A stretch of 64,000 nucleotides of DNA. It comes from a virus. The notes beneath the pieces were generated by a model. The model searched no databases. It saw only the letters and a program-made list of their open reading frames with translations, and was not told the DNA's origin. The stretch spans positions 1 to 64,000 of IMG/VR virus record IMGVR_UViG_3300043409_002109; one strand, given 5' to 3'. Position numbers and translations under genes: made by a program. Positions within the stretch are counted from its first letter, which is position 1, and each line of letters opens with the position of its first letter. Positions 1 through 64,000 of the stretch are shown here, in pieces.

Positions 1-12
1 TACCAACATAGG

Positions 13-30
13 CCATAAAAAGAAAAAGGG
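13..30 (-). promoter_or_regulatory. Pyrimidine-tract+TATGG motif, copy 5 (candidate phage-RNAP promoter)
   Basis: Minus strand reads CCCTTTTTCTTTTTATGG; same motif at 1421, 1559, 1895 and 2362, all in the same orientation. The function is inferred. Confidence 0.45.
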
Positions 31-50
31 TGATGTCCCCTCTTTCTTTT
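17..50 (-). terminator. Intrinsic terminator (possibly bidirectional) downstream of the 93-494 gene
   Basis: Imperfect inverted repeat aaaagaaaaaggg-tgatgt-cccctctttctttt, with T-rich tails on both strands. Confidence 0.6.
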
Positions 51-92
51 ACATCTCACTCAAGAGTCATGGCTAGTAAGAGCCAGTGCTGA

Positions 93-494
93 TCAGACCA
101 GCAGTACGGGCCGCGCCCGCATCAGCCGCAGCCCACGGCCCCCGCCGTAGCCGATGGGGGTGGTCAGGACGGGACGAGCCCGTTCCTTGGCGGCCAGGAG
201 CCGAAGCTCCATAGGGCCGGGGCGGGAGGAGGAGCGCAGGGGACGCTCCTCCCAGGCGAACGGGGTGAGGCGGGTGTCCACCTCCTCCTCCTCCTCCTCA
301 TCCAGCTCCGAGGGGAGCGTGGTGCGCCCCTCCAGGAAGTCACGGCAGAAGGCCTTGGCCTCCCGCTTGACCCCCCGATCCTCGGCCACCTGGCCCAGGA
401 CCCCGTGGAGCCCCCACAGGAGGCCGATCAGCCCCCCGAGGTAGGCCCAGAGGGTGACACCGATCATCTGCGCGGCCATTTCATATGCAATCAC
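93..494 (-). CDS. Small membrane-anchored hypothetical protein (N-terminal hydrophobic helix, poly-Glu tract, basic C-terminus), ~133 aa
   Basis: Strong G/C bias at third codon positions in this frame; GGAG 6 nt before a GTG at 494 (track start TTG 506 lacks an RBS); followed by a terminator. Confidence 0.75.
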   Translation of the reverse strand: MIAYEMAAQMIGVTLWAYLGGLIGLLWGLHGVLGQVAEDRGVKREAKAFCRDFLEGRTTLPSELDEEEEEEVDTRLTPFAWEERPLRSSSRPGPMELRLLAAKERARPVLTTPIGYGGGRGLRLMRARPVLLV

Positions 495-524
495 GGTGAT
501 CTCCAATTGCTCTTATGAGCGGTG

Positions 525-1421
525 AAGAGGACGTATCCTCTGGTTTCCCTTTTAGCCTGAGGGTACAGTTGGTACGGACGTACCGGGGATGTGGGCCTCT
601 CACCCACTCGACGCCACACTGAGGTAGTGGTATTGCCCTGTCTCTCTATGAGAGCCCTTTGGATGAGATACGCTCATCCTCGGATGCCCCCGTAGCATCG
701 AATGTCCGGGTAGACCCTGATAGGCTATCGCTTCTCTAGGGGATTGTTGCCGTTTTTGGCTGACCAGCCTCAAGTGCTTCGGCGCACTACACCCATAGGG
801 AACTTCCATCCCCATGTATCCCAGGTGTACTAGTATCCCCGATCAAGGGGCCTATGATACACCCATATGGTTATTCTCCATGCGTATACCCACGTCTCAC
901 GACGTTAGGTGCGCACAGACTACTTAGTGTCAGTACATAGTGTATAGGAGAGGAACCGCTGTCCTCCTCCATCACCCATCCTGACCTAAGTGTACGGTAA
1001 CTGCCTGTACCGTACTTCCCCACCATGGTAGGGGTTAGGAGCCTTACTATCACCCAGGCTACTGGGTAGTGGTTTCCGCCAAACCACCAAAGCGCTAATA
1101 CCTCGACCGACTATGCACACTACTATACAGTTCTAGGGCCTAGGCCACAGCTAACCTACTCCTTCCCTGTGTTGGGGCTAGGTACGTATTGCTGTACTGT
1201 ACGCATTGTGCATCTCTTGTCGAGATACGGGTGTGTTGCGCCTTAGCACAACAGTGACCCTGCGTATGACTTATACACACTGTATTCGATGCAGTATCCT
1301 TAGGTTGGTTAGACCATAGGACTTACATTATACTCATATGTATATGTGCTCAACCAGGTTATTTGTTACGCAGGACATGAAGCGATGTCATACGCACTTG
1401 AGGTCATCCATTACAGAGGAC
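525..1421 (-). ncRNA. Candidate large (~900 nt) structured non-coding RNA or giant structured leader
   Basis: No convincing CDS. More than 12 local hairpins, with G-U pairs on the minus strand (e.g. 1234-1253, 1210-1228, 1051-1068); GUGA and UACG tetraloops; long-range helices 1387-1406/1255-1270, 1394-1403/768-777 and 1414-1421/535-542. Confidence 0.6.
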
Positions 1422-1504
1422 CATAAAAAAGAAAGAACAAGAAGAAGAAAAAAGAGAAAGGGCAGAGGGGCCAAAGCCTCCTTCGTGATGTTTTCGTACA
1501 CCAT
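1388..1504 (-). CDS. Possible 38-aa hydrophobic peptide MVYENITKEALAPLPFLFFLLLVLSFLWSSVMDDLKCV
   Basis: GGAGGT just upstream of the ATG; first codons are GC3-rich. The hydrophobic core is encoded by the pyrimidine tract, so it may be incidental. Confidence 0.35.
   Translation of the reverse strand: MVYENITKEALAPLPFLFFLLLVLSFLWSSVMDDLKCV
1421..1435 (-). promoter_or_regulatory. Pyrimidine-tract+TATGG motif, copy 4, directly 5' of the candidate ncRNA
   Basis: Minus strand TTTCTTTTTTATGG, preceded by a longer Y-tract extending to 1462. Confidence 0.45.
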
Positions 1505-1558
1505 AGTACCTCCATGAGTACGTACTACCCGGTTAGATGGGCGTATGTGTACTCAGTA

Positions 1559-1581
1559 CCATAGAAAGAAAAAAGAAAAGG
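1559..1581 (-). promoter_or_regulatory. Pyrimidine-tract+TATGG motif, copy 3
   Basis: Minus strand CCTTTTCTTTTTTCTTTCTATGG, separated by CAG from the U-tail of the upstream terminator. Confidence 0.45.
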
Positions 1582-1584
1582 CTG

Positions 1585-1618
1585 AAGAAAGAAAGGCCCG
1601 GGGATTTCTCCCCGGGCC
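1585..1618 (-). terminator. Intrinsic terminator
   Basis: Minus strand GGCCCGGGGA-GAAA-TCCCCGGGCC (10-bp stem, GNRA loop) then TTTCTTTCTT, 12 nt after the stop of 1631-1801. Confidence 0.85.
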
Positions 1619-1630
1619 ACAGCTCGTAGT

Positions 1631-1801
1631 CTAGAACTTCAACCTCCCCCATACGAGGGCCGTGCCCAGAATGGCGCAGGGGAAGGCCCCCGCGATCCAC
1701 GAGAACTGGTGGAGGGGATCCTCCACCAGGAAGCCCTGGAACTCCGGGTGGAGCACGAGGGCGAGGGCCGCAAGCACATGGGCGAGGACGATCTTGGACA
1801 T
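1631..1801 (-). CDS. 56-aa small membrane protein MSKIVLAHVLAALALVLHPEFQGFLVEDPLHQFSWIAGAFPCAILGTALVWGRLKF (not in ORF track)
   Basis: GGAGA RBS upstream, strong GC3 bias, two hydrophobic segments, terminator directly downstream. Confidence 0.75.
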   Translation of the reverse strand: MSKIVLAHVLAALALVLHPEFQGFLVEDPLHQFSWIAGAFPCAILGTALVWGRLKF

Positions 1802-1894
1802 GCAGTCTCCAGAGGCAATGCATATCGTACTAGGCTACATACCTACACTATAGCGACATGCTACAGCACAGGTACATAGTGCTAGTATGCACTA

Positions 1895-1911
1895 CCATAG
1901 AAAAGAAAAGG
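1895..1911 (-). promoter_or_regulatory. Pyrimidine-tract+TATGG motif, copy 2
   Basis: Minus strand CCTTTTCTTTTCTATGG with no GC-rich terminator stem before it; ~95 nt upstream of the 56-aa gene. Confidence 0.5.
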
Positions 1912-1919
1912 TATATACC

Positions 1920-2075
1920 CTATGGTATGGATATGTACATGGTATGCCTATGTATGCGTGCATACCCATGTATTAGGTACCACACACACACACACACGTA
2001 TACGTATGAGGTATACATATACCTATGTACATACCTATGTGTAGTAGGTACATACATGGTGTGTGTGCATGGTGA
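1920..2075. repeat. Alternating purine/pyrimidine, palindrome-rich tract including (CA)8
   Basis: (CA)8C at 1981-1997; uninterrupted RY alternation 1981-2008; palindromes ACGTATACGT and TATGTACATA; ATACCTATGT twice; (TG)4 at ~2060-2067. Confidence 0.8.
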
Positions 2076-2080
2076 TGCGT

Positions 2081-2121
2081 AAAAGAAAGGGGCCTACACC
2101 TATGGTTAGTAGATGTAGGCC
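2081..2121 (-). terminator. Intrinsic terminator
   Basis: Minus strand GGCCTACATCTA-CTAACCA-TAGGTGTAGGCC (12 bp with one U-G pair) followed by CCTTTCTTTT, just after the stop at 2131. Confidence 0.8.
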
Positions 2122-2130
2122 ACGTATTCC

Positions 2131-2298
2131 TCACTGCACGATGTAGTGCATCTCACAGGGCTCAGCCCAATTGTAGGATTGAGCCCAGATGAACACGATG
2201 ATCATGCCCTGTGCTTCCTGCACCTCGATGCAAAGCTGAGCCTCATCGAGGACGAGGCTCACAATCTTCTTCGCCAAGTCAAGCTTAGTGATAGACAT
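2131..2298 (-). CDS. 55-aa hypothetical protein (MSITKLDLAKKIV...)
   Basis: Lies between motif copy 1 and a terminator. Start at 2298 chosen over track start 2349 on a weak GGAAA RBS, so the start is uncertain. Confidence 0.6.
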   Translation of the reverse strand: MSITKLDLAKKIVSLVLDEAQLCIEVQEAQGMIIVFIWAQSYNWAEPCEMHYIVQ

Positions 2299-2361
2299 AT
2301 CGTTTCCAGGGGTAACACATTGAATCCTCTTACATCGCGATTGATGCATGTAGGATGTGCT

Positions 2362-2383
2362 CCATAAAAAAGAAAAAGAAAGG
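2362..2383 (-). promoter_or_regulatory. Pyrimidine-tract+TATGG motif, copy 1 (first of the leftward block)
   Basis: Minus strand CCTTTCTTTTTCTTTTTTATGG; no leftward gene ends upstream of it, so it is not simply a terminator tail. Confidence 0.5.
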
Positions 2384-2463
2384 TAGGTACGAGCAGGAAT
2401 ATATCCCGGTGGGCTCGGATCTCGAAGGGTAGCGCAAACTACTATCTATATACCTGGTCCAAC

Positions 2464-2580
2464 CCTACTATATCTATTTTATAGCTTATTTAGTTCCAAA
2501 AAAATATTACAAAACCAAGGACCTAATTCCTATATTGGCATCCTACTATATCTATTTACCTCCTCATTAGTTCCAAAAAA
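2464..2580 (+). repeat. Bipartite direct repeat (2 copies, ~78-bp period) in the AT-rich divergence junction
   Basis: CCTACTATATCTATTT at 2464-2479 and 2542-2557; TTAGTTCCAAAAAA at 2490-2503 and 2567-2580. Confidence 0.85.
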
Positions 2581-2669
2581 CTTTATGGATTTCACTCTCT
2601 CCTTCCCCCCTCTTTTTCTTTAAAAAATTACAGAAAAAATTTTGAAAAACTAATATTCGTGCCTAAATA

Positions 2670-2930
2670 GTGTGCATGTACGAACTTAGCACCAAAATTA
2701 ATGCTCTTCATCGGGCACTAGAGAAACTTACTGGTTTTCACTCTTATCGCTATAAGCATTTTGTAGATAGCTCTCCTCATGGAGAGGCCTGTAAATATGC
2801 GATAACGACGAAGAAGTACTATGAGCTAGAGCATGAACGTGAGGGACTTTATCATCTCCTCGTTGGGATGAGAGACAGAATCGATATAATCTTAGAGGAA
2901 CATCTAAATGAAGCTAAAAATAACGAGTGA
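2670..2930 (+). CDS. Hypothetical protein
   Basis: First ORF of the rightward block; overlaps the next gene; start may be ATG 2676. Confidence 0.55.
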   Translation: MCMYELSTKINALHRALEKLTGFHSYRYKHFVDSSPHGEACKYAITTKKYYELEHEREGLYHLLVGMRDRIDIILEEHLNEAKNNE

Positions 2931-3180
2931 TGGCACTCGGGCGGGCACTTATCTTTCTACCCTAGATGGTGAGCTGATAGAGAACGTATTACTTGTTAGT
3001 TGGAATCTCTCCTTGGAGGATGAGATGTCTATAGCTATGGTAGAACTCTTGGGCGTACCATGTGAGATCATTACTGAATACCGGAATATAGAGATAGCTG
3101 CTATGCCTATGCAGGATCCTAATCTAGTAGTAGAAGATGAAGACTGGATAATTTTAACAAACAAAAAAGGAATAGAATAA
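2908..3180 (+). CDS. Hypothetical acidic protein
   Basis: GAGGA RBS; stop overlaps the next start (TAATG). Confidence 0.7.
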   Translation: MKLKITSDGTRAGTYLSTLDGELIENVLLVSWNLSLEDEMSIAMVELLGVPCEIITEYRNIEIAAMPMQDPNLVVEDEDWIILTNKKGIE

Positions 3181-3437
3181 TGCCATTAATAGAATTTCAG
3201 ACTAGCTCTGAAGGCAAGATCAAAGCCAGACTGACTGATCAGGAGTATGTGCCAAGTGAGTTGGATCAAGCTGCAGCCAAGATGGGCGTGATGGAGATAA
3301 AGAACCTGGAGGCACAATGGGATAAGCGGCGCGCGAGGTTCTTCGAGTGGGCTCTAGAGAACCCCAAGGAGCTAGATATGCTCCTAGATGAAGTAGACAG
3401 CGCGGGGATCCTTTATGGGTACGAGTACAATGATTAA
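3180..3437 (+). CDS. Hypothetical protein
   Basis: AAGGA RBS and translational coupling on both sides. Confidence 0.7.
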   Translation: MPLIEFQTSSEGKIKARLTDQEYVPSELDQAAAKMGVMEIKNLEAQWDKRRARFFEWALENPKELDMLLDEVDSAGILYGYEYND

Positions 3438-4038
3438 AGAACTTAAGGTCAAGTTTGTCGCCCTACTTGATAAGGTGATAAATGATAGCACTGCGAGATC
3501 ACAGAAGATAAAGGAGCAGGCGTTCACAGAAAAGATTATGTCAGCAATCAGACAGACTGATATTAAGAACGTGAACAATCATGTAGCAAGATCTTCTTAT
3601 GAACTAGGGAAGATGGATCCACTCTCCAAGATGGCGATGACTAAATCTTTTTCTGGAATGGACGTTTCTTTATATTTTTCCGAACACCCAGAGGACTGGC
3701 ACCCCAAGAGGGGAGGTAAAAGATATGGGAAAGCCCAGGCCATCAGCTGGAACCATTATCGGGACTCGGTAACCTCTGACAATCTTCACGGTAGTATTAT
3801 TGATCTTGCTTTAGATCATTTGAATTGCCCAGCAGGAGAATGTTTGACAGTGGTGGCCCTTAATGAGTACGGGTACGGCACTATCCTCATGCAGGTACGA
3901 GACTTCAAGGTAATCAAAACTAGCTTTGGAATTTCTATCGATGATATAGTCGCAGAACAAGTCCACGAATGGACTGGTACCTTTCATTACCAAGGAGCCA
4001 TGCATGGTTATCGAGAAGAAGAAGCCGGGGATAGTTAA
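3430..4038 (+). CDS. Hypothetical protein (~202 aa)
   Basis: Long ORF in the operon; ATG 3430 overlaps the previous stop (alternative start 3415). Confidence 0.7.
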   Translation: MIKELKVKFVALLDKVINDSTARSQKIKEQAFTEKIMSAIRQTDIKNVNNHVARSSYELGKMDPLSKMAMTKSFSGMDVSLYFSEHPEDWHPKRGGKRYGKAQAISWNHYRDSVTSDNLHGSIIDLALDHLNCPAGECLTVVALNEYGYGTILMQVRDFKVIKTSFGISIDDIVAEQVHEWTGTFHYQGAMHGYREEEAGDS

Positions 4039-4243
4039 AGAGAGCCAGAGGAAACTCGTGGCATTTACAGTAGCTAATGTAGCTATAATACTCGTAGCCC
4101 TTGTGGGAGTGCCTTTGCACTTGCCACAAGCAGCAATAGAAAGTACTCAGTGGGCATTAATCGCCTCTCTTGGTATTTTTAGCGGCGCTAACGTGGGTGA
4201 ACATTTTGCAAATAAATCTAAATTACAAAAAGAGGAGCCCTAA
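4004..4243 (+). CDS. Small two-TM membrane protein, holin-like
   Basis: Basic N-terminus, two hydrophobic segments (LVAFTVANVAIILVALVGV; WALIASLGIFSGANV), charged C-tail; AGGAG upstream. Confidence 0.55.
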   Translation: MVIEKKKPGIVKESQRKLVAFTVANVAIILVALVGVPLHLPQAAIESTQWALIASLGIFSGANVGEHFANKSKLQKEEP

Positions 4244-4244
4244 T

Positions 4245-4496
4245 ATGGCAGCCAAGAAGAAAGTTAAAGAAACAACTGTTTCAGTACGTGGTGTAGTGAT
4301 TCCAGTAGGAGAGATTATAGCTGCGCTACCAGCGGCTGTTGCCGCCTGTCAGCTTTCAGCCGCCGACAACAAAGAGGCTAGCTCTCCCGGTGGAGAAAAG
4401 GTTACTGCCGCTGAGGTCCTAGAGGATCTCGGTAAGTTCTTTGAGGTTCTCCTTCAGAAGAGTCTGCCCGCTACCCTTAAGGCTAACGGCATATAA
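4245..4496 (+). CDS. Hypothetical protein (83 aa)
   Basis: GAGGAG RBS before ATG 4245 (track start 4170 is too early). Confidence 0.7.
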   Translation: MAAKKKVKETTVSVRGVVIPVGEIIAALPAAVAACQLSAADNKEASSPGGEKVTAAEVLEDLGKFFEVLLQKSLPATLKANGI

Positions 4497-4497
4497 T

Positions 4498-5286
4498 ATG
4501 AGTAAGTCGCTTCTCAGTAAAAAGGAACTTCAGTCTCTAGAGGAGCGACAGACTCTGGCTTTGCAAGAAATCTCTGAGATCGATCCCGATTACCAGAAAT
4601 ACCTCGAAAAGCTGCCGGCGCGAAGACGGGAGAGGATACATCGACAGGTGGCAAAGACCAGAAATGGTCTTTACACCATCGCCCCCACTACCTGCGTCGG
4701 GCCGTCTAAGTGCCTCTTCATCGAGCAATGCCCGATACCTGATAGAGGGCCCGGCGGCGAAATAGTACTAGGGGATCTTAAAGATTACCCTATGTATCGT
4801 CCGTGCGTATTTGAGATGCTTTATATGCAGCAGAAAGTTATAGACTATATGCAGCATCTTGGAGTAGACCCAGAGAATCCTATAGAGATGGCTCTAGTAA
4901 ATGACTTGGCTGTTATCGACCTATATAAAAATCGCGCGATGCTGATTATGGCTGGCGGAGATAAAGAGGGCGATGGGCGAGATTTTATGAAGAGAGACAT
5001 GATGGAACAGCAGGGTGAACATGGTACTCTTACGAGTACCCAGACTCAGTTACATCCAGCTGCTACCTATCTGGATACTCTGGAGAAGAGGCGTAGCAGA
5101 CTGCTAGAAGGGCTCCAGGAGACCCGTAAAGGCAAGATGGACGTGGCTATCAAGCTAGGGCAGGGGGGTAAGGACAGCGCTCTCCGTGAGGAGCTAATAC
5201 TCATTAAGAAGGCACTAGAGGCCGCCGTCTCGATTCCCCAAGCGGGGGCGAAAGATGAACAGCTATTGCTTATTGATGATGATTAG
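4498..5286 (+). CDS. Probable terminase small subunit (Cys cluster, helical core)
   Basis: CxxxxxCxxxxxC...C cluster followed by HPAATYLDTLEKRRSRLLEGL..TRK, reminiscent of P27-type TerS C-terminal helices; upstream of TerL. Start at ATG 4498. Confidence 0.5.
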   Translation: MSKSLLSKKELQSLEERQTLALQEISEIDPDYQKYLEKLPARRRERIHRQVAKTRNGLYTIAPTTCVGPSKCLFIEQCPIPDRGPGGEIVLGDLKDYPMYRPCVFEMLYMQQKVIDYMQHLGVDPENPIEMALVNDLAVIDLYKNRAMLIMAGGDKEGDGRDFMKRDMMEQQGEHGTLTSTQTQLHPAATYLDTLEKRRSRLLEGLQETRKGKMDVAIKLGQGGKDSALREELILIKKALEAAVSIPQAGAKDEQLLLIDDD

Positions 5287-5331
5287 TTATATAGTTCTTA
5301 TAGAGGGTTGATCTCTCTATAGGAGGCCATG

Positions 5332-5370
5332 ATGGTCAAGAAAAGACAGGGTAAATTCAAAACTCGTTAA
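5332..5370 (+). CDS. Possible 12-aa basic micro-peptide MVKKRQGKFKTR
   Basis: Perfect AGGAGG at 5321-5326, ATG at 5329/5332, TAA at 5368-5370, then a terminator-like hairpin. Confidence 0.35.
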   Translation: MVKKRQGKFKTR

Positions 5371-5392
5371 AACCTAAATAGCTAAGAATAAG

Positions 5393-5425
5393 AAGGTCTG
5401 GTACAGTGTATCAGACCTTTCTTAT
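5393..5425 (+). terminator. Terminator-like hairpin upstream of the 1023-aa gene
   Basis: AAGGTCTGGTAC-AGT-GTATCAGACCTT (one G-U pair on the plus strand) followed by TCTTAT. Confidence 0.65.
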
Positions 5426-5436
5426 GTGGAGAGTAA

Positions 5437-8400
5437 ATGGCTAGTGCCTATTCCCTATTGAAGCACGCGCTTATCCTAGATACAGAGACCCTAGGATTAA
5501 AGCGTGGTGTGCCTATTCATGAGATAGCCATATATTCTTTTGACAAGCAAGAAGCTTACGAATACTTGTTGAAGCCTCGCATGGTCGAGGTCGCGGGTAG
5601 TACCGCTCAGGATTTCACCCGGCTAGCGAGCAGCGTGAATGATGAACACTTTGCTAGAGGTTTTCCGAACTGGAGAGAGGCTATCAAGCAGGTAGCGGCT
5701 ATGCATACTGGCCAAGATGTCTCCAAGATGCAAACGGAAGAGGCTGTTAGAGCCGCGCTCAGACAAACGAATGAGTTCCTGTATAACAATTTATTCGGAG
5801 AGAACGCTCAATACGCTCACCTCTGGACGGGAGAAGTCAATCCCGCCCAGCAGGCTTTGAGGTTCCAGGCTCTTGAAAAACTTGGAATTAAGGCGACCTC
5901 AAAGGCCCAGCAGAATATTGAGGATTTATTGAAGCCCGGGGGGCTGCTCAAGGCCAATGTGGGCACTCAGGGCACTACTTTATGGATCGCTAATGCGGGG
6001 TTCGAAGGCAAGCAGCTCGGCGCACAGCTTGGCGCAATGGGGCCTGAAGCAGTCAGAGCCTTCAAATCCCAACTTGAAACAAGCGCTGCTACAGCTGATC
6101 CCCTATACGTTACTGGTGTGGAAGTTAACCAAGCTAGAGCTAAAGCTCAAATGACGGGCGACTGGACTGATGTTTGGAAGGCCTATAATAAATATGGTCC
6201 TAAAAGCGGAGAGATCGCGGTACGAGACATCCAGGACGTAACCCGTGCCATGGTTTCTTACGGTCAGAAGCTTGGCATCATCAAGCCTGGAGATCAGAAC
6301 TATGGGCATACGATTGATCTCCAGTACCGGCTCTTGGGCTCAACAGAGAAAGACCCTAAGCTCGCTTTAGAGATGTTGGGAACCAAGGAGGCCCACAGAG
6401 CCCTAGAGGATGCTAGCATTTCTGAGAAATACGTTCTTGAGCGTGGTGCGTACTTTACTCAGGCGCTACAAGAAGCTCACGAGGGAACCCCCTTGGGCTT
6501 ACAGTACTTAGAGCAAGCGAAGAAGCAGCAAGGGCCTATATTTGAGTTCGGACAATACGCGGTGCGGCGAGATGCAGTAGATCCTACGACAGAGCGTATT
6601 GCTGCGATTCAGCGGCTAGAGAGAGCCGCCATTGATTTCGAAGACGGGGGGATGAGCTGGCAGCATACCGGGTATAAGGGTATTCACCAAATGCCTCAGC
6701 AGACCCCCTCTGGAGAGGAAGTCTTTATTGCTCGGCCGAGACAAGCCAGAACTGGCTATGGTTCTATGGAAGAAGTCATTAGTAGCCTGAAGGCTGAGGG
6801 CTCTTACTCTTCCGTGGATATAGACAAAGAATGGGCTGACATGAGTGCTGCTATCAAAGCTAGGCCGAATGACCCTAGGTTAGCAATGACCGAGCATGTG
6901 TCTGCTGCCAGGGCAACCGCCGATCAATTCTTCCAGACTAATGCCAAGGCCTTGCTCGAAATGTCTCCTGAGAACACCCTGAGAAAGGTTAACAGTGTTT
7001 TCGGGGAGCGTGGGGCGAAAGTTGCAGCAGATGATCTAGTCAAGATTGCACCGAAATTCACCAAAATGATGGGCATAGCAGCCGTTGGCCTTGCCGGAGT
7101 TGGGGCTCTCTGGAGTACAAGCACCCATAGCTCCAGCTCAGACAGAAGAGGTAACTCTCTGCTCACTATGAACTATGATGAGTGGAGCATGAGCAACCCC
7201 CCTGGGCTGGCTAAGCAAGGTATCAGTCATCAGGAGCGTTCGTCCAACACAGACTTCGGCTCCCCATATCAGGGCCCGGCTACTTCTCAGAGTGTATTGA
7301 TGGACCAAGAGCTTCTCCAGGCGAGAGAGAAGTGGATGAGACAGCAGTACAGAATCTCCTCTTTCGATTCTGAAGTTGGGTTGTTCGGCGAATTTGGGGT
7401 AATGAAATATCTAAGAAGAAGCTCTTATACTTCGAACCCTTACGGGAGAGATATAAGAGACGGGGAAATGCCTGGGCTCAAAAACCGAAGGGGAATGAAG
7501 GTAATTGATGCGAACCCTACAGATTGGAAAATCTCCGTAGAGGACGCCGATACCGTGACTCTCCAGAGGAGGGGCGTTCGCTCTGCGGTTGCGAGATTCT
7601 TCGGACTAAACAGCCAAGATTATACGTTCCGACTAGAAGGAATCGACTCCACTGAAACCGCACACGGAAGCGATTCTTATCATGCTCCTCAGCCCTTCGC
7701 TGAGCAGGCTAAGATTGCATTAGAAAATATGTACAAGGGTAAGCGCCTTCAAATAGCTTACGATCCATCAAATATGACCTACGGTCGTAACGTCGGTGTC
7801 GTTTACTCTGAGGGAAAGAACTTGAACTTAGAAGAAGTGAAGAGGGGTATAGCCTCTCACCTTCCCTATGGTAAAAGAGCAGATGCCCACGCGAACTGGG
7901 ATGCATTCAGCTATGCACAGGAAAAGGCAGTAGCTTCTCAGAGAGGCATGTGGGCTACCCCTTGGGCCCAGGTCTACAATTCCTTTACAGAGTCTGCTGG
8001 AACGCAGATCACATTCGATACATTTGCTAAACCGTCGAAGATGGCTGGAAACTATACGACGATGGAACTGCTGACTGCGATGGAGCACTCTCAGGCTTTA
8101 GGGAGCGCCTCTGAAAGTTCGCTGGCTTTAGCTGCTTCGCTTGGGAAGAAATGGGATATGAGGGGAGATAACGTAAGACCTTCGATCACCTTTTCGCGTT
8201 CGCAGGCTCATCACAGTGGATACATGACCCACTTACTTGCTGACACCAACAGGTTCATGACAACCCAGGGCACAAACGAAAACCCTTACAGGACCTCGCA
8301 TACTCGCGGGGTCGGGGACCTTAACGGGTATCTGGCGCTAGACACTACCGGGTCGAATACCAGCCCGTGGGCTAGAAGAACGCTCAACGCATATGATAGA

Positions 8401-8508
8401 TACGGAACTAAAGAGGATTCTTCTCAGCGCAAGGCTAAGATGGCTATGATGCAAAGACAAGTTAATCAGCAATTCGGAGTGTCCCCAATCGGACACCATA
8501 GGATGTAA
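5437..8508 (+). CDS. Multidomain nuclease: N-terminal DEDDh 3'-5' exonuclease-like domain, central TM segment, C-terminal thermonuclease (SNase) domain
   Basis: ILDTETLGL (ExoI), ANAGFE (ExoII-like), HRALED (ExoIII); MMGIAAVGLAGVGALW; VEDADT, RLEGIDSTE, QPFAEQAK, YGRNVG, QRGMW match the SNase pattern. Confidence 0.8.
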   Translation: MASAYSLLKHALILDTETLGLKRGVPIHEIAIYSFDKQEAYEYLLKPRMVEVAGSTAQDFTRLASSVNDEHFARGFPNWREAIKQVAAMHTGQDVSKMQTEEAVRAALRQTNEFLYNNLFGENAQYAHLWTGEVNPAQQALRFQALEKLGIKATSKAQQNIEDLLKPGGLLKANVGTQGTTLWIANAGFEGKQLGAQLGAMGPEAVRAFKSQLETSAATADPLYVTGVEVNQARAKAQMTGDWTDVWKAYNKYGPKSGEIAVRDIQDVTRAMVSYGQKLGIIKPGDQNYGHTIDLQYRLLGSTEKDPKLALEMLGTKEAHRALEDASISEKYVLERGAYFTQALQEAHEGTPLGLQYLEQAKKQQGPIFEFGQYAVRRDAVDPTTERIAAIQRLERAAIDFEDGGMSWQHTGYKGIHQMPQQTPSGEEVFIARPRQARTGYGSMEEVISSLKAEGSYSSVDIDKEWADMSAAIKARPNDPRLAMTEHVSAARATADQFFQTNAKALLEMSPENTLRKVNSVFGERGAKVAADDLVKIAPKFTKMMGIAAVGLAGVGALWSTSTHSSSSDRRGNSLLTMNYDEWSMSNPPGLAKQGISHQERSSNTDFGSPYQGPATSQSVLMDQELLQAREKWMRQQYRISSFDSEVGLFGEFGVMKYLRRSSYTSNPYGRDIRDGEMPGLKNRRGMKVIDANPTDWKISVEDADTVTLQRRGVRSAVARFFGLNSQDYTFRLEGIDSTETAHGSDSYHAPQPFAEQAKIALENMYKGKRLQIAYDPSNMTYGRNVGVVYSEGKNLNLEEVKRGIASHLPYGKRADAHANWDAFSYAQEKAVASQRGMWATPWAQVYNSFTESAGTQITFDTFAKPSKMAGNYTTMELLTAMEHSQALGSASESSLALAASLGKKWDMRGDNVRPSITFSRSQAHHSGYMTHLLADTNRFMTTQGTNENPYRTSHTRGVGDLNGYLALDTTGSNTSPWARRTLNAYDRYGTKEDSSQRKAKMAMMQRQVNQQFGVSPIGHHRM

Positions 8509-8510
8509 TT

Positions 8511-9479
8511 ATGTTAGACAGCCTTTTACAATACATACACCAAGGTGCACATCACTCAACTGGAGCTTATCCAATTGGGAACACCCTAGATGGACATACT
8601 GTCTATGAGCATTTCGGGTTGCGTTACGACATGAAGGGACGGACAGGGAATACCTGGGGTAAAGCTGGCATGGGAGGGCTAACTGGTGCCTTGATGGGAG
8701 GTGTTGGGGCTGCAGTCATGGGCGGCAGCTGGGGAGATATAGGCACTGCAAGCGCAACTGCAGGTTTCGTCGGCGCCACGATGGGTGGGATAGAAAAACT
8801 AAGACAGGGAGGCAAAATCGGAGGCAACGCCTCCTGGATGGGCGCTTTAGGCGCTGTTCCTGTTGTGGGCATGAGTGGTTATTTTATTTATCAGGGCTAC
8901 AAAGAGAACGGTTTGACTGGAGCCCGAGATGCAGCAGTTTGGGATATCGCAACTAACGCTGCGGTTCGCAAATTCGGCTACAAGCAACTTGCTCATGGTG
9001 AGTTGGCTATTGGCGCTACGAAGAATGCGATAGTTTCGAAAGGGCTCCTTTCTCATGGCGTTAGATTCCTAGGGGCGGGTATTGGAGCCCAGATTGGTCA
9101 ATCTATAGGTGATAGCATCGGCCTTCCAGGCGCAAGTATAGCCGGGGCATTTGCTGGAGCTTTCGTTGGGGCCGCACCTGTGAAGTTCATGGCGAGCCAC
9201 CCCTTCATAGCAGCGGGTGCGATGGCAGTCGGCGGCCTTGCCGCTACTGGATATGGTGCTTATGAGGTATTAAAGATGGGATACGCCCAGAAGCAATCTC
9301 GAAAAGGGATTCAGACAGCTGGAGATTTAGCTGCATTTAATACCATGGGAGCGAATACAATGAGGTCACGAGCTGTACAGGCTATTCAGAAGAGCCATAC
9401 TAATGCGCGCCAAGCGCTCGGTATGGAAGCAAATTTCTTAGCATATCCTTCTCGAAGCTATCATTCTCCATATCGCTAG
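8511..9479 (+). CDS. Gly/Ala-rich multi-pass hydrophobic protein (glycine-zipper-like), probable virion/ejection protein
   Basis: Several GxxxG hydrophobic stretches; basic helical C-terminus. Confidence 0.65.
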   Translation: MLDSLLQYIHQGAHHSTGAYPIGNTLDGHTVYEHFGLRYDMKGRTGNTWGKAGMGGLTGALMGGVGAAVMGGSWGDIGTASATAGFVGATMGGIEKLRQGGKIGGNASWMGALGAVPVVGMSGYFIYQGYKENGLTGARDAAVWDIATNAAVRKFGYKQLAHGELAIGATKNAIVSKGLLSHGVRFLGAGIGAQIGQSIGDSIGLPGASIAGAFAGAFVGAAPVKFMASHPFIAAGAMAVGGLAATGYGAYEVLKMGYAQKQSRKGIQTAGDLAAFNTMGANTMRSRAVQAIQKSHTNARQALGMEANFLAYPSRSYHSPYR

Positions 9480-9512
9480 TGATATGATTCTTTTGCATGA
9501 CTAGGAGTAAGT

Positions 9513-10259
9513 ATGACCAAGAATAAAAAAGTAGAACTTGTGCTTGGGCAAAAGTTTGGGGAGTGGACTGTGGTCTCACAAAGGGAGAGGTCACACTGGC
9601 TATGCCTATGCTCCTGTGGCCGGGAGCAAGAAGTCTACGTGTCCACTCTGACTCAGGGTAGATCGACTCGTTGCGGGCAGTGTCGGTTTGCTCGGCCTTT
9701 TCTGAAGGACCGTACTGGAGAACGGATTGGATCCCTAATCGTACTCAGTTATCATAGTGAGCATTTGAGTCGCCGAGGTTCCCTGGCTCATCATTGGCTC
9801 TGTAAATGTGATTGTGGTGAACATGCTATTGTCCGTGTAGATAACCTAAATGCTAAGGGTCGCGCTATGAAAACTTGTGGTTGCGGTAGGGCTGGTGAAA
9901 ACAGCTATGGCTGGAAAGGTGCGGGTCAATTAACCGGTGAGAAGTGGGGGCAGATACTAAGAGCCGCTAAGAGCCGTAATATTCCGGTTCTAATGTCTAA
10001 AGAAGACGCTTGGGATCTTTTTCAGAAGCAGAAAGGTATTTGCGCTCTGACAGGATGGCCGCTGACTCTTTATTCAAAGAGTCGTTCGGCATCAAGGGAT
10101 GCAGACGCTTCCCTTGATCGAATCGATTCTTCTCTCGGCTATATAGAGGGCAATGTCCAATGGGTTCACAAATGGGCGAATCAAGCCAAGAATGATTTGA
10201 CTATGGAAGAATTTGTTAACATGTGCCGCGCTATCGCCGGAGTAGCGGATGGATTTTAG
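9513..10259 (+). CDS. Free-standing HNH-type (putative homing) endonuclease
   Basis: Two repeats of G..(F/I)G...V...WLCxCxCG plus C-terminal CALTG...SLDRIDSSLGYIEGNVQWVHKWANQAK; AGGAG RBS; TG-A-TATGAT extended -10 at 9480-9488. Confidence 0.85.
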   Translation: MTKNKKVELVLGQKFGEWTVVSQRERSHWLCLCSCGREQEVYVSTLTQGRSTRCGQCRFARPFLKDRTGERIGSLIVLSYHSEHLSRRGSLAHHWLCKCDCGEHAIVRVDNLNAKGRAMKTCGCGRAGENSYGWKGAGQLTGEKWGQILRAAKSRNIPVLMSKEDAWDLFQKQKGICALTGWPLTLYSKSRSASRDADASLDRIDSSLGYIEGNVQWVHKWANQAKNDLTMEEFVNMCRAIAGVADGF

Positions 10260-10647
10260 TAAGCGACTGTCATGTTTGAATAAAGTTCTCTCCCTGAGAG
10301 AGAGTGGGCAAAGCGTTGTTGTCTGTGGCACTGGCTTCTTCTATGCAGTCTTTAGGGAATACCTTTTACAGGAAGTCTTAGAGCGACTAGATACCTCAAT
10401 AGAGGAAATTCAGTGGGAGGATGCTACTCAGATAAGCTTTGCCAATGGCGCTAGTCTTATTCTCTTCGATGTGGAGAAAGAGAATGAGCTGGAAGCTTTT
10501 GTTAAGCTGAGTGATAACTGTGATATGGACCTTATGCTCCTATTCGAACCACAATTGGGATTTCTCAAAGAACAATATAATACGAGGCTTCTTCCTATCA
10601 TACTGGAAAAACCAAAATGTAGAATTCAGATAGTGAGAGGCGGCTAA
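10249..10647 (+). CDS. Truncated, degenerate terminase-ATPase-like protein
   Basis: ISFANGASLILF / DLMLLFE / LLPII are colinear with TerL MEFSNGAKISGF / DIIYLDE / VLPIM; no Walker A. Confidence 0.55.
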   Translation: MDFSKRLSCLNKVLSLRESGQSVVVCGTGFFYAVFREYLLQEVLERLDTSIEEIQWEDATQISFANGASLILFDVEKENELEAFVKLSDNCDMDLMLLFEPQLGFLKEQYNTRLLPIILEKPKCRIQIVRGG

Positions 10648-12908
10648 TGGCAGAGAAGATTGACTTAAAGAGCATTGAGAAGAAGCTCTATACTACGAAT
10701 GAATATAGTGTTAGGTATCAGGACTCTGATGCAAGACTCTCAGAGGAGGAGGTCGCCTATCTTGGTAAGGTTCATAATGTCAGAACAGATGTACACAGAA
10801 CCTGTATCAACTGTCAGGCGCGGCAGGTTATCAAGTATGAGAGGGCTGTAGACAAGGAAGGTAAATCTCAGAAAGATTTCCGAGTGCCTTGCAGCTATAT
10901 TGCCAGAGCATTACCTCCAGGATCTGCGGGGATCATTGATAACCTGATGGCGGATAAAGGTATAAGCCGAGAGCGTGCCACACTTGTTTTACGCGCGACT
11001 CAAGACCCTGTAGCATGGGCTGAGCTTATGTTTGGGTTTGACGATGCGACCAAGGGCACTCAATCAGAATGGTATCTTCGAAATTACCAGAAGGAGCAAT
11101 TGAGGTGTTCTTCAAGGCGCATTGTTATTCGTGAAGGCCGTCGTAGTGGCAAGAGCTTTATCATAGCTTTAAAGCTTATTTATCTGGCCTTTACTCAGAG
11201 GATACTTAGAGGTGCGAGCGATGGAACAGAGCGGTCTACGGGGCCTCAGATACTTATCATCACTCCATATCAGGCTCAGGTTACGAACATCTTTGAGGAG
11301 ATAGAGAGCTTATTAACGCGCTCTCCAGATTTAGCCAAGGAGATAACTTCTGGAACCAACGGCAACCTTTATGTGAAGACACCATTCCTCCGGATGGAGT
11401 TTTCTAATGGTGCAAAGATCAGCGGATTCGTTTCAGGTGTTGGAACCAAGACTGACGGCAGCGCTGGTGGTACTCTGCGAGGTCAGTCGGCTGACATCAT
11501 CTATCTTGATGAAATGGATATGATTCCAGATGAAGTCTTGCAGAAGGTAGTCCTTCCGATCATGGCCACCCGTAGCGGCACCTCAATGATTGCTACTAGT
11601 ACTCCTATAGGTAAAAGAAGTACATTTTACAAATGGTGTTTATCGGATGCGACTTTCAAAGAGGACCACTTACCATCCACTGTTCTTCCTCAATGGAATG
11701 AAATCAAAGACCTCCTTATAGGAGACTCAACTGCTGAATCTTTCGCTGCCGAGTATATGGCCACCTTTATAGAAGGTGGCTTCGGCGTATTCAAGCCCAC
11801 ATTGGTGTGGGAGGCCCGTCAAGACTACTCTTATGACAATACTATTAACCAGGCATATCTTAAAACGAAACTTGGAGTTCAACGCCCCGAATATATGCTC
11901 AAGTGTATAGGTATCGACTGGAACAAAAACGCAGGCTCTGAGTTCTATGTTGTGGGATTCGATATAGATAAGGGCCAATGGATCGGCTTGGAGGCTACTA
12001 ATGTGAGCGCTTCGGAGTTCTCTTCTATTCGATGGAAAGAAGAAGTCATCCGCCTAAACTATAAATGGAAGCCAGACTTTATCTATGCTGACGAGGGATA
12101 TGGGCACACCATCATAGAGGATCTTAAGCTTATGGCCCATAAGGTGAGAGCCGCGCCTAAGCCTACACTACAGCATGTAGAAACCGCTAAATTGGTAGAT
12201 AGACTGGTTTCCTTCAACTTCTCTTCGAAGGTGGAACTGAGATCACCTATAGATGGAACTATTATTACTAAGAGCGGTAAAGATTTCTTGGTTGAGAATG
12301 CTATTCGAGCTTTTGAAGACCAGAAGATATGTTTCCCCGTAGGGGATGAGCAGTTACGCAAGGAGCTGATGAACTACGTGGTCTTACGGCGCACACCCAC
12401 TACCAACAGGCCTATCTATGGGGCAGAGAATGCAAATATAGGGGATCACAGACTCGATGCATTTATGCTAGCTGTAGGTGGGTTGTACTTAGAGCACTCA
12501 GAATATAGTGCTTCTAATATGGCGGCGGGGAAGCCCGGAATGCTCTCTAAAGAAGTTCTTGAAGCCAGAATCCCAGTCACTGAAGCTGGCGGGGTCGAGA
12601 CCATTCATGGGCTGAAGAGGGCGACTAAGGTTGGAAATGCCGCTATGATTATTGAGAGAGAATATGGTGGGGGGGATGGGAGTCCTGGCCTAGGCCCTTC
12701 AAGGCAGAATAGAGTCACTAGGAGAGGGGCAGGCGGGCCAGATACTTCCGTCTTTGATCATTACAAAGAGCTGAAAAGCAATAAGGGCATATCTACTGAT
12801 GAGCAGTACTTGAATGAACCGCTGAGTAAGCCTATGATAGGTGAAAGAAGAAGCCGTCCCTCGGCAAGGTCGTCAGGGGACTCTAGACGCAATTGGGTAA
12901 GGAGATAA
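10647..12908 (+). CDS. terL: Terminase large subunit
   Basis: Q-motif LRNYQ, Walker A GRRSGKS, Walker B IIYLDE, motif C ATSTP, RNase H-like nuclease IGIDWN ... GDHRLDA. Confidence 0.95.
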   Translation: MAEKIDLKSIEKKLYTTNEYSVRYQDSDARLSEEEVAYLGKVHNVRTDVHRTCINCQARQVIKYERAVDKEGKSQKDFRVPCSYIARALPPGSAGIIDNLMADKGISRERATLVLRATQDPVAWAELMFGFDDATKGTQSEWYLRNYQKEQLRCSSRRIVIREGRRSGKSFIIALKLIYLAFTQRILRGASDGTERSTGPQILIITPYQAQVTNIFEEIESLLTRSPDLAKEITSGTNGNLYVKTPFLRMEFSNGAKISGFVSGVGTKTDGSAGGTLRGQSADIIYLDEMDMIPDEVLQKVVLPIMATRSGTSMIATSTPIGKRSTFYKWCLSDATFKEDHLPSTVLPQWNEIKDLLIGDSTAESFAAEYMATFIEGGFGVFKPTLVWEARQDYSYDNTINQAYLKTKLGVQRPEYMLKCIGIDWNKNAGSEFYVVGFDIDKGQWIGLEATNVSASEFSSIRWKEEVIRLNYKWKPDFIYADEGYGHTIIEDLKLMAHKVRAAPKPTLQHVETAKLVDRLVSFNFSSKVELRSPIDGTIITKSGKDFLVENAIRAFEDQKICFPVGDEQLRKELMNYVVLRRTPTTNRPIYGAENANIGDHRLDAFMLAVGGLYLEHSEYSASNMAAGKPGMLSKEVLEARIPVTEAGGVETIHGLKRATKVGNAAMIIEREYGGGDGSPGLGPSRQNRVTRRGAGGPDTSVFDHYKELKSNKGISTDEQYLNEPLSKPMIGERRSRPSARSSGDSRRNWVRR

Positions 12909-12911
12909 TTT

Positions 12912-13718
12912 ATGCCGAGTTTACTAAATAGGGCCCTCGCTAAACGAGTCATGGGCCGCGGGGAGGGAGCGCTAGAAAGTATTATCTATTCTCGGAGTAA
13001 GGTCTCTCGCGCGCTTTTAGAGGACAATCCTAGTTGGGGGGCAGACATTCTTGGCCTCTCCCATAATAACCGATATCAGACAGCTGGAGGAGGCGGAGGC
13101 TTCACGAGAGGAAATGAGGCATGGGGCGAAGTGGTTTCCTCTCAAAGAGAAGCTGTTAAGACTCCAAAATTCTCTGGAGGCAAGGGGTCCTATAAGAATC
13201 CGACTACTGGTGTACGTTTACCAGGACGCAGCGCGGCCTATGCTTCGCCACCCCCCCCGGCTGCTCCTGTTCCGAAGGTGAGCGCCTCAACGAATCCTAT
13301 AAAAGCTGTCGCCTCTACTGGGAAACCCTTTGGCTGGGCGCCCGCTCTAGGTGGTGGCTTTCTTGCTGGCGGCTTTACATCAACCTTTATGGCTGCCCCT
13401 GAAGATCGCGGAGTTGGAACCTTTGTTAAAGGCGGATTGTTCGGTATGGCCGGAGGAACAAGTATGAATTATTTAATGGGAAGCGGGGTCCTCGGGAAAG
13501 GCACTGCCATGGCTAGGGCCATAGCAGTAAATGGCGGGCATAGCACGGCTTCCTCGTGGGCAGGAAGCGCCCACCAAATGGCCCGGATGGCGCAATCTAA
13601 AGAGTCCCGAGCAATGGCCTTCGGAGCAGGAGCAATGCTTGCTGGCGGCCTGGCCGGTTCGGGTCGCTCTAAGGCTCATGGTATAAATGGTAATCGCGGC
13701 AATAGGTTTGGTGGATAA
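12912..13718 (+). CDS. Basic, Gly-rich hydrophobic protein, probable virion protein
   Basis: GGAG RBS; Pro-rich linker then several Gly-rich hydrophobic segments. Confidence 0.65.
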   Translation: MPSLLNRALAKRVMGRGEGALESIIYSRSKVSRALLEDNPSWGADILGLSHNNRYQTAGGGGGFTRGNEAWGEVVSSQREAVKTPKFSGGKGSYKNPTTGVRLPGRSAAYASPPPPAAPVPKVSASTNPIKAVASTGKPFGWAPALGGGFLAGGFTSTFMAAPEDRGVGTFVKGGLFGMAGGTSMNYLMGSGVLGKGTAMARAIAVNGGHSTASSWAGSAHQMARMAQSKESRAMAFGAGAMLAGGLAGSGRSKAHGINGNRGNRFGG

Positions 13719-14155
13719 TGGGTTTATCTTTTTATGATGCAAATGAAATACTTTTAGATGGCTCCAACCCCCTGCGCACGTTCCACGACGGCAGGCTTGG
13801 GGGTTCGTTTGAACAGCTTATTTATATTTCCAATGACGATCCAACACTCTATTATACTGGGCTTGAGATACTCTTAGTTAGTGCCGGCGGGTATGACGAG
13901 GAGGGGGAATATGGCTCTTCAGGTTGGAGCTTTAAGTTTCACTACGGAGAACGCCAGCCGACAGAAGCTGAATGGGATACTGTAAGATCAGGGACTACCG
14001 TTGCATTGCCCGATCTTGGCACAACCGATCTCGCTGATACATCTACGTACTTGCCTGTGTGGATAAGAACTTATGTTCCTGGTAGTATAAGTGCGCAATA
14101 CCGCACTGGATACACAATTAAAATTAACGGGTTCCCGACACTCGTAGGCAGCTAA
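13718..14155 (+). CDS. Acidic hypothetical structural protein
   Basis: TAATG-coupled on both sides within the head module. Confidence 0.7.
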   Translation: MGLSFYDANEILLDGSNPLRTFHDGRLGGSFEQLIYISNDDPTLYYTGLEILLVSAGGYDEEGEYGSSGWSFKFHYGERQPTEAEWDTVRSGTTVALPDLGTTDLADTSTYLPVWIRTYVPGSISAQYRTGYTIKINGFPTLVGS

Positions 14156-14655
14156 TGGCGCAGAAACTTCCAATTGATCTTCTCTCTGGTTTATATAAAC
14201 CAGAGTATGAGCCTACTATTGAAACTCTCAATGAAGCAGAGTTCGATCCTGAGGCTATTGCTGAGGCTCTCGAAAAAGAGATAGCCCAGAAGATCGCAGA
14301 AACATCCGCTTCTATTCGGAGTGGAACTGCAACCCATTCCAAGAAGCTAACAGAATTTGAATCTGAAGCATTAGATGCCTATACAGAGGCGTTAGGGAAT
14401 GAACTTGACCACACGCGCTCGCGGATTAATAAGTTTAAGGACTATATTAACGATCAAGTTCGGGCTAGCAGTGGGGAGCTATCCTTTACTATGAATATTC
14501 AGAGAAAGCCCTTGCTTAAGAGAGCTATCATAAATGTTTTCGGGAAGAAGACGGCCTCGATCACGTACTCGATGTACCTCGAAGCAAGAAAGGCCAAGAA
14601 AGAAATTGAGGAGCGGCAATCTGACGAGTATCTAAAGGCAGACTGGGAGGAATAA
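14155..14655 (+). CDS. Hypothetical helical protein
   Basis: Coupled ORF in the operon. Confidence 0.7.
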   Translation: MAQKLPIDLLSGLYKPEYEPTIETLNEAEFDPEAIAEALEKEIAQKIAETSASIRSGTATHSKKLTEFESEALDAYTEALGNELDHTRSRINKFKDYINDQVRASSGELSFTMNIQRKPLLKRAIINVFGKKTASITYSMYLEARKAKKEIEERQSDEYLKADWEE

Positions 14656-14957
14656 TGTCAGGGTATCTAGCAGAAAGCGCTCAGGGGAAAGACACTAGTG
14701 CGGGCTCCGCGAAGAGAATGGAGGAGCACTATGAAAGACTCTTCCCTAAGATTGGAAGAGATTTCGTTAGCAAGAGAGACTTCCTAAACATTATGCAAAA
14801 AGTTCTTTGGCTCCTTGAGAAGCCCGAAGCTTTTATGATCGATTTAGAGGAAGATAGTGAGGCCCGAAGTCTTGCAGGCCAATACAAAGAGCTTTTAGAT
14901 AGCGGCAAAGATGGAACAAAGATATATACTGATCTTATCAATTTGGATGATGAATAA
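14655..14957 (+). CDS. Hypothetical protein
   Basis: GGAGG RBS; coupled ORF. Confidence 0.7.
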   Translation: MSGYLAESAQGKDTSAGSAKRMEEHYERLFPKIGRDFVSKRDFLNIMQKVLWLLEKPEAFMIDLEEDSEARSLAGQYKELLDSGKDGTKIYTDLINLDDE

Positions 14958-16544
14958 ATGATTATCGCTGATCTGAACGAACAAGAGACTTACCAGAACC
15001 TCTCTCTAATAATCAATGAATTCGAGAAGGCCGCCCTTAAGTCTAGTAAGAGAGAGAGCCTCTTGGCGGTTATGAATGCACCTCTCGACGGTATGGACCA
15101 AGTTCTCCTTGGATCCAAGAAGACTCTTACTAAAGTTCAAGAGGTAAGGGGCGGTGCAAAACGGCAGAGAAAGGCTAGCGCTCCAGCTGAGTCTTATGGG
15201 ACAACGAGCGGAAGTCCCAGCAAGTCCAAGAACATGCGAGGCGTTGATGTTTCTACTGAGCCGTTCGAGGCGACAGTCACCGAGCAAAATCAAGATGGGC
15301 TAATCCCCCTACCCCCTACGCTGAAGCTGTCTGGAGGCGTTCAGCTCGATGCTGATCTTGCTGAGATCTTCGGTGAAAACGGCCAAGACGCTGATGCTAT
15401 CCGAGCCTACATGAAAGATTGTCTCGGTTGTGATTCCCGTATATCCTTTGACTGGCAAGTACCTGCTTATGACCTATTAGGGCCTATCTCTGATATGATA
15501 AGCGAGATCAATCTTGCCATGGATAAGATTGAAAGTCTGACTGATCCAACGAAGCTATTAGAAGGCTTCTGCAAAGCCATGAATGATTTCCAGATCATCT
15601 GTATCCCCGACTGGACCATGATCTTGATGTCATTGAAGATGCTTTTGAATAAATATCTTCAGTTCGGACTTTCTGTAACCCTAGACTGGACTATAGTGCT
15701 TGGGCCACTTCTCAATATCATCGTTGATGGAGTAGCTGCTCTCATCCAGCAAATAGCTGGAGTACTTTTCTCCCCTTTAGACTGCGCGATTTCCGTACTC
15801 GAAAGTTTAGAGAAGTTAGAAGATGCTGCTCGGGGTGCTGTATCTACCGCTGAGGCTCTAAGTAACGGTGCGGCAGACTACGCACAGGCTGCTGCTGCAG
15901 GCCAGTTCTTACCGAATGCTGAAGCCGAGTCCCTGACCCGAGACTTCACTGCTAAATATGCGAAGGATAAGAATACAGGTAAGGACAGTTCGGTGGTGAC
16001 AAGCGTTGGCAGTACTGTACGTAATTCAGATGATCCTCAGAATAAGAACGCCTGGGCTTCGGTTTGGGCAGGCTTAGAAGCGAGTACACAAAGTAAGACT
16101 CTTGTTGAGTCTGATAATGACTCCCTAACAGGGGTGCTAGTCGCTGCTGTGAAAGAAGCTAAGGAGTGGATTGAGCTTCAGGTGTCAAAGATACTTGCAA
16201 CAATTAAAAGCGTAAAAGGATTGGTTGGTGGCGGGCTTACCCTGCAGCTTCAAGGCTTAGGCATAATGACCTTGATCATACAACTTATTCGTGTTGTAAT
16301 GATGATTATCAACCTACTCCGCTCTGGTGTTCAGCCAGCAAACTGGTGTACGTATCTTGAGGAGCACCCAGAGATGTTAGAGGACGCCTTAAAAAAAGCT
16401 GTGGATCCGAATGCTTCTGTCCGCAGGAAGATCATCACTGTGAATGGCCGTTCCACTACGCTAGAGTCTTGCGTTTCTCAGAGAACGGATGTAGATAAAA
16501 CTGTTCTTACTCAATGGATTAACGATCTACAGAAGGGAAGGTAA
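14958..16544 (+). CDS. Hypothetical protein with long hydrophobic helices and scattered Cys
   Basis: 528-aa ORF abutting the portal gene; hydrophobic segments WTMILMSLKMLL..., LGIMTLIIQLIRVVMMII. Confidence 0.75.
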   Translation: MIIADLNEQETYQNLSLIINEFEKAALKSSKRESLLAVMNAPLDGMDQVLLGSKKTLTKVQEVRGGAKRQRKASAPAESYGTTSGSPSKSKNMRGVDVSTEPFEATVTEQNQDGLIPLPPTLKLSGGVQLDADLAEIFGENGQDADAIRAYMKDCLGCDSRISFDWQVPAYDLLGPISDMISEINLAMDKIESLTDPTKLLEGFCKAMNDFQIICIPDWTMILMSLKMLLNKYLQFGLSVTLDWTIVLGPLLNIIVDGVAALIQQIAGVLFSPLDCAISVLESLEKLEDAARGAVSTAEALSNGAADYAQAAAAGQFLPNAEAESLTRDFTAKYAKDKNTGKDSSVVTSVGSTVRNSDDPQNKNAWASVWAGLEASTQSKTLVESDNDSLTGVLVAAVKEAKEWIELQVSKILATIKSVKGLVGGGLTLQLQGLGIMTLIIQLIRVVMMIINLLRSGVQPANWCTYLEEHPEMLEDALKKAVDPNASVRRKIITVNGRSTTLESCVSQRTDVDKTVLTQWINDLQKGR

Positions 16545-18271
16545 TGCGCGCACAACTTATAGACATGGCCCTTGATAGACTTTCCACTAGGGACGCGAAG
16601 CCAACTCCTGCCCTTAAAGACCCAGTTTCTGTAAAAAGAGTTAGTGATAAGACTTACTCTTACGTTGAGAGGAATAGAGGGCAGTGGTCATACCCAGAGT
16701 ATGACTTTGATGAAATCCAGATAGCTCAAGATGCCGATGGATACATGAGCCGCTCTATTAACAAGAAGGTTAACAGAGTAATTGTCGCTGGTTGGGATCT
16801 AGTCGGGCAGAATGATGAGACAGTCGCCTACATTGAAAAGCGGTTTAATGAAATGGCTTGGGCGACCAACAGGCCCTTTGGACATTTAATCATTGCCATC
16901 TTCTATGATCTATTCCGTTTCAATAACCATGTATGGATAAAGGCGAGGAAGGAGAATGGAAACTCAGGAAGTGTAAGAGAAGACGCTGACGGCTTTGTGT
17001 GGAAGCCTATTGCTGGTTATTTCCCTGTCGCTTTTGAAACCCTCCAGTTTAAGAGTAAGCCCAACGGGGAGCTGAAGAAGGTGATGCAAAAGATGCCTTC
17101 TGGAGCATACAAGGAGTTCTTCCCCGAAGACATTGTGCATTTTCATACTAATAGAAAGCCGGGGTTCTCTGTTGGTACTCCAGAACTACTCCCCGCCCTA
17201 GATGACATCGCCCTCTTGCGCCGCGTAGAAGAGAACGTGGAGAGCCTTATAGAGGCCAGCCTATTCCCTATTTTCCATTATAAGGTAGGGTCTGATGCAT
17301 ATCCCGAACGCTATACCCCTGATGGAGTTAAAGAAACTGACCTCGTAAAGGCCACTGTAGAGTATATGCCCTCTGGAGGCATATACGTTTCCGATCATCG
17401 CCACGAGGTTAGCGTCATAGGGGCTGAGGGGCAAGCTCTTCGTATCGACTACTATATCCAGCATTTCAAGAGCCGGGTTTTTGCTTCGCTTGGTACCTCT
17501 GCCCTAGATATGGGTGAGGGCGATAGCGCCAACAAAAGTACAGCCAGTACCCTTTCTAAGGGTATGTTGATGGATATAGAGGCCGCGACTATCCAGGTTA
17601 AGCAGTTCTTGGAGTTCTTTGTTATCCAAGAGCTACTTCTCGAAGGCGGCTATGACCCTTTTGATCCGAAGAATCTGGTACGAATCCGATTTGGGGTTAT
17701 AGATAAGGACGAGCGAAGAGCAGATGAGAATCAGCAGATACAGCTATTCTTGAATAACCTGAGGACCATGGATGAGGTGCGTGCGTCTCTTGGAGACAAG
17801 CCATTCACGGATGAGATGCTAGAGCGCACTTGCTATAAGATGTTTACTGAGCCTACGGCCCTTGTTAAAGGTATGGCTGCGGGAAGCGCTGCTGGGGAGA
17901 CCCTAGCCAAGATGCCAGTCTCGAATATTGAGCCTGAGGCGCTAAACAAAGAAAAGGCATTTGCTAAAGCTCAACAAGCCGAAAAGAAAGCGAGTAATCA
18001 GCCAGTAGGGAAGCCCAAGACTAAGACGAATGGCACTACTGCGAACAGGAGTCGCCCTCAGAATCAGCGGGGGACTCGTAGCTCTCCGAAAACAAATCGA
18101 GATATTCAGTTCAAGGACGGCCAAGTAGTTTCAATTACTTGCGATATTAATACCTCTGATGTTAAGCTCGATGACTGGAAGGAGTATGTATACAATAAGT
18201 ATATAAACTCTGATAAAACGATATCTCTTGACACTATAGCTGAAGTCTCCTCTTGGAGACTTAAGGAATAA
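16544..18271 (+). CDS. Portal protein
   Basis: Position between TerL and the protease; portal-like EDIVHFH...GFSVGTP.L...LDDI; basic low-complexity C-terminal tail. Confidence 0.85.
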   Translation: MRAQLIDMALDRLSTRDAKPTPALKDPVSVKRVSDKTYSYVERNRGQWSYPEYDFDEIQIAQDADGYMSRSINKKVNRVIVAGWDLVGQNDETVAYIEKRFNEMAWATNRPFGHLIIAIFYDLFRFNNHVWIKARKENGNSGSVREDADGFVWKPIAGYFPVAFETLQFKSKPNGELKKVMQKMPSGAYKEFFPEDIVHFHTNRKPGFSVGTPELLPALDDIALLRRVEENVESLIEASLFPIFHYKVGSDAYPERYTPDGVKETDLVKATVEYMPSGGIYVSDHRHEVSVIGAEGQALRIDYYIQHFKSRVFASLGTSALDMGEGDSANKSTASTLSKGMLMDIEAATIQVKQFLEFFVIQELLLEGGYDPFDPKNLVRIRFGVIDKDERRADENQQIQLFLNNLRTMDEVRASLGDKPFTDEMLERTCYKMFTEPTALVKGMAAGSAAGETLAKMPVSNIEPEALNKEKAFAKAQQAEKKASNQPVGKPKTKTNGTTANRSRPQNQRGTRSSPKTNRDIQFKDGQVVSITCDINTSDVKLDDWKEYVYNKYINSDKTISLDTIAEVSSWRLKE

Positions 18272-19864
18272 ATGAGCTTACCCCTCTTCCAACTACACGA
18301 TATTATTGAAGTCAGCCCTGTAAAGGCGCTTGTTTCTTTACCTAAGTCTGACAAGTTGCGTTTTATGGATAAGATCTTAGATGCTAAGAGAGCAGACAAG
18401 CGCGGCCTTATTGTTGATTTCAACTTATCCTCTAGCGGCCGACGCATAAACAATCGCATCTATACGCCAGCCGGCCAGAGAGCGGGCTTGGATAGTTGGA
18501 TCAAGCCCTTTCCTAAGCCTATCATAAGAAACCATGACAGAAATGAAGACCCTATGGGCCGATTTGTTGATGTCTCTTATAATGAGATAGATAATCAGGC
18601 CCTGTCCTTCTTTAAGAATGCTAAAGACTTCATGGCACTTAAGGATGCGCTAGAGAGTGACGATCCAAGAAAGATCATTCGCGCTTTCAAGCAGACGAAG
18701 CTTCTTACCAACAAGAAGTGGCCGGGGGTTGGCGAATTACTTGCTAAGGCTCGTATTTCCGATGAGTCAGCTATCGAGAAGTTCCTCGATGGTCGCTATA
18801 TGACATTCTCAGCTGGCTCTAATACAGATCGCTATGTATGCAGCAAGTGCCTTTGTGACTGGGCCGGCGGCGAACATTGTGATCACCGCCCTGGAGAAGT
18901 TACTAGTGATGGCGATCTTGTCTTCTTCGTTACCGGTACGTTCTATGGCGAAGAGGGTTCTGTTTTAACAACCCCAGCCAACGACTACTCTTCTGTCAGA
19001 AGTCTCAACTTCGCTGACAGCTTAAACTACAATACTATACCCCAGTCAGATTGTCTGACTGATATATCTACTATTTACATAACTGATGGTGCTATTGATT
19101 TCTCTGATAAAGAAGATACAAATGACCATCTGGAGAATAAAATGGACCTCGCAAACATTGATGCATTAGTTGATGCTCTCTTACCTAAGCTTCTAGAGAA
19201 GCTTCAAGAAGCCGCAACGAGTGGTCAGGAAGTAAAGACTGCCGATGAAGCAGAAACTACTAACGTCGTCACCGATGCCGCCCCTGCCCTTTCCGTTGAT
19301 TGGACGCTCCTCGATAACGCTGTAGCCGAGCTTAAGGCTTCCCTAACAGATGTTAAGGTCGAAGTTATCAAAGAAGTGATAGTGAAGGACGAAGGAGAGA
19401 GTGAGCTTCTATCTGAAGTGGAAGTTAAGCTCACTGCGGCTCTTGCGGCCAAGGACTCTGCGGAAGCTAGCCTCCTACAGCTCCAGGATTCGGTAAAAGA
19501 TCACGCTGCCGCCCTTGCTCTAATAGATGAGCTTAAGGCTGAAGTTAGTGAATTAACAGAAAAACTTGACACAGCTACAACTTCGTTGCAGAATCGGGAT
19601 GAAGCCGACAAGTTACCACTTGACAAAGAGCGCGGAAGCGTTCAGAATCCTTCAGAGAGTGGTACACCATCTTTACAAGATAGTGGCTCAACTAAGCGCA
19701 ACAAGAACCTTGATGGTTTTGAGCAGAAAGTAGTTGAGAAATTCAAACAAATTCGTGATTCTAATGGAGATCCTGCTGCACAAATGTATGTGAAGAACTT
19801 ACAAGTACGCGGAATTCTTTCTAGAAAATTTAATATAGACTCGTACATTAAGGAGATAAACTAA
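18272..19864 (+). CDS. Prohead protease with C-terminal scaffold region
   Basis: INNRIY, PIIRNHD...PMGR, YMTFSAG, CSKC..CDHRPG, EGSVLTTPAN resemble phage maturation proteases; acidic coiled-coil C-terminal half. Confidence 0.75.
   Translation: MSLPLFQLHDIIEVSPVKALVSLPKSDKLRFMDKILDAKRADKRGLIVDFNLSSSGRRINNRIYTPAGQRAGLDSWIKPFPKPIIRNHDRNEDPMGRFVDVSYNEIDNQALSFFKNAKDFMALKDALESDDPRKIIRAFKQTKLLTNKKWPGVGELLAKARISDESAIEKFLDGRYMTFSAGSNTDRYVCSKCLCDWAGGEHCDHRPGEVTSDGDLVFFVTGTFYGEEGSVLTTPANDYSSVRSLNFADSLNYNTIPQSDCLTDISTIYITDGAIDFSDKEDTNDHLENKMDLANIDALVDALLPKLLEKLQEAATSGQEVKTADEAETTNVVTDAAPALSVDWTLLDNAVAELKASLTDVKVEVIKEVIVKDEGESELLSEVEVKLTAALAAKDSAEASLLQLQDSVKDHAAALALIDELKAEVSELTEKLDTATTSLQNRDEADKLPLDKERGSVQNPSESGTPSLQDSGSTKRNKNLDGFEQKVVEKFKQIRDSNGDPAAQMYVKNLQVRGILSRKFNIDSYIKEIN
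19142..19864 (+). CDS. Possible nested in-frame scaffold protein (240 aa, MDLANIDAL...)
   Basis: Internal GGAGAATAAA-ATG, nearly identical to the RBS-start of the 23827 gene; in frame with 18272. Confidence 0.5.
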   Translation: MDLANIDALVDALLPKLLEKLQEAATSGQEVKTADEAETTNVVTDAAPALSVDWTLLDNAVAELKASLTDVKVEVIKEVIVKDEGESELLSEVEVKLTAALAAKDSAEASLLQLQDSVKDHAAALALIDELKAEVSELTEKLDTATTSLQNRDEADKLPLDKERGSVQNPSESGTPSLQDSGSTKRNKNLDGFEQKVVEKFKQIRDSNGDPAAQMYVKNLQVRGILSRKFNIDSYIKEIN

Positions 19865-21288
19865 TGGCAGTTTCCCGTTTTTCAGCTAACTTCAGAACTC
19901 GCTCAGATGTTTTTGATAGCATTACCCCCAACGTCATCCGTCAGCGCGACATCAGTGCGCCTAACGGCGAGTGGAAGCCAGCGCCCTGGCTCCCCGTACA
20001 GTGGACATCAAGCAACCTCACCGCAGGTGAAGATGCTTTCGTTATTTCCAAGGGCAAAGTTGTAGCTCTTACACGGCAGGGCCATGTTGTCCCTGCCGGC
20101 TACCTCTTCTTCGCAACCCTAGTGGCTGCGACCTCTGATATCGCTATCACCTACACTGCTGACGACTACGAGTGGGGTGTCATGGACATCACCACTGGTG
20201 CTCGCTACGCAACGAACGGCACCACCACCTACACCGCCAAGGTAGTCGCCGAGGCTCTTCTTGAGCGCGGCCTCGTAACCGAGGATGAGGTAACTCAGGC
20301 TGTCGCTGACTACGGCATCGCTAGCTATAGCACTTCTGATATGCCAACTCGGGCTGGTGTAATGACGATCGCAGAAGTCCAGGGCACCTTTGCTGCCTTC
20401 ATCAGCAAGCCTGTTGGTATCTCCGCTGTAGACGTATACGTTTGGTCGGGCCGTCCAGAGGACGGCGACCAGTTCTACACCAACTATTCTAAGCAGCACC
20501 TCATTCAGTTCCTTACTGAAGCTCAGATGGTAGTTCCTCACCGTGCCGCAGACTCTACTAGCTCTGATGTCTTCACTGGCATCGAGTCTATTGTTCCAGA
20601 GACTGCAGACAACGCTGGCGACTTCCCTCGTGCTGGTGAAATCTGGGAAGCTGCTCAGCTTGCTCTTACCACCCGCTATGGCGCCCTTGGTGTCACTAGC
20701 TCAACTCCTGTTGTAGCTTTCTGCTTAGCAGAAGACAACGTGGCTGCAAACACCGATCGTACTCCCGTTACCTGCGATGTAGACGGCGTTCTCTCCAAAG
20801 AGAAAAGCGCTATCTCTCTTGTAACAAGCGAAGGCGACTGGTACCTCGATGCAGATGTGGGTGTCATAATTGTCCATGAAGACACTTATGCTACTCTCGT
20901 AGCCGCTACCAGCGATCCAACCTTCAGCTATTTCTTCTACGAAGAGGCTAGCGCAGTTACGGATGTCGCCAGTGCTCACCGCTACGTCCACTTCGATGGT
21001 CTTGCAGTTCCTGGTGATAAGCTCGGTGTTGACAAGCACAGTAACTTCGTGAAGTCTAACTCACTTTCCGATGTGCTCAATGGCGGCTCAGTCCTCGGCT
21101 GCGTGCTTTCGATTGAATCTCAGCCTCGCACCCTTCTCAATAAAGTCAAGACTGCTTACAACCTCAGTAACATGAGCGCTTCAGGCAAAATGCCTGGTAC
21201 AGCAACCAAGGGCTTTACTGACATGATCACCCTTTCGCAGGAAGATGTTGCTGATCGCTGTGCGGTCCTTCTCGTTCGTGCTGTCTAA
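19864..21288 (+). CDS. Abundant head protein (decoration/minor capsid-like)
   Basis: Between the protease and MCP; strong AAGGAG RBS; codon bias like the MCP gene. Confidence 0.6.
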   Translation: MAVSRFSANFRTRSDVFDSITPNVIRQRDISAPNGEWKPAPWLPVQWTSSNLTAGEDAFVISKGKVVALTRQGHVVPAGYLFFATLVAATSDIAITYTADDYEWGVMDITTGARYATNGTTTYTAKVVAEALLERGLVTEDEVTQAVADYGIASYSTSDMPTRAGVMTIAEVQGTFAAFISKPVGISAVDVYVWSGRPEDGDQFYTNYSKQHLIQFLTEAQMVVPHRAADSTSSDVFTGIESIVPETADNAGDFPRAGEIWEAAQLALTTRYGALGVTSSTPVVAFCLAEDNVAANTDRTPVTCDVDGVLSKEKSAISLVTSEGDWYLDADVGVIIVHEDTYATLVAATSDPTFSYFFYEEASAVTDVASAHRYVHFDGLAVPGDKLGVDKHSNFVKSNSLSDVLNGGSVLGCVLSIESQPRTLLNKVKTAYNLSNMSASGKMPGTATKGFTDMITLSQEDVADRCAVLLVRAV

Positions 21289-21307
21289 TTCCAAGGAGAC
21301 TTAATAT

Positions 21308-22609
21308 ATGAAACTAAAGCTTCGTGACGGCTCGGACTTCGAGCTTCCAACTAACGAGAAGCAGTCAGCTAGACTTCTAGCTGATGCCTTCCTCTCTAAC
21401 GGTAGAGTGCCCGGCGAGGACTCCCCCCTCGACTATGCAGATGTTATAAAGCATCTTCGCCCTATGAAGGATGCAGTCACCGCCTCTGAGATTCGGCCTC
21501 TTCTTCAGTCAGCAATGCAGATACTCCTCCGTGAGCCTGTTGAGCCCTTGATGATAATCCAGAACCTCTTTACCCGTGTTTCGGCACGCGGCCTAGAAGT
21601 GAATGTTCTCGCAGGTGCTATCGGCGCTGTAACTGCTGGTGATATCCCCGAGCATGGCACCTACCCTGAGGTAATGTTCCAGATCGGTGGCGCACTCCAG
21701 ACTGCTTATATCGGTAAGTCAGGCCTCGCGGCCAGCTTCACTGATGAAGCTCTCCGCTATTCCACCTGGGACATAATGTCCATCAACCTTCGTCTCATGC
21801 GTAACGCTCTTATGCGTCACAAAGAGCAGAAGGCCGTGGCATTCCTTCGCGAACTCGGTACCGAGCTATTCAACAACGCTTCTCCCAGCACCTCACTCTT
21901 CGGCGTGACGACTGGTCGTGGCCTTGATATGGCAGCCAACGGTACTGTAGTGATGGACGACCTTCTCAAAGGTCTAGCCCACATGGCAGAGGAAGGCTTC
22001 CAGCCCGACGTACTCCTAGTCAACCCTGTTCTGTTCCTCCAGTGGGCGCAGGATCCAATCATGTGTAACCTCTTTATGATGGGCGCTGGTCAGGGTTCTA
22101 TGTACTCCGGTTGGCAGGGCCAGCCCGGTCCCCTCGCTCCTTGGTCGAATGGTGCTATGGGCGGCCTCGGCCCAACCCTAGGCAACAGCGTAACCCCTTA
22201 CGGCAACGCCGGTGGCGATACTCCAACTGACCTTTCTGAGCGTGCCTTCGGTATGACCAGTGTGCCAGTAATGCCAGGGTACTTCCCATGGCCTCTACGT
22301 ATAGTGTCATCCCCCCTCGTTCCTTTCGATGAGACAGCCGGCCTTACCGACATGTTCCTTCTCGATAGCGCAAACGTAGGCTTCCTCCTGGTTGACGAAG
22401 AGTTAACCCAGGTTGAGTGGCGTGACGAGAACGTAGACGTAGTTAAAGTCAAACTCCGTGAGCGTTATGGCTTCGGTGTTGCGAACGAAGGTCAGTCTGT
22501 AGGCGTTATCAAGAACGTCAAGCTTGGCCGTAACTACTGGGATGGAACCATCAAGACTGTATCTAACGATGTAGCCGCTGAGATTCCTTCTACCACTGCC
22601 GTAGTCTAG
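21308..22609 (+). CDS. Major capsid protein (HK97-fold inferred)
   Basis: Position and size; DIPEHGTYPE, KSGLAASFTDEAL, PDVLLVNP, KLRERYGFGV motifs typical of large-phage MCPs; hairpin downstream. Confidence 0.88.
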   Translation: MKLKLRDGSDFELPTNEKQSARLLADAFLSNGRVPGEDSPLDYADVIKHLRPMKDAVTASEIRPLLQSAMQILLREPVEPLMIIQNLFTRVSARGLEVNVLAGAIGAVTAGDIPEHGTYPEVMFQIGGALQTAYIGKSGLAASFTDEALRYSTWDIMSINLRLMRNALMRHKEQKAVAFLRELGTELFNNASPSTSLFGVTTGRGLDMAANGTVVMDDLLKGLAHMAEEGFQPDVLLVNPVLFLQWAQDPIMCNLFMMGAGQGSMYSGWQGQPGPLAPWSNGAMGGLGPTLGNSVTPYGNAGGDTPTDLSERAFGMTSVPVMPGYFPWPLRIVSSPLVPFDETAGLTDMFLLDSANVGFLLVDEELTQVEWRDENVDVVKVKLRERYGFGVANEGQSVGVIKNVKLGRNYWDGTIKTVSNDVAAEIPSTTAVV

Positions 22610-22638
22610 AGTAGTAGTCCTCTTGTAGGATAAAGTCT

Positions 22639-22670
22639 GGGGGCCCCCTTGTGGGGCCCCCTACTTGTAT
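22639..22670 (+). terminator. Hairpin/terminator after MCP
   Basis: GGGGGCCCC-CTTGT-GGGGCCCCC followed by a weak T-rich tail. Confidence 0.6.
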
Positions 22671-22696
22671 TGTAGTATAAGAATTGTGGAGAACAA

Positions 22697-23818
22697 ATGG
22701 CAGTACCTACCCTCGTCTCTAATTATCCTTCAGATGGCGATACGGGCATTCCCGTTGGCGCTACTATTCTATGCTACTTCAGCGTAGGGGTCGATTTAGA
22801 ATCTATAAAGAACTCCATAGTTCTATTCGGAAGAGACTTTGACCAGACTTCTGGTCCAGACCAAAGTCTCTGGATTGATAACGATACCGGCAATAATAAG
22901 TATTGGCTTTCTTCTCCAGGATTCAAGGGGACTGTCCCTCTGAACTTTGAGTTAGTCTATTTTGATAATGCAGACCCAGACTTAGCTGTAGATGAGAATG
23001 CGGCGTATACGAGTCAGGCTGATGAGACGACAGATGGCTTTGGACATCTAGTAAGGATCACTCCGCAGACGGGCTCCTTAGCCCCGGAAACGGTATATAC
23101 TCTTTATGTTAATGCCGATACAGAAAGCAACAACCTGATTGGCGTGAGCGCCCGAACCGTATTCGATGTAGCTCCAGATGCGGGCAATACCGGCACTACC
23201 GGAAGTCTAAGTGTGTTTGGGACATGGGCTGGAACATCAGATGATGTTGTTAATGTTAAAATCACAACTGCCGGAGAGATCGGGGTTGCGAAATATAAGT
23301 GGTGGTATACCTCCTTAGGGGAGGGGTCAGCCACTACTGGGCGGCTTACGAGCCGTCGCTTCAGGAAGTTAGAGCATGGCCTTCAGATACGATTTACTGG
23401 GTCTGCTTTTGAAGATGACGACCTCTATACATTCAATGTGTATGCTACTGCTCGGCTAGCTACGAGCAGCTCGCTTAGCTTTACTACTAATGACGGTTCA
23501 TTCGAGACAGCTCCCGCGAGCCCCAGTACCCCTGCAGTAAGCTCTCCTCCTAGTACCGTGCTACCTTCGGTTAGTGACGCAGAAGCTGTTCTGTCCATTC
23601 TCAGCATGACTCCAGAGCATGGATCATACAACAACCCCAATAGCACTCGGGTTATTACTATTGTATTTGATGATGATATTGATGAGGATACCATCACAGA
23701 CGAAACAGTGAAGATATATGCCTACCCTGCGAGCGGGCACTATGGTGATACGACACCTGTTCGTGAACTAAGTAAAGAACTTATTGTCGAAGACGACACT
23801 CTTACCATCCGATTCTAG
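22697..23818 (+). CDS. Ig-like (SbsA/Big_5-type) domain structural protein
   Basis: Two motifs of the type ..P..G...(V/N)....I...F...(V/I)D.(E/D)(S/T)I, at the N- and C-termini. Confidence 0.65.
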   Translation: MAVPTLVSNYPSDGDTGIPVGATILCYFSVGVDLESIKNSIVLFGRDFDQTSGPDQSLWIDNDTGNNKYWLSSPGFKGTVPLNFELVYFDNADPDLAVDENAAYTSQADETTDGFGHLVRITPQTGSLAPETVYTLYVNADTESNNLIGVSARTVFDVAPDAGNTGTTGSLSVFGTWAGTSDDVVNVKITTAGEIGVAKYKWWYTSLGEGSATTGRLTSRRFRKLEHGLQIRFTGSAFEDDDLYTFNVYATARLATSSSLSFTTNDGSFETAPASPSTPAVSSPPSTVLPSVSDAEAVLSILSMTPEHGSYNNPNSTRVITIVFDDDIDEDTITDETVKIYAYPASGHYGDTTPVRELSKELIVEDDTLTIRF

Positions 23819-23826
23819 GAGAATAA

Positions 23827-24894
23827 ATGGCTACTTATACTAGACAGAGTGGAGTTCAGGCTGGAAAGGAAATTATCCTTTACGCGATATTCCTCGATGG
23901 CAGCGGCAACCTTATCGCGCCTGATGCGATCCCGGATGTTTATATCTATGACACGTCAGTAGACACAGAGACGATTCAAGATGAGATTGACTCTACTCTG
24001 TACACTAGCGCCGTAGATGGGCCCCTAACGCCTACCCTCCTATCTACGGGGTATTATAAATTAGAGTATATTCCTGCTGCTGGGAGTGATGCTGGAACCT
24101 GGCACGATGTTTGGGTAGCCGATATTCAGACAGTAGAAGCTACCGACATACTAAGTTTCAATGTGAGTATCACAACGAGTATTAGTGTTCAGCCTATTGG
24201 GAATAATACCATGATAATCATTGAGCTTGATTCTACGATAGCCAATGTCGGAGCTACTGCAACATTGGGTGAAGACACAAAGCTGTTCTTTACAACGACT
24301 TATTCCCCTCTCTACGCCTCTCCAGATCTAGTCAGAATGGAGGTGGGGAGGTGGATCGAGCATATACCAGATGACACCCTCGCTCTTATGATTCACTGGG
24401 CGAGTAAAGAGGCTGACTTTATTAATGGTGCTCAGGCGGCGCGTAGCTCTGATCTGAAGTTTGCTAAGACTAAATTCGTTATCTATGATTCGATTATCAA
24501 GTGCTTAATGATGCCTGGAGGAGGAGTCATTTCAGCTGCTGAGTCTACCAACGCAGGGAAGAAACAACTAGGGGATCTACTTATCCAAGGCGGTTCAGGG
24601 ACCGCCGCTGCAATAGATGAAGCTTCTCTGGCTTGGTTACAGGAGCAGAGGAGAGAGTGGTTCAGAGTAGTTAATGCGGGGGCTCTAATTGTCCCCGGAG
24701 GTTCATTCGCACCCACCTTCGCTATGAAAGGGAGATATGATCCAGACAGGCCTATGCAGGGCAGACTCTGGGAGAATCCTCGTGACGTGAATTACGCTGT
24801 ACCCACTGTTAATGGACGGGATACATCCTGGGCTCCAGATGGCCGTCGGCGCTATCGCGGTAGACTCGGATTCAGGGGGCGCAATGGGGGTTAG
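23827..24894 (+). CDS. Head completion/neck (adaptor-like) protein
   Basis: Position after the head genes; KKQLGDLLI motif as in neck proteins; strong RBS. Confidence 0.55.
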   Translation: MATYTRQSGVQAGKEIILYAIFLDGSGNLIAPDAIPDVYIYDTSVDTETIQDEIDSTLYTSAVDGPLTPTLLSTGYYKLEYIPAAGSDAGTWHDVWVADIQTVEATDILSFNVSITTSISVQPIGNNTMIIIELDSTIANVGATATLGEDTKLFFTTTYSPLYASPDLVRMEVGRWIEHIPDDTLALMIHWASKEADFINGAQAARSSDLKFAKTKFVIYDSIIKCLMMPGGGVISAAESTNAGKKQLGDLLIQGGSGTAAAIDEASLAWLQEQRREWFRVVNAGALIVPGGSFAPTFAMKGRYDPDRPMQGRLWENPRDVNYAVPTVNGRDTSWAPDGRRRYRGRLGFRGRNGG

Positions 24895-25504
24895 GCCTGC
24901 AATGTTCAAGGCCGGGCGCTCACGTCGCCCAGCAACAGTGCCCTCTGCATCTTCTTATATGAACGGAGAGATCGATCTTCGTGAAGAGTTCGATAAGATT
25001 ATGTATGGCCCTGACGGAGACGGAGAGGGCAGGCACGGCCATCCTTGTCTTATTCGCCGGGTAAGGAGAGACAGTAGTGGCTACCCCGTTAAGTGTACTT
25101 GTGCGGTAGCTAGTCCTAATGGGCAGGGAAACCCAGATTGTAACTACTGTTTAGCCGAAGGCTATCTTTGGGACGAGGAATGGGCTATCACCTTCTCTAT
25201 GTACGTTGGCCCAGACGGCGGCAAGGCTAACCGTTATATTCGGATGCAGCCTGGTAGTATAAAGACAGACTATCTACTCTTCTTCCTTAGATACGATCTA
25301 GATATAAAATATAATGATAAAATTATTGAAATAGTGCTGGACGAAGAGGGCGAAGTAGTTTTAAATGCTAATAATACTTTTATTCGAGAGACTATTTATA
25401 AACCTGAAACTATTGTAAAATATCGTTCAGATAATGGTCGCATTGAGTACTTAGCAGTTTACTGTAGAGAAGAAGATTCTATAAGGAATGACAATCCGGT
25501 ATGA
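24884..25504 (+). CDS. Head-tail connector (stopper-like) protein with CxC...CxxCxxxG motif
   Basis: KCTC...PDCNYCLAEGYLW as in myovirus neck proteins; start ATG 24884 preferred to 24812. Confidence 0.6.
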   Translation: MGVRPAMFKAGRSRRPATVPSASSYMNGEIDLREEFDKIMYGPDGDGEGRHGHPCLIRRVRRDSSGYPVKCTCAVASPNGQGNPDCNYCLAEGYLWDEEWAITFSMYVGPDGGKANRYIRMQPGSIKTDYLLFFLRYDLDIKYNDKIIEIVLDEEGEVVLNANNTFIRETIYKPETIVKYRSDNGRIEYLAVYCREEDSIRNDNPV

Positions 25505-26271
25505 GCAGCAAAACTACATCTCAGCTATTTGAAACAATAGAGACACGACTCCTAGAAGAAGATAATCTTTTTTCTGTTACTATTGTAGATCCTAGCGGGA
25601 ACGAGCATCTAGTTGGTTCTACCGAGATAGTTAATCCTTTTGAATTTGATTCCAAAAGGTTTATCCCCAATGCCCAGCCTATGGACCTGGATCGTTTCAT
25701 AGAAGTAGCGAATGATGTTATCCAATACGCCCAGGAGAGGGAGGCTGTTCCCGAGAACCTAAGAGTTGAACTCATAGGAGAATATCCTCGGGATGACTTT
25801 TCTGCCTATAGAGGCGGTGCCGAAGTGATCACTTGGAGACTCGTCTCCAGAGAGCCCGCGAAGATGAATGCAAAAGGAACTGGTAGACCGCAAAGAGCGG
25901 CAGGTTTTTCTTACGACTTGCAGAATTCTTCCTATCCGAATAAAGTGATCACTGTACAAACTCGTCCGTTAGACCACATCATTGAATTTGTTGTTTGGTC
26001 GAAGGACGCTGGCAAAGCTAATCGCAGAGCCATGTGGTTAGAAAGACTTTTTATCGCCCACTCCTGGGCATTCAAAATTCAAGGAGCAGACAGATTCTTT
26101 TTTGAGAAACGACTCGCTGACAATTACCGCACAACTGGGGGGCAACCAATCTATGAACGGGCCCTTCGATTTCAAGTTCGCTTGATGGAATTCCAGGTAA
26201 TAGCAGATCCAATGATTCGTCATATCACTTTTGAATTGGGTCTCAAAACTTTTTCAGATGATGACAATTAA
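25501..26271 (+). CDS. Probable tail terminator/completion protein
   Basis: Position immediately before the sheath; IEFVVWSK..AN motif. Confidence 0.5.
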   Translation: MSSKTTSQLFETIETRLLEEDNLFSVTIVDPSGNEHLVGSTEIVNPFEFDSKRFIPNAQPMDLDRFIEVANDVIQYAQEREAVPENLRVELIGEYPRDDFSAYRGGAEVITWRLVSREPAKMNAKGTGRPQRAAGFSYDLQNSSYPNKVITVQTRPLDHIIEFVVWSKDAGKANRRAMWLERLFIAHSWAFKIQGADRFFFEKRLADNYRTTGGQPIYERALRFQVRLMEFQVIADPMIRHITFELGLKTFSDDDN

Positions 26272-26294
26272 TTCCTTTTTAGGAGGTTACTAAG

Positions 26295-28631
26295 ATGCCT
26301 TATGAAAGCCTCGGTGGCGTAAAGGGTTCATTCGTAGACGGGACTCTAAAGACTCCTCGCACGACTGACCAGCCTCGCGTTCTTGTAATTGGTCCTGCCA
26401 CCTCTGGCACTACCAATGATCTTTATTTTGTGACTAACAGTGCTGCCGCCGAACGTGAGTTCGGAGCAGAGACTCCAGTGCTTCGGGGCGTGCATGAGCT
26501 TCTTGCTCAGGGTGCTACTAACGTAGCCATTATGCGCTCTGGCGGCAGTGCAGGTAGCTTAGTCCTCGCAGACACGGATGGTAATGAGATTACCTTCACT
26601 CCTGCCTCTTTCGATGACGAGATTCTTTCTCGTTACGCCTTAATTATAGAAAACGATGGCACGACCAATCGGTTCCTAGTCTACGACTTAACTGATGAGA
26701 GCTTCGTATACGATACTTCAGAAATTGAAGTCATCAATAGCGACGTGATGCAGGTCGAGGGTGAAGAGGATATCGTTGATCTCTGGGAGCTAAATGACCG
26801 GACTGATCCTACAGCTGCTATCGATATGGCCACTATCGTCTCTGGCGATATAACTACAGACGGCGATCCTGTAGTCCTCACTCAGACTGAGGGCACTGAC
26901 GGCACTAACCCTTCTCTTGTCGAGCGCTATGCGGCCCTCAACACAACCTACCATGGGTTAGACTACAAGGATGCTGATTTCCTTCTCCCTAAAGATGTCT
27001 TTATCGATGATGCGAACATCGCAGACGATGCAGCTGCAGCTACCTATGGCTACTACTGGGCAGGCGTTCCTGCTGCTGGTAGCTCTAAAGACAAGCTAGG
27101 CTATCTCTGGCAGTATGTGTATAAGGGTCGAATCTTTACCTACTTCACCGACACCGCAACCTACCACTCGGTAGCTACTGCTGCTGCTTCGAAGACCGTG
27201 AATACCAACTTAGTCTTTACTTGCTCTGTTGCAGGTAAGGGCGGAAACGCTAATACTCTTGAGATTGTTCTCCACGCTAGTACCCAGTCCACTGTCATTA
27301 CTGAAAACTCAGATGGTGGCTTAGACATCTTGGTGACAACTGTTTCGGGCACTACGAACGGCACCGCAGTCAGCACACACATCCAAGCAGCTCTAGATGC
27401 ATTTGTCCACAGCACAGGCGCAGTAGGTTCTGACCTCATGACTGTAACTGGCGGTGGTACTGCAATCACTCTAGCAGTAGCCAAGAGCAACTTCACCGGT
27501 GGTACTGGTGGTCATGCACTTACTCACACTCAGCTCACTAGTGAGGCAACTCCTTCTGCGGTCAGTGCGCTCTTTGCTCTCCAGACCACGAATGATTCTG
27601 ATGCTCAGCTCCGTGAGTGTAACTTCGCTCATCAACTAGCAAGCTTCTGCGATCTTGCTAGCACGAATTGGACAGCAGTCCAGGGCGTAATCTCCTTTAA
27701 AGGTCCTAGCGCATATGGCCGTGTACAAGTTGCTGACTGGGTTGGATCACTTCCTGAATTCTCCGATAACGGACAAGAAGAATATATTGATGCTCCTGGC
27801 GATAACGGCTCGGGTCTCTTGGGACAGAAATTACTTGTGGGTAAGTCTGTTTCATCGGCTGGTTATCGAGATGCTCTAGTCTCGGGTGGAAACTCGACCG
27901 ACTCTCTCGCATGGGGTGGTATAATCAAGACCAAGGGTGCTAGCTTACCTAACACCACTCACTTCCCCTATGGCATTGATGATGGCGACGAGGCAGTTGA
28001 CTCTAACCAATCACCAGTTGACATCGGTAAATTTGTGTACGTCACTGGCGACTACGTTATCCACACCAACTCATACAATGGTGGGTCTACTTACCGGGGA
28101 GATATCGCTGGTACTTTCCTTGGAAAGACTGTGACCCTACAGCCAAACGTTGAGCCTATTGGACAGCAAGGCCGCGTAAAGAGAATCCAGCTTGGTCGTC
28201 GTATCCACAGCACTCAGCTTGATTCACTAGCCAAGGCTCGTATTATCGCTCTTCGTAGAGAAGAAGGTGGTACCGAACTTACGTTCACCACAGCCAAGAC
28301 TGTAGCGCACCCTGGCTCTGATTACGCACGGATGAGCACCATGCGCTGCGTCAATAAGCACCTCCAGGATATCCGGCAGATCTGTCGCCCCTACATAGGC
28401 AAGGCATTCAATTCCAAATCCTTAATCTCTATCCAGTCTGCTGTTGATCAGTATCTCCAGCAGTCCCGTGTAGATGGGTTTAACGAAGGAGCCGTGGCCT
28501 CGATTAGCTATACTCGCGCTTCCAAGATCCTTGGACAGCTTACTATAAAACTTAAAATGGTACCTCCTTTCACTATCGATACCATTACCGTTGAAACCAC
28601 TATGGCCGCTGATGAAAGCGAGCTTAGCTAA
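26295..28631 (+). CDS. Tail sheath protein
   Basis: RVLVIGPA..G, AEREFG at the N-terminus; C-terminal STMRCV...YIGK...IKLKMVPPFTIDTITV typical of contractile sheaths; large inserted domains. Confidence 0.92.
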   Translation: MPYESLGGVKGSFVDGTLKTPRTTDQPRVLVIGPATSGTTNDLYFVTNSAAAEREFGAETPVLRGVHELLAQGATNVAIMRSGGSAGSLVLADTDGNEITFTPASFDDEILSRYALIIENDGTTNRFLVYDLTDESFVYDTSEIEVINSDVMQVEGEEDIVDLWELNDRTDPTAAIDMATIVSGDITTDGDPVVLTQTEGTDGTNPSLVERYAALNTTYHGLDYKDADFLLPKDVFIDDANIADDAAAATYGYYWAGVPAAGSSKDKLGYLWQYVYKGRIFTYFTDTATYHSVATAAASKTVNTNLVFTCSVAGKGGNANTLEIVLHASTQSTVITENSDGGLDILVTTVSGTTNGTAVSTHIQAALDAFVHSTGAVGSDLMTVTGGGTAITLAVAKSNFTGGTGGHALTHTQLTSEATPSAVSALFALQTTNDSDAQLRECNFAHQLASFCDLASTNWTAVQGVISFKGPSAYGRVQVADWVGSLPEFSDNGQEEYIDAPGDNGSGLLGQKLLVGKSVSSAGYRDALVSGGNSTDSLAWGGIIKTKGASLPNTTHFPYGIDDGDEAVDSNQSPVDIGKFVYVTGDYVIHTNSYNGGSTYRGDIAGTFLGKTVTLQPNVEPIGQQGRVKRIQLGRRIHSTQLDSLAKARIIALRREEGGTELTFTTAKTVAHPGSDYARMSTMRCVNKHLQDIRQICRPYIGKAFNSKSLISIQSAVDQYLQQSRVDGFNEGAVASISYTRASKILGQLTIKLKMVPPFTIDTITVETTMAADESELS

Positions 28632-28642
28632 GGAGATAACTT

Positions 28643-29299
28643 ATGGCAATTTCATATCCTACTTCATCTTTGGCCCTCAGCCGTCAGTACACCTCCTTTA
28701 GCGGTTGCGATATTCGCGCCGTTGTCGGTGGAAAGTCGATTGGGACACTCCAAGGTATTTCCTATGCCGTTCAGCGAGAGAAGGCTCCAATCTATGTGAT
28801 GGGTAGAGTAGATCCTCTATCCTTCTCAAGAGGGAAGCGCGGTATCGCTGGCACGATTATCACTCTGATGCTTGATTCGCACATCATCAAAGATCCAGAT
28901 TCACCTTTCTCAGACATGGGATTGATTGTGGATAAGGATGAGATCGTTGCTAGTCCAGATGACCTCACCTTGGCAGAAACTTCCGGCGAATTACCCGACC
29001 TAGACTCTGTTGAGAGCGGCTTCGCCTTTGACTCTACTAATCTTGATGACGCTTACACTCTCGCAAGCGCTTGGTATGTAGATCAGCTTCCTCCTTTCGA
29101 TATCGTCATCGTGGCTGCGAATGAGTACGGCAAATCCGCCACCATGCGTATCTACGGCGTAGAGATCTTAAACGAAGGTTCTGGCTTCAGTATCGATGAC
29201 ATCGTTATTGAAAATCAGATGACCTACGTATGTAGAACCATACTTCCCTGGCAGAAAATGGGCGAGTGGGATTCTGGTGGTACCTTTAAGAAGGCCTAA
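28643..29299 (+). CDS. Tail tube protein
   Basis: Directly after the sheath; FSGCDI..LQGISY..REKAPIY..RGKRGIAGT, LPPFDI, GVEILNEG; terminator follows. Confidence 0.8.
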   Translation: MAISYPTSSLALSRQYTSFSGCDIRAVVGGKSIGTLQGISYAVQREKAPIYVMGRVDPLSFSRGKRGIAGTIITLMLDSHIIKDPDSPFSDMGLIVDKDEIVASPDDLTLAETSGELPDLDSVESGFAFDSTNLDDAYTLASAWYVDQLPPFDIVIVAANEYGKSATMRIYGVEILNEGSGFSIDDIVIENQMTYVCRTILPWQKMGEWDSGGTFKKA

Positions 29300-29321
29300 G
29301 TAACACACGGCTAGATAAGTT

Positions 29322-29354
29322 AGAGCCCAAGAGTTTTCTTGGGCTCTTTCTTTT
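29322..29354 (+). terminator. Intrinsic terminator after sheath-tube
   Basis: AGAGCCCAAGA-GTTT-TCTTGGGCTCT followed by TTCTTTT. Confidence 0.88.
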
Positions 29355-29390
29355 GCTTAAAAATTTGCACTTACGCTTATTCTTCCTGCC

Positions 29391-29403
29391 TGCTATTATA
29401 AGT
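29391..29403 (+). promoter_or_regulatory. Possible promoter (TG-C-TATTAT; TAnTATAAG also at ~22673-22681)
   Basis: Extended -10-like element between the terminator and the GAGGTG RBS of 29427. Confidence 0.35.
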
Positions 29404-29426
29404 AACTAACTCATTATGAGGTGTAA

Positions 29427-30224
29427 ATGTCGCAGCTGACTCCATATCGTTACTCTTATTCTGGAGCAGACACTAAAGTTTTTGCCCGGCTCTCAGGCTA
29501 TCCGGAGACACTTCACCAGATAGAAAGTGTCCATACTGTTTCAGCTTCTGTCCATGAGGCGAAAGGTCAAGCCCGTGCCTTAGGCTATAGGGGAATTAAA
29601 GGCATCAGTCGAGGGGTGAGGACTATAGCAGGCAGCATGATATTAACTATTGTAGAGGATCATCCTCTCAGACAGCTTATGATCCATGCGGCTGAGAAAT
29701 TAAACGAATACCGCGGCGGGTGGTCGATGGACCAGAACGACATAGGTACTGGAACCGTTATAGAGAAAGTCAATCATGCGAACAGACTGGCTGAACTCCT
29801 ACCTCCTATAGATATTCTGTTATTTTATGTAGCGGAGGGAGGCGGGTTCTCGGCTTCTACGAAACTTTCTGGAACGACCCTTTACGCGGAGCTGGCTGAA
29901 TTCAGTGGAGCTGGTATGGTTATCGAGGGTATCGATTTCGTAGATTCAGGTATGGTTACCTCTGTCAATGATATTGTTTCTGAGATCACGCTCTCTTTCT
30001 TAGCTAGAGACTTCAAGCCAATTTCATTGAACAAATTCGAAGTGGGGGACCGAGAGCCCGGCTGGGAGGTTATGCAGGCCGGCGAATTGCGCCGCCAACA
30101 CTCAGAACTAGAGAAGGTCCTTTACGGAGATTTTGGAAGGGCTATGACAGACGCGCAGCGTAGAGCGGCAATAGCTAGTGTTGGGGTAGATGGGCTTATC
30201 CGGATCTCAGGAGGACCTATATAA
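29427..30224 (+). CDS. Tail tube paralog 2 (tube initiator-like)
   Basis: YSGAD...RGVRTIAGSMI...LPPIDI...GIDFVDSG align with the 28643 protein. Confidence 0.75.
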   Translation: MSQLTPYRYSYSGADTKVFARLSGYPETLHQIESVHTVSASVHEAKGQARALGYRGIKGISRGVRTIAGSMILTIVEDHPLRQLMIHAAEKLNEYRGGWSMDQNDIGTGTVIEKVNHANRLAELLPPIDILLFYVAEGGGFSASTKLSGTTLYAELAEFSGAGMVIEGIDFVDSGMVTSVNDIVSEITLSFLARDFKPISLNKFEVGDREPGWEVMQAGELRRQHSELEKVLYGDFGRAMTDAQRRAAIASVGVDGLIRISGGPI

Positions 30225-30922
30225 TGATGAATTATCCGTATGAATACTTTTGTGGTGCGAATGTTGTTGTATATCTAAGTGACTTTCCGCTTCTTGAGGC
30301 GAGCGGATTTTCTTACTCGATAAGAGAATCTAAGAGGCCTATATACGGTTATTCTAGTCGGCACTTTGATGCAGTGGCGCGCGGCCAGGTCCTCGTTGAG
30401 GGGACTCTAGTTATCAACTATGTCCATCAGGACTACCTGTTCTATGCTGCTTCCCTAGCTGCTGGGCAAGACCCAGCGACCCTGAAGCAGCCCACTGTAG
30501 AGGGGCCCCTACCAAGCACCTTCACAGACTCTAGCGGAAAGACTGCATCTCAGATCGTGGGAACGAGTGGTGGAATTGTTGATCCCGATACAATAGCGAG
30601 ATTAGAAGATACTGCGGGATGGAATAAGCAGGCATCAGATCTGTCCTCTAGTATATTCAGTGGACTCTCATCAACCAACAACCTCCATGACGGGGGTGGG
30701 TTTGAGATTAGAGTAAGTTTTGGAAACCCAACTGCTTATACTCCCAATGGGCATACTGGACTTGTGCTTAGGCGTGTGCATTTTACTGGTAGAGCTAAGA
30801 CAATTCAGATTGACGCCGAGACTATAGTTGAGGCATACTCTTTCTTAGCTAGAGACGTTACATCTACACTAAATCCACCGCAGCCTTCGCTCCAATTGAG
30901 TAGTGCGGCGGCAGATCAATAA
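30224..30922 (+). CDS. Tail tube paralog 3
   Basis: FCGAN...FSYSIRESKRPIYGY...RGQVLVEGTLVINY...YSFLARD, same family signature. Confidence 0.75.
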   Translation: MMNYPYEYFCGANVVVYLSDFPLLEASGFSYSIRESKRPIYGYSSRHFDAVARGQVLVEGTLVINYVHQDYLFYAASLAAGQDPATLKQPTVEGPLPSTFTDSSGKTASQIVGTSGGIVDPDTIARLEDTAGWNKQASDLSSSIFSGLSSTNNLHDGGGFEIRVSFGNPTAYTPNGHTGLVLRRVHFTGRAKTIQIDAETIVEAYSFLARDVTSTLNPPQPSLQLSSAAADQ

Positions 30923-30951
30923 AATAAATATACCAGGAATGAAGATAATTT

Positions 30952-31728
30952 ATGGCAAGTTTAACAAAGCGTCAGCGCGAAGCGTTGATGAAGAATTCTC
31001 CTACACCAGAAGATATTTTAGGAAATACTTCTTATGTGAAGGAACTAAATGAAGAGATAGCTGGCTCATATAATCAGAGGCAGGCCGCAGAAGAGGCTGC
31101 TAAGGACCCTACTCTTTTTAATGTAAACCCTTTTGATTTTAAGGAAGACTCTATGAGCGAAGCTCCTGATACCTACGTTGCGCCTGTTGAGACAGACGAT
31201 GAGCTTGATGCTGAATTAATCAAGATGACTAAGCAGCTTGAGAAGGAGCGGCGCATACGTGAAGCTGCAGCAGCGAAGTCAGAGGCTACCACCCCCAAGC
31301 AGGAAGAGAAAACTCAGGAAGAGCTGATTCGTGAGCAGATATTAGAGATGCTTAAGAAGACGAAAGGCGCTCCTAATGAAGCGGGCATTGCTAAACTAAA
31401 GCAGCAGTACGGGGAGAATGGTGTCCACGTTGTAGCTCTGGGTGAGGGCGATGTCTACATCTTCACCCACCTCCGGCGAGGCCAGTGGAAGAAGATCCAG
31501 GAGTTTGTCAGCAAGGCCGCTCAGACAGAGGCGTTTGCTGGTAAAGCCGATGACATGCTCAAAGAGAAAGTCTTGGGCCGCTGCGTCTTATTCCCTCAGG
31601 GTATAGATAGTGAGGTCTTCCTTTACAACTCACGGGCTGGTGTTATCGACACACTCTTCGAGCTTATCATGCTCAATAGCTATTTCTTAACACCTCAGCA
31701 GTCTCTACAGCTTTCAGTTAGTTTATAG
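30952..31728 (+). CDS. Tail assembly chaperone-like protein 1
   Basis: Position between the tubes and tape measure; YIFTHLRRGQW..RCVLFP..AGVIDTLFELIM; possible internal start at 31153. Confidence 0.6.
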   Translation: MASLTKRQREALMKNSPTPEDILGNTSYVKELNEEIAGSYNQRQAAEEAAKDPTLFNVNPFDFKEDSMSEAPDTYVAPVETDDELDAELIKMTKQLEKERRIREAAAAKSEATTPKQEEKTQEELIREQILEMLKKTKGAPNEAGIAKLKQQYGENGVHVVALGEGDVYIFTHLRRGQWKKIQEFVSKAAQTEAFAGKADDMLKEKVLGRCVLFPQGIDSEVFLYNSRAGVIDTLFELIMLNSYFLTPQQSLQLSVSL

Positions 31729-31735
31729 GCTTAAG

Positions 31736-32422
31736 ATGATAGATGTAGACGCCCTCCTCGAATCCGAGGGGTTGTACATAACAACCATGCCTGATGGGCG
31801 AAGCTATACCTATCGTTTACTTGGTCTAAAGGAATACCGGATATTCAAGGCCCTCAGGGAGACTGGGGTTCTTTCTAGGTATCACCTCCACGATAAGGTT
31901 TTTGATCGTTGCTATCTTGGCAACCCAGACATGATCGATGGAGACACTCCAGCAGGGTATACCCTGTCTATTGGGGAACTGATTATGTGGCTGAGTGGTG
32001 ATGGCGCCACTCACGGAGATAAAGAGGATTTAGAGAACGCTCGGATGATGTATCAGGGCGATACCGTGTATGAACATATGAGGAGAGTATGTCTTCGGGC
32101 ATTTCCCTCTTACAAAATTGAAGATTTAGATAGGTGGACGAGACCGCTACTTCTACAAAGATTCGTTATAGCCGAACATATGCTTGCGGAGACTGGAGAA
32201 TACCAGCCCATTGAACTTAAGAATATTATGACCGCCGAGCAGAAGGCCAAACACCAGAAGAGACAGGAAGCTCCTGGTGGAGGTATCGACTTTGCTCGTG
32301 AGAATGCGGGGCTAAGTAAGGAGATGGCGGGGGCTGAAGGCCACGATGTATTCGACTTGCCTCCTGATCAATTCCAAAGGAAAATGAGGATCGCGCAGAG
32401 AATGGACAGACAACGTGCTTAG
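31736..32422 (+). CDS. Tail assembly chaperone-like protein 2 (paralog of the preceding gene)
   Basis: YTYRLLGLKEY..RCYLGNP..AGYTLSIGELIM parallels the previous ORF. Confidence 0.6.
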   Translation: MIDVDALLESEGLYITTMPDGRSYTYRLLGLKEYRIFKALRETGVLSRYHLHDKVFDRCYLGNPDMIDGDTPAGYTLSIGELIMWLSGDGATHGDKEDLENARMMYQGDTVYEHMRRVCLRAFPSYKIEDLDRWTRPLLLQRFVIAEHMLAETGEYQPIELKNIMTAEQKAKHQKRQEAPGGGIDFARENAGLSKEMAGAEGHDVFDLPPDQFQRKMRIAQRMDRQRA

Positions 32423-32434
32423 AGGAGATAGCAA

Positions 32435-35400
32435 ATGGCATTTGAATCTTATAATGCACAAGACATCTGGAGTTCTGGAGAAGCCCCCGGTAGCAGTAGT
32501 AATCTACTAGCTGCTGGTAAGCTAGGCCTAGCGGCAGGGGCGGGGATAGGCGGGTTCCACTTATTGACTAAGAACCGCCCAGACGGCACTCGTGCTATCG
32601 ATGACGTGTCTGCATTCCTGCGTACTGCTGGAAACCTTTCCCCATTCCAGATCGGGAATACCTTTCGTGTTCCTGAATTCCTATCCCCCTTCACTAGCCC
32701 CTCCTATCAGGGCTTAAAAGGCGGGGAGCATGTATTTGAACAGAGCTTTCTGAAGACTTCTGAGACCACTCAGTACCTTCAGAAGGTCACAGGCAAAAGC
32801 TATGAGGAGCTTCATGCTTTAGGCTTGAGCCAAGAGGCCCTCCTCGGCAGTGACGCTGCCGATAGTCTTGTCTACCGGGCAGGTAAGACTGGCTCTCGGG
32901 GTAGTTTATTCGTAAGACGTAGAGGAGAGGAGTCTCTTCTCTCAGATGCTGTATCTCTCATGAGTAGAGATACAGAGATCGATCCTTTCGTCAGGGGAGC
33001 GAGGGCTGAGAATAAAGCATTTAAGGGCGTCCTTCAAGCCCTTGATATGTGGAAGAATGATAAGTTTGATTCAGAGAGAGTCTTAGCCTCGACAGACAAA
33101 CGATCTGAGGTCGCTTTCATCCCCTCTCTCGACGGACCTATGAAGACGAAGGGGGACTTCCTCCGACGCACTAGCTATGTTCGAGGAGTTGCGGCCTTCG
33201 AAGTCAGCAGATTCAATGACTTGATGGGCAATTATGCTCATCAGATATTTGGAGAAACTGGCGGGAACTTTACAAAGACTGTTCTAGGTATCTCCAACGA
33301 AGTTAGGCCAGGACCAGCAAGTGCCTTACTCGCAAGATATGCAGGTAGGGCGGCCATGCTCGGAGGGGCCGGGCTACTAGTTGCCCAAAGCGACTGGGTA
33401 CGCAGACAAGGGGGACTCCCAGGGCAGGCTGTGGCTGCTGCCGGGACCACTGCAGTGGGTGCATATGCCGCTTGGAAGATGGGGGCGAATAACAAGCTTG
33501 TAATGATGGGAGCCGTAGCAAGCTTCTTCGGGCAGATGACTTTACCCGGATTTGATAAGGGAATCTTCGAAGGAGTGGCTAGTACTGCTGCTGGACTAGA
33601 TGTTTTCAGAGCTAATCCCCTAAACCCATTTGGTTACTATCGTAGAACCTTAGAGGGATTTGCGCCCGGTATCTCTGATTGGAAGACTGGTGCTGTCTTA
33701 GGTCTCGGTGTTATGGCGGCTAGTGGCATGAGAATGCCCGGAACTGGTAAGAGAATTTCTGAACATCTTGTTGAGAAGCTAGGGGCAACAAGGCTCGGGC
33801 TGTCTTCTGGTGCTCTTGGCGTAGCGCCAGATGAACTACTCAGTACAAGAGATATGTTTTGGAGAGAACTAGAGGCTAGCAATAACCCCATAGCACGAAG
33901 CTCTGAAAGATGGCGCACCATGAGCGGGCGCCGGGAGATCTATGGGGAGCTAAAGGGCAGCCGCCCAGAAATACTTTCACAGATGAACAAGCACTGGCGT
34001 TCTGCCGAGGATGCGCATAGAGATATGATGCAGAAATCCTCTGAGCATGGAGCCAATAGGAAGTTGCTAGAAAGTCTCAGCGACATAGCTGATAAGTACA
34101 AGGATGGGAATGGCATTCAGAGGAAGATAATGATGCAAGTCGAAGGCTTTGCCTCTCAGACTTATCATTCTTTCTTCGGTGCTAATGCGAGCTATGACAA
34201 GGCCATGAGGTCTGAAATCCAGAAACTTGGATTTAGCGGAATCACTCCTGTGGGGAAATTCGGACGATTCGCTACACTTGGGCTGGCGGCTTTGGGCATT
34301 CAGCAGCTTGTGACTGGCGGGCTCCTTGGTTCTATGGAGTCTTCTGGAGATCTTAGCGACATCTATGCTGGACGTAAGCTAGTCGAAGTAAAGAAGAGCA
34401 GAGGGTGGGAGTCTGGCTCACAACCTTTTGGAGGTACTGAGACTTCATATTTCCGTCCTCATAGCTTGGCGTTGATGAATGCGCGCACTAGAGAAAGGGG
34501 TATCTGGGGGGAAGACGAGGATGAGATTTCTCCTATCACTAAGTTCTTCAAAAAGAACTTTACCTACGACCTAGAAAGGCAGAACTATTATGACAGGCCT
34601 TATCCTATATCCTCAGCCTTTGGTCAGGATGTCCCTATCATTGGCGGGCTGCTGGCGAGCACTGTTGGGCGAATCATCAAACCAGCTAAGTTAATGCACT
34701 CTGAAGAATGGGCAAGAGAAGGAGAAGGCGGGGCAGAGTTTAAGTCTATCTATAAAGGTAGTCGGCAAGAGCCAGCTTATGCTTTAGGAGCCCAAGGCCC
34801 TGGAACTCCAGTTAGTCCATTCGCTGCGACTGAACAAGCCATGTTTATGTCGGATCAGATGAGACAGCTCTCAGGCTTCCCGGGATTCATAAGAAATACG
34901 CTCCAGAAGATTGTTACTGGGAATCAGAATTTCATGCACAATCAGCCTGTGCTTGCTAGTTCTGGAGAGATGACTAGTCCGAGCAGAATGTTCTGGGAGA
35001 GCGAGCTTGGCGGCGGCTTCTTAACTACTGAGCTTTGGCGACGGCTATTCCCTAGAAATCAGCCGGGTTTACAGAAGGTGAACCCAATCCGAAACAATAT
35101 GCCTTACTGGATGCCAGATAAGTTCCATACTGGAGACCCCTACGCCTCGGTTCAATGGGGCGAAGCGAGACTTCCCGGAGCGGGGTACTCTGCGCTACAC
35201 CCTGAGCTTAATGGTATCGATCCAGAGGAATACCCTCTACTCGCTAGAATGGCGATCTTAGGGGATGTGGCGCCTGCCTCGGTTGAGTATAGGAGAACAC
35301 AAGAACAGGTTTATCTAAAGCGCCAAGAGGGAGGTTACTCCGAGGGCCAAAATAGACTTATTGATCAGATAGATCAACAAGTCGCTCAGCAGATGAACCA

Positions 35401-36472
35401 ATACACCTTTGAAGAACAAGATCCTAGATCTATCAATCTACCTGGAGCCGCTCCTGTTAGAGGGCTGTGGAATGGCGCTTTAACAGGTATCCGCCACCTT
35501 GCCGCGCCGGCTGAATACATGATTCCAATGGGTTTCAGACCTACTCAGAAGTTGATGTCTGACTATAGAGGCCCGATTGAGGCTTACGAACATGAGAGAT
35601 TGTATGGTACCCAAGTAGCTTTCTGGGATAAGCCCATGAGAGACTGGTTCAGACCAGCTGCTTACTCGGCGGCGCATATGATGGGTTATGATGGGAAGCC
35701 CCTTTGGAGAAGGGAAGCTGACGCAGTGGACCAGCGTTTCGATGAAATAGAATTCCATAAGTGGATGACCCTGGCCTTGCAAGCTGAGCAAGCAGGAGAC
35801 TCTGAGGGCAAGAGCCGGTATATGTGGGCAGCGTCAAATACCCGGACCGGTGTGAACCCCCAAGGCTCAGCTTTGAGCATGTACTGGACTCTTCCTGAAT
35901 CTGAAAGAAGTTTCTTCAACTCTTTCTCTGTAGCTCAAGGAGCGGATAGAAGCCGGATTCTAGAAATGGTCCCAGAGGACCAGGCCCATCTTTATCAGGC
36001 TTTATGGTCTAGGTTAGATAGCGGAGATCCCTCCGTTATGGCTGGAGGAGGACAGGGCGTCGATGAAAACTTCTTGCGCACCAAATATTATGGCCAGTCT
36101 AAAGAGGCTATGCCTTCAGAGGACTTCATTGGGTGGCACGAAGAAGTAGACCTCAGTGATATCAAAGTGCGCTATGCAGAACGCTATGCAGCTGATATCT
36201 CTGACTATGGAGTTTGGGAAAGCCAGCTGAAGAAATCAGAGGGACAAGAGTTCCTTGATGGCTCGGAGGGATATATAGGTTCGCCTAATACCATTGCGGC
36301 TCAGCAAATTAAAAGTAAAATATGGAATATGTCGGGCAGTACACAAAATAGACCTGGACTTACTTCGGTCTTTAGTTCTAATATGGGGTCTACAGTTCGT
36401 ATGACTTATAACGATCACAGAGATGGTGATATTTACAGTGTCTTCCAGAAGATGCTAAGCGGCGGCTATTAA
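32435..36472 (+). CDS. Tape-measure-like protein (1345 aa)
   Basis: First long gene after the chaperones; multiple Gly/Ala-rich hydrophobic segments; GAGGAG RBS. Confidence 0.65.
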   Translation: MAFESYNAQDIWSSGEAPGSSSNLLAAGKLGLAAGAGIGGFHLLTKNRPDGTRAIDDVSAFLRTAGNLSPFQIGNTFRVPEFLSPFTSPSYQGLKGGEHVFEQSFLKTSETTQYLQKVTGKSYEELHALGLSQEALLGSDAADSLVYRAGKTGSRGSLFVRRRGEESLLSDAVSLMSRDTEIDPFVRGARAENKAFKGVLQALDMWKNDKFDSERVLASTDKRSEVAFIPSLDGPMKTKGDFLRRTSYVRGVAAFEVSRFNDLMGNYAHQIFGETGGNFTKTVLGISNEVRPGPASALLARYAGRAAMLGGAGLLVAQSDWVRRQGGLPGQAVAAAGTTAVGAYAAWKMGANNKLVMMGAVASFFGQMTLPGFDKGIFEGVASTAAGLDVFRANPLNPFGYYRRTLEGFAPGISDWKTGAVLGLGVMAASGMRMPGTGKRISEHLVEKLGATRLGLSSGALGVAPDELLSTRDMFWRELEASNNPIARSSERWRTMSGRREIYGELKGSRPEILSQMNKHWRSAEDAHRDMMQKSSEHGANRKLLESLSDIADKYKDGNGIQRKIMMQVEGFASQTYHSFFGANASYDKAMRSEIQKLGFSGITPVGKFGRFATLGLAALGIQQLVTGGLLGSMESSGDLSDIYAGRKLVEVKKSRGWESGSQPFGGTETSYFRPHSLALMNARTRERGIWGEDEDEISPITKFFKKNFTYDLERQNYYDRPYPISSAFGQDVPIIGGLLASTVGRIIKPAKLMHSEEWAREGEGGAEFKSIYKGSRQEPAYALGAQGPGTPVSPFAATEQAMFMSDQMRQLSGFPGFIRNTLQKIVTGNQNFMHNQPVLASSGEMTSPSRMFWESELGGGFLTTELWRRLFPRNQPGLQKVNPIRNNMPYWMPDKFHTGDPYASVQWGEARLPGAGYSALHPELNGIDPEEYPLLARMAILGDVAPASVEYRRTQEQVYLKRQEGGYSEGQNRLIDQIDQQVAQQMNQYTFEEQDPRSINLPGAAPVRGLWNGALTGIRHLAAPAEYMIPMGFRPTQKLMSDYRGPIEAYEHERLYGTQVAFWDKPMRDWFRPAAYSAAHMMGYDGKPLWRREADAVDQRFDEIEFHKWMTLALQAEQAGDSEGKSRYMWAASNTRTGVNPQGSALSMYWTLPESERSFFNSFSVAQGADRSRILEMVPEDQAHLYQALWSRLDSGDPSVMAGGGQGVDENFLRTKYYGQSKEAMPSEDFIGWHEEVDLSDIKVRYAERYAADISDYGVWESQLKKSEGQEFLDGSEGYIGSPNTIAAQQIKSKIWNMSGSTQNRPGLTSVFSSNMGSTVRMTYNDHRDGDIYSVFQKMLSGGY

Positions 36473-39400
36473 TGAATTTCTTGAGCAAGCTTAATGAAGA
36501 TAAAGATAAGGTCCCAGGCATTCTAGCTGGTGTTGCGGGTACGCTTCCTATTGCTTTAGCTGTAAATTATTCCTGGCGGAAAATGCAGTCTAATCAGCCT
36601 ATTTCCGCTTCCCAGATATTAGGTAATAGAAGCCCTCTTGGTGACATGGGCAGAGATATAGGGAAGGGCCTTCACGAGAGCTATGCTAAAGACAATAAGG
36701 CTGTAGATAAGATCACTGAGAAGCTCCTGAAAAGTGATGAGCTAGCCAAGATAATGGAGAAGAAGGACCAGCGGGCAGCGATTGTACAATCTATCTTGAC
36801 TACGATAGAAGATCAGAGCACTGGGCTGAATAGTGAAACTTTAGCGAAGACTAAAGAGCAACTAATGAAGATCGTCGCAGATGATGCGGACTCTCCAGAG
36901 GCTAGAGAGATTGTGAAGGCGGCTCTTACTAGTATTCAGGAAAGTGGTAGCGACCTAACACAACAGAGGTTCGCAAACCGTTTTAGAGAATTCAAGAAAC
37001 AGGGAGGTGGCCTTGTCGCTCCAGTAGCTGAGTTCAGAAGCACTCAGGCTCTGAATGTTATTAAACATGCTACGATGAAGGATCGTAGCGCTGTGCTTAA
37101 GCTCGTAGGAGGTGATGCTGGGCGTGCAGATTTCCTTCAAAGTCAGTACACCCGCATCGCTGATAGGGTTGGGAAGAAAGATCTAGAGACTGCTCTTCAG
37201 ATTGTAGAGATGGACAGTGGCATGGGACAACGAACTCTTATGGCTAGGGTCTATTCTGGAAAGAAAAAGCAATTTGCATTTCAAGTGAACCTCCTAGCAA
37301 ATGCTACTGGAGTTGATGCCCCCACTCTATACCCAATGGGAGAGAATGGGGCTACTAGGTATTTCGGCCCCGTAGGTGTTGTTGACGCAGGCGATGTTGA
37401 GAAACTGAATGCCACTCGAAAGAATAAGTGGGGACTAGAGCACCTCAGGGGTCGCTTAAAGAGGGTTGAGGCTCGCGAAATGGATATAGCCCTAAGCCTT
37501 TTAGAGAGTGACCAATTCGGTGTTCGCATGACTCAAGCGGCACGCACTGCATATAATGAGCAGCGGGCCGAGATTTTAGAGCCTGCTAGTCGTGTACTCT
37601 CTCCGGGCATGGAAAGGAGGAACAGGGGCAAGACCGCGGCTGCCTATCGCGAGCACCAGATGAGGCAGGCACGCATTACTCAGAATAAAATTGTTGTGAG
37701 TGGTCTTTTTGGTAAAGACGAAGCGGCAAAGGAAGCCTTGGCTAAAGGTGCCTTCTCTGTTGATCCCAGTGTGCTAGATAAGTTTGAGGCTGGGGAGACG
37801 AGAGTTTCCGCTCCCGTAGACGGCCGGCAGTACTTGAATCTTCAGCTTCAAAAAGACTCTGCCTTCACGGGATTCCGGGCCGGTGCTTCTGCTAATAGAA
37901 TATCTTTGCCTGTTATTGCCCGAATAGAGCAAGCTGTTGGTCGTAACGGTATGTACATATCAAGGGAGAGCGTCCCCCGGAAGATGGGAAGGCTCTCTAG
38001 GTATGACGTAGGGGCTGGCGGTGCGCCCATCGGTTGGCGAGAGCAGCACCAAGGGGGAGTTAACAGATTCGGCCTCTTCGATGCCACTGGCGGGCGCGGA
38101 AGAGGCTTCCTGGCTAAGAGCGAAGGCTCTGGTATGGCTTGGGCTCCCGGAGGTCTGGGAACATTAATGAATGACAGAACTATACCCATTCTAGATGCGA
38201 AAGAACACAACATGCTTACGACCGACTTTATGGCTCATCTTGAAGAAGAGTTTAAAGCTGGTAGAGAAATGAGTACTTATGACGTTATGGACAATGGTAA
38301 GCTAAGACATGCTACCACTGGACAGGAGTGGGATCGATGGTTAGGCCAGGGCTCAAGCGGAAATAGAGCTATCCACCTTGACCCTCAGACGAAGAGGTTC
38401 CAGATTGGCATTGCTGAGAAGAATGAGACTGGAGGCAAGAAGCAGATAAACCTAGCTATTGTGTCGGAAAGAAACATGGAGAGTGGAAAGGTCTTCGCTC
38501 CTGCCCTGAAAGCAACTCATGCTGTACCTGAACAAGGGTTCGAGGGTCGCCTAGCAAGAGACTACAAGTTAGGCACAGAGTTCTTCGCACGTCATGGTAT
38601 AAAGCTGACGGATACGATAGCTGCCTCTGGAGACCAGTACAAGAAGGCTCCTCTGTTTTTGGCAAGCCAACTTACGAGCGCTCTTGGAGCACTCGATAAC
38701 TCTGTTGATCCATTTGATTTTGTCGAAGACAGCGTTAAGGGTTATAAGGGGGACTCTCCTTTCGGAGGAAAAGATGTTGGTAAGGTAGCAGATATTGTGA
38801 TGGGTAGATTAGCCAAGGGGCATCGGGCTGGCCGGATTCATTCTCAGGATGTGGGGGCGGCGCTGGGCTTGCTCTATCAGGGCAGTGGATTAGCGAGACT
38901 GCACGACCCTAAAGGGGAGAATAGTGCCGATCCGTTGTGGCAGAGGGGAGGGAAGGAGAGCTATAAGCTTGATCCCGAGGCCCTAGAGAAGAGAATGATT
39001 CATCATTTTGGTGAAGATGCTTATAGGAATGAGCTTCTCCCACAGATGAAGACAGGACTTGCTATTCAGCCTTTGACTCTGTTTCCCGGTGAAGCCCATG
39101 GCGATTGGGGGCTCGGGAGAGGCTCGATAGAGCCACGTTTCTTGGAGTTAACCTCTGGGAAGCTAAGAGAAGCCGGTATGAATAATGCCGACGTTTCTGA
39201 GTTCATGGTAAGAGTGCTGAAGAGAAAAATTGGAGGAGAAGAGGGATTGAAGCTCGTCGCCCCCTTAGAACGGATGCAAGCTTCAGTTCTCAACAGGACT
39301 ATGCCCGGAGCAACCGGAGGTCCGACCTTTACTCTAGATCAGCTGATTGACGAGATGACAAAGCTAGGGCAGAAGACTAAAGGTAAAGGTAATTTTTCTG

Positions 39401-41688
39401 ATTTCCTCGCGACTCAGAAGGATGGCATTACTTTAGACCTGAGTGACACATCGAATAAAGCTAAAGCCGCGATCTCGCACGCCGCTGGAGAGCAGCTAGA
39501 GGGCCAGAGGTCTATCTACATGGCAGGTGGAGACGCTATGGAATTCATGAGAGGTACTGAGATTAAACAGGCTGCTGGTGAGTCTATTAAGATAGGCTCA
39601 GACTATGACAGGACAGTTAACCATTTTATTGAAGACCTTTTAAAAATGCGTACTAATGATGAGGAAGCGGCTAGATCTGCTTCCAAATCTATGCTTGAGT
39701 ATAGGAAGAATATAACTACTTTATTCTCAACTGCGTTGGTTGGCACCGCTAGAGGTAAAATAAAGGGTGCTTCATTCAGCGTAGCAGAAACATTGTTTGA
39801 TGACTTAGCTTTGACTCCTGAACAGTTCAAGTTAGCTGATCAACTTGATAGTGGTGCTAAAGGCCAAGCAGTCTTTAGAGATACTGCATCCTTCATGTCC
39901 TCCTTATCAGACTGGATGGGGAATGACAAAGGCAAGCTGGCTAGAATGTATTTTACTGGAGCAGAGAGAGCTGCAGCAACCGGCAAGATGAGTACTGGTA
40001 TATGGGGTCTGAGCACCAGAAACCCTCAGCTATTTAGACGTAGCACGAACATCACTCAAGCTTTCAGGGATCCTAGACAAGTGGCAAGAGGTGAGGCAGA
40101 CGTAGCATTCTCAAGAATCAAGAAGTATCTTCCTGGAGCTTTAGAGGAGTTGAGTAGGAAGACACAAACTGAGATAGGCGGATTCAAAGACATTGCTCTC
40201 CTAGACGATAAGGCCCATGGGAACGCTATAAATAGATTCTTCGATACTATCGCTGATCGACAGTCAGACTGGTGGCAGTCTGAGGGCGGTGGTACAGACT
40301 CGTATCTCAGAAGGGAACATGATGTCGTGATTACTGACAGTAAGGGTAATTCGCCAAAAACAATCAGGAAGGTAGACTTTGGTTTCCAAGGTGCAGCATA
40401 TCAGGACAATGACGGTGATCAGCCTCAGAATATGATTCTTGATGAAGAAGATCGAGTCAAACTCAACAAGGCATTTAAAGATAAGGAGCGAGCTGCAAAG
40501 TATTTTGCTACCGATTCACAAGGTATTGCTCAGCAGAAGATTGCTGACCACTACCTTAAGATAGGAATGGGCGGCGAGTCAGTTAGTCTCGACAGTGAGG
40601 CCCCTCCTGAGTTGCGTCAGATGAGTGAAGACTTCTTAAAGGAAAAAGCTCAAGATAGAAGTACTGGTAAGGTCAACAACGCAGTAGATAGGTTGCGTAG
40701 AGCTTTGCTTAATAATGTCGCAGGCAATGAAGATAACATCAACGAGGCAATGGCCTTTATCAACACCCTGCCAGAGCAGACTACTATCAAGTCAAAGCAG
40801 AGAACCAACTACGAAGCTCTAGCTGAAATGCTCTCTCGGGCTATTGGCGCTACGTATGATGGAGATAGCGATGCCTTACCTAATCTTTTCAAAACGACTC
40901 TATATCCTCAAGATAAGATGCCCGAGTTATATGAGGGCGTGAAGTACTCCATTCAAGGACGAAACCTGCCCAACAATGTGCAGGGTGCAGTCGGCGAAGT
41001 GAACCTAACAAGAGTTCTGGATACTATAATGCACTCAGTCCAAAACCATATTGCGATTGGTGGTGGAGAGATGGATACTCTTGGAGGCTTAACTCGGGGC
41101 CTGATGGGATCTCAGGCTGGTGTTAACTTCGATAGATATCTTGAGGGTAAGAGTGGAGTCCAGGCTGGTATTGCGGCCGGTGGAGGAAGAGGTGCCGCTC
41201 AGGATGCGGTGATTGCTGCCGAAGGTGCATTCGCAAGAGTCCGAGCAGCGGCAGGGAAAATAGACGGTAGGATGGCGGGAATAGCCACTCTAGGGCTTGG
41301 GGCAGGAGCAGCTATACTAGGCATGGCCGGGGCAGACGGGTATGACTCAGAGCCCCTAATGGCTCCTGGTGACATGCCAAGTTCTTATGTGCAGAAGGAG
41401 ATTAGCTCCTTTAACCTCCTTGATAATTCCTCTGCACGAGAGCAAGGTTCCCCTATGTCCGACCCCTATGATATGATGAACACACCTATTAATACTGGCA
41501 CCGCCTACATGAATAGACCAAATGGGTATAATATTCGTGGAGAAATTGGTAGTATGGGTGGAGTCGGTCAAGTAGGGGGTTATGTTAATAATCTAACTCG
41601 TGGTTTCGGACGAGGCTCTATTATGGTAAATGATACCAGACGACCGATAACCAGTTCCTACGTAGATCGAATGGCAGGAGAATACTAA
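36472..41688 (+). CDS. Putative single-chain two-barrel (double-psi beta-barrel) virion RNA polymerase with tape-measure-like termini
   Basis: GKVFAPALKA (38485-38514), GKIKGASFSV (39754-39783), RNPQLFRRSTNITQAF (40018-40065), DNDGD (40405-40419), in the beta then beta' order of cellular RNAP. Confidence 0.7.
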   Translation: MNFLSKLNEDKDKVPGILAGVAGTLPIALAVNYSWRKMQSNQPISASQILGNRSPLGDMGRDIGKGLHESYAKDNKAVDKITEKLLKSDELAKIMEKKDQRAAIVQSILTTIEDQSTGLNSETLAKTKEQLMKIVADDADSPEAREIVKAALTSIQESGSDLTQQRFANRFREFKKQGGGLVAPVAEFRSTQALNVIKHATMKDRSAVLKLVGGDAGRADFLQSQYTRIADRVGKKDLETALQIVEMDSGMGQRTLMARVYSGKKKQFAFQVNLLANATGVDAPTLYPMGENGATRYFGPVGVVDAGDVEKLNATRKNKWGLEHLRGRLKRVEAREMDIALSLLESDQFGVRMTQAARTAYNEQRAEILEPASRVLSPGMERRNRGKTAAAYREHQMRQARITQNKIVVSGLFGKDEAAKEALAKGAFSVDPSVLDKFEAGETRVSAPVDGRQYLNLQLQKDSAFTGFRAGASANRISLPVIARIEQAVGRNGMYISRESVPRKMGRLSRYDVGAGGAPIGWREQHQGGVNRFGLFDATGGRGRGFLAKSEGSGMAWAPGGLGTLMNDRTIPILDAKEHNMLTTDFMAHLEEEFKAGREMSTYDVMDNGKLRHATTGQEWDRWLGQGSSGNRAIHLDPQTKRFQIGIAEKNETGGKKQINLAIVSERNMESGKVFAPALKATHAVPEQGFEGRLARDYKLGTEFFARHGIKLTDTIAASGDQYKKAPLFLASQLTSALGALDNSVDPFDFVEDSVKGYKGDSPFGGKDVGKVADIVMGRLAKGHRAGRIHSQDVGAALGLLYQGSGLARLHDPKGENSADPLWQRGGKESYKLDPEALEKRMIHHFGEDAYRNELLPQMKTGLAIQPLTLFPGEAHGDWGLGRGSIEPRFLELTSGKLREAGMNNADVSEFMVRVLKRKIGGEEGLKLVAPLERMQASVLNRTMPGATGGPTFTLDQLIDEMTKLGQKTKGKGNFSDFLATQKDGITLDLSDTSNKAKAAISHAAGEQLEGQRSIYMAGGDAMEFMRGTEIKQAAGESIKIGSDYDRTVNHFIEDLLKMRTNDEEAARSASKSMLEYRKNITTLFSTALVGTARGKIKGASFSVAETLFDDLALTPEQFKLADQLDSGAKGQAVFRDTASFMSSLSDWMGNDKGKLARMYFTGAERAAATGKMSTGIWGLSTRNPQLFRRSTNITQAFRDPRQVARGEADVAFSRIKKYLPGALEELSRKTQTEIGGFKDIALLDDKAHGNAINRFFDTIADRQSDWWQSEGGGTDSYLRREHDVVITDSKGNSPKTIRKVDFGFQGAAYQDNDGDQPQNMILDEEDRVKLNKAFKDKERAAKYFATDSQGIAQQKIADHYLKIGMGGESVSLDSEAPPELRQMSEDFLKEKAQDRSTGKVNNAVDRLRRALLNNVAGNEDNINEAMAFINTLPEQTTIKSKQRTNYEALAEMLSRAIGATYDGDSDALPNLFKTTLYPQDKMPELYEGVKYSIQGRNLPNNVQGAVGEVNLTRVLDTIMHSVQNHIAIGGGEMDTLGGLTRGLMGSQAGVNFDRYLEGKSGVQAGIAAGGGRGAAQDAVIAAEGAFARVRAAAGKIDGRMAGIATLGLGAGAAILGMAGADGYDSEPLMAPGDMPSSYVQKEISSFNLLDNSSAREQGSPMSDPYDMMNTPINTGTAYMNRPNGYNIRGEIGSMGGVGQVGGYVNNLTRGFGRGSIMVNDTRRPITSSYVDRMAGEY

Positions 41689-41689
41689 A

Positions 41690-44600
41690 TTGATTTCTGA
41701 TCTTGCGAGCCCCCTTACCGCACCTGACATTGATCTCGTTCAAAGAAAAGAGATCTTTGTTATAAATGATATTGCCTTAGTGGTTCCTCCCACTTCTATC
41801 TCTGTGCAGAAGGAGGATATGACTTACACCTGGCGCACGCTGCGTACCAGAACAAGTACGAAGGTTCCTACCGGGCATGGTAATATAAATGTCGGGCTTT
41901 CTTTGGTCTTCTTAGAAGATCGTATGTTCGACCTTCATCGTTTAATCGTCCAGTTACGCTCAAGCCCTTTCTGTTATGTTGAGAATCGTTATCTACGGGA
42001 AACTATTATCCCTGAGTTTAACCTCTATCAGGCTATGGCCTTCTGTGTAGATGCTATCCAGATATCTCCTTTACCGGGAACCTCTGATGCTTGGTTGTGT
42101 CAGCTCTCTTTGAGTTGGTTCAACTATCTCCCCTATACTGCTAACTTTATGTTCAGAGAAGATTGGGAAACAGAGTGGCTTGATAGCGGGGGCACTGGCG
42201 GAGGCCAGGCTATTAAGCAGAGCATAGGCTGGAAGTGGAATAAAGAAACTGGTAAGCGAGAGTTCACTCCATCAACTACCTCTCGACGCGAAGCTGAAGG
42301 AACGAATGTAAAGGAGTGGAACCTTCAGCAAGAGGGGTATGCGGATAAGGCCAATCGCACTCTGTTCGACATGGAAGCCTTGCACCTGGGGCAAGAGTTT
42401 GACATGCTTCCCTTGCCGGGAAATATGGCTCCCTCTCAGATAGCTTTAGACCCTCGTAATAGCAGAATCTATGTGCGCTATATTAACTTACTCCAGAGGG
42501 ATGCTCTTTGGGATAATTTTGAGATAGATATTGAGCGCTTGCTGACCGATGCGCAGATACCACTAGAAGGATTCTTCGGAGTTCACGAAGAGCCTGATGG
42601 GAGTAAGCAGACTTGGGGTCTGCATTCGGGACCTACCTCCTCGAATGAGGAGCACCGAAAGGCATGGTATGGAGTGATGAGAAAGGTTACAAGAGACATG
42701 CTTTCTTACAATGGCAAGATCTCTTTAGTCTTTCAGACCTACCAGACACTCGACATGCCTAATGAATGGAGCAAGGCTTTAGGTCGGCTCTCTGCTGTTG
42801 TCAGGAAGGAGTTTAACCCAGGCGCTAGCGAGACGAACCCGCTCTATCAAGGTGATTGGGTCACAATTCATAAGTATAGTAATAATATGACGCAGGCTAT
42901 CAGGAAGCATCCTAAGAGGACGGGACTTACCAATCCTAATGGCTTCAGATCTCCTCTTGGGGCGCCAGATAGAAGATTCAGTATTAATGAACTACGGAAC
43001 GGAGTCTCTTCACGGATATGTGAGAGAAGCCCCGAGAAAGATGTAGAGCTTGGGTACCCCCCCACGGGGAGGAACGAAGGCAGAGTTCACTGGGGAACGG
43101 ACTTCGGGACCGGTAAACAAGAAGGTTGGAAAGTTTACGCCTGTCGGCCTGGGAGAGTCACTGGTGTGAACTACGGATCCGTGGATGCCAGCAAAGTCGT
43201 GTGGAAATCTTTCCGTGAAACGGATGGGAAAATCTCCCAGATAGAGGGCGGCAAACTGTATGAGGCATGGCTAAGGACCATGACTGACGCCCTCGGAGCT
43301 TCTTCTGTAGCGAAGAGCAAGAAGGTCGTGTCCCTTGCCGGTACTGCTCTCCAGCAGTACCAGAAGTTCGGGACTATAATCCAAGATGTGACTTATCCAG
43401 AGATCTACTATTTCACAGACTTAACGAGTGAAGGTGGAAACTGGATTCGAATAGAGCATAACACTGGAGGCGAGCCAGGTGTCGGGAGTTGTGATGGCGA
43501 CATCTCGGTGTATATGCATCTTCGAGAAATATTCGTAAAGGTCGGAGATATCATAGGTGGCGCGGAGGGGAACCCAGGACATGATATCGATCAACCAATT
43601 GGCATTGTAGGGCAAACTTCTACCCTTAGTCCGAAGTATATAGATTGGTTCGTAAAGAATAAGACTCGTGGCGCCCAAAGGGGTGGGCCGGCCGCCGGCC
43701 GCCACGCAGACTGGGAGAAGGGAAAGTTCCAGCAGCTAAAACCTTTTGAGTATCAAGAGATTGTCTCTGAGTTGCGGCAGTCTGGGATTCCAGATCGTAA
43801 GAATAAAGGCGGATTCACACTCCCTATCCACCTCCACTTTGAGTACTGGGAGAAGGAAGGCAACGGTGCTCCGCTTGATCGATCTGTAGATCCTTATGTG
43901 TTCAAGGATTTCTCGAACACTCCAATGGTCAAGGAAGGCTATGTAATGGTTGACCCAGTTCCTTCCTTCGAGGCCGGGTCTCAGGGTATGGAGGGTAAGG
44001 AGAACTACGTCCTCTGGATAGACAATACAGCCGCTATTGCGAAGATCTCTGCCGCTATCGTAGCCAAGGAGATAAAGAAGGATAACGGAGAGAGCTATGA
44101 GGTAGATACGGCGAAGCTCGAAGATATGATAGAGAAGATGGAGGAGCTATCTAGTCAAGGATGGTACCATTACGAGGGGGCTATGAAGCTCCCTAACGTC
44201 TGGTATAAAACTTGGATTCTCAACTACCGACATGGAAACAAAGACGAGCTTAGAGACCCTAACGTTCTCCAGAACTTTTTTAATAGCACTGATAGTGCCT
44301 ATACAGATCTGAGCACAGTTTTCACTGGGGTAAGTGGCGGGTTTACGAACATTGTTGCGCGCATTCCCATCCTCTCATATGAGTACCCGACTCTTCAGCA
44401 TCTTGGTTCTATAGAGCCTCACTACACTTTTGAGTTTACCCTATTGGATGATCGGTTTGACGAAGAGGGCGGCAAGGGTCTCCACGGTATACCTTCTAGT
44501 GGCCAGCTCTTAGAGGGTATGAGAAGTATACTCCAGAGAAATGCCCGTAAATACAGGGAAGTCAAAGATAGTTGGAGCTTAGCTACAGATACTTTTATGA

Positions 44601-47600
44601 CTAGGTTACTTGGTTCTTTCCGGGTGAGAGATGCCATCTTCAATAACACTACAACAGGTGTTGTCAATCAGGTAACTTTATTGAAGAGAACGATTATAGA
44701 ACGCTCTGACAATGGGACTGTAGAAGGTAGCCCAGGGCTGTCCTATCTATCCTTCGAGATGAGCGAGACGAACCCCTATGATGAAGAAGAATTTGTTAAT
44801 ATCAACCCTGCATTCTTTGACGTAGAGACTGCGAGGAAGGAGGCTCTGCAGGCTCTCTATAAGCTAGATATCGCTGGAGAGTTCAAGGACAGTGTTCTGC
44901 CTATTCTTATCGGGAGTCTGGCGAACAGAAATATTCTAGATCCCAATAACGAGGAGGGGTATGGCCAGTTTAGCGTTGATAGCACTAGTGATTTAGCCTA
45001 TGCCCTAGGAGGGAGCCAGAAAGTTATACTTTATCGGGGTGATGATCCCGAATTTAAAAAGGGTTTAGGCTTTCAGGACAGCTTCGTTATCCAAGATCCA
45101 GGCGGGGTCTACGAGAGGCTGCTGCGTAATGAGTTAGAAGGAGACTTCGATAAAAGTGTTACTATTAGAAATGGCTTGCTTCTCGTAAACGCTAATGAAG
45201 GAGACTACGGGGAGCCAGAGTTTTCGACCCCGTATATCGCTGAAGACTACGGAACTTTTGACGAGGGCGCCGTTTCAAACGAAACGAGGAAGCCTAGAGC
45301 TTCCTTCGATATCTCCCGGATATTAGAGTCTTCATCAGATCTCGCTCAGCTTTCTAAGTTGAACTTGCCTAAAATCGCTGACTATTGGCAGCTTCTAGAT
45401 GCAGTGCTTAAGAGTGCAGAGATATCTCTGGCTGAGGAAAAAACTCTTGTCAGTCCCAGGAGTTCGCTCTCCTACCAGACGGGAGGACTTAGCAAGGAAA
45501 GGGTACAGGCAGAGCTTTATGATCTTCCGGTAACGCCCTCCATGTGGAGACTTTGGCAGTATTACCAGATAGCTGCAGGGGCAAAGTGGATCGTAACCGC
45601 GAACAAAGTTCCTAGTGCTGGCTGGAAAACTGATATTCTCCTAGGTCCCGTTGAAAAAATGTTCTTCGCTTCTGTTACGCAAGAGAATGAATTTGATGCG
45701 ACTGGTGAGGCAGCTTTTACTGTATTGAAGAGTAACGCGGGTTGGCTTACTTGGAGCGAAGTAACGTCGGAGGCTCTTTCTCCTGAATTACTTAAGAAAG
45801 CTACTGATACACATCTTTCTTTTGGTACAGACATCTTAACCTTCGGTGGGATTGGCTTGGATAGCTTGGGCGTTGGTGCGACTCTTATTATCGATCAGGG
45901 TCGTGATGGTTGGGCTCAGGTAACTGGGGCGAAGAAAGCAGAGGATACCAAGTGGATGGGGACCTTTCTCCGAGGCGGCACTTTGGCAGCAGAAGAGAAG
46001 CTCACTGAGATATACCTTCGGCATATGTATCCTAGCAATGCCGTCTGGCTGACTGACCTCGCTAAATATTATGCGAAAGATACTCTTTTCTCTCCTATTG
46101 TTGCATTGATTAATGGGAATGAGGGGCCTCTCGCCTCGGTCCATGCCCAGCTGCAAGAGAACTTGCACAGCTGCGGGTATTGGAGCTTTGGTTTTTCAGA
46201 CAGTGCGATAGGGAAAGCTTTCGGGGCTGGGTACCCCCGCTTTACTGTGCGCAAGGAGGATTTCAAAACAACTGCCGATGGCCTCCTCTACTACGATAAT
46301 ACTTCAGGAGAGAGAACTCCATCAGGAGTTTCGGGCATAAAAGATTATGACTCTAGCTTTATCTGGCCTGTCTCTGAAGATGTTGAAATAAAGAAGCTAA
46401 GAGAATTTAAAAGCGCCCTCGCACGTCTCGCCGATGACATACTCTCTGATCCAAAGATTCTAACTGCTTTAGGTTTACAGAGATATATAAACATATTGGC
46501 GTCTCAAAAGACTATCAAGGGTACAGAGTGTTATCCTGATTTACAACTTCCTGAGCATCCTTATTACGGCGATACGAAGGATGTCTCTCCAGATTTTTAC
46601 TTCTGGAATATGTATGATGACGGACAGGCTTTTGCCCCAGAAGTTATCGAACGTATTCGGACTTCAGCCGATCACATTGTATCCAACTGTTATGAGTCAC
46701 TTCGGGTGATGCAGGGCCGGAATGATAAGGCTAATGAAATGCCTTATACAAATACTAGTATCTCTGATCAACAGATTATTACTCCATTCAGATATAATGC
46801 TGAAGCTACTGACGGTAATAGTCCCAACCCATCCAATGTCGGGCCTACTGATATCCCTTGGTATGAAAATGATGCAGCAGCAGATGCTGTAGCGAAGTTC
46901 AATGGAACTATAAAAACTGCTGGGGAGAAAAGCATTAAGGATGCCAATCAGGTTAGCGCGACTCCTCGGAGAGCGTTAAAGGTGAACAAGGCGGAAATTT
47001 CTGCTATCAACCCACCCTCTGCTTCTATGTCGGTTACCGAGGGGCAGATAGATACTGGAGATAGCAAGAACTTTAAGGGTGGCTTGCATTACCCTATGCG
47101 AGTGACCCCCGAGAAGTACACAGAACTGAGGAACCACCTTCTCTCTTCGCGGCCGATGTTTGGTAACAAAGCAGCTTACTTAGGAAAGCAATTCGAAGAG
47201 AATGCCCCTGCTCCAGAGGTAGCTCAAGTTCGGGGAACAGCGCTCCAGACGCCCCTTCAGTACACGCATTTATTCGATGAATCTTCCCTAAAACAGCTTG
47301 CTTTCGACTCTAGTAGAGATATCGTTTCTCAGAAAGTAACTATGAGGAGAGCATTCCCGACCTTCAAGCTCTTCTTTATTGAAGAAGATGAAATCGAAGA
47401 TCATCTTATCGCATATGATGATTTCCATTCTTATAATGCTGTGAAAGAATTCTCAGTAGTCCAAAGCCGCAAGATTGCGGCCGACGTAGCGATCATCACT
47501 CTACAGAACGTTTCGGGTACGCTAGATGCTACCCGCAGAGATGCTATTGCTGACGTTGACTACTTCACGAAGAAGCCTAAGAGCAAAGATAAGAACCAAA

Positions 47601-50600
47601 GCACCACCAGCGGAGAGGCCGTAGCCGAGGGCACTGATAATGAGCAGCCTTTCCAGGCTGTGCTCCTACGTCCTGGTATGAACATACAGCTTCGTAGCGG
47701 TTATAGTAACGACCCCAGAAATCTTCATGTAATGATTTCTGGTAGAGTAGTGGACATAACTTGGAATAAAGTCGGGGATATGGCCGAGATAATGGTCCAG
47801 GGATTTGGCGTTGAACTCCAGCAAGCCTACAAGGGCACAGAAGGGGATGGAACCATCTACTACACCACCCATCATCTGCTCGGAGCGATGATGCTACAGC
47901 CTGAACTAGTCCATTTTGGGAGGTGGGAACGTGGACAATTATTCCAAGAGGGAGAGTCTCAAGACTCTAGGTTGGACTTCTATGATTATTCTAGAGAAGG
48001 ATTCATGGGAAGATTCTCTATGACGACAGCGATCACTTCTTGGCTAGCGGCGCATCCTATTATTACTATTGTAGGTATGCTCGGTCTCGGTGCTCTGAAC
48101 CTATATACCCCGGGCGCAGGGAAGCTCACTGCTGGAGCAGCAAAACCCGGGTTTCTTTCTAGAGTCTTTAGCTCTTTAGCTAGAGTAGGAGAGAAGCCTA
48201 CGGTCCTTAAGGCGACAGAATATGCCACGACAGGAGCTTTTAGAAAGATTCTTCCTGAAGCGATTGAAGCAGAGCTAAAGACAGCCGGTGGGTGGAAAGG
48301 ACTAAGTGATGCTTCTAAAATCGCTGTGGTCAAACTGATATTGGGAAAGCAAAGAGAAGCCTACCGACTTCTGAAGTCAACTTCGAGCTGGACCCTAGCC
48401 CATAGCAAGGAGGCTACTCGTTTAAGAAAGATAACTCATGAAGCTATCGCAAAAGCAGAGACTATTGAAGATGTTCTGGCAGCAGGAGCCTCCCATGTGA
48501 GAGGCTTGAATTACACTCTCCTAAAGGGAGGTATGTTAGGGAACCCAGCCTACTCGCTACTCACTAGCCCTCTTGGCTTCTTGGGTTGGCACCAGGTGAA
48601 AACCATGAGTTCATTTGGAATAAGGTCTTATTTAGTCGGTACTGGAAAGGTCGCTGGAGGAGCATTACTAACCGGTTTAGTATTGGATGCTCTTGGGGTA
48701 CCTATTCGAGCGGCTTATGACGCAACTGCCGGCAGAATCCAAAGATGGTTCTCGACTGCTCAAGTCTCTCTAATGATCAGCCCTCAAGATGACAACTTAT
48801 TCTGTCCTCACCCTAAAGACTATATGGATATGTCAGAAAAGAGCTATACACAGGTATTTGAAGAGTGGCTTACAGTTAGTGCCGGAGATCTTGTTGCCGG
48901 CACTAACCAAGGTTATAAGTTCTCTAGGTGGCTTCACTTGGAGACGATCTTTGATAAGAGAGTCCTTCCTCAGTCTTGTCAGTATCAAATAGATACTTCT
49001 ACTATCTGGGATATTTTCCATGAGATGTCTTTACGTCATCCTGGCTGGATCTATGGGGTACGGCCCTACGGCCATGCATTCAGGAATACGATGTTCTTCG
49101 GCGTTCCCAGTCAGCGCTATTGGTCAAAGCCTGCAAGTAATGAATTCATCCAGCGTGTTAACACCCTCAGCAGATTTCTTGCGAATGACGAAATAGATGA
49201 AACAGAATATGAATTGTTATACGGTGATAATATAGATGGGAAAACTATAGCCGAGTATAAAGAACAACTCACCTTCTCTGCTAGGCTTAAGCTTCAGACT
49301 CACTCTTCTGAATCCCCGCCAGTAGGGGTCGTCTATGGTCCGCAGACTAAAGCTGAAGCAGAGCTGAATCCCCCACCAGCCTACGACCCTAGAGTAGAGA
49401 AGGAAGTTCAAGCCCAATTAAAGGCGCGACTATCGGCCCCGGCCATCAAGGAGTACCTACGAGGTCTTGAGTTAAGGTTCGTCCCTTTCCGGAATCACCA
49501 TATGGTGAGTAGTACTCGTGATCTCATTTGGAATGGGATAATGAGTAGTGAAAATGCAGCTTATAATGCTGTGTCTGTAACTTATTTTGATGAGACTTCA
49601 GGAGCGAGCAAGTCTTCAGAGACTACGACAGAGATATTCAAGGCTCATTCATTTATACCTGAGCATATGGTTCGAGTTCTACCCCTCCCGGTATATAGGA
49701 ATTGTATTAGCTATCCAATGGCTATTAGATACGCCATGGGAACGCTAATGGATACAATGAAAGATATGTACCGGGGTGAGATTATTGTTACTGGGAACCC
49801 TAGACTGCGGCCCTATGATATCTGCATTCTTACTGATGACTATAACGATATGGTTGGTCCAATAGAAATAGAGCAGGTTGTTCATACTTTCTCTCATGAG
49901 ACTGGGTTCATTACAGAAATTAAGCCTTCAGCAGTTGTCATAGCAAACGAGATTAGTTCGTGGCCTCTGATAGAGGCGGCTAAGCTTTGGACCTTAGCGG
50001 TAAGAGATATAGAAGCTAAGTACGCAATAGGGCCAGGTCAAACTGGCCTGATGGGAGATATTGCCAGTGTGTTGGCTTCGACTCTCAGTGAAGCTGATTC
50101 AAAAACTTTAGAGAAGAAATATCAAACTATGTATGGTGGTGAGATACCATTCATACAAGACCTGGCTGAAGATAAGGCTCTCTCTGAATCGCTAGAAGCT
50201 TGGGATAAAGATATCGCTCTTGCTGTTGCTGGAATGAGAACGGCGAGCGTTGGGATCCTTGGAGGTACTGCCGCTGCTGCGGCGCTGGTAGGAGCCGGAA
50301 TAGCTGCGAGAGTGCCTGGTGGGAGGATCCTAGGTTCAATTGGTCTTCTTGGCGCGGTACCTCTCGCCCTCACTGCCGGAGCTTTACACATTGCCCTGCA
50401 GACTCCTCCGAGCTTGAAGATGCTCATAGGTGGGACTGTACTCTTCGCCCAGATGGCAAGAGAAGAATCTATTATTCTTGTTCCTTTGATGAAGAATGGG
50501 CAGCCCATTGTCTCTGGATTGAATATCCAAGATCCTTCTATGATGTGGACCCACTTCAAGGGGAACTTGAGGCGTATGGTGTCAGACATAACTGAGGGCA

Positions 50601-50734
50601 CAGAAGATCTAATGAGAGTCTGGGATGAGCACAAGACCGGCGCGTGGGATAAGATATGGGAAGCATATGATGACTCTGGTAAGATGGATCCTAAGACAAG
50701 AGTAGTTAACACTAATCTCACAGGAGAGGAATAA
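41690..50734 (+). CDS. Giant (3014 aa) baseplate hub/tail-tip protein with M23 peptidase domain
   Basis: HWGTD, YMHL, HLHFE (M23/LytM); hub-like LRPGMNIQLRSGY, RGEIIVTGNPRLRPYD, IEQVVHTFS..GFITEI; TTG start with AGGAG RBS. Confidence 0.75.
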   Translation: MISDLASPLTAPDIDLVQRKEIFVINDIALVVPPTSISVQKEDMTYTWRTLRTRTSTKVPTGHGNINVGLSLVFLEDRMFDLHRLIVQLRSSPFCYVENRYLRETIIPEFNLYQAMAFCVDAIQISPLPGTSDAWLCQLSLSWFNYLPYTANFMFREDWETEWLDSGGTGGGQAIKQSIGWKWNKETGKREFTPSTTSRREAEGTNVKEWNLQQEGYADKANRTLFDMEALHLGQEFDMLPLPGNMAPSQIALDPRNSRIYVRYINLLQRDALWDNFEIDIERLLTDAQIPLEGFFGVHEEPDGSKQTWGLHSGPTSSNEEHRKAWYGVMRKVTRDMLSYNGKISLVFQTYQTLDMPNEWSKALGRLSAVVRKEFNPGASETNPLYQGDWVTIHKYSNNMTQAIRKHPKRTGLTNPNGFRSPLGAPDRRFSINELRNGVSSRICERSPEKDVELGYPPTGRNEGRVHWGTDFGTGKQEGWKVYACRPGRVTGVNYGSVDASKVVWKSFRETDGKISQIEGGKLYEAWLRTMTDALGASSVAKSKKVVSLAGTALQQYQKFGTIIQDVTYPEIYYFTDLTSEGGNWIRIEHNTGGEPGVGSCDGDISVYMHLREIFVKVGDIIGGAEGNPGHDIDQPIGIVGQTSTLSPKYIDWFVKNKTRGAQRGGPAAGRHADWEKGKFQQLKPFEYQEIVSELRQSGIPDRKNKGGFTLPIHLHFEYWEKEGNGAPLDRSVDPYVFKDFSNTPMVKEGYVMVDPVPSFEAGSQGMEGKENYVLWIDNTAAIAKISAAIVAKEIKKDNGESYEVDTAKLEDMIEKMEELSSQGWYHYEGAMKLPNVWYKTWILNYRHGNKDELRDPNVLQNFFNSTDSAYTDLSTVFTGVSGGFTNIVARIPILSYEYPTLQHLGSIEPHYTFEFTLLDDRFDEEGGKGLHGIPSSGQLLEGMRSILQRNARKYREVKDSWSLATDTFMTRLLGSFRVRDAIFNNTTTGVVNQVTLLKRTIIERSDNGTVEGSPGLSYLSFEMSETNPYDEEEFVNINPAFFDVETARKEALQALYKLDIAGEFKDSVLPILIGSLANRNILDPNNEEGYGQFSVDSTSDLAYALGGSQKVILYRGDDPEFKKGLGFQDSFVIQDPGGVYERLLRNELEGDFDKSVTIRNGLLLVNANEGDYGEPEFSTPYIAEDYGTFDEGAVSNETRKPRASFDISRILESSSDLAQLSKLNLPKIADYWQLLDAVLKSAEISLAEEKTLVSPRSSLSYQTGGLSKERVQAELYDLPVTPSMWRLWQYYQIAAGAKWIVTANKVPSAGWKTDILLGPVEKMFFASVTQENEFDATGEAAFTVLKSNAGWLTWSEVTSEALSPELLKKATDTHLSFGTDILTFGGIGLDSLGVGATLIIDQGRDGWAQVTGAKKAEDTKWMGTFLRGGTLAAEEKLTEIYLRHMYPSNAVWLTDLAKYYAKDTLFSPIVALINGNEGPLASVHAQLQENLHSCGYWSFGFSDSAIGKAFGAGYPRFTVRKEDFKTTADGLLYYDNTSGERTPSGVSGIKDYDSSFIWPVSEDVEIKKLREFKSALARLADDILSDPKILTALGLQRYINILASQKTIKGTECYPDLQLPEHPYYGDTKDVSPDFYFWNMYDDGQAFAPEVIERIRTSADHIVSNCYESLRVMQGRNDKANEMPYTNTSISDQQIITPFRYNAEATDGNSPNPSNVGPTDIPWYENDAAADAVAKFNGTIKTAGEKSIKDANQVSATPRRALKVNKAEISAINPPSASMSVTEGQIDTGDSKNFKGGLHYPMRVTPEKYTELRNHLLSSRPMFGNKAAYLGKQFEENAPAPEVAQVRGTALQTPLQYTHLFDESSLKQLAFDSSRDIVSQKVTMRRAFPTFKLFFIEEDEIEDHLIAYDDFHSYNAVKEFSVVQSRKIAADVAIITLQNVSGTLDATRRDAIADVDYFTKKPKSKDKNQSTTSGEAVAEGTDNEQPFQAVLLRPGMNIQLRSGYSNDPRNLHVMISGRVVDITWNKVGDMAEIMVQGFGVELQQAYKGTEGDGTIYYTTHHLLGAMMLQPELVHFGRWERGQLFQEGESQDSRLDFYDYSREGFMGRFSMTTAITSWLAAHPIITIVGMLGLGALNLYTPGAGKLTAGAAKPGFLSRVFSSLARVGEKPTVLKATEYATTGAFRKILPEAIEAELKTAGGWKGLSDASKIAVVKLILGKQREAYRLLKSTSSWTLAHSKEATRLRKITHEAIAKAETIEDVLAAGASHVRGLNYTLLKGGMLGNPAYSLLTSPLGFLGWHQVKTMSSFGIRSYLVGTGKVAGGALLTGLVLDALGVPIRAAYDATAGRIQRWFSTAQVSLMISPQDDNLFCPHPKDYMDMSEKSYTQVFEEWLTVSAGDLVAGTNQGYKFSRWLHLETIFDKRVLPQSCQYQIDTSTIWDIFHEMSLRHPGWIYGVRPYGHAFRNTMFFGVPSQRYWSKPASNEFIQRVNTLSRFLANDEIDETEYELLYGDNIDGKTIAEYKEQLTFSARLKLQTHSSESPPVGVVYGPQTKAEAELNPPPAYDPRVEKEVQAQLKARLSAPAIKEYLRGLELRFVPFRNHHMVSSTRDLIWNGIMSSENAAYNAVSVTYFDETSGASKSSETTTEIFKAHSFIPEHMVRVLPLPVYRNCISYPMAIRYAMGTLMDTMKDMYRGEIIVTGNPRLRPYDICILTDDYNDMVGPIEIEQVVHTFSHETGFITEIKPSAVVIANEISSWPLIEAAKLWTLAVRDIEAKYAIGPGQTGLMGDIASVLASTLSEADSKTLEKKYQTMYGGEIPFIQDLAEDKALSESLEAWDKDIALAVAGMRTASVGILGGTAAAAALVGAGIAARVPGGRILGSIGLLGAVPLALTAGALHIALQTPPSLKMLIGGTVLFAQMAREESIILVPLMKNGQPIVSGLNIQDPSMMWTHFKGNLRRMVSDITEGTEDLMRVWDEHKTGAWDKIWEAYDDSGKMDPKTRVVNTNLTGEE

Positions 50735-51159
50735 TGCCAGCGCCAGCAAGTAAGCTCCAGAACAGACTTCATCATATTCAGGTAGAGGGGGTTCGAGCAG
50801 ATCCTTTGGCAAGGAATATGGTGCGCGGTCTAATCATGGAAGTCTATGATAGAGCTACCAGAGAGGCTGGGGTGCCAGAGGAGATAGCAGCTACCCTCGT
50901 GCAGACTCCAGGTACCGTTATGGCAAAAGTTCTTTTACTAGGAGGGGGAGAGGTCTACGTGCCCCTTGCCATCTCAGCTGATGAGCGGCATCTGCTATAC
51001 GGTAACAACAAAAACATGATTGGAAGACCAGTAGAAATAGAGTATAAAGGAAAGAAGATCAGTCGCGGACTAGCCCATATCAGAGCAGATGCTCTTAACC
51101 TTGGGGTGCGAGAAGATCAAATCCTAAATCCTTTTGATATCAGTGGAACGATACTATAA
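50734..51159 (+). CDS. Baseplate-region protein (possible spike-like OB fragment)
   Basis: Coupled to the hub gene; position only. Confidence 0.5.
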   Translation: MPAPASKLQNRLHHIQVEGVRADPLARNMVRGLIMEVYDRATREAGVPEEIAATLVQTPGTVMAKVLLLGGGEVYVPLAISADERHLLYGNNKNMIGRPVEIEYKGKKISRGLAHIRADALNLGVREDQILNPFDISGTIL

Positions 51160-51518
51160 TGGTTAGACCTTCAAAGTCTTTAAGACTCAACTATTGGCAG
51201 CTTACACCTGAGTTTGGTGCATGTATCGGCGTACTCGGAGGCCCCAACGAAGTCCTTCTACAGGCTTCTCAAAAGGCTTTCATTAGTGTAAAAGAAGATG
51301 TTGTTAGTATCTCCGGGGGATTCCCGAGTAAGATTAACATTCAGGGTATGTCGGATTCGTTCAGGTACGCGGGGATGCTGCAGGATCTGCCCTTCCCTCT
51401 TACTCTTATCCCTAGCACCCTAGCTACTCCGTTACCAAAGCAACTTTTCGTACCTCCTTTCATGGGGTTGCTACCTCAACTTTCTCAACTAGGCGCAATC
51501 GCTAGTATTATCTTATAG
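51159..51518 (+). CDS. Baseplate-region hypothetical protein, Pro-rich C-terminus
   Basis: Coupled ORF. Confidence 0.55.
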   Translation: MVRPSKSLRLNYWQLTPEFGACIGVLGGPNEVLLQASQKAFISVKEDVVSISGGFPSKINIQGMSDSFRYAGMLQDLPFPLTLIPSTLATPLPKQLFVPPFMGLLPQLSQLGAIASIIL

Positions 51519-51525
51519 GATATAT

Positions 51526-51948
51526 ATGCCAGTAAAAGATATAGATATATATTGGAGCACGGAAGGAGACTTCGTTCTGGGGAATAAAGGAGATTTCAAG
51601 AGTACGGTCGATGTTCAGTCCAGAACGATGATACAGAAAGTGCTTAAAAGGCTTATGAGTTCGCCTGGAGACTGGGCTGTTGCCCCTGAGATAGGCGTGC
51701 ACTGGGAGCGGATTCTAGGAAAACCAAATAAATCAGAGACTGGTAGGCTACTTGAGATAATGATAAGCTCTGAGCTGACGAGAGGAGGCTTCCTCTCAAG
51801 TTCTGAATTCACTGTAAGAGTTTTCCCTGCGAGTCTTAATCAGTTAGGGGTTTTATTAAACATAACCCCTAGAGATGTTCGGGGTGAAACAACCCTAACT
51901 TTTGTTTATGACATGAGAGATAACAGAATCATCCCTAGGACTGTATAA
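51526..51948 (+). CDS. Baseplate wedge/sheath initiator (gp25/W-like)
   Basis: GDF..., RLMSSPGDW..PEIG.. pattern, size, and position before the J-like gene. Confidence 0.75.
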   Translation: MPVKDIDIYWSTEGDFVLGNKGDFKSTVDVQSRTMIQKVLKRLMSSPGDWAVAPEIGVHWERILGKPNKSETGRLLEIMISSELTRGGFLSSSEFTVRVFPASLNQLGVLLNITPRDVRGETTLTFVYDMRDNRIIPRTV

Positions 51949-53180
51949 TGGCCACTGCACCAGAACTTAAAAACCCCTTGGAACTGATTAAAGACTGGCG
52001 CGCTCGCATTGGGTCAAGAACAGGTATAACTAACTTCTCGTCAGATTCTTCGATGAGATCCCTTATGGACGTTCTTGCTAAAGAGGTGTCCTCTCTCAGG
52101 GAGAGCCAGATTAATAGCTTCTATTCTGGGCAACTTTCTAGAGCGCGAGGAGCGGATTTAGACAAAATCGGGCAGGATATGAATCTGCCCAGACTCCAAT
52201 CTACCTTCGCCAGCTCAAATGCCAGGGAGCAGAATGGTGCTTTCTACGTGGATAGCGGTACTTTCGGAGACCTTAATGCTGCAGCGGATATCGTCATCCC
52301 CGCTGGGGCTACGGTTTATTCTGATGAAAGGCAGAACGAGCTTGGGGCTAGAATTGAATACGTTACTACCTCTCAGGTAACCCTACCTGCTGGAGATGCG
52401 GTCGGTTATGTTTCAACTAAAGCTGCAGGGGCTGGTCAGAACTTTAACGTTGGCGCAGGTGTTCTGAGGAACCATGATTTTGCTGACTACGCCTTAGCTA
52501 GTGCTGGCGGCCTCAAGTTCACTAACTTCTTTGCAATTCTAAATGCACGCTCTCAGGAAGACGATACCTCTTATCGATTCCGACTAACGAAATACTACGA
52601 TAAGCTAGTGTCCAGGAACGATACGAAGGTCCTCGTTAATGCACTCCAAATTCCTGGTGTTATCAATTTGAAGATGATCCCAGGGTATTATGGTATAGGT
52701 ACTACAGGGGTCGTTGTTCTAGGGGCCGATTATGAGTCCTCTGATTCCCTAGTCTCCTCTGTACAAACTCAATTGAATAGCTTGTCTATCCCAGGACTAA
52801 ACTTGGTAGCTGTTTCTGCGACCAAGGTTACAGTAGACCTTGAGTTACTAATAGGTACGACTCGAAACCTGACTACCGCCGGACAGAGACAGTTTGAAGT
52901 AGAAATTAGAAGAGTTGTCAAAGAGTTTCTCCGCAACATCCAGATTGGGGGTAGCCTAGATCTGTCAGAATTAGAAGTAGTTTTGAAAGAGAAAACGAAC
53001 TCTGCTATTCGTATCGGAAGAAGAATAGGAGGCGTCCAAAAAGTCTTCAAAAAAGTTTATCTTCGTAGAAGCGCAGCGACATCTCTTTCCAGCGAGAGAG
53101 AGCAATTAATATCCTCAACATTATCTTTGGAAACAAGCGAGTTCCTTGATCTTGGCACCATAGACTTTTCCTACGAGTAA
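51948..53180 (+). CDS. Baseplate J-like wedge protein
   Basis: ARGADLDKIG...LPR, IPAGATV, GQNFNVGAG, EDDTSYRFR, ALQIPGV motifs. Confidence 0.88.
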   Translation: MATAPELKNPLELIKDWRARIGSRTGITNFSSDSSMRSLMDVLAKEVSSLRESQINSFYSGQLSRARGADLDKIGQDMNLPRLQSTFASSNAREQNGAFYVDSGTFGDLNAAADIVIPAGATVYSDERQNELGARIEYVTTSQVTLPAGDAVGYVSTKAAGAGQNFNVGAGVLRNHDFADYALASAGGLKFTNFFAILNARSQEDDTSYRFRLTKYYDKLVSRNDTKVLVNALQIPGVINLKMIPGYYGIGTTGVVVLGADYESSDSLVSSVQTQLNSLSIPGLNLVAVSATKVTVDLELLIGTTRNLTTAGQRQFEVEIRRVVKEFLRNIQIGGSLDLSELEVVLKEKTNSAIRIGRRIGGVQKVFKKVYLRRSAATSLSSEREQLISSTLSLETSEFLDLGTIDFSYE

Positions 53181-53189
53181 GGACCCACG

Positions 53190-54761
53190 ATGAGCTTTCT
53201 TACTCAACGAATTGCCAATCGATTTCCCCATTGGTCGAAAGTCCGTAGAGACCCATCCTCTCTAGGGCAGCGAAGTGTTTCTACTTTTGCTGAGACCTTT
53301 GAGGCGATGTATGCCAATCAATATCGTTTTGACTGGGAGAACCACCTATGTAAACCTTGGCTAGGCTTGGGCTCTCTGCACGCCATCACCTTAGAGGAGG
53401 AAGACTTCTTTCCCACAACGAGAAGTATCTCGGGTGGTATAACCTACACCTATCCCGATCTTGTGGGCGACGCCATCTCGCTGTCTCAGGTAGACACCTT
53501 AGAAGATATGATCTATGGAATGCCAACGAGAATGGAAGCAGTAGAAGATGTCGAATCAACCTCTTATCTTGTTTGGGATAGTGATTCGCCGACAGTGTTC
53601 AATTCCATTCCAGATGCACAGGCTCTGTATGTGCTGATTACCGATTCTGATGAATGGCTCAAGAAGACTGAGAGCCGGAATCCTCTGTTCGGAGAAGTAG
53701 CTTTTATACGAATAACTGGCGTAGATATTAACGATATCATCCAGTCAGAAGTTCTGTCTCCTAAAGATGATGGCCTTTATCGTGGTAGCTGTTTCTTTAA
53801 AGAAGTGACCGCTGTGGAGACAGAAGGCTGGACAGGTAGGACGAGAGTATACTGGAGCAGCGCCAACCAGAGCACACACACAGACCCCTATAAGGTCGTG
53901 GTCTTTGAGGACTTTGAGGCTCCTCTGAAGTATCAGATGTCACTTAATACGGTAGATGGCACTGAGTATTCTTTCCTGTCTATCATCGGGCAGCGATTTA
54001 ATAATGGGGTTGACTACCGCCGTCCCAATGTCGAAGATATGGAAAGTGAGGAAGAGCTGACAAAGCTTGTTCTTCTCGATGATGCCGGCGCTGAATACTC
54101 CTACGTAGATTTTTGTCTGTCATCATTCAATAGCTTCTTATATGTCTTAGATGATACTGGGAAGGTGCACGTTTATGATGTAAGCCTCCCGAACTTTACT
54201 GTTTCTCAATTAAGCACCTCATTATCTGCAGATCCTTACATGAGGGTAGATCCTTTAAATCCCTACCCTGTCTTTGGTGATACTGAGAAGTTATTCACTT
54301 CTTTATTCCGGCCTAGATGGCCAGTAAACTATGTCATCATCAAAAGAGTAAGCCCTACGGGTGTAACACGGTACCTCCAATCCGATAAGACTTGGGGAGT
54401 AGGATCTGCTCAGCTCACGAGTGGCTTAGTGCAAGACCCTCTGCTCTGGCAAGAGATTACATTCGAATCCGAATATGACGAGATGGGGCAGTGGGAGTAC
54501 TGGGTTACATGCGCGACGGAGCATGATTCTACCGTGAACTATACAGCGGTGATAGCAGGCTCTCTTACCGCTTCTATATCCTTAGCTTCTGGGGTAGCCA
54601 GTCCGCTGTCCCTCTCTATAGACAGGAAGGATCAACTACAGATTGGCGATGGTTCTGATGTCTACAGATTCTCTCTTCACAAAGATTGCTGGATACCAAG
54701 AGACGAAACGAATCAGATAGTTCTCCGCGAAGAATACTCCTCCATAGAGGTAACTTATTAA
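53190..54761 (+). CDS. Baseplate protein
   Basis: After the J-like gene; N-terminal RFPHWSKVR motif; acidic beta-rich sequence. Confidence 0.6.
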   Translation: MSFLTQRIANRFPHWSKVRRDPSSLGQRSVSTFAETFEAMYANQYRFDWENHLCKPWLGLGSLHAITLEEEDFFPTTRSISGGITYTYPDLVGDAISLSQVDTLEDMIYGMPTRMEAVEDVESTSYLVWDSDSPTVFNSIPDAQALYVLITDSDEWLKKTESRNPLFGEVAFIRITGVDINDIIQSEVLSPKDDGLYRGSCFFKEVTAVETEGWTGRTRVYWSSANQSTHTDPYKVVVFEDFEAPLKYQMSLNTVDGTEYSFLSIIGQRFNNGVDYRRPNVEDMESEEELTKLVLLDDAGAEYSYVDFCLSSFNSFLYVLDDTGKVHVYDVSLPNFTVSQLSTSLSADPYMRVDPLNPYPVFGDTEKLFTSLFRPRWPVNYVIIKRVSPTGVTRYLQSDKTWGVGSAQLTSGLVQDPLLWQEITFESEYDEMGQWEYWVTCATEHDSTVNYTAVIAGSLTASISLASGVASPLSLSIDRKDQLQIGDGSDVYRFSLHKDCWIPRDETNQIVLREEYSSIEVTY

Positions 54762-55639
54762 TGGCTACCTATACTTCAAGTAAAGTTCTTCTGCCTACGG
54801 GCTTCGATGAGATTGGACTTAAATTATCTCTACAAAGATTCGAGGCTGAGGCTTTAGATGATTACCGCCGTAGACTCTTGCTTGAAACGGCTCAGCCTGC
54901 GGGCAGTTCGTTCAGTCGATTCTCTGCTTCTGTCTCTAGAAAGGTGGGGCTCTTTGATACTCCAGTGATTCGACTTGATATCGTTCTTGATGGCGATGGA
55001 GAACCCCTAGCTGCTGATCCAGTCATTGTCATTACTGCTTCGAAGCTCTATGCCTATCAAGATTACTCCGCTGGTACTGTTGAGATAGAGCTGCTACTTA
55101 CCGACAGGGATGGAGAGTGGTTCATTCAGGATGTTGTTGATGCTTTCAGTGGAAGCACTTATTTTACCTGCACGCTTTTAGACAGCGCCTTTGCCTATAA
55201 GTTGTCCCAGCAGTTAGCTGCTGGTTCTAATATCAAGTTCAAGGAAGTCTATCGTCTATCGCCCCGCGAGGTTCATGACTTTAACGTTCAAAATCTAAGA
55301 GAAGTTCTTTTCTCAGACCCTTTACTTTTCAAAACTGAGGTGGCGACCCCTGGAGACATCGAAGAGTATGGGGATTACTACCTCGATAGGCTTCAAGGAG
55401 CAGTCCAGGCTTATAGCTCCATGGGCGGCGGAGCGGTTGCTGAGTATGTAGAGTTCCCTTTTGAAGTTCGGTACCAGTCTGTTCGAAGCTATGAATTCAA
55501 AGATGAAGATGTAAACCATATTATTTATGATAATCTTTTATCAACTGACGGCTCTGAAAGTAGATTGCTTCTGAACTCTGTCGGGGCGAAAATGGTTAAT
55601 GAGATTCTTGCGGTACATCCGTTAGAGTGGGGAGAATAG
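54761..55639 (+). CDS. Baseplate protein (wedge I-like N-terminus)
   Basis: FDEIGLKLSLQRFEAE..DDYRRRL; start ATG 54761 (TAATG overlap, GAGG RBS) rather than 54686. Confidence 0.6.
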   Translation: MATYTSSKVLLPTGFDEIGLKLSLQRFEAEALDDYRRRLLLETAQPAGSSFSRFSASVSRKVGLFDTPVIRLDIVLDGDGEPLAADPVIVITASKLYAYQDYSAGTVEIELLLTDRDGEWFIQDVVDAFSGSTYFTCTLLDSAFAYKLSQQLAAGSNIKFKEVYRLSPREVHDFNVQNLREVLFSDPLLFKTEVATPGDIEEYGDYYLDRLQGAVQAYSSMGGGAVAEYVEFPFEVRYQSVRSYEFKDEDVNHIIYDNLLSTDGSESRLLLNSVGAKMVNEILAVHPLEWGE

Positions 55640-58111
55640 ATGTCTCTAGTAGAATTACCAGTAGAATGTTTTGTGAAGGAGACAGATAGCTACCAACCTC
55701 TGACTGGGGTTTTTGCTACAGAGGAGTCTATTCCTGGATGGAGATGGGATAGAAGAATCTTGCCCAGCGAGACGAAGGTAGACACAAGATATAATACTTT
55801 TCTCGGTGGCCATTCGGCGGGACTAAGAGACGGAACTAAGCTGAGTGATTGGCAAAGTGGGACTCTGAGCGGTTGTGGATATGAGCAGATTCTTCTGCAG
55901 CAGAAGAACGATAGCCTTCAGTGGGTGCCTCAGGTCTCTACTGGGGAGTACGCCGTCCGGTGGGATAAGCGCCCGCTCTTCTCGGATCAGTCTGTGAGCT
56001 TTAATCTTAGTACAGATGTCACTATGGATGATCGCTATATTGCTCAGCTTCAAAGTGAAGAGTACCAAACAGCTTTAACAGGATCCCTATTTGTAGCTAT
56101 CTGGAGACGCTTAGAAGATTTCTCTATTATGACTGCGATTCCATTCCAGTATGTAGATGAGTTTACTCCACTTCCCGAGTATACAACGACTGTTGATGAT
56201 GATGGGAGCGTAATCTGGGCGCAAGTTTCAGATGTCCACAATGAATATCTTGTAGATGAGGACCGATTAGTTCTTTTTAATAATCTTAAAACTATTGAAG
56301 TTGCAACTGGAGATCGGTATGAAGATTATATCGTTGACAGCTGGGAATCGAAGGGTCCGGGTAGTGCCGATGGTAGAACTCTATTTGCTAATTACTTCCC
56401 CTTTGACTTTAATAGCCTAAGGGTAGCTTCTGTAGATAGCTTTGGGAACCACATTCTATGGGAAGAGGTTTCGAGTTTTAGGAACTCTAGCGCCACAGAC
56501 TATCATTATACGGCAAATTATGATCTTGGGACTATAGAGATGGGAGGCTTCCAGGCTCCTAATCTTAAACTCAAGACAGCTATTAATGCCTTCGCAGATG
56601 AAATTGAAGTGTTCGTGGAGCCAGATATCTTCGACGACTATCTAGACCAAGGGGTTCTTAGAATAGGGAGTGAAAAGATCTTCTACGCAGAGAAGACTTA
56701 TACTGGATTCCGTAATCTAACTCGCGGGTATGACTTTACCTCAGCTGCAGCCCATTTGGTAGGAGCTAACGTCCGAGATACTCAGCATGGTGCCGGTACT
56801 ACAGACGAATTGTATATTTCTTATCGTGCTGTCCCGAGAGTTGACGTAGAGAGTTCTCTCCACACCCGTCGTACTGCGAATAAAACTGGATGGCTGAACA
56901 TAGTTTCTTCTGCAAATGCTGAGACTAATAATATCCTCCAGATATTATCAGCAAACATTAACTTAGCTGAGCTTGTTCTGGAGATTGACCGGCCAATTTT
57001 AGGAGGCAACATTTACGGCCCCGTTTATTATGGGACTGATACCGCTCGTTTGACTGCTCGTGGCCTTGATGCAAATGGGAATCCAGTTGAAGATGTTGAT
57101 ATTACCGTTGAGATTATGAGTGGGGTTGGCTATTTAGATGGCACAAGTGAAGAGGTAACCAAGAGCAGCAACTCTCTCGGTGAGACTTATACAGCTTTTC
57201 ATGCCCCATATTCAGATGCTGAAGTAGCCTACAGAGTATCCTCTGTATCTCATGATGCTGGAGATACCTTAATGAGCGTCTCTGGTTTACCAAGAGGAGT
57301 TTCAGTTGAAGATATCTGGGTCTTCCAAGTTCTGAAGAGAGATCCTTTTAGAGGTACTGTTGGCAAACCAAGTACCGTTCTCTCTAGCGGTGCCAGCAGC
57401 GCACCCAATGGCGATTCATATCTAATTTTGGATGGTCGGATAGATGATAATCTTAGGGGCGGTAAAATATATGTTCTAACTACTACCGGTGTAAAGAGGA
57501 GTCATGTTATCGTTTATTCTGAGGTGTACACTGATCTAGTAACTGGGCATGTCAATACTAAATTGTATGTAGGGGGTCCTCTGGTCCCCGCTTACAATGA
57601 CGGGCAGCCTTGCTGGGTGCTTACTGAGGAGGACATAGAATGGGATCCAATTGCTAAGAGAGGCCAGCGCGTTGTCGTCTATGAGTGGTCTGCTTCTGCT
57701 GCCCATCCTCTTACTGGCGATCCTGGTGCTTATACTCCTGTGCATCCGAACAGTATTAGTGCGGGGGTCTTAAGATTTACTGGAAGAGAATTCCCCTTAC
57801 CCGATGCTAATGATGATGAAGTTGAACTAGGCGCTTATGTTATAATAGCTCCAGGTGAAACAAGAATCAGAGCTGTGGCCCAAGATCCTTTTACAAATCA
57901 AACTGTTACTTCTAATCAATTGAGAGTAAGAATAAGTCTTCCTCAATACCTACTGGGTGTTGATTCTAGTGGTGCTTTACCTGTACCATATGGTTTCAAG
58001 TTCGCGACTGAAGAGTTCAATGTTGGCGCAGGCATAGGCGGAGCAAACTTTCTTACTATCAATCCGAAAGCTTCGGGAATAAATCAATTTAGTATCACAG
58101 GATTAATCTAA
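55640..58111 (+). CDS. Baseplate/fibre-attachment protein with an Ig-like (Big_1-type) segment
   Basis: LTARGLDANGNPVEDVDITVE; IGSEKIFY...LTRGY...AAAH motif seen in tail proteins. Confidence 0.6.
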   Translation: MSLVELPVECFVKETDSYQPLTGVFATEESIPGWRWDRRILPSETKVDTRYNTFLGGHSAGLRDGTKLSDWQSGTLSGCGYEQILLQQKNDSLQWVPQVSTGEYAVRWDKRPLFSDQSVSFNLSTDVTMDDRYIAQLQSEEYQTALTGSLFVAIWRRLEDFSIMTAIPFQYVDEFTPLPEYTTTVDDDGSVIWAQVSDVHNEYLVDEDRLVLFNNLKTIEVATGDRYEDYIVDSWESKGPGSADGRTLFANYFPFDFNSLRVASVDSFGNHILWEEVSSFRNSSATDYHYTANYDLGTIEMGGFQAPNLKLKTAINAFADEIEVFVEPDIFDDYLDQGVLRIGSEKIFYAEKTYTGFRNLTRGYDFTSAAAHLVGANVRDTQHGAGTTDELYISYRAVPRVDVESSLHTRRTANKTGWLNIVSSANAETNNILQILSANINLAELVLEIDRPILGGNIYGPVYYGTDTARLTARGLDANGNPVEDVDITVEIMSGVGYLDGTSEEVTKSSNSLGETYTAFHAPYSDAEVAYRVSSVSHDAGDTLMSVSGLPRGVSVEDIWVFQVLKRDPFRGTVGKPSTVLSSGASSAPNGDSYLILDGRIDDNLRGGKIYVLTTTGVKRSHVIVYSEVYTDLVTGHVNTKLYVGGPLVPAYNDGQPCWVLTEEDIEWDPIAKRGQRVVVYEWSASAAHPLTGDPGAYTPVHPNSISAGVLRFTGREFPLPDANDDEVELGAYVIIAPGETRIRAVAQDPFTNQTVTSNQLRVRISLPQYLLGVDSSGALPVPYGFKFATEEFNVGAGIGGANFLTINPKASGINQFSITGLI

Positions 58112-58112
58112 G

Positions 58113-59870
58113 ATGTCAGACTCACTACAGCCTGGAGTTAAAGTAGCTCCGATATTTGTTGATGGAGAAGCTTCCCCGGCGGCTAAGTTCACTGCTATTG
58201 GAGCACAGCTTTCACGAGCCACACGAAAACTAGAGGCAGCCGTTGGGGATATCCATGATGAGTCATATCCTTATAGCTCCCTTAATGATGCTCGACTGTC
58301 TGTAGAGTGGGGCCGGTCCAAGACAACTGATGCTGCACTTACTGGAACAGCTACTCGATCTTTAGATATTGCGAATCTTGCTAGGTTAATTGGCCCATCA
58401 TCCAATTTGAATCCTAAGCTTCCGGCAGGCACTGTAACAGTAACGGAAGATATCCCGGCTGGTGTCCACGAATTCACTTTGCAGTTTCCCCCTTTAGCTC
58501 TCGTGAGTAGCACTGACGCTGCTGTTGTTATTGCTAATAGTCAGGTAGCCCCAACTACAGTCAGCGGCACAGGCGATTTCCATAGAAGCGGAAGCACTAT
58601 CTATACTTTCGATGCCACCGCCGGTGATACCATTACCTATACACTTACCCCAAGTGTTTGGGGTAGTGGACCGAACTATACGGGAGGTACATTCAATGTT
58701 ATCCCTGACCTGAACCAGCTTGAAGCTGGTGGTGATGGCTGTGTGGCAGTGCTTGATGGCGATGGCCGCTATAGCATTACCCTTCCACTCTGCACCCATC
58801 TATCTTCGAATATAGGCGGAACTGTTATTGCATTAACTGCAGCTGATCCCCTCTATAACGAGCAGCTTATTCTTCCTAGAGTTCTAGTAGACAACTATGT
58901 TTCCGATGAAGTGATTCCTGGTGGGTTCTTGTACCTTCGGAACTGGACTACTGGTGAGGTCTATGATGATGCTACTTATTACTATTCGGCTAACGATACT
59001 ATTATCGTTGGGGGTATAGACCTTGATGATGCGATAGCGGACGGTGATCTCTTAGCCATTGTTACAGTAGGGACTGATATCACTACTACCTTAGATGATC
59101 TGCGCCAGAAATTTGCTTACCACAAGCATGACCGTAGCCGTGGGGAAATGGCAATTGAAGCTGAAGATATAGTAGGCTGGACAAAGGAGCCAGGCGCTAG
59201 TGGTATCTTCACAAAGAGTGTGATGCCTGGAAACTATGCCCCGCAGTATCTTCATAGAGATGGTTTCGAATCGAGTGAGGATGGTCTTAACGACAATAAC
59301 ATCATGAGAGGGGACCTCGGACTTGGAGCTGCGTTCTCTGATCCTGGTGATTTTACTGACACAACTAGTGGAAGGGTCTCTCAGTCCCTTCTATTCTTTG
59401 GAGGAACGGGAGGTGACACAGCTAGTATAAGAAGAGGTGCTACAGGGAACTTAGAAATAGAGGCCGGAGCTTCCAAATATATCGAGACTGAATCAACAGT
59501 TTCTTTGAAGGAAGGTCTGCGAGGAGATGATGGAGATTTAACTGCTGGGCTTTATACAGCGAAGCTGTTCGTCTATCCAATAAATAATGTAACATATGCT
59601 TCTGGTATAACTGTAGATCTAGATGCGTTAAATGCTACTTCAGGTCTAAGTTCAATCGCTACGATTTTACATGGCTTGCAAGTAATGATAAAATTGAGCA
59701 CAGAAGATCGCTGGTATGGCGTGATCAACAATTCCCTTGTTGGAGCCCGCGATTGGGGATGGAGTTTTAATCAAGCGAATTGGACTTTATCCATTGTGCT
59801 CGGCGGTGGAGCAGATTGGGGTTCTGGACCAGACATAGATATCCGAATTATGGGCTGGTATGGAGTCTAA
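58113..59870 (+). CDS. Tail fibre/baseplate structural protein
   Basis: Thr/Gly/Asp-rich; HKHD and PQYLHRDG fibre-like motifs. Confidence 0.55.
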   Translation: MSDSLQPGVKVAPIFVDGEASPAAKFTAIGAQLSRATRKLEAAVGDIHDESYPYSSLNDARLSVEWGRSKTTDAALTGTATRSLDIANLARLIGPSSNLNPKLPAGTVTVTEDIPAGVHEFTLQFPPLALVSSTDAAVVIANSQVAPTTVSGTGDFHRSGSTIYTFDATAGDTITYTLTPSVWGSGPNYTGGTFNVIPDLNQLEAGGDGCVAVLDGDGRYSITLPLCTHLSSNIGGTVIALTAADPLYNEQLILPRVLVDNYVSDEVIPGGFLYLRNWTTGEVYDDATYYYSANDTIIVGGIDLDDAIADGDLLAIVTVGTDITTTLDDLRQKFAYHKHDRSRGEMAIEAEDIVGWTKEPGASGIFTKSVMPGNYAPQYLHRDGFESSEDGLNDNNIMRGDLGLGAAFSDPGDFTDTTSGRVSQSLLFFGGTGGDTASIRRGATGNLEIEAGASKYIETESTVSLKEGLRGDDGDLTAGLYTAKLFVYPINNVTYASGITVDLDALNATSGLSSIATILHGLQVMIKLSTEDRWYGVINNSLVGARDWGWSFNQANWTLSIVLGGGADWGSGPDIDIRIMGWYGV

Positions 59871-61975
59871 TGTCTAAGATTACTCTAGAGCTATTAGCTA
59901 ACTACGAAAACGGAGGGGATCCCTATGTCTGGGAAATCCCTCTGCATGTTCATGTGCATAATAGGATAGAGCAGTTTGTTTATTTCAATGAGATAAAAGA
60001 CGGCGCAGCCCCTATCGCTTACCTTGAGAATCAAGCTTTAGACAGTCGGCGCAACTTGCATGTAGTTAACAGAAGCTATCAGATTCCTGGCAACGCCATC
60101 AACAAGATCTATCAATTGTCTAGCTGGGATAAGGTCTCATCCTCTTCTTATTCTTCTATGTATAAGAATATTCTTGCTACCCATAAGACTTATGTAGATG
60201 AGAATGGTAAGACTCAACCTCTGTTCTGGAAGCATGTCCTGCCTGCTGATACTACAGTAGCAAAGTTGCAAGTAATTAGTCTTGGCGAGCGACTGCCTGT
60301 TGAGTCGGGTTATTTATTCGAGGTCGCAGATGGGGCAATCTATACTAACTATCAGAACATATTTGATCAGGACACTGGCGCCTATAAGCTGTACTTTGTG
60401 CAGTCGAGCACTTCAGCAGGCGCCACCTCTCATGTTCTTTTAAACCCAGAGCCTACCGTTAGCGAAGGCACTTGGGAAGATATCGATCTAGATACTGGTG
60501 ACTGGATAGAAGGTAAAGTCGTATTCTCTCGGTCTACTGGAACATCAGGGACAACGTTTTATTTTAGCGAAGCTCATACTTATTATATTAAGCCTTTTGA
60601 AACCTCACTTATTCAGCCTCGACTACCTAATGGTAGACTCCCCACTGACCCCTGGTATTTAAGATTCAGTGCCGGCGATTTAACTGCCTATGTAAACTCT
60701 TCGGCAAGAAGATACTCTGTTCCTGAATTCGAGCTGCAGAATTTCGCGCCCTCGAAGCCCTATATCTATTCACCTTATGAGCACATGAGCTACGTGAACG
60801 AGCGGGTGCTTGCGGCAAACAGAGGCTCATTAAAGATAGATCCAACGAATTCCTTACATATGGAACTGTTCATCTATGATGTTGAAGGTGTGCTTATTCG
60901 AGTACTTTCTACTAACACTGGCTTAGAAGCCACTCGTTATTCTACCACTGATGTATTCTATGAGACTGATAAGATTCTTTCTTGGGATGAGTACAGTGGA
61001 AAGGTCTCTCTAGGCATAAAGCTTCTACCGAGCTGGACTATCAAGGCGCGCTACTACTATGAAGCTGACGACTATCAGTATAGTGGTATTGATTTGAATC
61101 CTCTTTCTAATAAGTCTATACGCAACAAGACAGTTGTGTTCTATATCGTCCCGAATGTGGACGATGAGGACCATGCCATTCATCATCTTGTAGTAGACAT
61201 GGCAGGTATGATTGTTGAGTGTAGTCAGGGTGCTGGCTATGTGCATCCCAACCTACAGCTTCTTACTCCAGTCGGCACTTACAACTCGAATACTGTCATA
61301 GGTAAGCCTTACATATCTGAGACAGGTGATGACAGCTTTGTGTCCCTCTATACAGCGGGAGCTGCGAATACCTACGGTTATTCCGTCCTCGCAGAAGTCT
61401 CATTCGTAGAAAAGAATTTCCCCGAGAATCAAATCGTCTATGATGTAAGGCGCCCCGGGGCCGTCATTAGTCCGTCTAGATTCGAAGATGTAATCCAAGC
61501 TAATCCTAAGATCCTACAGAGTCTTCTGGGGTATGGAGAGTTCGGAGAAGAGGTTCCTCGTAATGGCGTTGTTGTCTTGAAGCCGCCCCTGACTCTACTC
61601 TCCGACTACGGAGGGGAGCTAACAGAGGAAGGCGTGAAAGCTCTTATCACTCAACACCTGGACTCTGCTGTTTATCCTATTATTCAGTATCAATATCCTG
61701 TTAGTGAGTTGGACGTAGATTCTACTGTCGTTGAGGAGCTGACATTGACTTGGACCTGGGAAGGTCCGGATCAGACGTATGAGCTTTTGAGAAGAGAGAG
61801 TCCTGCTGGGCAGTGGGAGGTAATTGATACTCAAGTATCCCCCGCAAGAGGGGTTCTGACTTATAACGATGTTGGATTAACCGCTGATGCAGTATACTAT
61901 TACACAGTAAGAATTACTGAGGATGGCATTACATTCCCAAATGGTAACAGCGTAGCAGCTAAGGTGAGAGCATGA
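59870..61975 (+). CDS. Baseplate/tail protein with C-terminal fibronectin type III-like domain
   Basis: LTLTW...YELLRR...W.......YNDVGL....YYYTVR pattern; start ATG 59870. Confidence 0.65.
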   Translation: MSKITLELLANYENGGDPYVWEIPLHVHVHNRIEQFVYFNEIKDGAAPIAYLENQALDSRRNLHVVNRSYQIPGNAINKIYQLSSWDKVSSSSYSSMYKNILATHKTYVDENGKTQPLFWKHVLPADTTVAKLQVISLGERLPVESGYLFEVADGAIYTNYQNIFDQDTGAYKLYFVQSSTSAGATSHVLLNPEPTVSEGTWEDIDLDTGDWIEGKVVFSRSTGTSGTTFYFSEAHTYYIKPFETSLIQPRLPNGRLPTDPWYLRFSAGDLTAYVNSSARRYSVPEFELQNFAPSKPYIYSPYEHMSYVNERVLAANRGSLKIDPTNSLHMELFIYDVEGVLIRVLSTNTGLEATRYSTTDVFYETDKILSWDEYSGKVSLGIKLLPSWTIKARYYYEADDYQYSGIDLNPLSNKSIRNKTVVFYIVPNVDDEDHAIHHLVVDMAGMIVECSQGAGYVHPNLQLLTPVGTYNSNTVIGKPYISETGDDSFVSLYTAGAANTYGYSVLAEVSFVEKNFPENQIVYDVRRPGAVISPSRFEDVIQANPKILQSLLGYGEFGEEVPRNGVVVLKPPLTLLSDYGGELTEEGVKALITQHLDSAVYPIIQYQYPVSELDVDSTVVEELTLTWTWEGPDQTYELLRRESPAGQWEVIDTQVSPARGVLTYNDVGLTADAVYYYTVRITEDGITFPNGNSVAAKVRA

Positions 61976-62430
61976 GCATTCAGGATTTAGAATTTGAGAT
62001 TGTATCTTCAGGCGATACTATTTATGACCCGCTTACGCTAGTTTCTAGTGTGGTGATGGAACTAAGAGTAACGAATATGGGAGACGAGGACTTAACTGAT
62101 CTTGGCTTCTATCTCGTCCCCTCAACCGATATCGGAGATGTGGATAATCCCTCTGAGGTTCCTGCCGAAACAGATTTCCAGGATGTTCTTTCTTGGGGGC
62201 AGGCGGTCTTTCTTGGAGAGGAAGTCGCTGGTGGAATAAAGATAACCTGTGATCCTGACGGAAGCGGCGATGAAACCACCTACTTCACTCGTGCCGCTGG
62301 TGCCTCAGGCGCAACCAAGATCCCACTTTTAGATTTAGATAGTGGAGATAATGCTCTCTTCTCTCTTGAGTTAGAGACTCCCCCAGGCGTTCCTTCTCGC
62401 AGGCTCTACGTAGACTTAGTTTTGGAGTAA
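61972..62430 (+). CDS. Small acidic structural protein
   Basis: ATGA overlap with the previous gene; beta-rich sequence. Confidence 0.65.
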   Translation: MSIQDLEFEIVSSGDTIYDPLTLVSSVVMELRVTNMGDEDLTDLGFYLVPSTDIGDVDNPSEVPAETDFQDVLSWGQAVFLGEEVAGGIKITCDPDGSGDETTYFTRAAGASGATKIPLLDLDSGDNALFSLELETPPGVPSRRLYVDLVLE

Positions 62431-62433
62431 AGA

Positions 62434-64000
62434 ATGTCTCTGAAATTAAAAGAAGCAACAGACTTTATTCTGAACGAGAGGAAGGCTGCCCGTAGACGGG
62501 CAGCGGATACCCCACACGTTGAGATAGAAGAGAAGAGGCTAGATAGCCTAGAGCAAAGAACCATTGAGCTGAAGAGCCTCCTAGAGGCTCAGAGATCTAT
62601 TCGTGGCGGGGGGCTAATGACCTCTGCCAGTGAAGTGAACTTTATCAAGAATGCGAAATATCAGGCAGCCCTAATGGCTGACAAGACGAACACTCTGGGA
62701 GAGAGAATCCAGCACAATGTTCACGAAGGCTTTTCTATCATTGAGGGGATAGAGAGATCCCTTGCCTCTCTTGAATCAGATATAAAAGAGAGTGAGCTTG
62801 AGTTTAAGAACGGCTACACAAAGGTTCATTTTAATAGCTTCGTTCGACACATAGACATGGATGAGGATTTTGAAACCACCCCTGTCCGAAGGGATCCTAA
62901 AACAGACATCCCTTACATCTCTAGTAGTATCTGTGAGATTGTTCCTGGAGTAGGCGTTACCCTTCCTTTGCTTCACGAAGAATCTATAGCATTCATTGAT
63001 GCAAGTTTAGTCTCAGAAGGTACGGACCGAGGGGATACAGAGAATCCCCTGATTCAAACAAGCCCAAGGAATGTGCTCTTACCTAATGGCTTGTTTAGAT
63101 ACTACATTGTGAAGAGAGAGTTCGATGAGACTTCGCGTCTATACAAGGCTGGAGATGTGACTTGTACTTTGCAACTTGAACTCTCTGGACTGCAGCTTAT
63201 TAACACACTAGTTATAGAGCCAGTATCTAGTTCAAGTATCTTCCTGACTAATCTTAAATGTGTCTCTGATAATGGAACAGAGATAACTATTGAAATAGAG
63301 CCCCAAGAGTTAATAAAAAAGACCACTCTTCTTTTTGGCGCTATTCGAGCTAGGTATATAATCTTCACCTTTAAGCAGTATGCTCCGGTAGAGCGCACCC
63401 AAATCTCTATGGGTAATAGTTATGCAGAGAAATTCAACGAACTGTTAGAGTCATCTGGGCTCACCCCGACTCTTTCTGAAAGCAAAGAGCTTGTCTATGG
63501 GGCGGCTTATGACTTCTCTTTGAAATCCATTAAAGGCTTTTTCAGAGAATACAACTCCACAGGCGTCTTTACTTCAGGTCCCATTCGCGCGAAGAACCTG
63601 ATTTCATTATCTTTAAATGAGAATACCGAGACTCCTAGCTATGTAGAAGATCAGTACCTGTATGGCAACACTATTGAAACGCCCTCTATAGAGAGATATG
63701 TTCACGCAGATGTGAAGACTCCTACAGGGCAGCTTTGTGTTACTGGGTTAATCCCGCTGAGAGATAGTTCGAACCTGCAGAATGAGTCTTTGCCTTTGTT
63801 CGGAAAGATATCTCGCCTAAAGTTTTTCCCAGATATATATAAGGACCTTTCTAAAGGGCGCTGTACAGCTACTTATAACGGGAGTCTTAATCTCTGGGTT
63901 GTTACTTGTGCAGATGGTATACCTGGATTGAGTTCCAAGACCACAGGAGTCCTTTATACTGACAGTGACCTTAGGTTCATTGGCGCAGATGGATCGGAGC
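62434..64000 (+). CDS. Partial CDS running off the window (MSLKLKEATDF...), probable baseplate/tail protein
   Basis: GGAG RBS, ATG 62434; frame appears open to the window end, which explains its absence from the track. Confidence 0.75.
   Translation, partial: MSLKLKEATDFILNERKAARRRAADTPHVEIEEKRLDSLEQRTIELKSLLEAQRSIRGGGLMTSASEVNFIKNAKYQAALMADKTNTLGERIQHNVHEGFSIIEGIERSLASLESDIKESELEFKNGYTKVHFNSFVRHIDMDEDFETTPVRRDPKTDIPYISSSICEIVPGVGVTLPLLHEESIAFIDASLVSEGTDRGDTENPLIQTSPRNVLLPNGLFRYYIVKREFDETSRLYKAGDVTCTLQLELSGLQLINTLVIEPVSSSSIFLTNLKCVSDNGTEITIEIEPQELIKKTTLLFGAIRARYIIFTFKQYAPVERTQISMGNSYAEKFNELLESSGLTPTLSESKELVYGAAYDFSLKSIKGFFREYNSTGVFTSGPIRAKNLISLSLNENTETPSYVEDQYLYGNTIETPSIERYVHADVKTPTGQLCVTGLIPLRDSSNLQNESLPLFGKISRLKFFPDIYKDLSKGRCTATYNGSLNLWVVTCADGIPGLSSKTTGVLYTDSDLRFIGADGSE

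What the first reader, a model, noticed from the sequence alone, without database searches (positions are those of the whole stretch)
36472..41688. Hidden single-chain two-barrel RNA polymerase in the tail module (candidate tail-packaged virion RNAP)
Seen: GKIKGASFSV (aa ~1095), LSTRNPQLFRRSTNITQAF (R1183) and YQDNDGDQ (D1312/D1314/D1316), then STGKVNN...EQTTIKSK; upstream EGSG and GKVFAPALKA (K673/K680). Established: cellular beta' has GKRVDYSGRSV, NRAPTLHRLGIQAF and NADFDGDQM in this order; beta supplies two lysines (GDK..RHGNKG); single-chain homologs include YonO, the crAss-like phage virion RNAP and the tape-fused virion RNAP of Thermus phage P23-45. Inference: this is a divergent virion RNAP with a variant DNDGD motif and a large (~95 aa) insert between the R-x-P motif and DxDxD. 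Unlike P23-45 it is a separate gene coupled (TAATG) to the tape measure of a contractile-tailed phage.
Basis: partly seen in the sequence, partly recalled or inferred. Interest (0 to 1): 0.92.

Follow-up and report, generated by a model that had tools for sequence, protein, structure and literature searches.

The report
Tail-module single-chain RNA polymerase
A 1738-residue gene among the tail genes of an uncultured 150-kb contractile-tailed marine phage encodes a very diverged one-chain version of the cell's RNA polymerase core, which the phage probably carries in its particle and injects to start its own transcription; this strategy is known from a few phages, but this protein family is unannotated.

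Summary
The protein has no Pfam, PHROG, PADLOC, PDB-sequence or phage tblastn match. A profile search finds 177 unannotated metagenomic clusters. In 116 full-length representatives the three aspartates of DxDxD are invariant. R1183 and P1185 are kept in 115 of 116, K673 in 114 and K680 in 112. An AlphaFold2 model of aa 470-1560 (pLDDT 88.6, pTM 0.88) matches only two-barrel RNA polymerases. Its first half matches Rpb2/beta (Z up to 11.0) and its second half Rpb1/beta' (Z 8.7). Both halves match QDE-1 (Z 10.4), P74-26 gp62, P23-45 gp96 and crAss gp66. The RNA polymerase reading is therefore strongly supported.

Packaging in the virion is inferred, not shown. The gene is the middle one of three translationally coupled giant genes between the tail-tube and chaperone genes and the baseplate. 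It has hydrophobic N- and C-terminal segments, and it shares a C-terminal motif with its upstream neighbour. Which giant gene is the tape measure is unresolved. Acinetobacter phage ME3 gp036 sits in the same slot and has the same predicted fold.

This is a new variant of a known kind. The scan has reported analogous tail-module polymerases in at least 15 other genomes, none sequence-similar to this one.

The parts
36472..41688 (+). Gene of the 1738-aa single-chain two-barrel RNA polymerase (P0001)
   Evidence: ORF; family; fold
36508..36567 (+). N-terminal hydrophobic, TM-like helix (aa 13-32)
   Evidence: Hydropathy scan; helix of low confidence in the AF2 model
37108..37950 (+). Alpha/beta domain (aa ~213-493), weakly like the N-terminal part of beta/Rpb2-type subunits
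   Evidence: pLDDT >90; vaccinia Rpo132 Z 5.5 (219 aa) and bacterial beta Z 5.4 (238 aa)
37879..39111 (+). Beta/Rpb2-type half containing the first double-psi barrel (aa 470-880)
   Evidence: Pol II RPB2 Z 11.0 (255 aa, chain 710-1058), vaccinia Rpo132 Z 10.9, bacterial beta Z 8.2, AR9 and PhiKZ nvRNAP Z 7.9
37918..37944 (+). Conserved ARxEQxxGR motif (R484, Q487, R491)
   Evidence: R484 110/116, Q487 112/116
38488..38511 (+). K673 and K680, the candidate pair of basic residues of the beta-type barrel
   Evidence: 114/116 and 112/116. Both lie on a beta hairpin (model E203-207 and E210-215)
39289..41151 (+). Beta'/Rpb1-type half (aa ~940-1560): clamp-like N-part, second double-psi barrel, long helices
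   Evidence: Rpb1 9mu7_A Z 8.7 (363 aa), 2pmz_A Z 8.3, Mtb beta' Z 7.7 (404 aa). DPBB-only hits cover model 630-855
39754..39783 (+). GKIKGASFSV (G1095, K1096), counterpart of the beta' GKRxDxSGRS strand
   Evidence: for position; G1095 107/116, K/R1096 98/116, G1099 112/116
40018..40026 (+). R1183-N-P1185, the RxP motif
   Evidence: R 115/116, P 115/116
40405..40419 (+). DNDGD (D1312, D1314, D1316), the candidate Mg-binding triad
   Evidence: all three Asp 116/116; family variants DFDGD 33, DFDAD 16, DADGD 10, DNDGD 5. It is the only DxDGD in the 150-kb genome
40774..40797 (+). E1435...K1440.K1442 motif after the long helices (candidate trigger-loop region)
   Evidence: E 116/116, K1440 111/116, K1442 114/116. 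The role is inferred only
41272..41328 (+). C-terminal Gly/Ala-rich hydrophobic segment (aa 1601-1619)
41629..41652 (+). C-terminal NDTRRPIT motif, shared in form with the end of the upstream giant protein
   Evidence: D1721 114/116, R1723 111/116, P1725 107/116; similar ends in 0305phi8-36 ORF145 and ORF146
32435..36472 (+). Upstream giant ORF (1345 aa), overlapping by TAATG; tape-measure-like only by position
   Evidence: Conserved partner in all related loci. No family match
41690..50734 (+). Downstream giant ORF (3014 aa): M23-like HWGTD motif, hydrophobic segments, baseplate-hub/endolysin-like domain
26295..28631 (+). Tail sheath gene, showing a contractile tail
   Evidence: phrog_16991, 1.2e-41
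28643..32422 (+). Tail tube paralogs and chaperone-position genes
   Evidence: Synteny with 0305phi8-36 ORF140-144 and ME3 gp030-034
51948..53180 (+). Baseplate J-like wedge gene, marking the end of the giant-gene block
13..2383 (-). Five co-oriented pyrimidine-tract+TATGG elements upstream of small minus-strand ORFs. Candidate early promoter/terminator units; the link to the polymerase is only conjectural

Best explanation
ORF 36472-41688 encodes a catalytically competent single-chain two-barrel (double-psi beta-barrel) nucleotide polymerase. It is most likely a DNA-dependent RNA polymerase. A beta/Rpb2-like module (aa ~213-880) supplies K673 and K680. A beta'/Rpb1-like module (aa ~940-1560) supplies GK1095-96, R1183-x-P1185 and the Mg-binding D1312-x-D1314-G-D1316. 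It is made late together with the tail proteins. It is then loaded into the particle with its two giant, translationally coupled neighbours, probably in or at the tail lumen and hub. On infection it is ejected with or ahead of the DNA. Its hydrophobic ends then hold it at the envelope channel while it transcribes the first phage genes without the host polymerase. What is shown: the fold, the motif conservation, the synteny and the hydrophobic segments. What is inferred: catalytic activity, DNA template, packaging, ejection and the identity of the genes it transcribes. My odds are about 0.9 for an active two-barrel polymerase and about 0.6 for a virion-carried, injected one.
For: Family and conservation: there are 7 homologs at 21-45% identity and 177 clusters found by profile search. 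The catalytic-type residues are invariant in 116 representatives.

Fold: the AF2 model of aa 470-1560 has pLDDT 88.6 and pTM 0.88. In an exhaustive structural search the top 22 chains are all two-barrel RNAPs, split colinearly into a beta-type and a beta'-type half. Both halves match QDE-1 (Z 10.4, 431 aa), RDR2 (Z 9.2), P74-26 gp62 (Z 8.1), P23-45 gp96 (Z 6.6, 328 aa) and crAss gp66 (Z 5.3, 492 aa). In the re-ranking of Foldseek's top 1000 PDB chains, 306 score Z >= 8, and all 50 rows shown are RNAP second-largest subunits or QDE-1. Foldseek's weak top-50 list is also almost entirely RNAP chains.

Context: the genes run in the order sheath, tube, chaperone-position genes, 1345-aa ORF, this ORF, 3014-aa hub-containing ORF, baseplate J. 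The three giant ORFs are coupled: TAATG overlap upstream, and TAA-A-TTG downstream. The triad is conserved in all 8 distinct related viral contigs examined.

Cultured relative: Acinetobacter phage ME3 has the same triad. Its middle gene gp036 is the best viral structural match (Foldseek E 4.4e-8, prob 1.0) and carries RxP...GDHDQD.

Membrane and docking features: hydrophobic segments lie at aa 13-32 and 1601-1619. A 'phi-x-phi-N-D-x-R' motif about 20 residues from the C-terminus is shared with the upstream giant protein in six phages. Similar ends occur in 0305phi8-36 ORF145 and ORF146, which that record annotates as virion proteins by mass spectrometry.

Other polymerases: no sigma-70 region-2 domain, canonical Rpb1 domain or paralog of this polymerase was found in the CheckV-complete 150-kb genome. 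The search for a T7-like polymerase was uninformative because its control also found nothing.

Precedents: P23-45 gp96 and crAss phi14:2 gp66 are experimentally shown to be injected two-barrel RNAPs encoded among structural genes (PMC10770324; bioRxiv 10.1101/2020.03.07.982082).
Against: There is no experimental or proteomic evidence that this protein is in a virion.

It has no sequence-level similarity to any known RNAP. hhalign against gp96 gives probability 0.2, and the PDB profile search finds no RNAP (its one weak, unrelated hit is a cytochrome c555 trimer).

Foldseek E-values against the PDB are all above 0.02. The tool itself warns that Z values of 8-11 for a 1091-residue model can be 'middling'. 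The weight therefore rests on the exclusivity and colinearity of the RNAP matches, not on any one score.

I could not measure whether K673 and K680 face the Asp triad.

The syntenic giant proteins of 0305phi8-36 and Moorella phage MTATph1 have no DxDxD at all. The slot therefore does not always hold a polymerase.

The closest whole-chain structural neighbours, QDE-1 and RDR2, are RNA-dependent enzymes, so the template preference is open.

A folded polymerase of more than 1000 residues does not obviously fit in a tail tube.
Confidence: 0.62

Rival explanations
1. The protein is itself the tail tape measure, or part of a composite one. On this reading it is a P23-45 gp96-like protein whose polymerase core sits inside a length-determining, channel-forming chain, and it is not a separate cargo enzyme beside a tape measure.
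For: It occupies the slot of 0305phi8-36 ORF146, which is annotated 'hypothetical tape measure protein'. It has hydrophobic N- and C-terminal segments and a conserved C-terminal tail like its neighbour. In gp96 the order is polymerase, then metallopeptidase, then membrane segments. Here the polymerase gene is followed 1 nt later by an ORF with an M23-like motif and hydrophobic segments.
Against: About 1350 of the 1738 residues are predicted as compact globular polymerase domains, not an extended helix. Two other giant proteins are available for the measuring role. Family lengths vary from 1332 to 3265 aa, mostly through insertions inside the polymerase. That would be odd for a ruler.
Confidence: 0.15
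2. It is an active two-barrel RNA polymerase that is not packaged. It would be a non-virion enzyme that happens to be encoded in the late structural operon and works inside the cell, for example on late genes.
For: No packaging data exist. The phage has no other recognisable polymerase or sigma factor, so a single enzyme might serve intracellularly.
Against: The position between tail chaperone-type genes and the hub is conserved in the 8 distinct related contigs examined and in ME3. The gene is translationally coupled to structural giants. It has hydrophobic termini and a C-terminal motif shared with a structural neighbour. An enzyme made only late could not start infection.
Confidence: 0.12
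3. It is a two-barrel polymerase with another activity: RNA-dependent RNA synthesis like QDE-1 and RDR, priming, or DNA synthesis like PolD. It would not be a transcriptase.
For: The best whole-chain structural matches are QDE-1 (Z 10.4) and RDR2 (Z 9.2). The genome has a split DnaE, according to an unchecked scan note.
Against: No PolD chain appears among the top matches. crAss gp66 is also closest to QDE-1, yet it is a DNA-dependent transcriptase. A dsDNA phage has no known need for an RdRP.
Confidence: 0.07
4. It is an inactivated polymerase relic kept only as a structural or ejection protein.
For: It has diverged extremely. It is 22-29% identical between phages whose sheath proteins are 42-49% identical.
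Against: The exact residues needed for catalysis are the ones that stay invariant over 116 lineages. That is the signature of selection on activity.
Confidence: 0.03

Closest known systems
Thermus phage P23-45 gp96 (and P74-26, G20c, TSP4 homologs): tape-measure-fused virion two-barrel RNAP (PMC10770324; PDB 8H2M/8H2N)
   Same: Both are single-chain two-barrel polymerases with a DxDGD-type motif, encoded in the tail module next to metallopeptidase- and membrane-segment-bearing sequence. Neither has detectable sequence similarity to other RNAPs. The fold match is Z 6.6 over 328 residues. The terminases of the two phage groups are distantly related.
   Different: This one is a separate gene, not the N-terminus of a 5002-residue tape measure. 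Its phage has a contractile tail, not a siphovirus tail. hhalign finds no similarity (probability 0.2). The connector between the barrels is about 400 residues, and its N-part aligns to the beta' clamp region, whereas gp96 is clamp-less and flat. No second, gp64-like polymerase was found in the genome.
crAss-like phage phi14:2 gp66 virion RNAP (PDB 6VR4)
   Same: Both are giant virion-module proteins with beta-type then beta'-type barrels in one chain. Both are closest overall to QDE-1. gp66 is experimentally shown to be an injected transcriptase for early genes. The structural match spans 492 residues (Z 5.3).
   Different: gp66 belongs to a podovirus-like crAss virion and has a DFDID motif and a ~140-residue connector. 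Here the phage is a myovirus and the connector is ~400 residues. A 107-1490-residue insert lies between RxP and DxDxD.
Acinetobacter phage vB_AbaM_ME3 gp036 (YP_009595868.1, 'hypothetical protein', 1603 aa)
   Same: It is the middle gene of an equivalent triad (gp035 1263 aa, gp036 1603 aa, gp037 2329-aa hub) after the sheath, tube and chaperonin genes. It is the best predicted-structure match among viral proteins (E 4.4e-8). It carries RxP at 1174 and GDHDQD at 1217.
   Different: No HMM or hhalign sequence similarity was found. The RxP-DxDxD spacing is the canonical ~40 residues. It is uncharacterised, so it adds a cultured handle, not functional knowledge.
Neurospora QDE-1 / plant RDR2 (RNA-silencing two-barrel polymerases)
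   Same: These give the best match over both halves: Z 10.4 with 431 residues for QDE-1, and Z 9.2 with 360 residues for RDR2.
   Different: They are eukaryotic enzymes that use RNA or ssDNA templates. Sequence identity is about 9-10%. They have no membrane segments or virion context.
Catalytic core of multisubunit RNAPs (bacterial beta/beta', Rpb2/Rpb1, poxvirus Rpo132/147, PhiKZ/AR9 split subunits)
   Same: The motif order GK...RxP...DxDGD follows beta', and K-x6-KG follows the beta two-lysine loop. The per-half fold matches are Z 8-11.
   Different: Here it is one chain with no other subunits. No Pfam RNAP domain is detectable.
Phage N4 virion RNAP (T7-like fold)
   Same: It is a functional analogue: a giant polymerase packaged and injected to transcribe early genes. 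This statement rests on my own knowledge and on Iyer et al. 2021.
   Different: It has an unrelated catalytic fold (RRM-palm). It is a capsid cargo of a podovirus.

Membership tests
Two-barrel (double-psi beta-barrel) RNA polymerase superfamily | Two DPBB domains forming one core, here in a single chain with the beta-type barrel before the beta'-type barrel | tested here: met
   In the AF2 model (pLDDT 88.6), residues 1-411 align to the Rpb2/beta DPBB region (Z up to 11.0). Residues 471-1091 align to Rpb1/beta' (Z 8.7). Isolated DPBB proteins align to 630-855 (Z 6.0-6.4).
Two-barrel (double-psi beta-barrel) RNA polymerase superfamily | DxDxD metal-binding triad in the beta'-type barrel, preceded by GK and RxP motifs in beta' order | tested here: met
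   D1312, D1314 and D1316 are 116/116. R1183 and P1185 are 115/116. G1095 is 107/116. The triad lies in the loop before the last strand of the region matched by DPBB proteins.
Two-barrel (double-psi beta-barrel) RNA polymerase superfamily | Two basic residues from the beta-type barrel facing the active site | tested here: inconclusive
   K673 (114/116) and K680 (112/116) sit on a beta hairpin inside the segment aligned to the Rpb2 hybrid-binding region. No coordinates were available to measure their distance to the Asp triad.
Two-barrel (double-psi beta-barrel) RNA polymerase superfamily | Bridge helix and trigger loop after the beta'-type barrel | tested here: inconclusive
   Long helices at model 869-898 and 910-944 are followed by the invariant E1435...K1440.K1442. 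Alignments to Rpb1 and beta' run to the model's end. Residue-level equivalence was not obtained.
Two-barrel (double-psi beta-barrel) RNA polymerase superfamily | Template-dependent RNA synthesis abolished by Asp-to-Ala changes | not testable with these tools
   This needs a biochemical assay.
P23-45 gp96-type tape-measure-fused virion RNAP | Polymerase and tape measure in one polypeptide | tested here: not met
   It is a separate ORF with a stop at 41686-41688. The next ORF starts at 41690. Longer family members owe their length to internal insertions, not to fusion with the hub protein.
P23-45 gp96-type tape-measure-fused virion RNAP | Sequence or profile similarity to gp96 | tested here: not met
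   hhalign of the 50-sequence profile against gp96 1-1200 gives probability 0.2. An HMM search of the P23-45 genome found nothing. The fold-level match is Z 6.6.
P23-45 gp96-type tape-measure-fused virion RNAP | Clamp-less flat architecture | tested here: inconclusive
   Model residues 471-625 align to the N-terminal, clamp-forming part of Rpb1/beta'. An isolated archaeal clamp domain aligns at Z 6.8. This suggests a clamp-like part, but no 3D inspection was possible.
Virion-packaged (injected) phage RNAP, as a functional class | Protein present in purified virions | not testable with these tools
   Only indirect evidence exists: the structural-module position, coupling to giant structural genes, and a C-terminal motif resembling those of MS-verified virion proteins ORF145 and ORF146 of 0305phi8-36.
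Virion-packaged (injected) phage RNAP, as a functional class | Early transcription independent of the host polymerase, from dedicated promoters | not testable with these tools
   The candidate elements (Y-tract+TATGG) cluster at the head of the minus-strand early block and are conserved in relatives. No transcription data are available.
crAss-like gp66 virion RNAP family | About 140-residue connector between the barrels, with QDE-1-like extended helix elements | tested here: not met
   The spacing between K680 and G1095 is 362-606 residues (median 401) across the family. The fold match to 6VR4 is weak (Z 5.3, rmsd 7.2).
YonO-like single-chain RNAPs (SPbeta YonO; 0305phi8-36 ABS83659.1 per PMC7824862) | Sequence or profile similarity to YonO | not tested
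   No YonO sequence or structure was in hand. The HMM of this family found nothing anywhere in the 0305phi8-36 genome. That argues against close kinship with that phage's YonO-like gene.
Tail tape measure protein | Extended, mostly helical chain directly after the tail chaperone genes, whose length sets tail length | tested here: inconclusive
   The gene is second, not first, after the chaperone-position genes. Most of the chain is predicted globular. Tail length is unknown.

The most novel reading that the evidence does not exclude
A large, mostly marine lineage of contractile-tailed phages carries a complete 'inject-and-transcribe' device. On this reading the polymerase and the upstream giant protein dock into the tail or hub through the same C-terminal phi-x-phi-N-D-x-R motif and leave through the tube with the hub-bearing giant protein. 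The membrane-anchored polymerase then reads the conserved hairpin/pyrimidine-tract/TATGG units at the head of the early gene block as the DNA enters. That would make early transcription independent of the host, and the family would define a third, structurally distinct branch of injected two-barrel polymerases, one with a clamp-like part.
Probability: 0.3. Interest if true: 0.8.

Novelty: new variant of a known kind. Interest (0 to 1): 0.68.

Why it matters
Injected two-barrel RNA polymerases have been demonstrated in only two phage groups, crAss-like podoviruses and Thermus siphoviruses. This family would extend the strategy to contractile-tailed phages. It is also large: 177 clusters at 50% identity, including Tara Oceans material, all unannotated.

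All 116 members have more than 100 residues between RxP and DxDxD. A published motif filter, [RK]xPx{20,100}DxDxD (Supplementary Data 4 of PMC10770324), would have excluded every one of them. That may explain why the family is missing from surveys.

The family bears on how a >190-kDa enzyme is stored in and passed through a tail. It also bears on how far the cellular polymerase core can be reduced and rearranged. It gives a cultured entry point, Acinetobacter phage ME3 gp036, for experiments.

Tried and rejected
Sequence searches on the 1738-aa protein found nothing useful.
- Pfam gave only a sub-threshold D5_N hit, and PHROGs, PADLOC, PDB phmmer and the PDB profile search gave nothing relevant.
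- tblastn against 50,697 phage records found no match.

Profile comparisons with related or analogous proteins were all negative.
- hhalign of the family profile against 0305phi8-36 ORF146 and ORF145, P23-45 gp96 and ME3 gp036 gave probability below 1% each.
- An HMM search of those four phage genomes found nothing.

A scan of 185,579 species genomes for prophage copies found none.

I tested whether the 2000-3265-aa family members are fusions with the hub protein. BLASTP of P0123 against the 3014-aa ORF shows no relation. The extra length is internal insertion.

I looked for a second polymerase or a sigma factor in the genome. The Pfam T7-like RNA_pol search was uninformative because its control was also silent. 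Sigma70_r2, Rpb1_2, a DxDxD regex and the family HMM found nothing besides this gene.

I tested whether the ATG inside TATGG is a start codon. It is not: the ORFs from it are only 5-16 codons.

The language-model atlas search on the 1345-aa neighbour gave scores of 0.81, which is uninformative.

The 'moraphage' lineage paper (PMC12619734) describes a different, T4-like group with no polymerase.

Full report
**What the window is.** The window is the first 64 kb of a 150,205-bp IMG/VR virus record that CheckV rates complete. Its plus strand carries a myovirus structural module:
- large terminase, 10647-12908
- portal, 16544-18271
- major capsid protein, 21308-22609
- tail sheath, 26295-28631
- three tail-tube paralogs, 28643-30922. 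PHROG labels these 'major head protein', but the homologous 0305phi8-36 ORF140 is noted as tail tube.
- two genes in the chaperone position, 30952-32422
- three giant ORFs of 1345, 1738 and 3014 aa
- three small genes, then a Baseplate_J gene, 51948-53180

The finding is the middle giant ORF.

**The observation.** The ORF is open from 36472 to 41688. The gene overlaps the upstream ORF by TAATG. It is followed, one base after its TAA, by the TTG start of the 3014-aa ORF.

**No annotation reaches it.** Pfam, PHROGs, PADLOC, PDB sequences and tblastn against 50,697 phage genomes give nothing.

**The family.** A word-based search found seven homologs at 21-45% identity. An exhaustive profile search with aa 470-1560 found 177 cluster representatives, 136 of them below E = 1e-30. 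Members are unnamed or 'hypothetical protein' and include Tara Oceans material. None occurs in 185,579 species-representative prokaryote genomes.

I aligned 116 full-length representatives, each at most 50% identical to the others. The residues that matter for a two-barrel polymerase are the ones that do not change:
- D1312, D1314, D1316 and E1435: 116/116
- R1183 and P1185: 115/116
- K673 and K1442: 114/116
- K680 and Q487: 112/116

The window's DNDGD is a minority form. DFDGD (33) and DFDAD (16) are commonest. The order GK...RxP...DxDGD follows cellular beta', and K-x6-KG resembles the beta two-lysine loop. The cellular motifs are quoted from memory and from Iyer et al. 2021.

**The fold.** AlphaFold2 on a 50-sequence alignment gave a model of aa 470-1560 with mean pLDDT 88.6 and pTM 0.88.

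Foldseek against the PDB found no hit below E = 0.02. Even so, its top 50 were almost all RNAP beta, beta', Rpb2 and phage nvRNAP chains.

The Foldseek-independent structural search over 48,161 chains was decisive in pattern. The first 22 rows are all two-barrel polymerases.
- Model 1-411 aligns to the DPBB region of second-largest subunits: vaccinia Rpo132 Z 10.9 (266 aa, rmsd 5.0), Pol I A135 Z 9.4, bacterial beta Z 8.2, AR9 and PhiKZ nvRNAP Z 7.9.
- Model 471-1091 aligns to largest subunits from their N-terminus onward: Rpb1 Z 8.7, archaeal A' Z 8.3, mycobacterial beta' Z 7.7.
- Single-chain enzymes align across both halves: QDE-1 Z 10.4 (431 aa), RDR2 Z 9.2, P74-26 gp62 Z 8.1, P23-45 gp96 Z 6.6 (328 aa), crAss gp66 Z 5.3 (492 aa).
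- Isolated DPBB proteins align to model 630-855.

Re-ranking Foldseek's top 1000 chains gave 306 with Z >= 8. All 50 rows shown are RNAP second-largest subunits or QDE-1, led by human RPB2 710-1058 at Z 11.0. For scale, the published gp66/QDE-1 superposition has 479 equivalent residues at 8.6% identity.

A second model of aa 1-520 has pLDDT 82. It shows a low-confidence N-terminal helix, a generic helical bundle (aa 55-180) and a confident alpha/beta domain (aa ~195-460). That domain weakly resembles the N-terminal part of Rpo132 and beta (Z 5.5 and 5.4). The polymerase-like part therefore spans roughly aa 213-1560.

I had no access to the coordinates. The juxtaposition of the Lys pair and the Asp triad, and the residue-level identity of the bridge helix and trigger loop, remain unmeasured.

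**Peculiarities of the family.**
- The connector between the two barrels is 362-606 residues (median 401), against about 140 in gp66 and QDE-1.
- The RxP-to-DxDxD distance is 107-1490 residues (median 124.5). All 116 members exceed the 100-residue limit of the filter '[RK]xPx{20,100}DxDxD' used in the published survey of viral two-barrel RNAPs.
- The 2000-3265-aa members owe their length to insertions here, not to fusion with the hub protein.
- The polymerase evolves faster than its neighbours. Between the same phage pairs the sheath is 42-49% identical, the 1345-aa protein 38-46%, the 3014-aa protein 32-38%, and the polymerase only 22-29%.

**Is it carried in the particle?** This is inference, from five lines.
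1. The triad of giant ORFs (about 1360, 1750 and 3000 aa) is conserved in all 8 distinct related viral contigs examined (10 loci were retrieved, two pairs near-identical), downstream of sheath homologs where the contig reaches that far.
2. The three genes are translationally coupled.
3. The polymerase has hydrophobic segments at aa 13-32 and 1601-1619. The 3014-aa protein has four such segments.
4. The polymerase and the upstream giant protein end in a similar motif about 20 residues from the C-terminus: phi-x-phi-N-D-x-R, here VNDTRRPIT versus YNDHRDGDI. It recurs in six phages. Similar ends occur in 0305phi8-36 ORF145 and ORF146, which that record annotates as found in virions by mass spectrometry.
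5. The C-terminal part of the 3014-aa protein (aa ~2588-2770) is homologous to the 'baseplate hub/endolysin' proteins of 0305phi8-36 (ORF147), ME3 and MTATph1. Its N-terminal part has an M23-like HWGTD motif with a sub-threshold Pfam hit.

So the order polymerase, then metallopeptidase-like sequence, then membrane segments matches the domain order inside P23-45 gp96. Here it is split over adjacent genes.

Which of the three is the tape measure is unresolved.

**Cultured relatives.** Terminase, sheath and hub searches place the phage distantly with Moorella phage MTATph1, Acinetobacter phage ME3 and the Bacillus 0305phi8-36 group. The terminase also hits the P23-45 group.

0305phi8-36 and MTATph1 have equivalent giant genes, but these contain no DxDxD at all. 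Iyer et al. 2021 report a YonO-like polymerase elsewhere in 0305phi8-36.

ME3 has the same triad: gp035 1263 aa, gp036 1603 aa, gp037 2329-aa hub. Its middle gene gp036 is the best hit of my model among predicted viral structures (Foldseek E 4.4e-8, prob 1.0). It carries RxP at 1174 and GDHDQD at 1217. No HMM or hhalign similarity to gp036 is detectable.

A second ME3 protein of 798 aa and giant proteins of Microcystis phages MaMV-DC and Ma-LMM01 also match. I did not follow these up.

**What it might transcribe.** No sigma-70 region-2 domain, canonical Rpb1 domain or paralog of this polymerase was found in the genome. The search for a T7-like polymerase was uninformative because its control also found nothing.

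Another scan note pointed to pyrimidine-tract+TATGG elements. I confirmed five exact, co-oriented copies on the minus strand at 13-2383. Only three other copies occur in the remaining 148 kb. They lie upstream of small minus-strand ORFs at the head of the leftward non-structural block. The ATG in the motif is not a start codon.

The same motif is clustered and co-oriented in relatives whose polymerases are only about 25% identical. There are 7 copies in 4.2 kb of G002, six in 5.1 kb of G001, and 11 in G008, against reversed-pattern controls of 0-2. Counts are at control level in 0305phi8-36 and MTATph1, which lack this polymerase.

In G001 and G002 the tract is the T-run of a GC-rich hairpin whose stem sequence varies. 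In other words, it is a terminator-like unit followed by an invariant TATGG. This fits repeated early promoter/terminator units. It does not show which polymerase uses them.

**Comparison with the literature and the scan.** The kind is known: crAss phi14:2 gp66 and P23-45 gp96. I found no paper describing this family or a polymerase in ME3 gp036.

The scan itself has reported at least 15 analogous tail-module two-barrel polymerases in other uncultured myovirus genomes. None is a sequence look-alike of this stretch.

**Verdict.** The polymerase reading is strongly supported (about 0.9). Virion packaging and injection are plausible but unproven (about 0.6). This is a new variant of a known kind.

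Noticed in passing
window 13-2383 (minus strand); also genome 146442; L022 (G002:7591-11813); L023 (G001:23106-28207): Pyrimidine-tract+TATGG elements are clustered and co-oriented at the head of the non-structural gene block. They are conserved in relatives that carry this polymerase family and are at control level in 0305phi8-36 and MTATph1. In relatives the tract is the T-run of a variable GC hairpin, so these are terminator-like units followed by an invariant TATGG.
   Followed up: partly
window 36400-36469 and 41620-41685; L001, L003, L004, L008, L009; L012 ORF145 and ORF146 ends: The 1345-aa and 1738-aa giant proteins end in a similar phi-x-phi-N-D-x-R motif about 20 residues before the C-terminus. 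It occurs in six phages, and similar ends occur in two MS-verified virion proteins of 0305phi8-36. It may be a common docking or loading signal.
   Followed up: partly
window 41690-50734: The 3014-aa ORF combines an M23-like HWGTD motif (aa 467-471; the second His motif is not canonical), four hydrophobic segments and a baseplate-hub/endolysin-like domain (aa ~2588-2770). It starts at TTG one base after the polymerase stop codon.
   Followed up: partly
window 28643-30922: Three adjacent paralogs hit PHROG 9206, labelled 'major head protein'. The homologous 0305phi8-36 ORF140 and ORF141 are noted as tail tube and tube paralog, so the PHROG label is misleading here.
   Followed up: partly
L025 (Acinetobacter phage ME3) and BFVD hits: Besides gp036, a second ME3 protein (A0A172Q0S6, 798 aa) and giant proteins of Microcystis phages MaMV-DC and Ma-LMM01 match the polymerase model (E 1.5e-6 to 2.4e-3). 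They may be further undescribed two-barrel polymerases, and in ME3 perhaps a virion/non-virion pair.
   Followed up: no
family alignment (proteins P0099-P0123): Some family members reach 2000-3265 aa through insertions of up to 1490 residues between the RxP and DxDxD motifs, that is, inside the catalytic barrel region.
   Followed up: partly
window 26295-50734 versus L001, L002, L008: The polymerase diverges much faster (22-29% identity) than the sheath (42-49%) and the two flanking giant proteins (32-46%) between the same phage pairs.
   Followed up: yes
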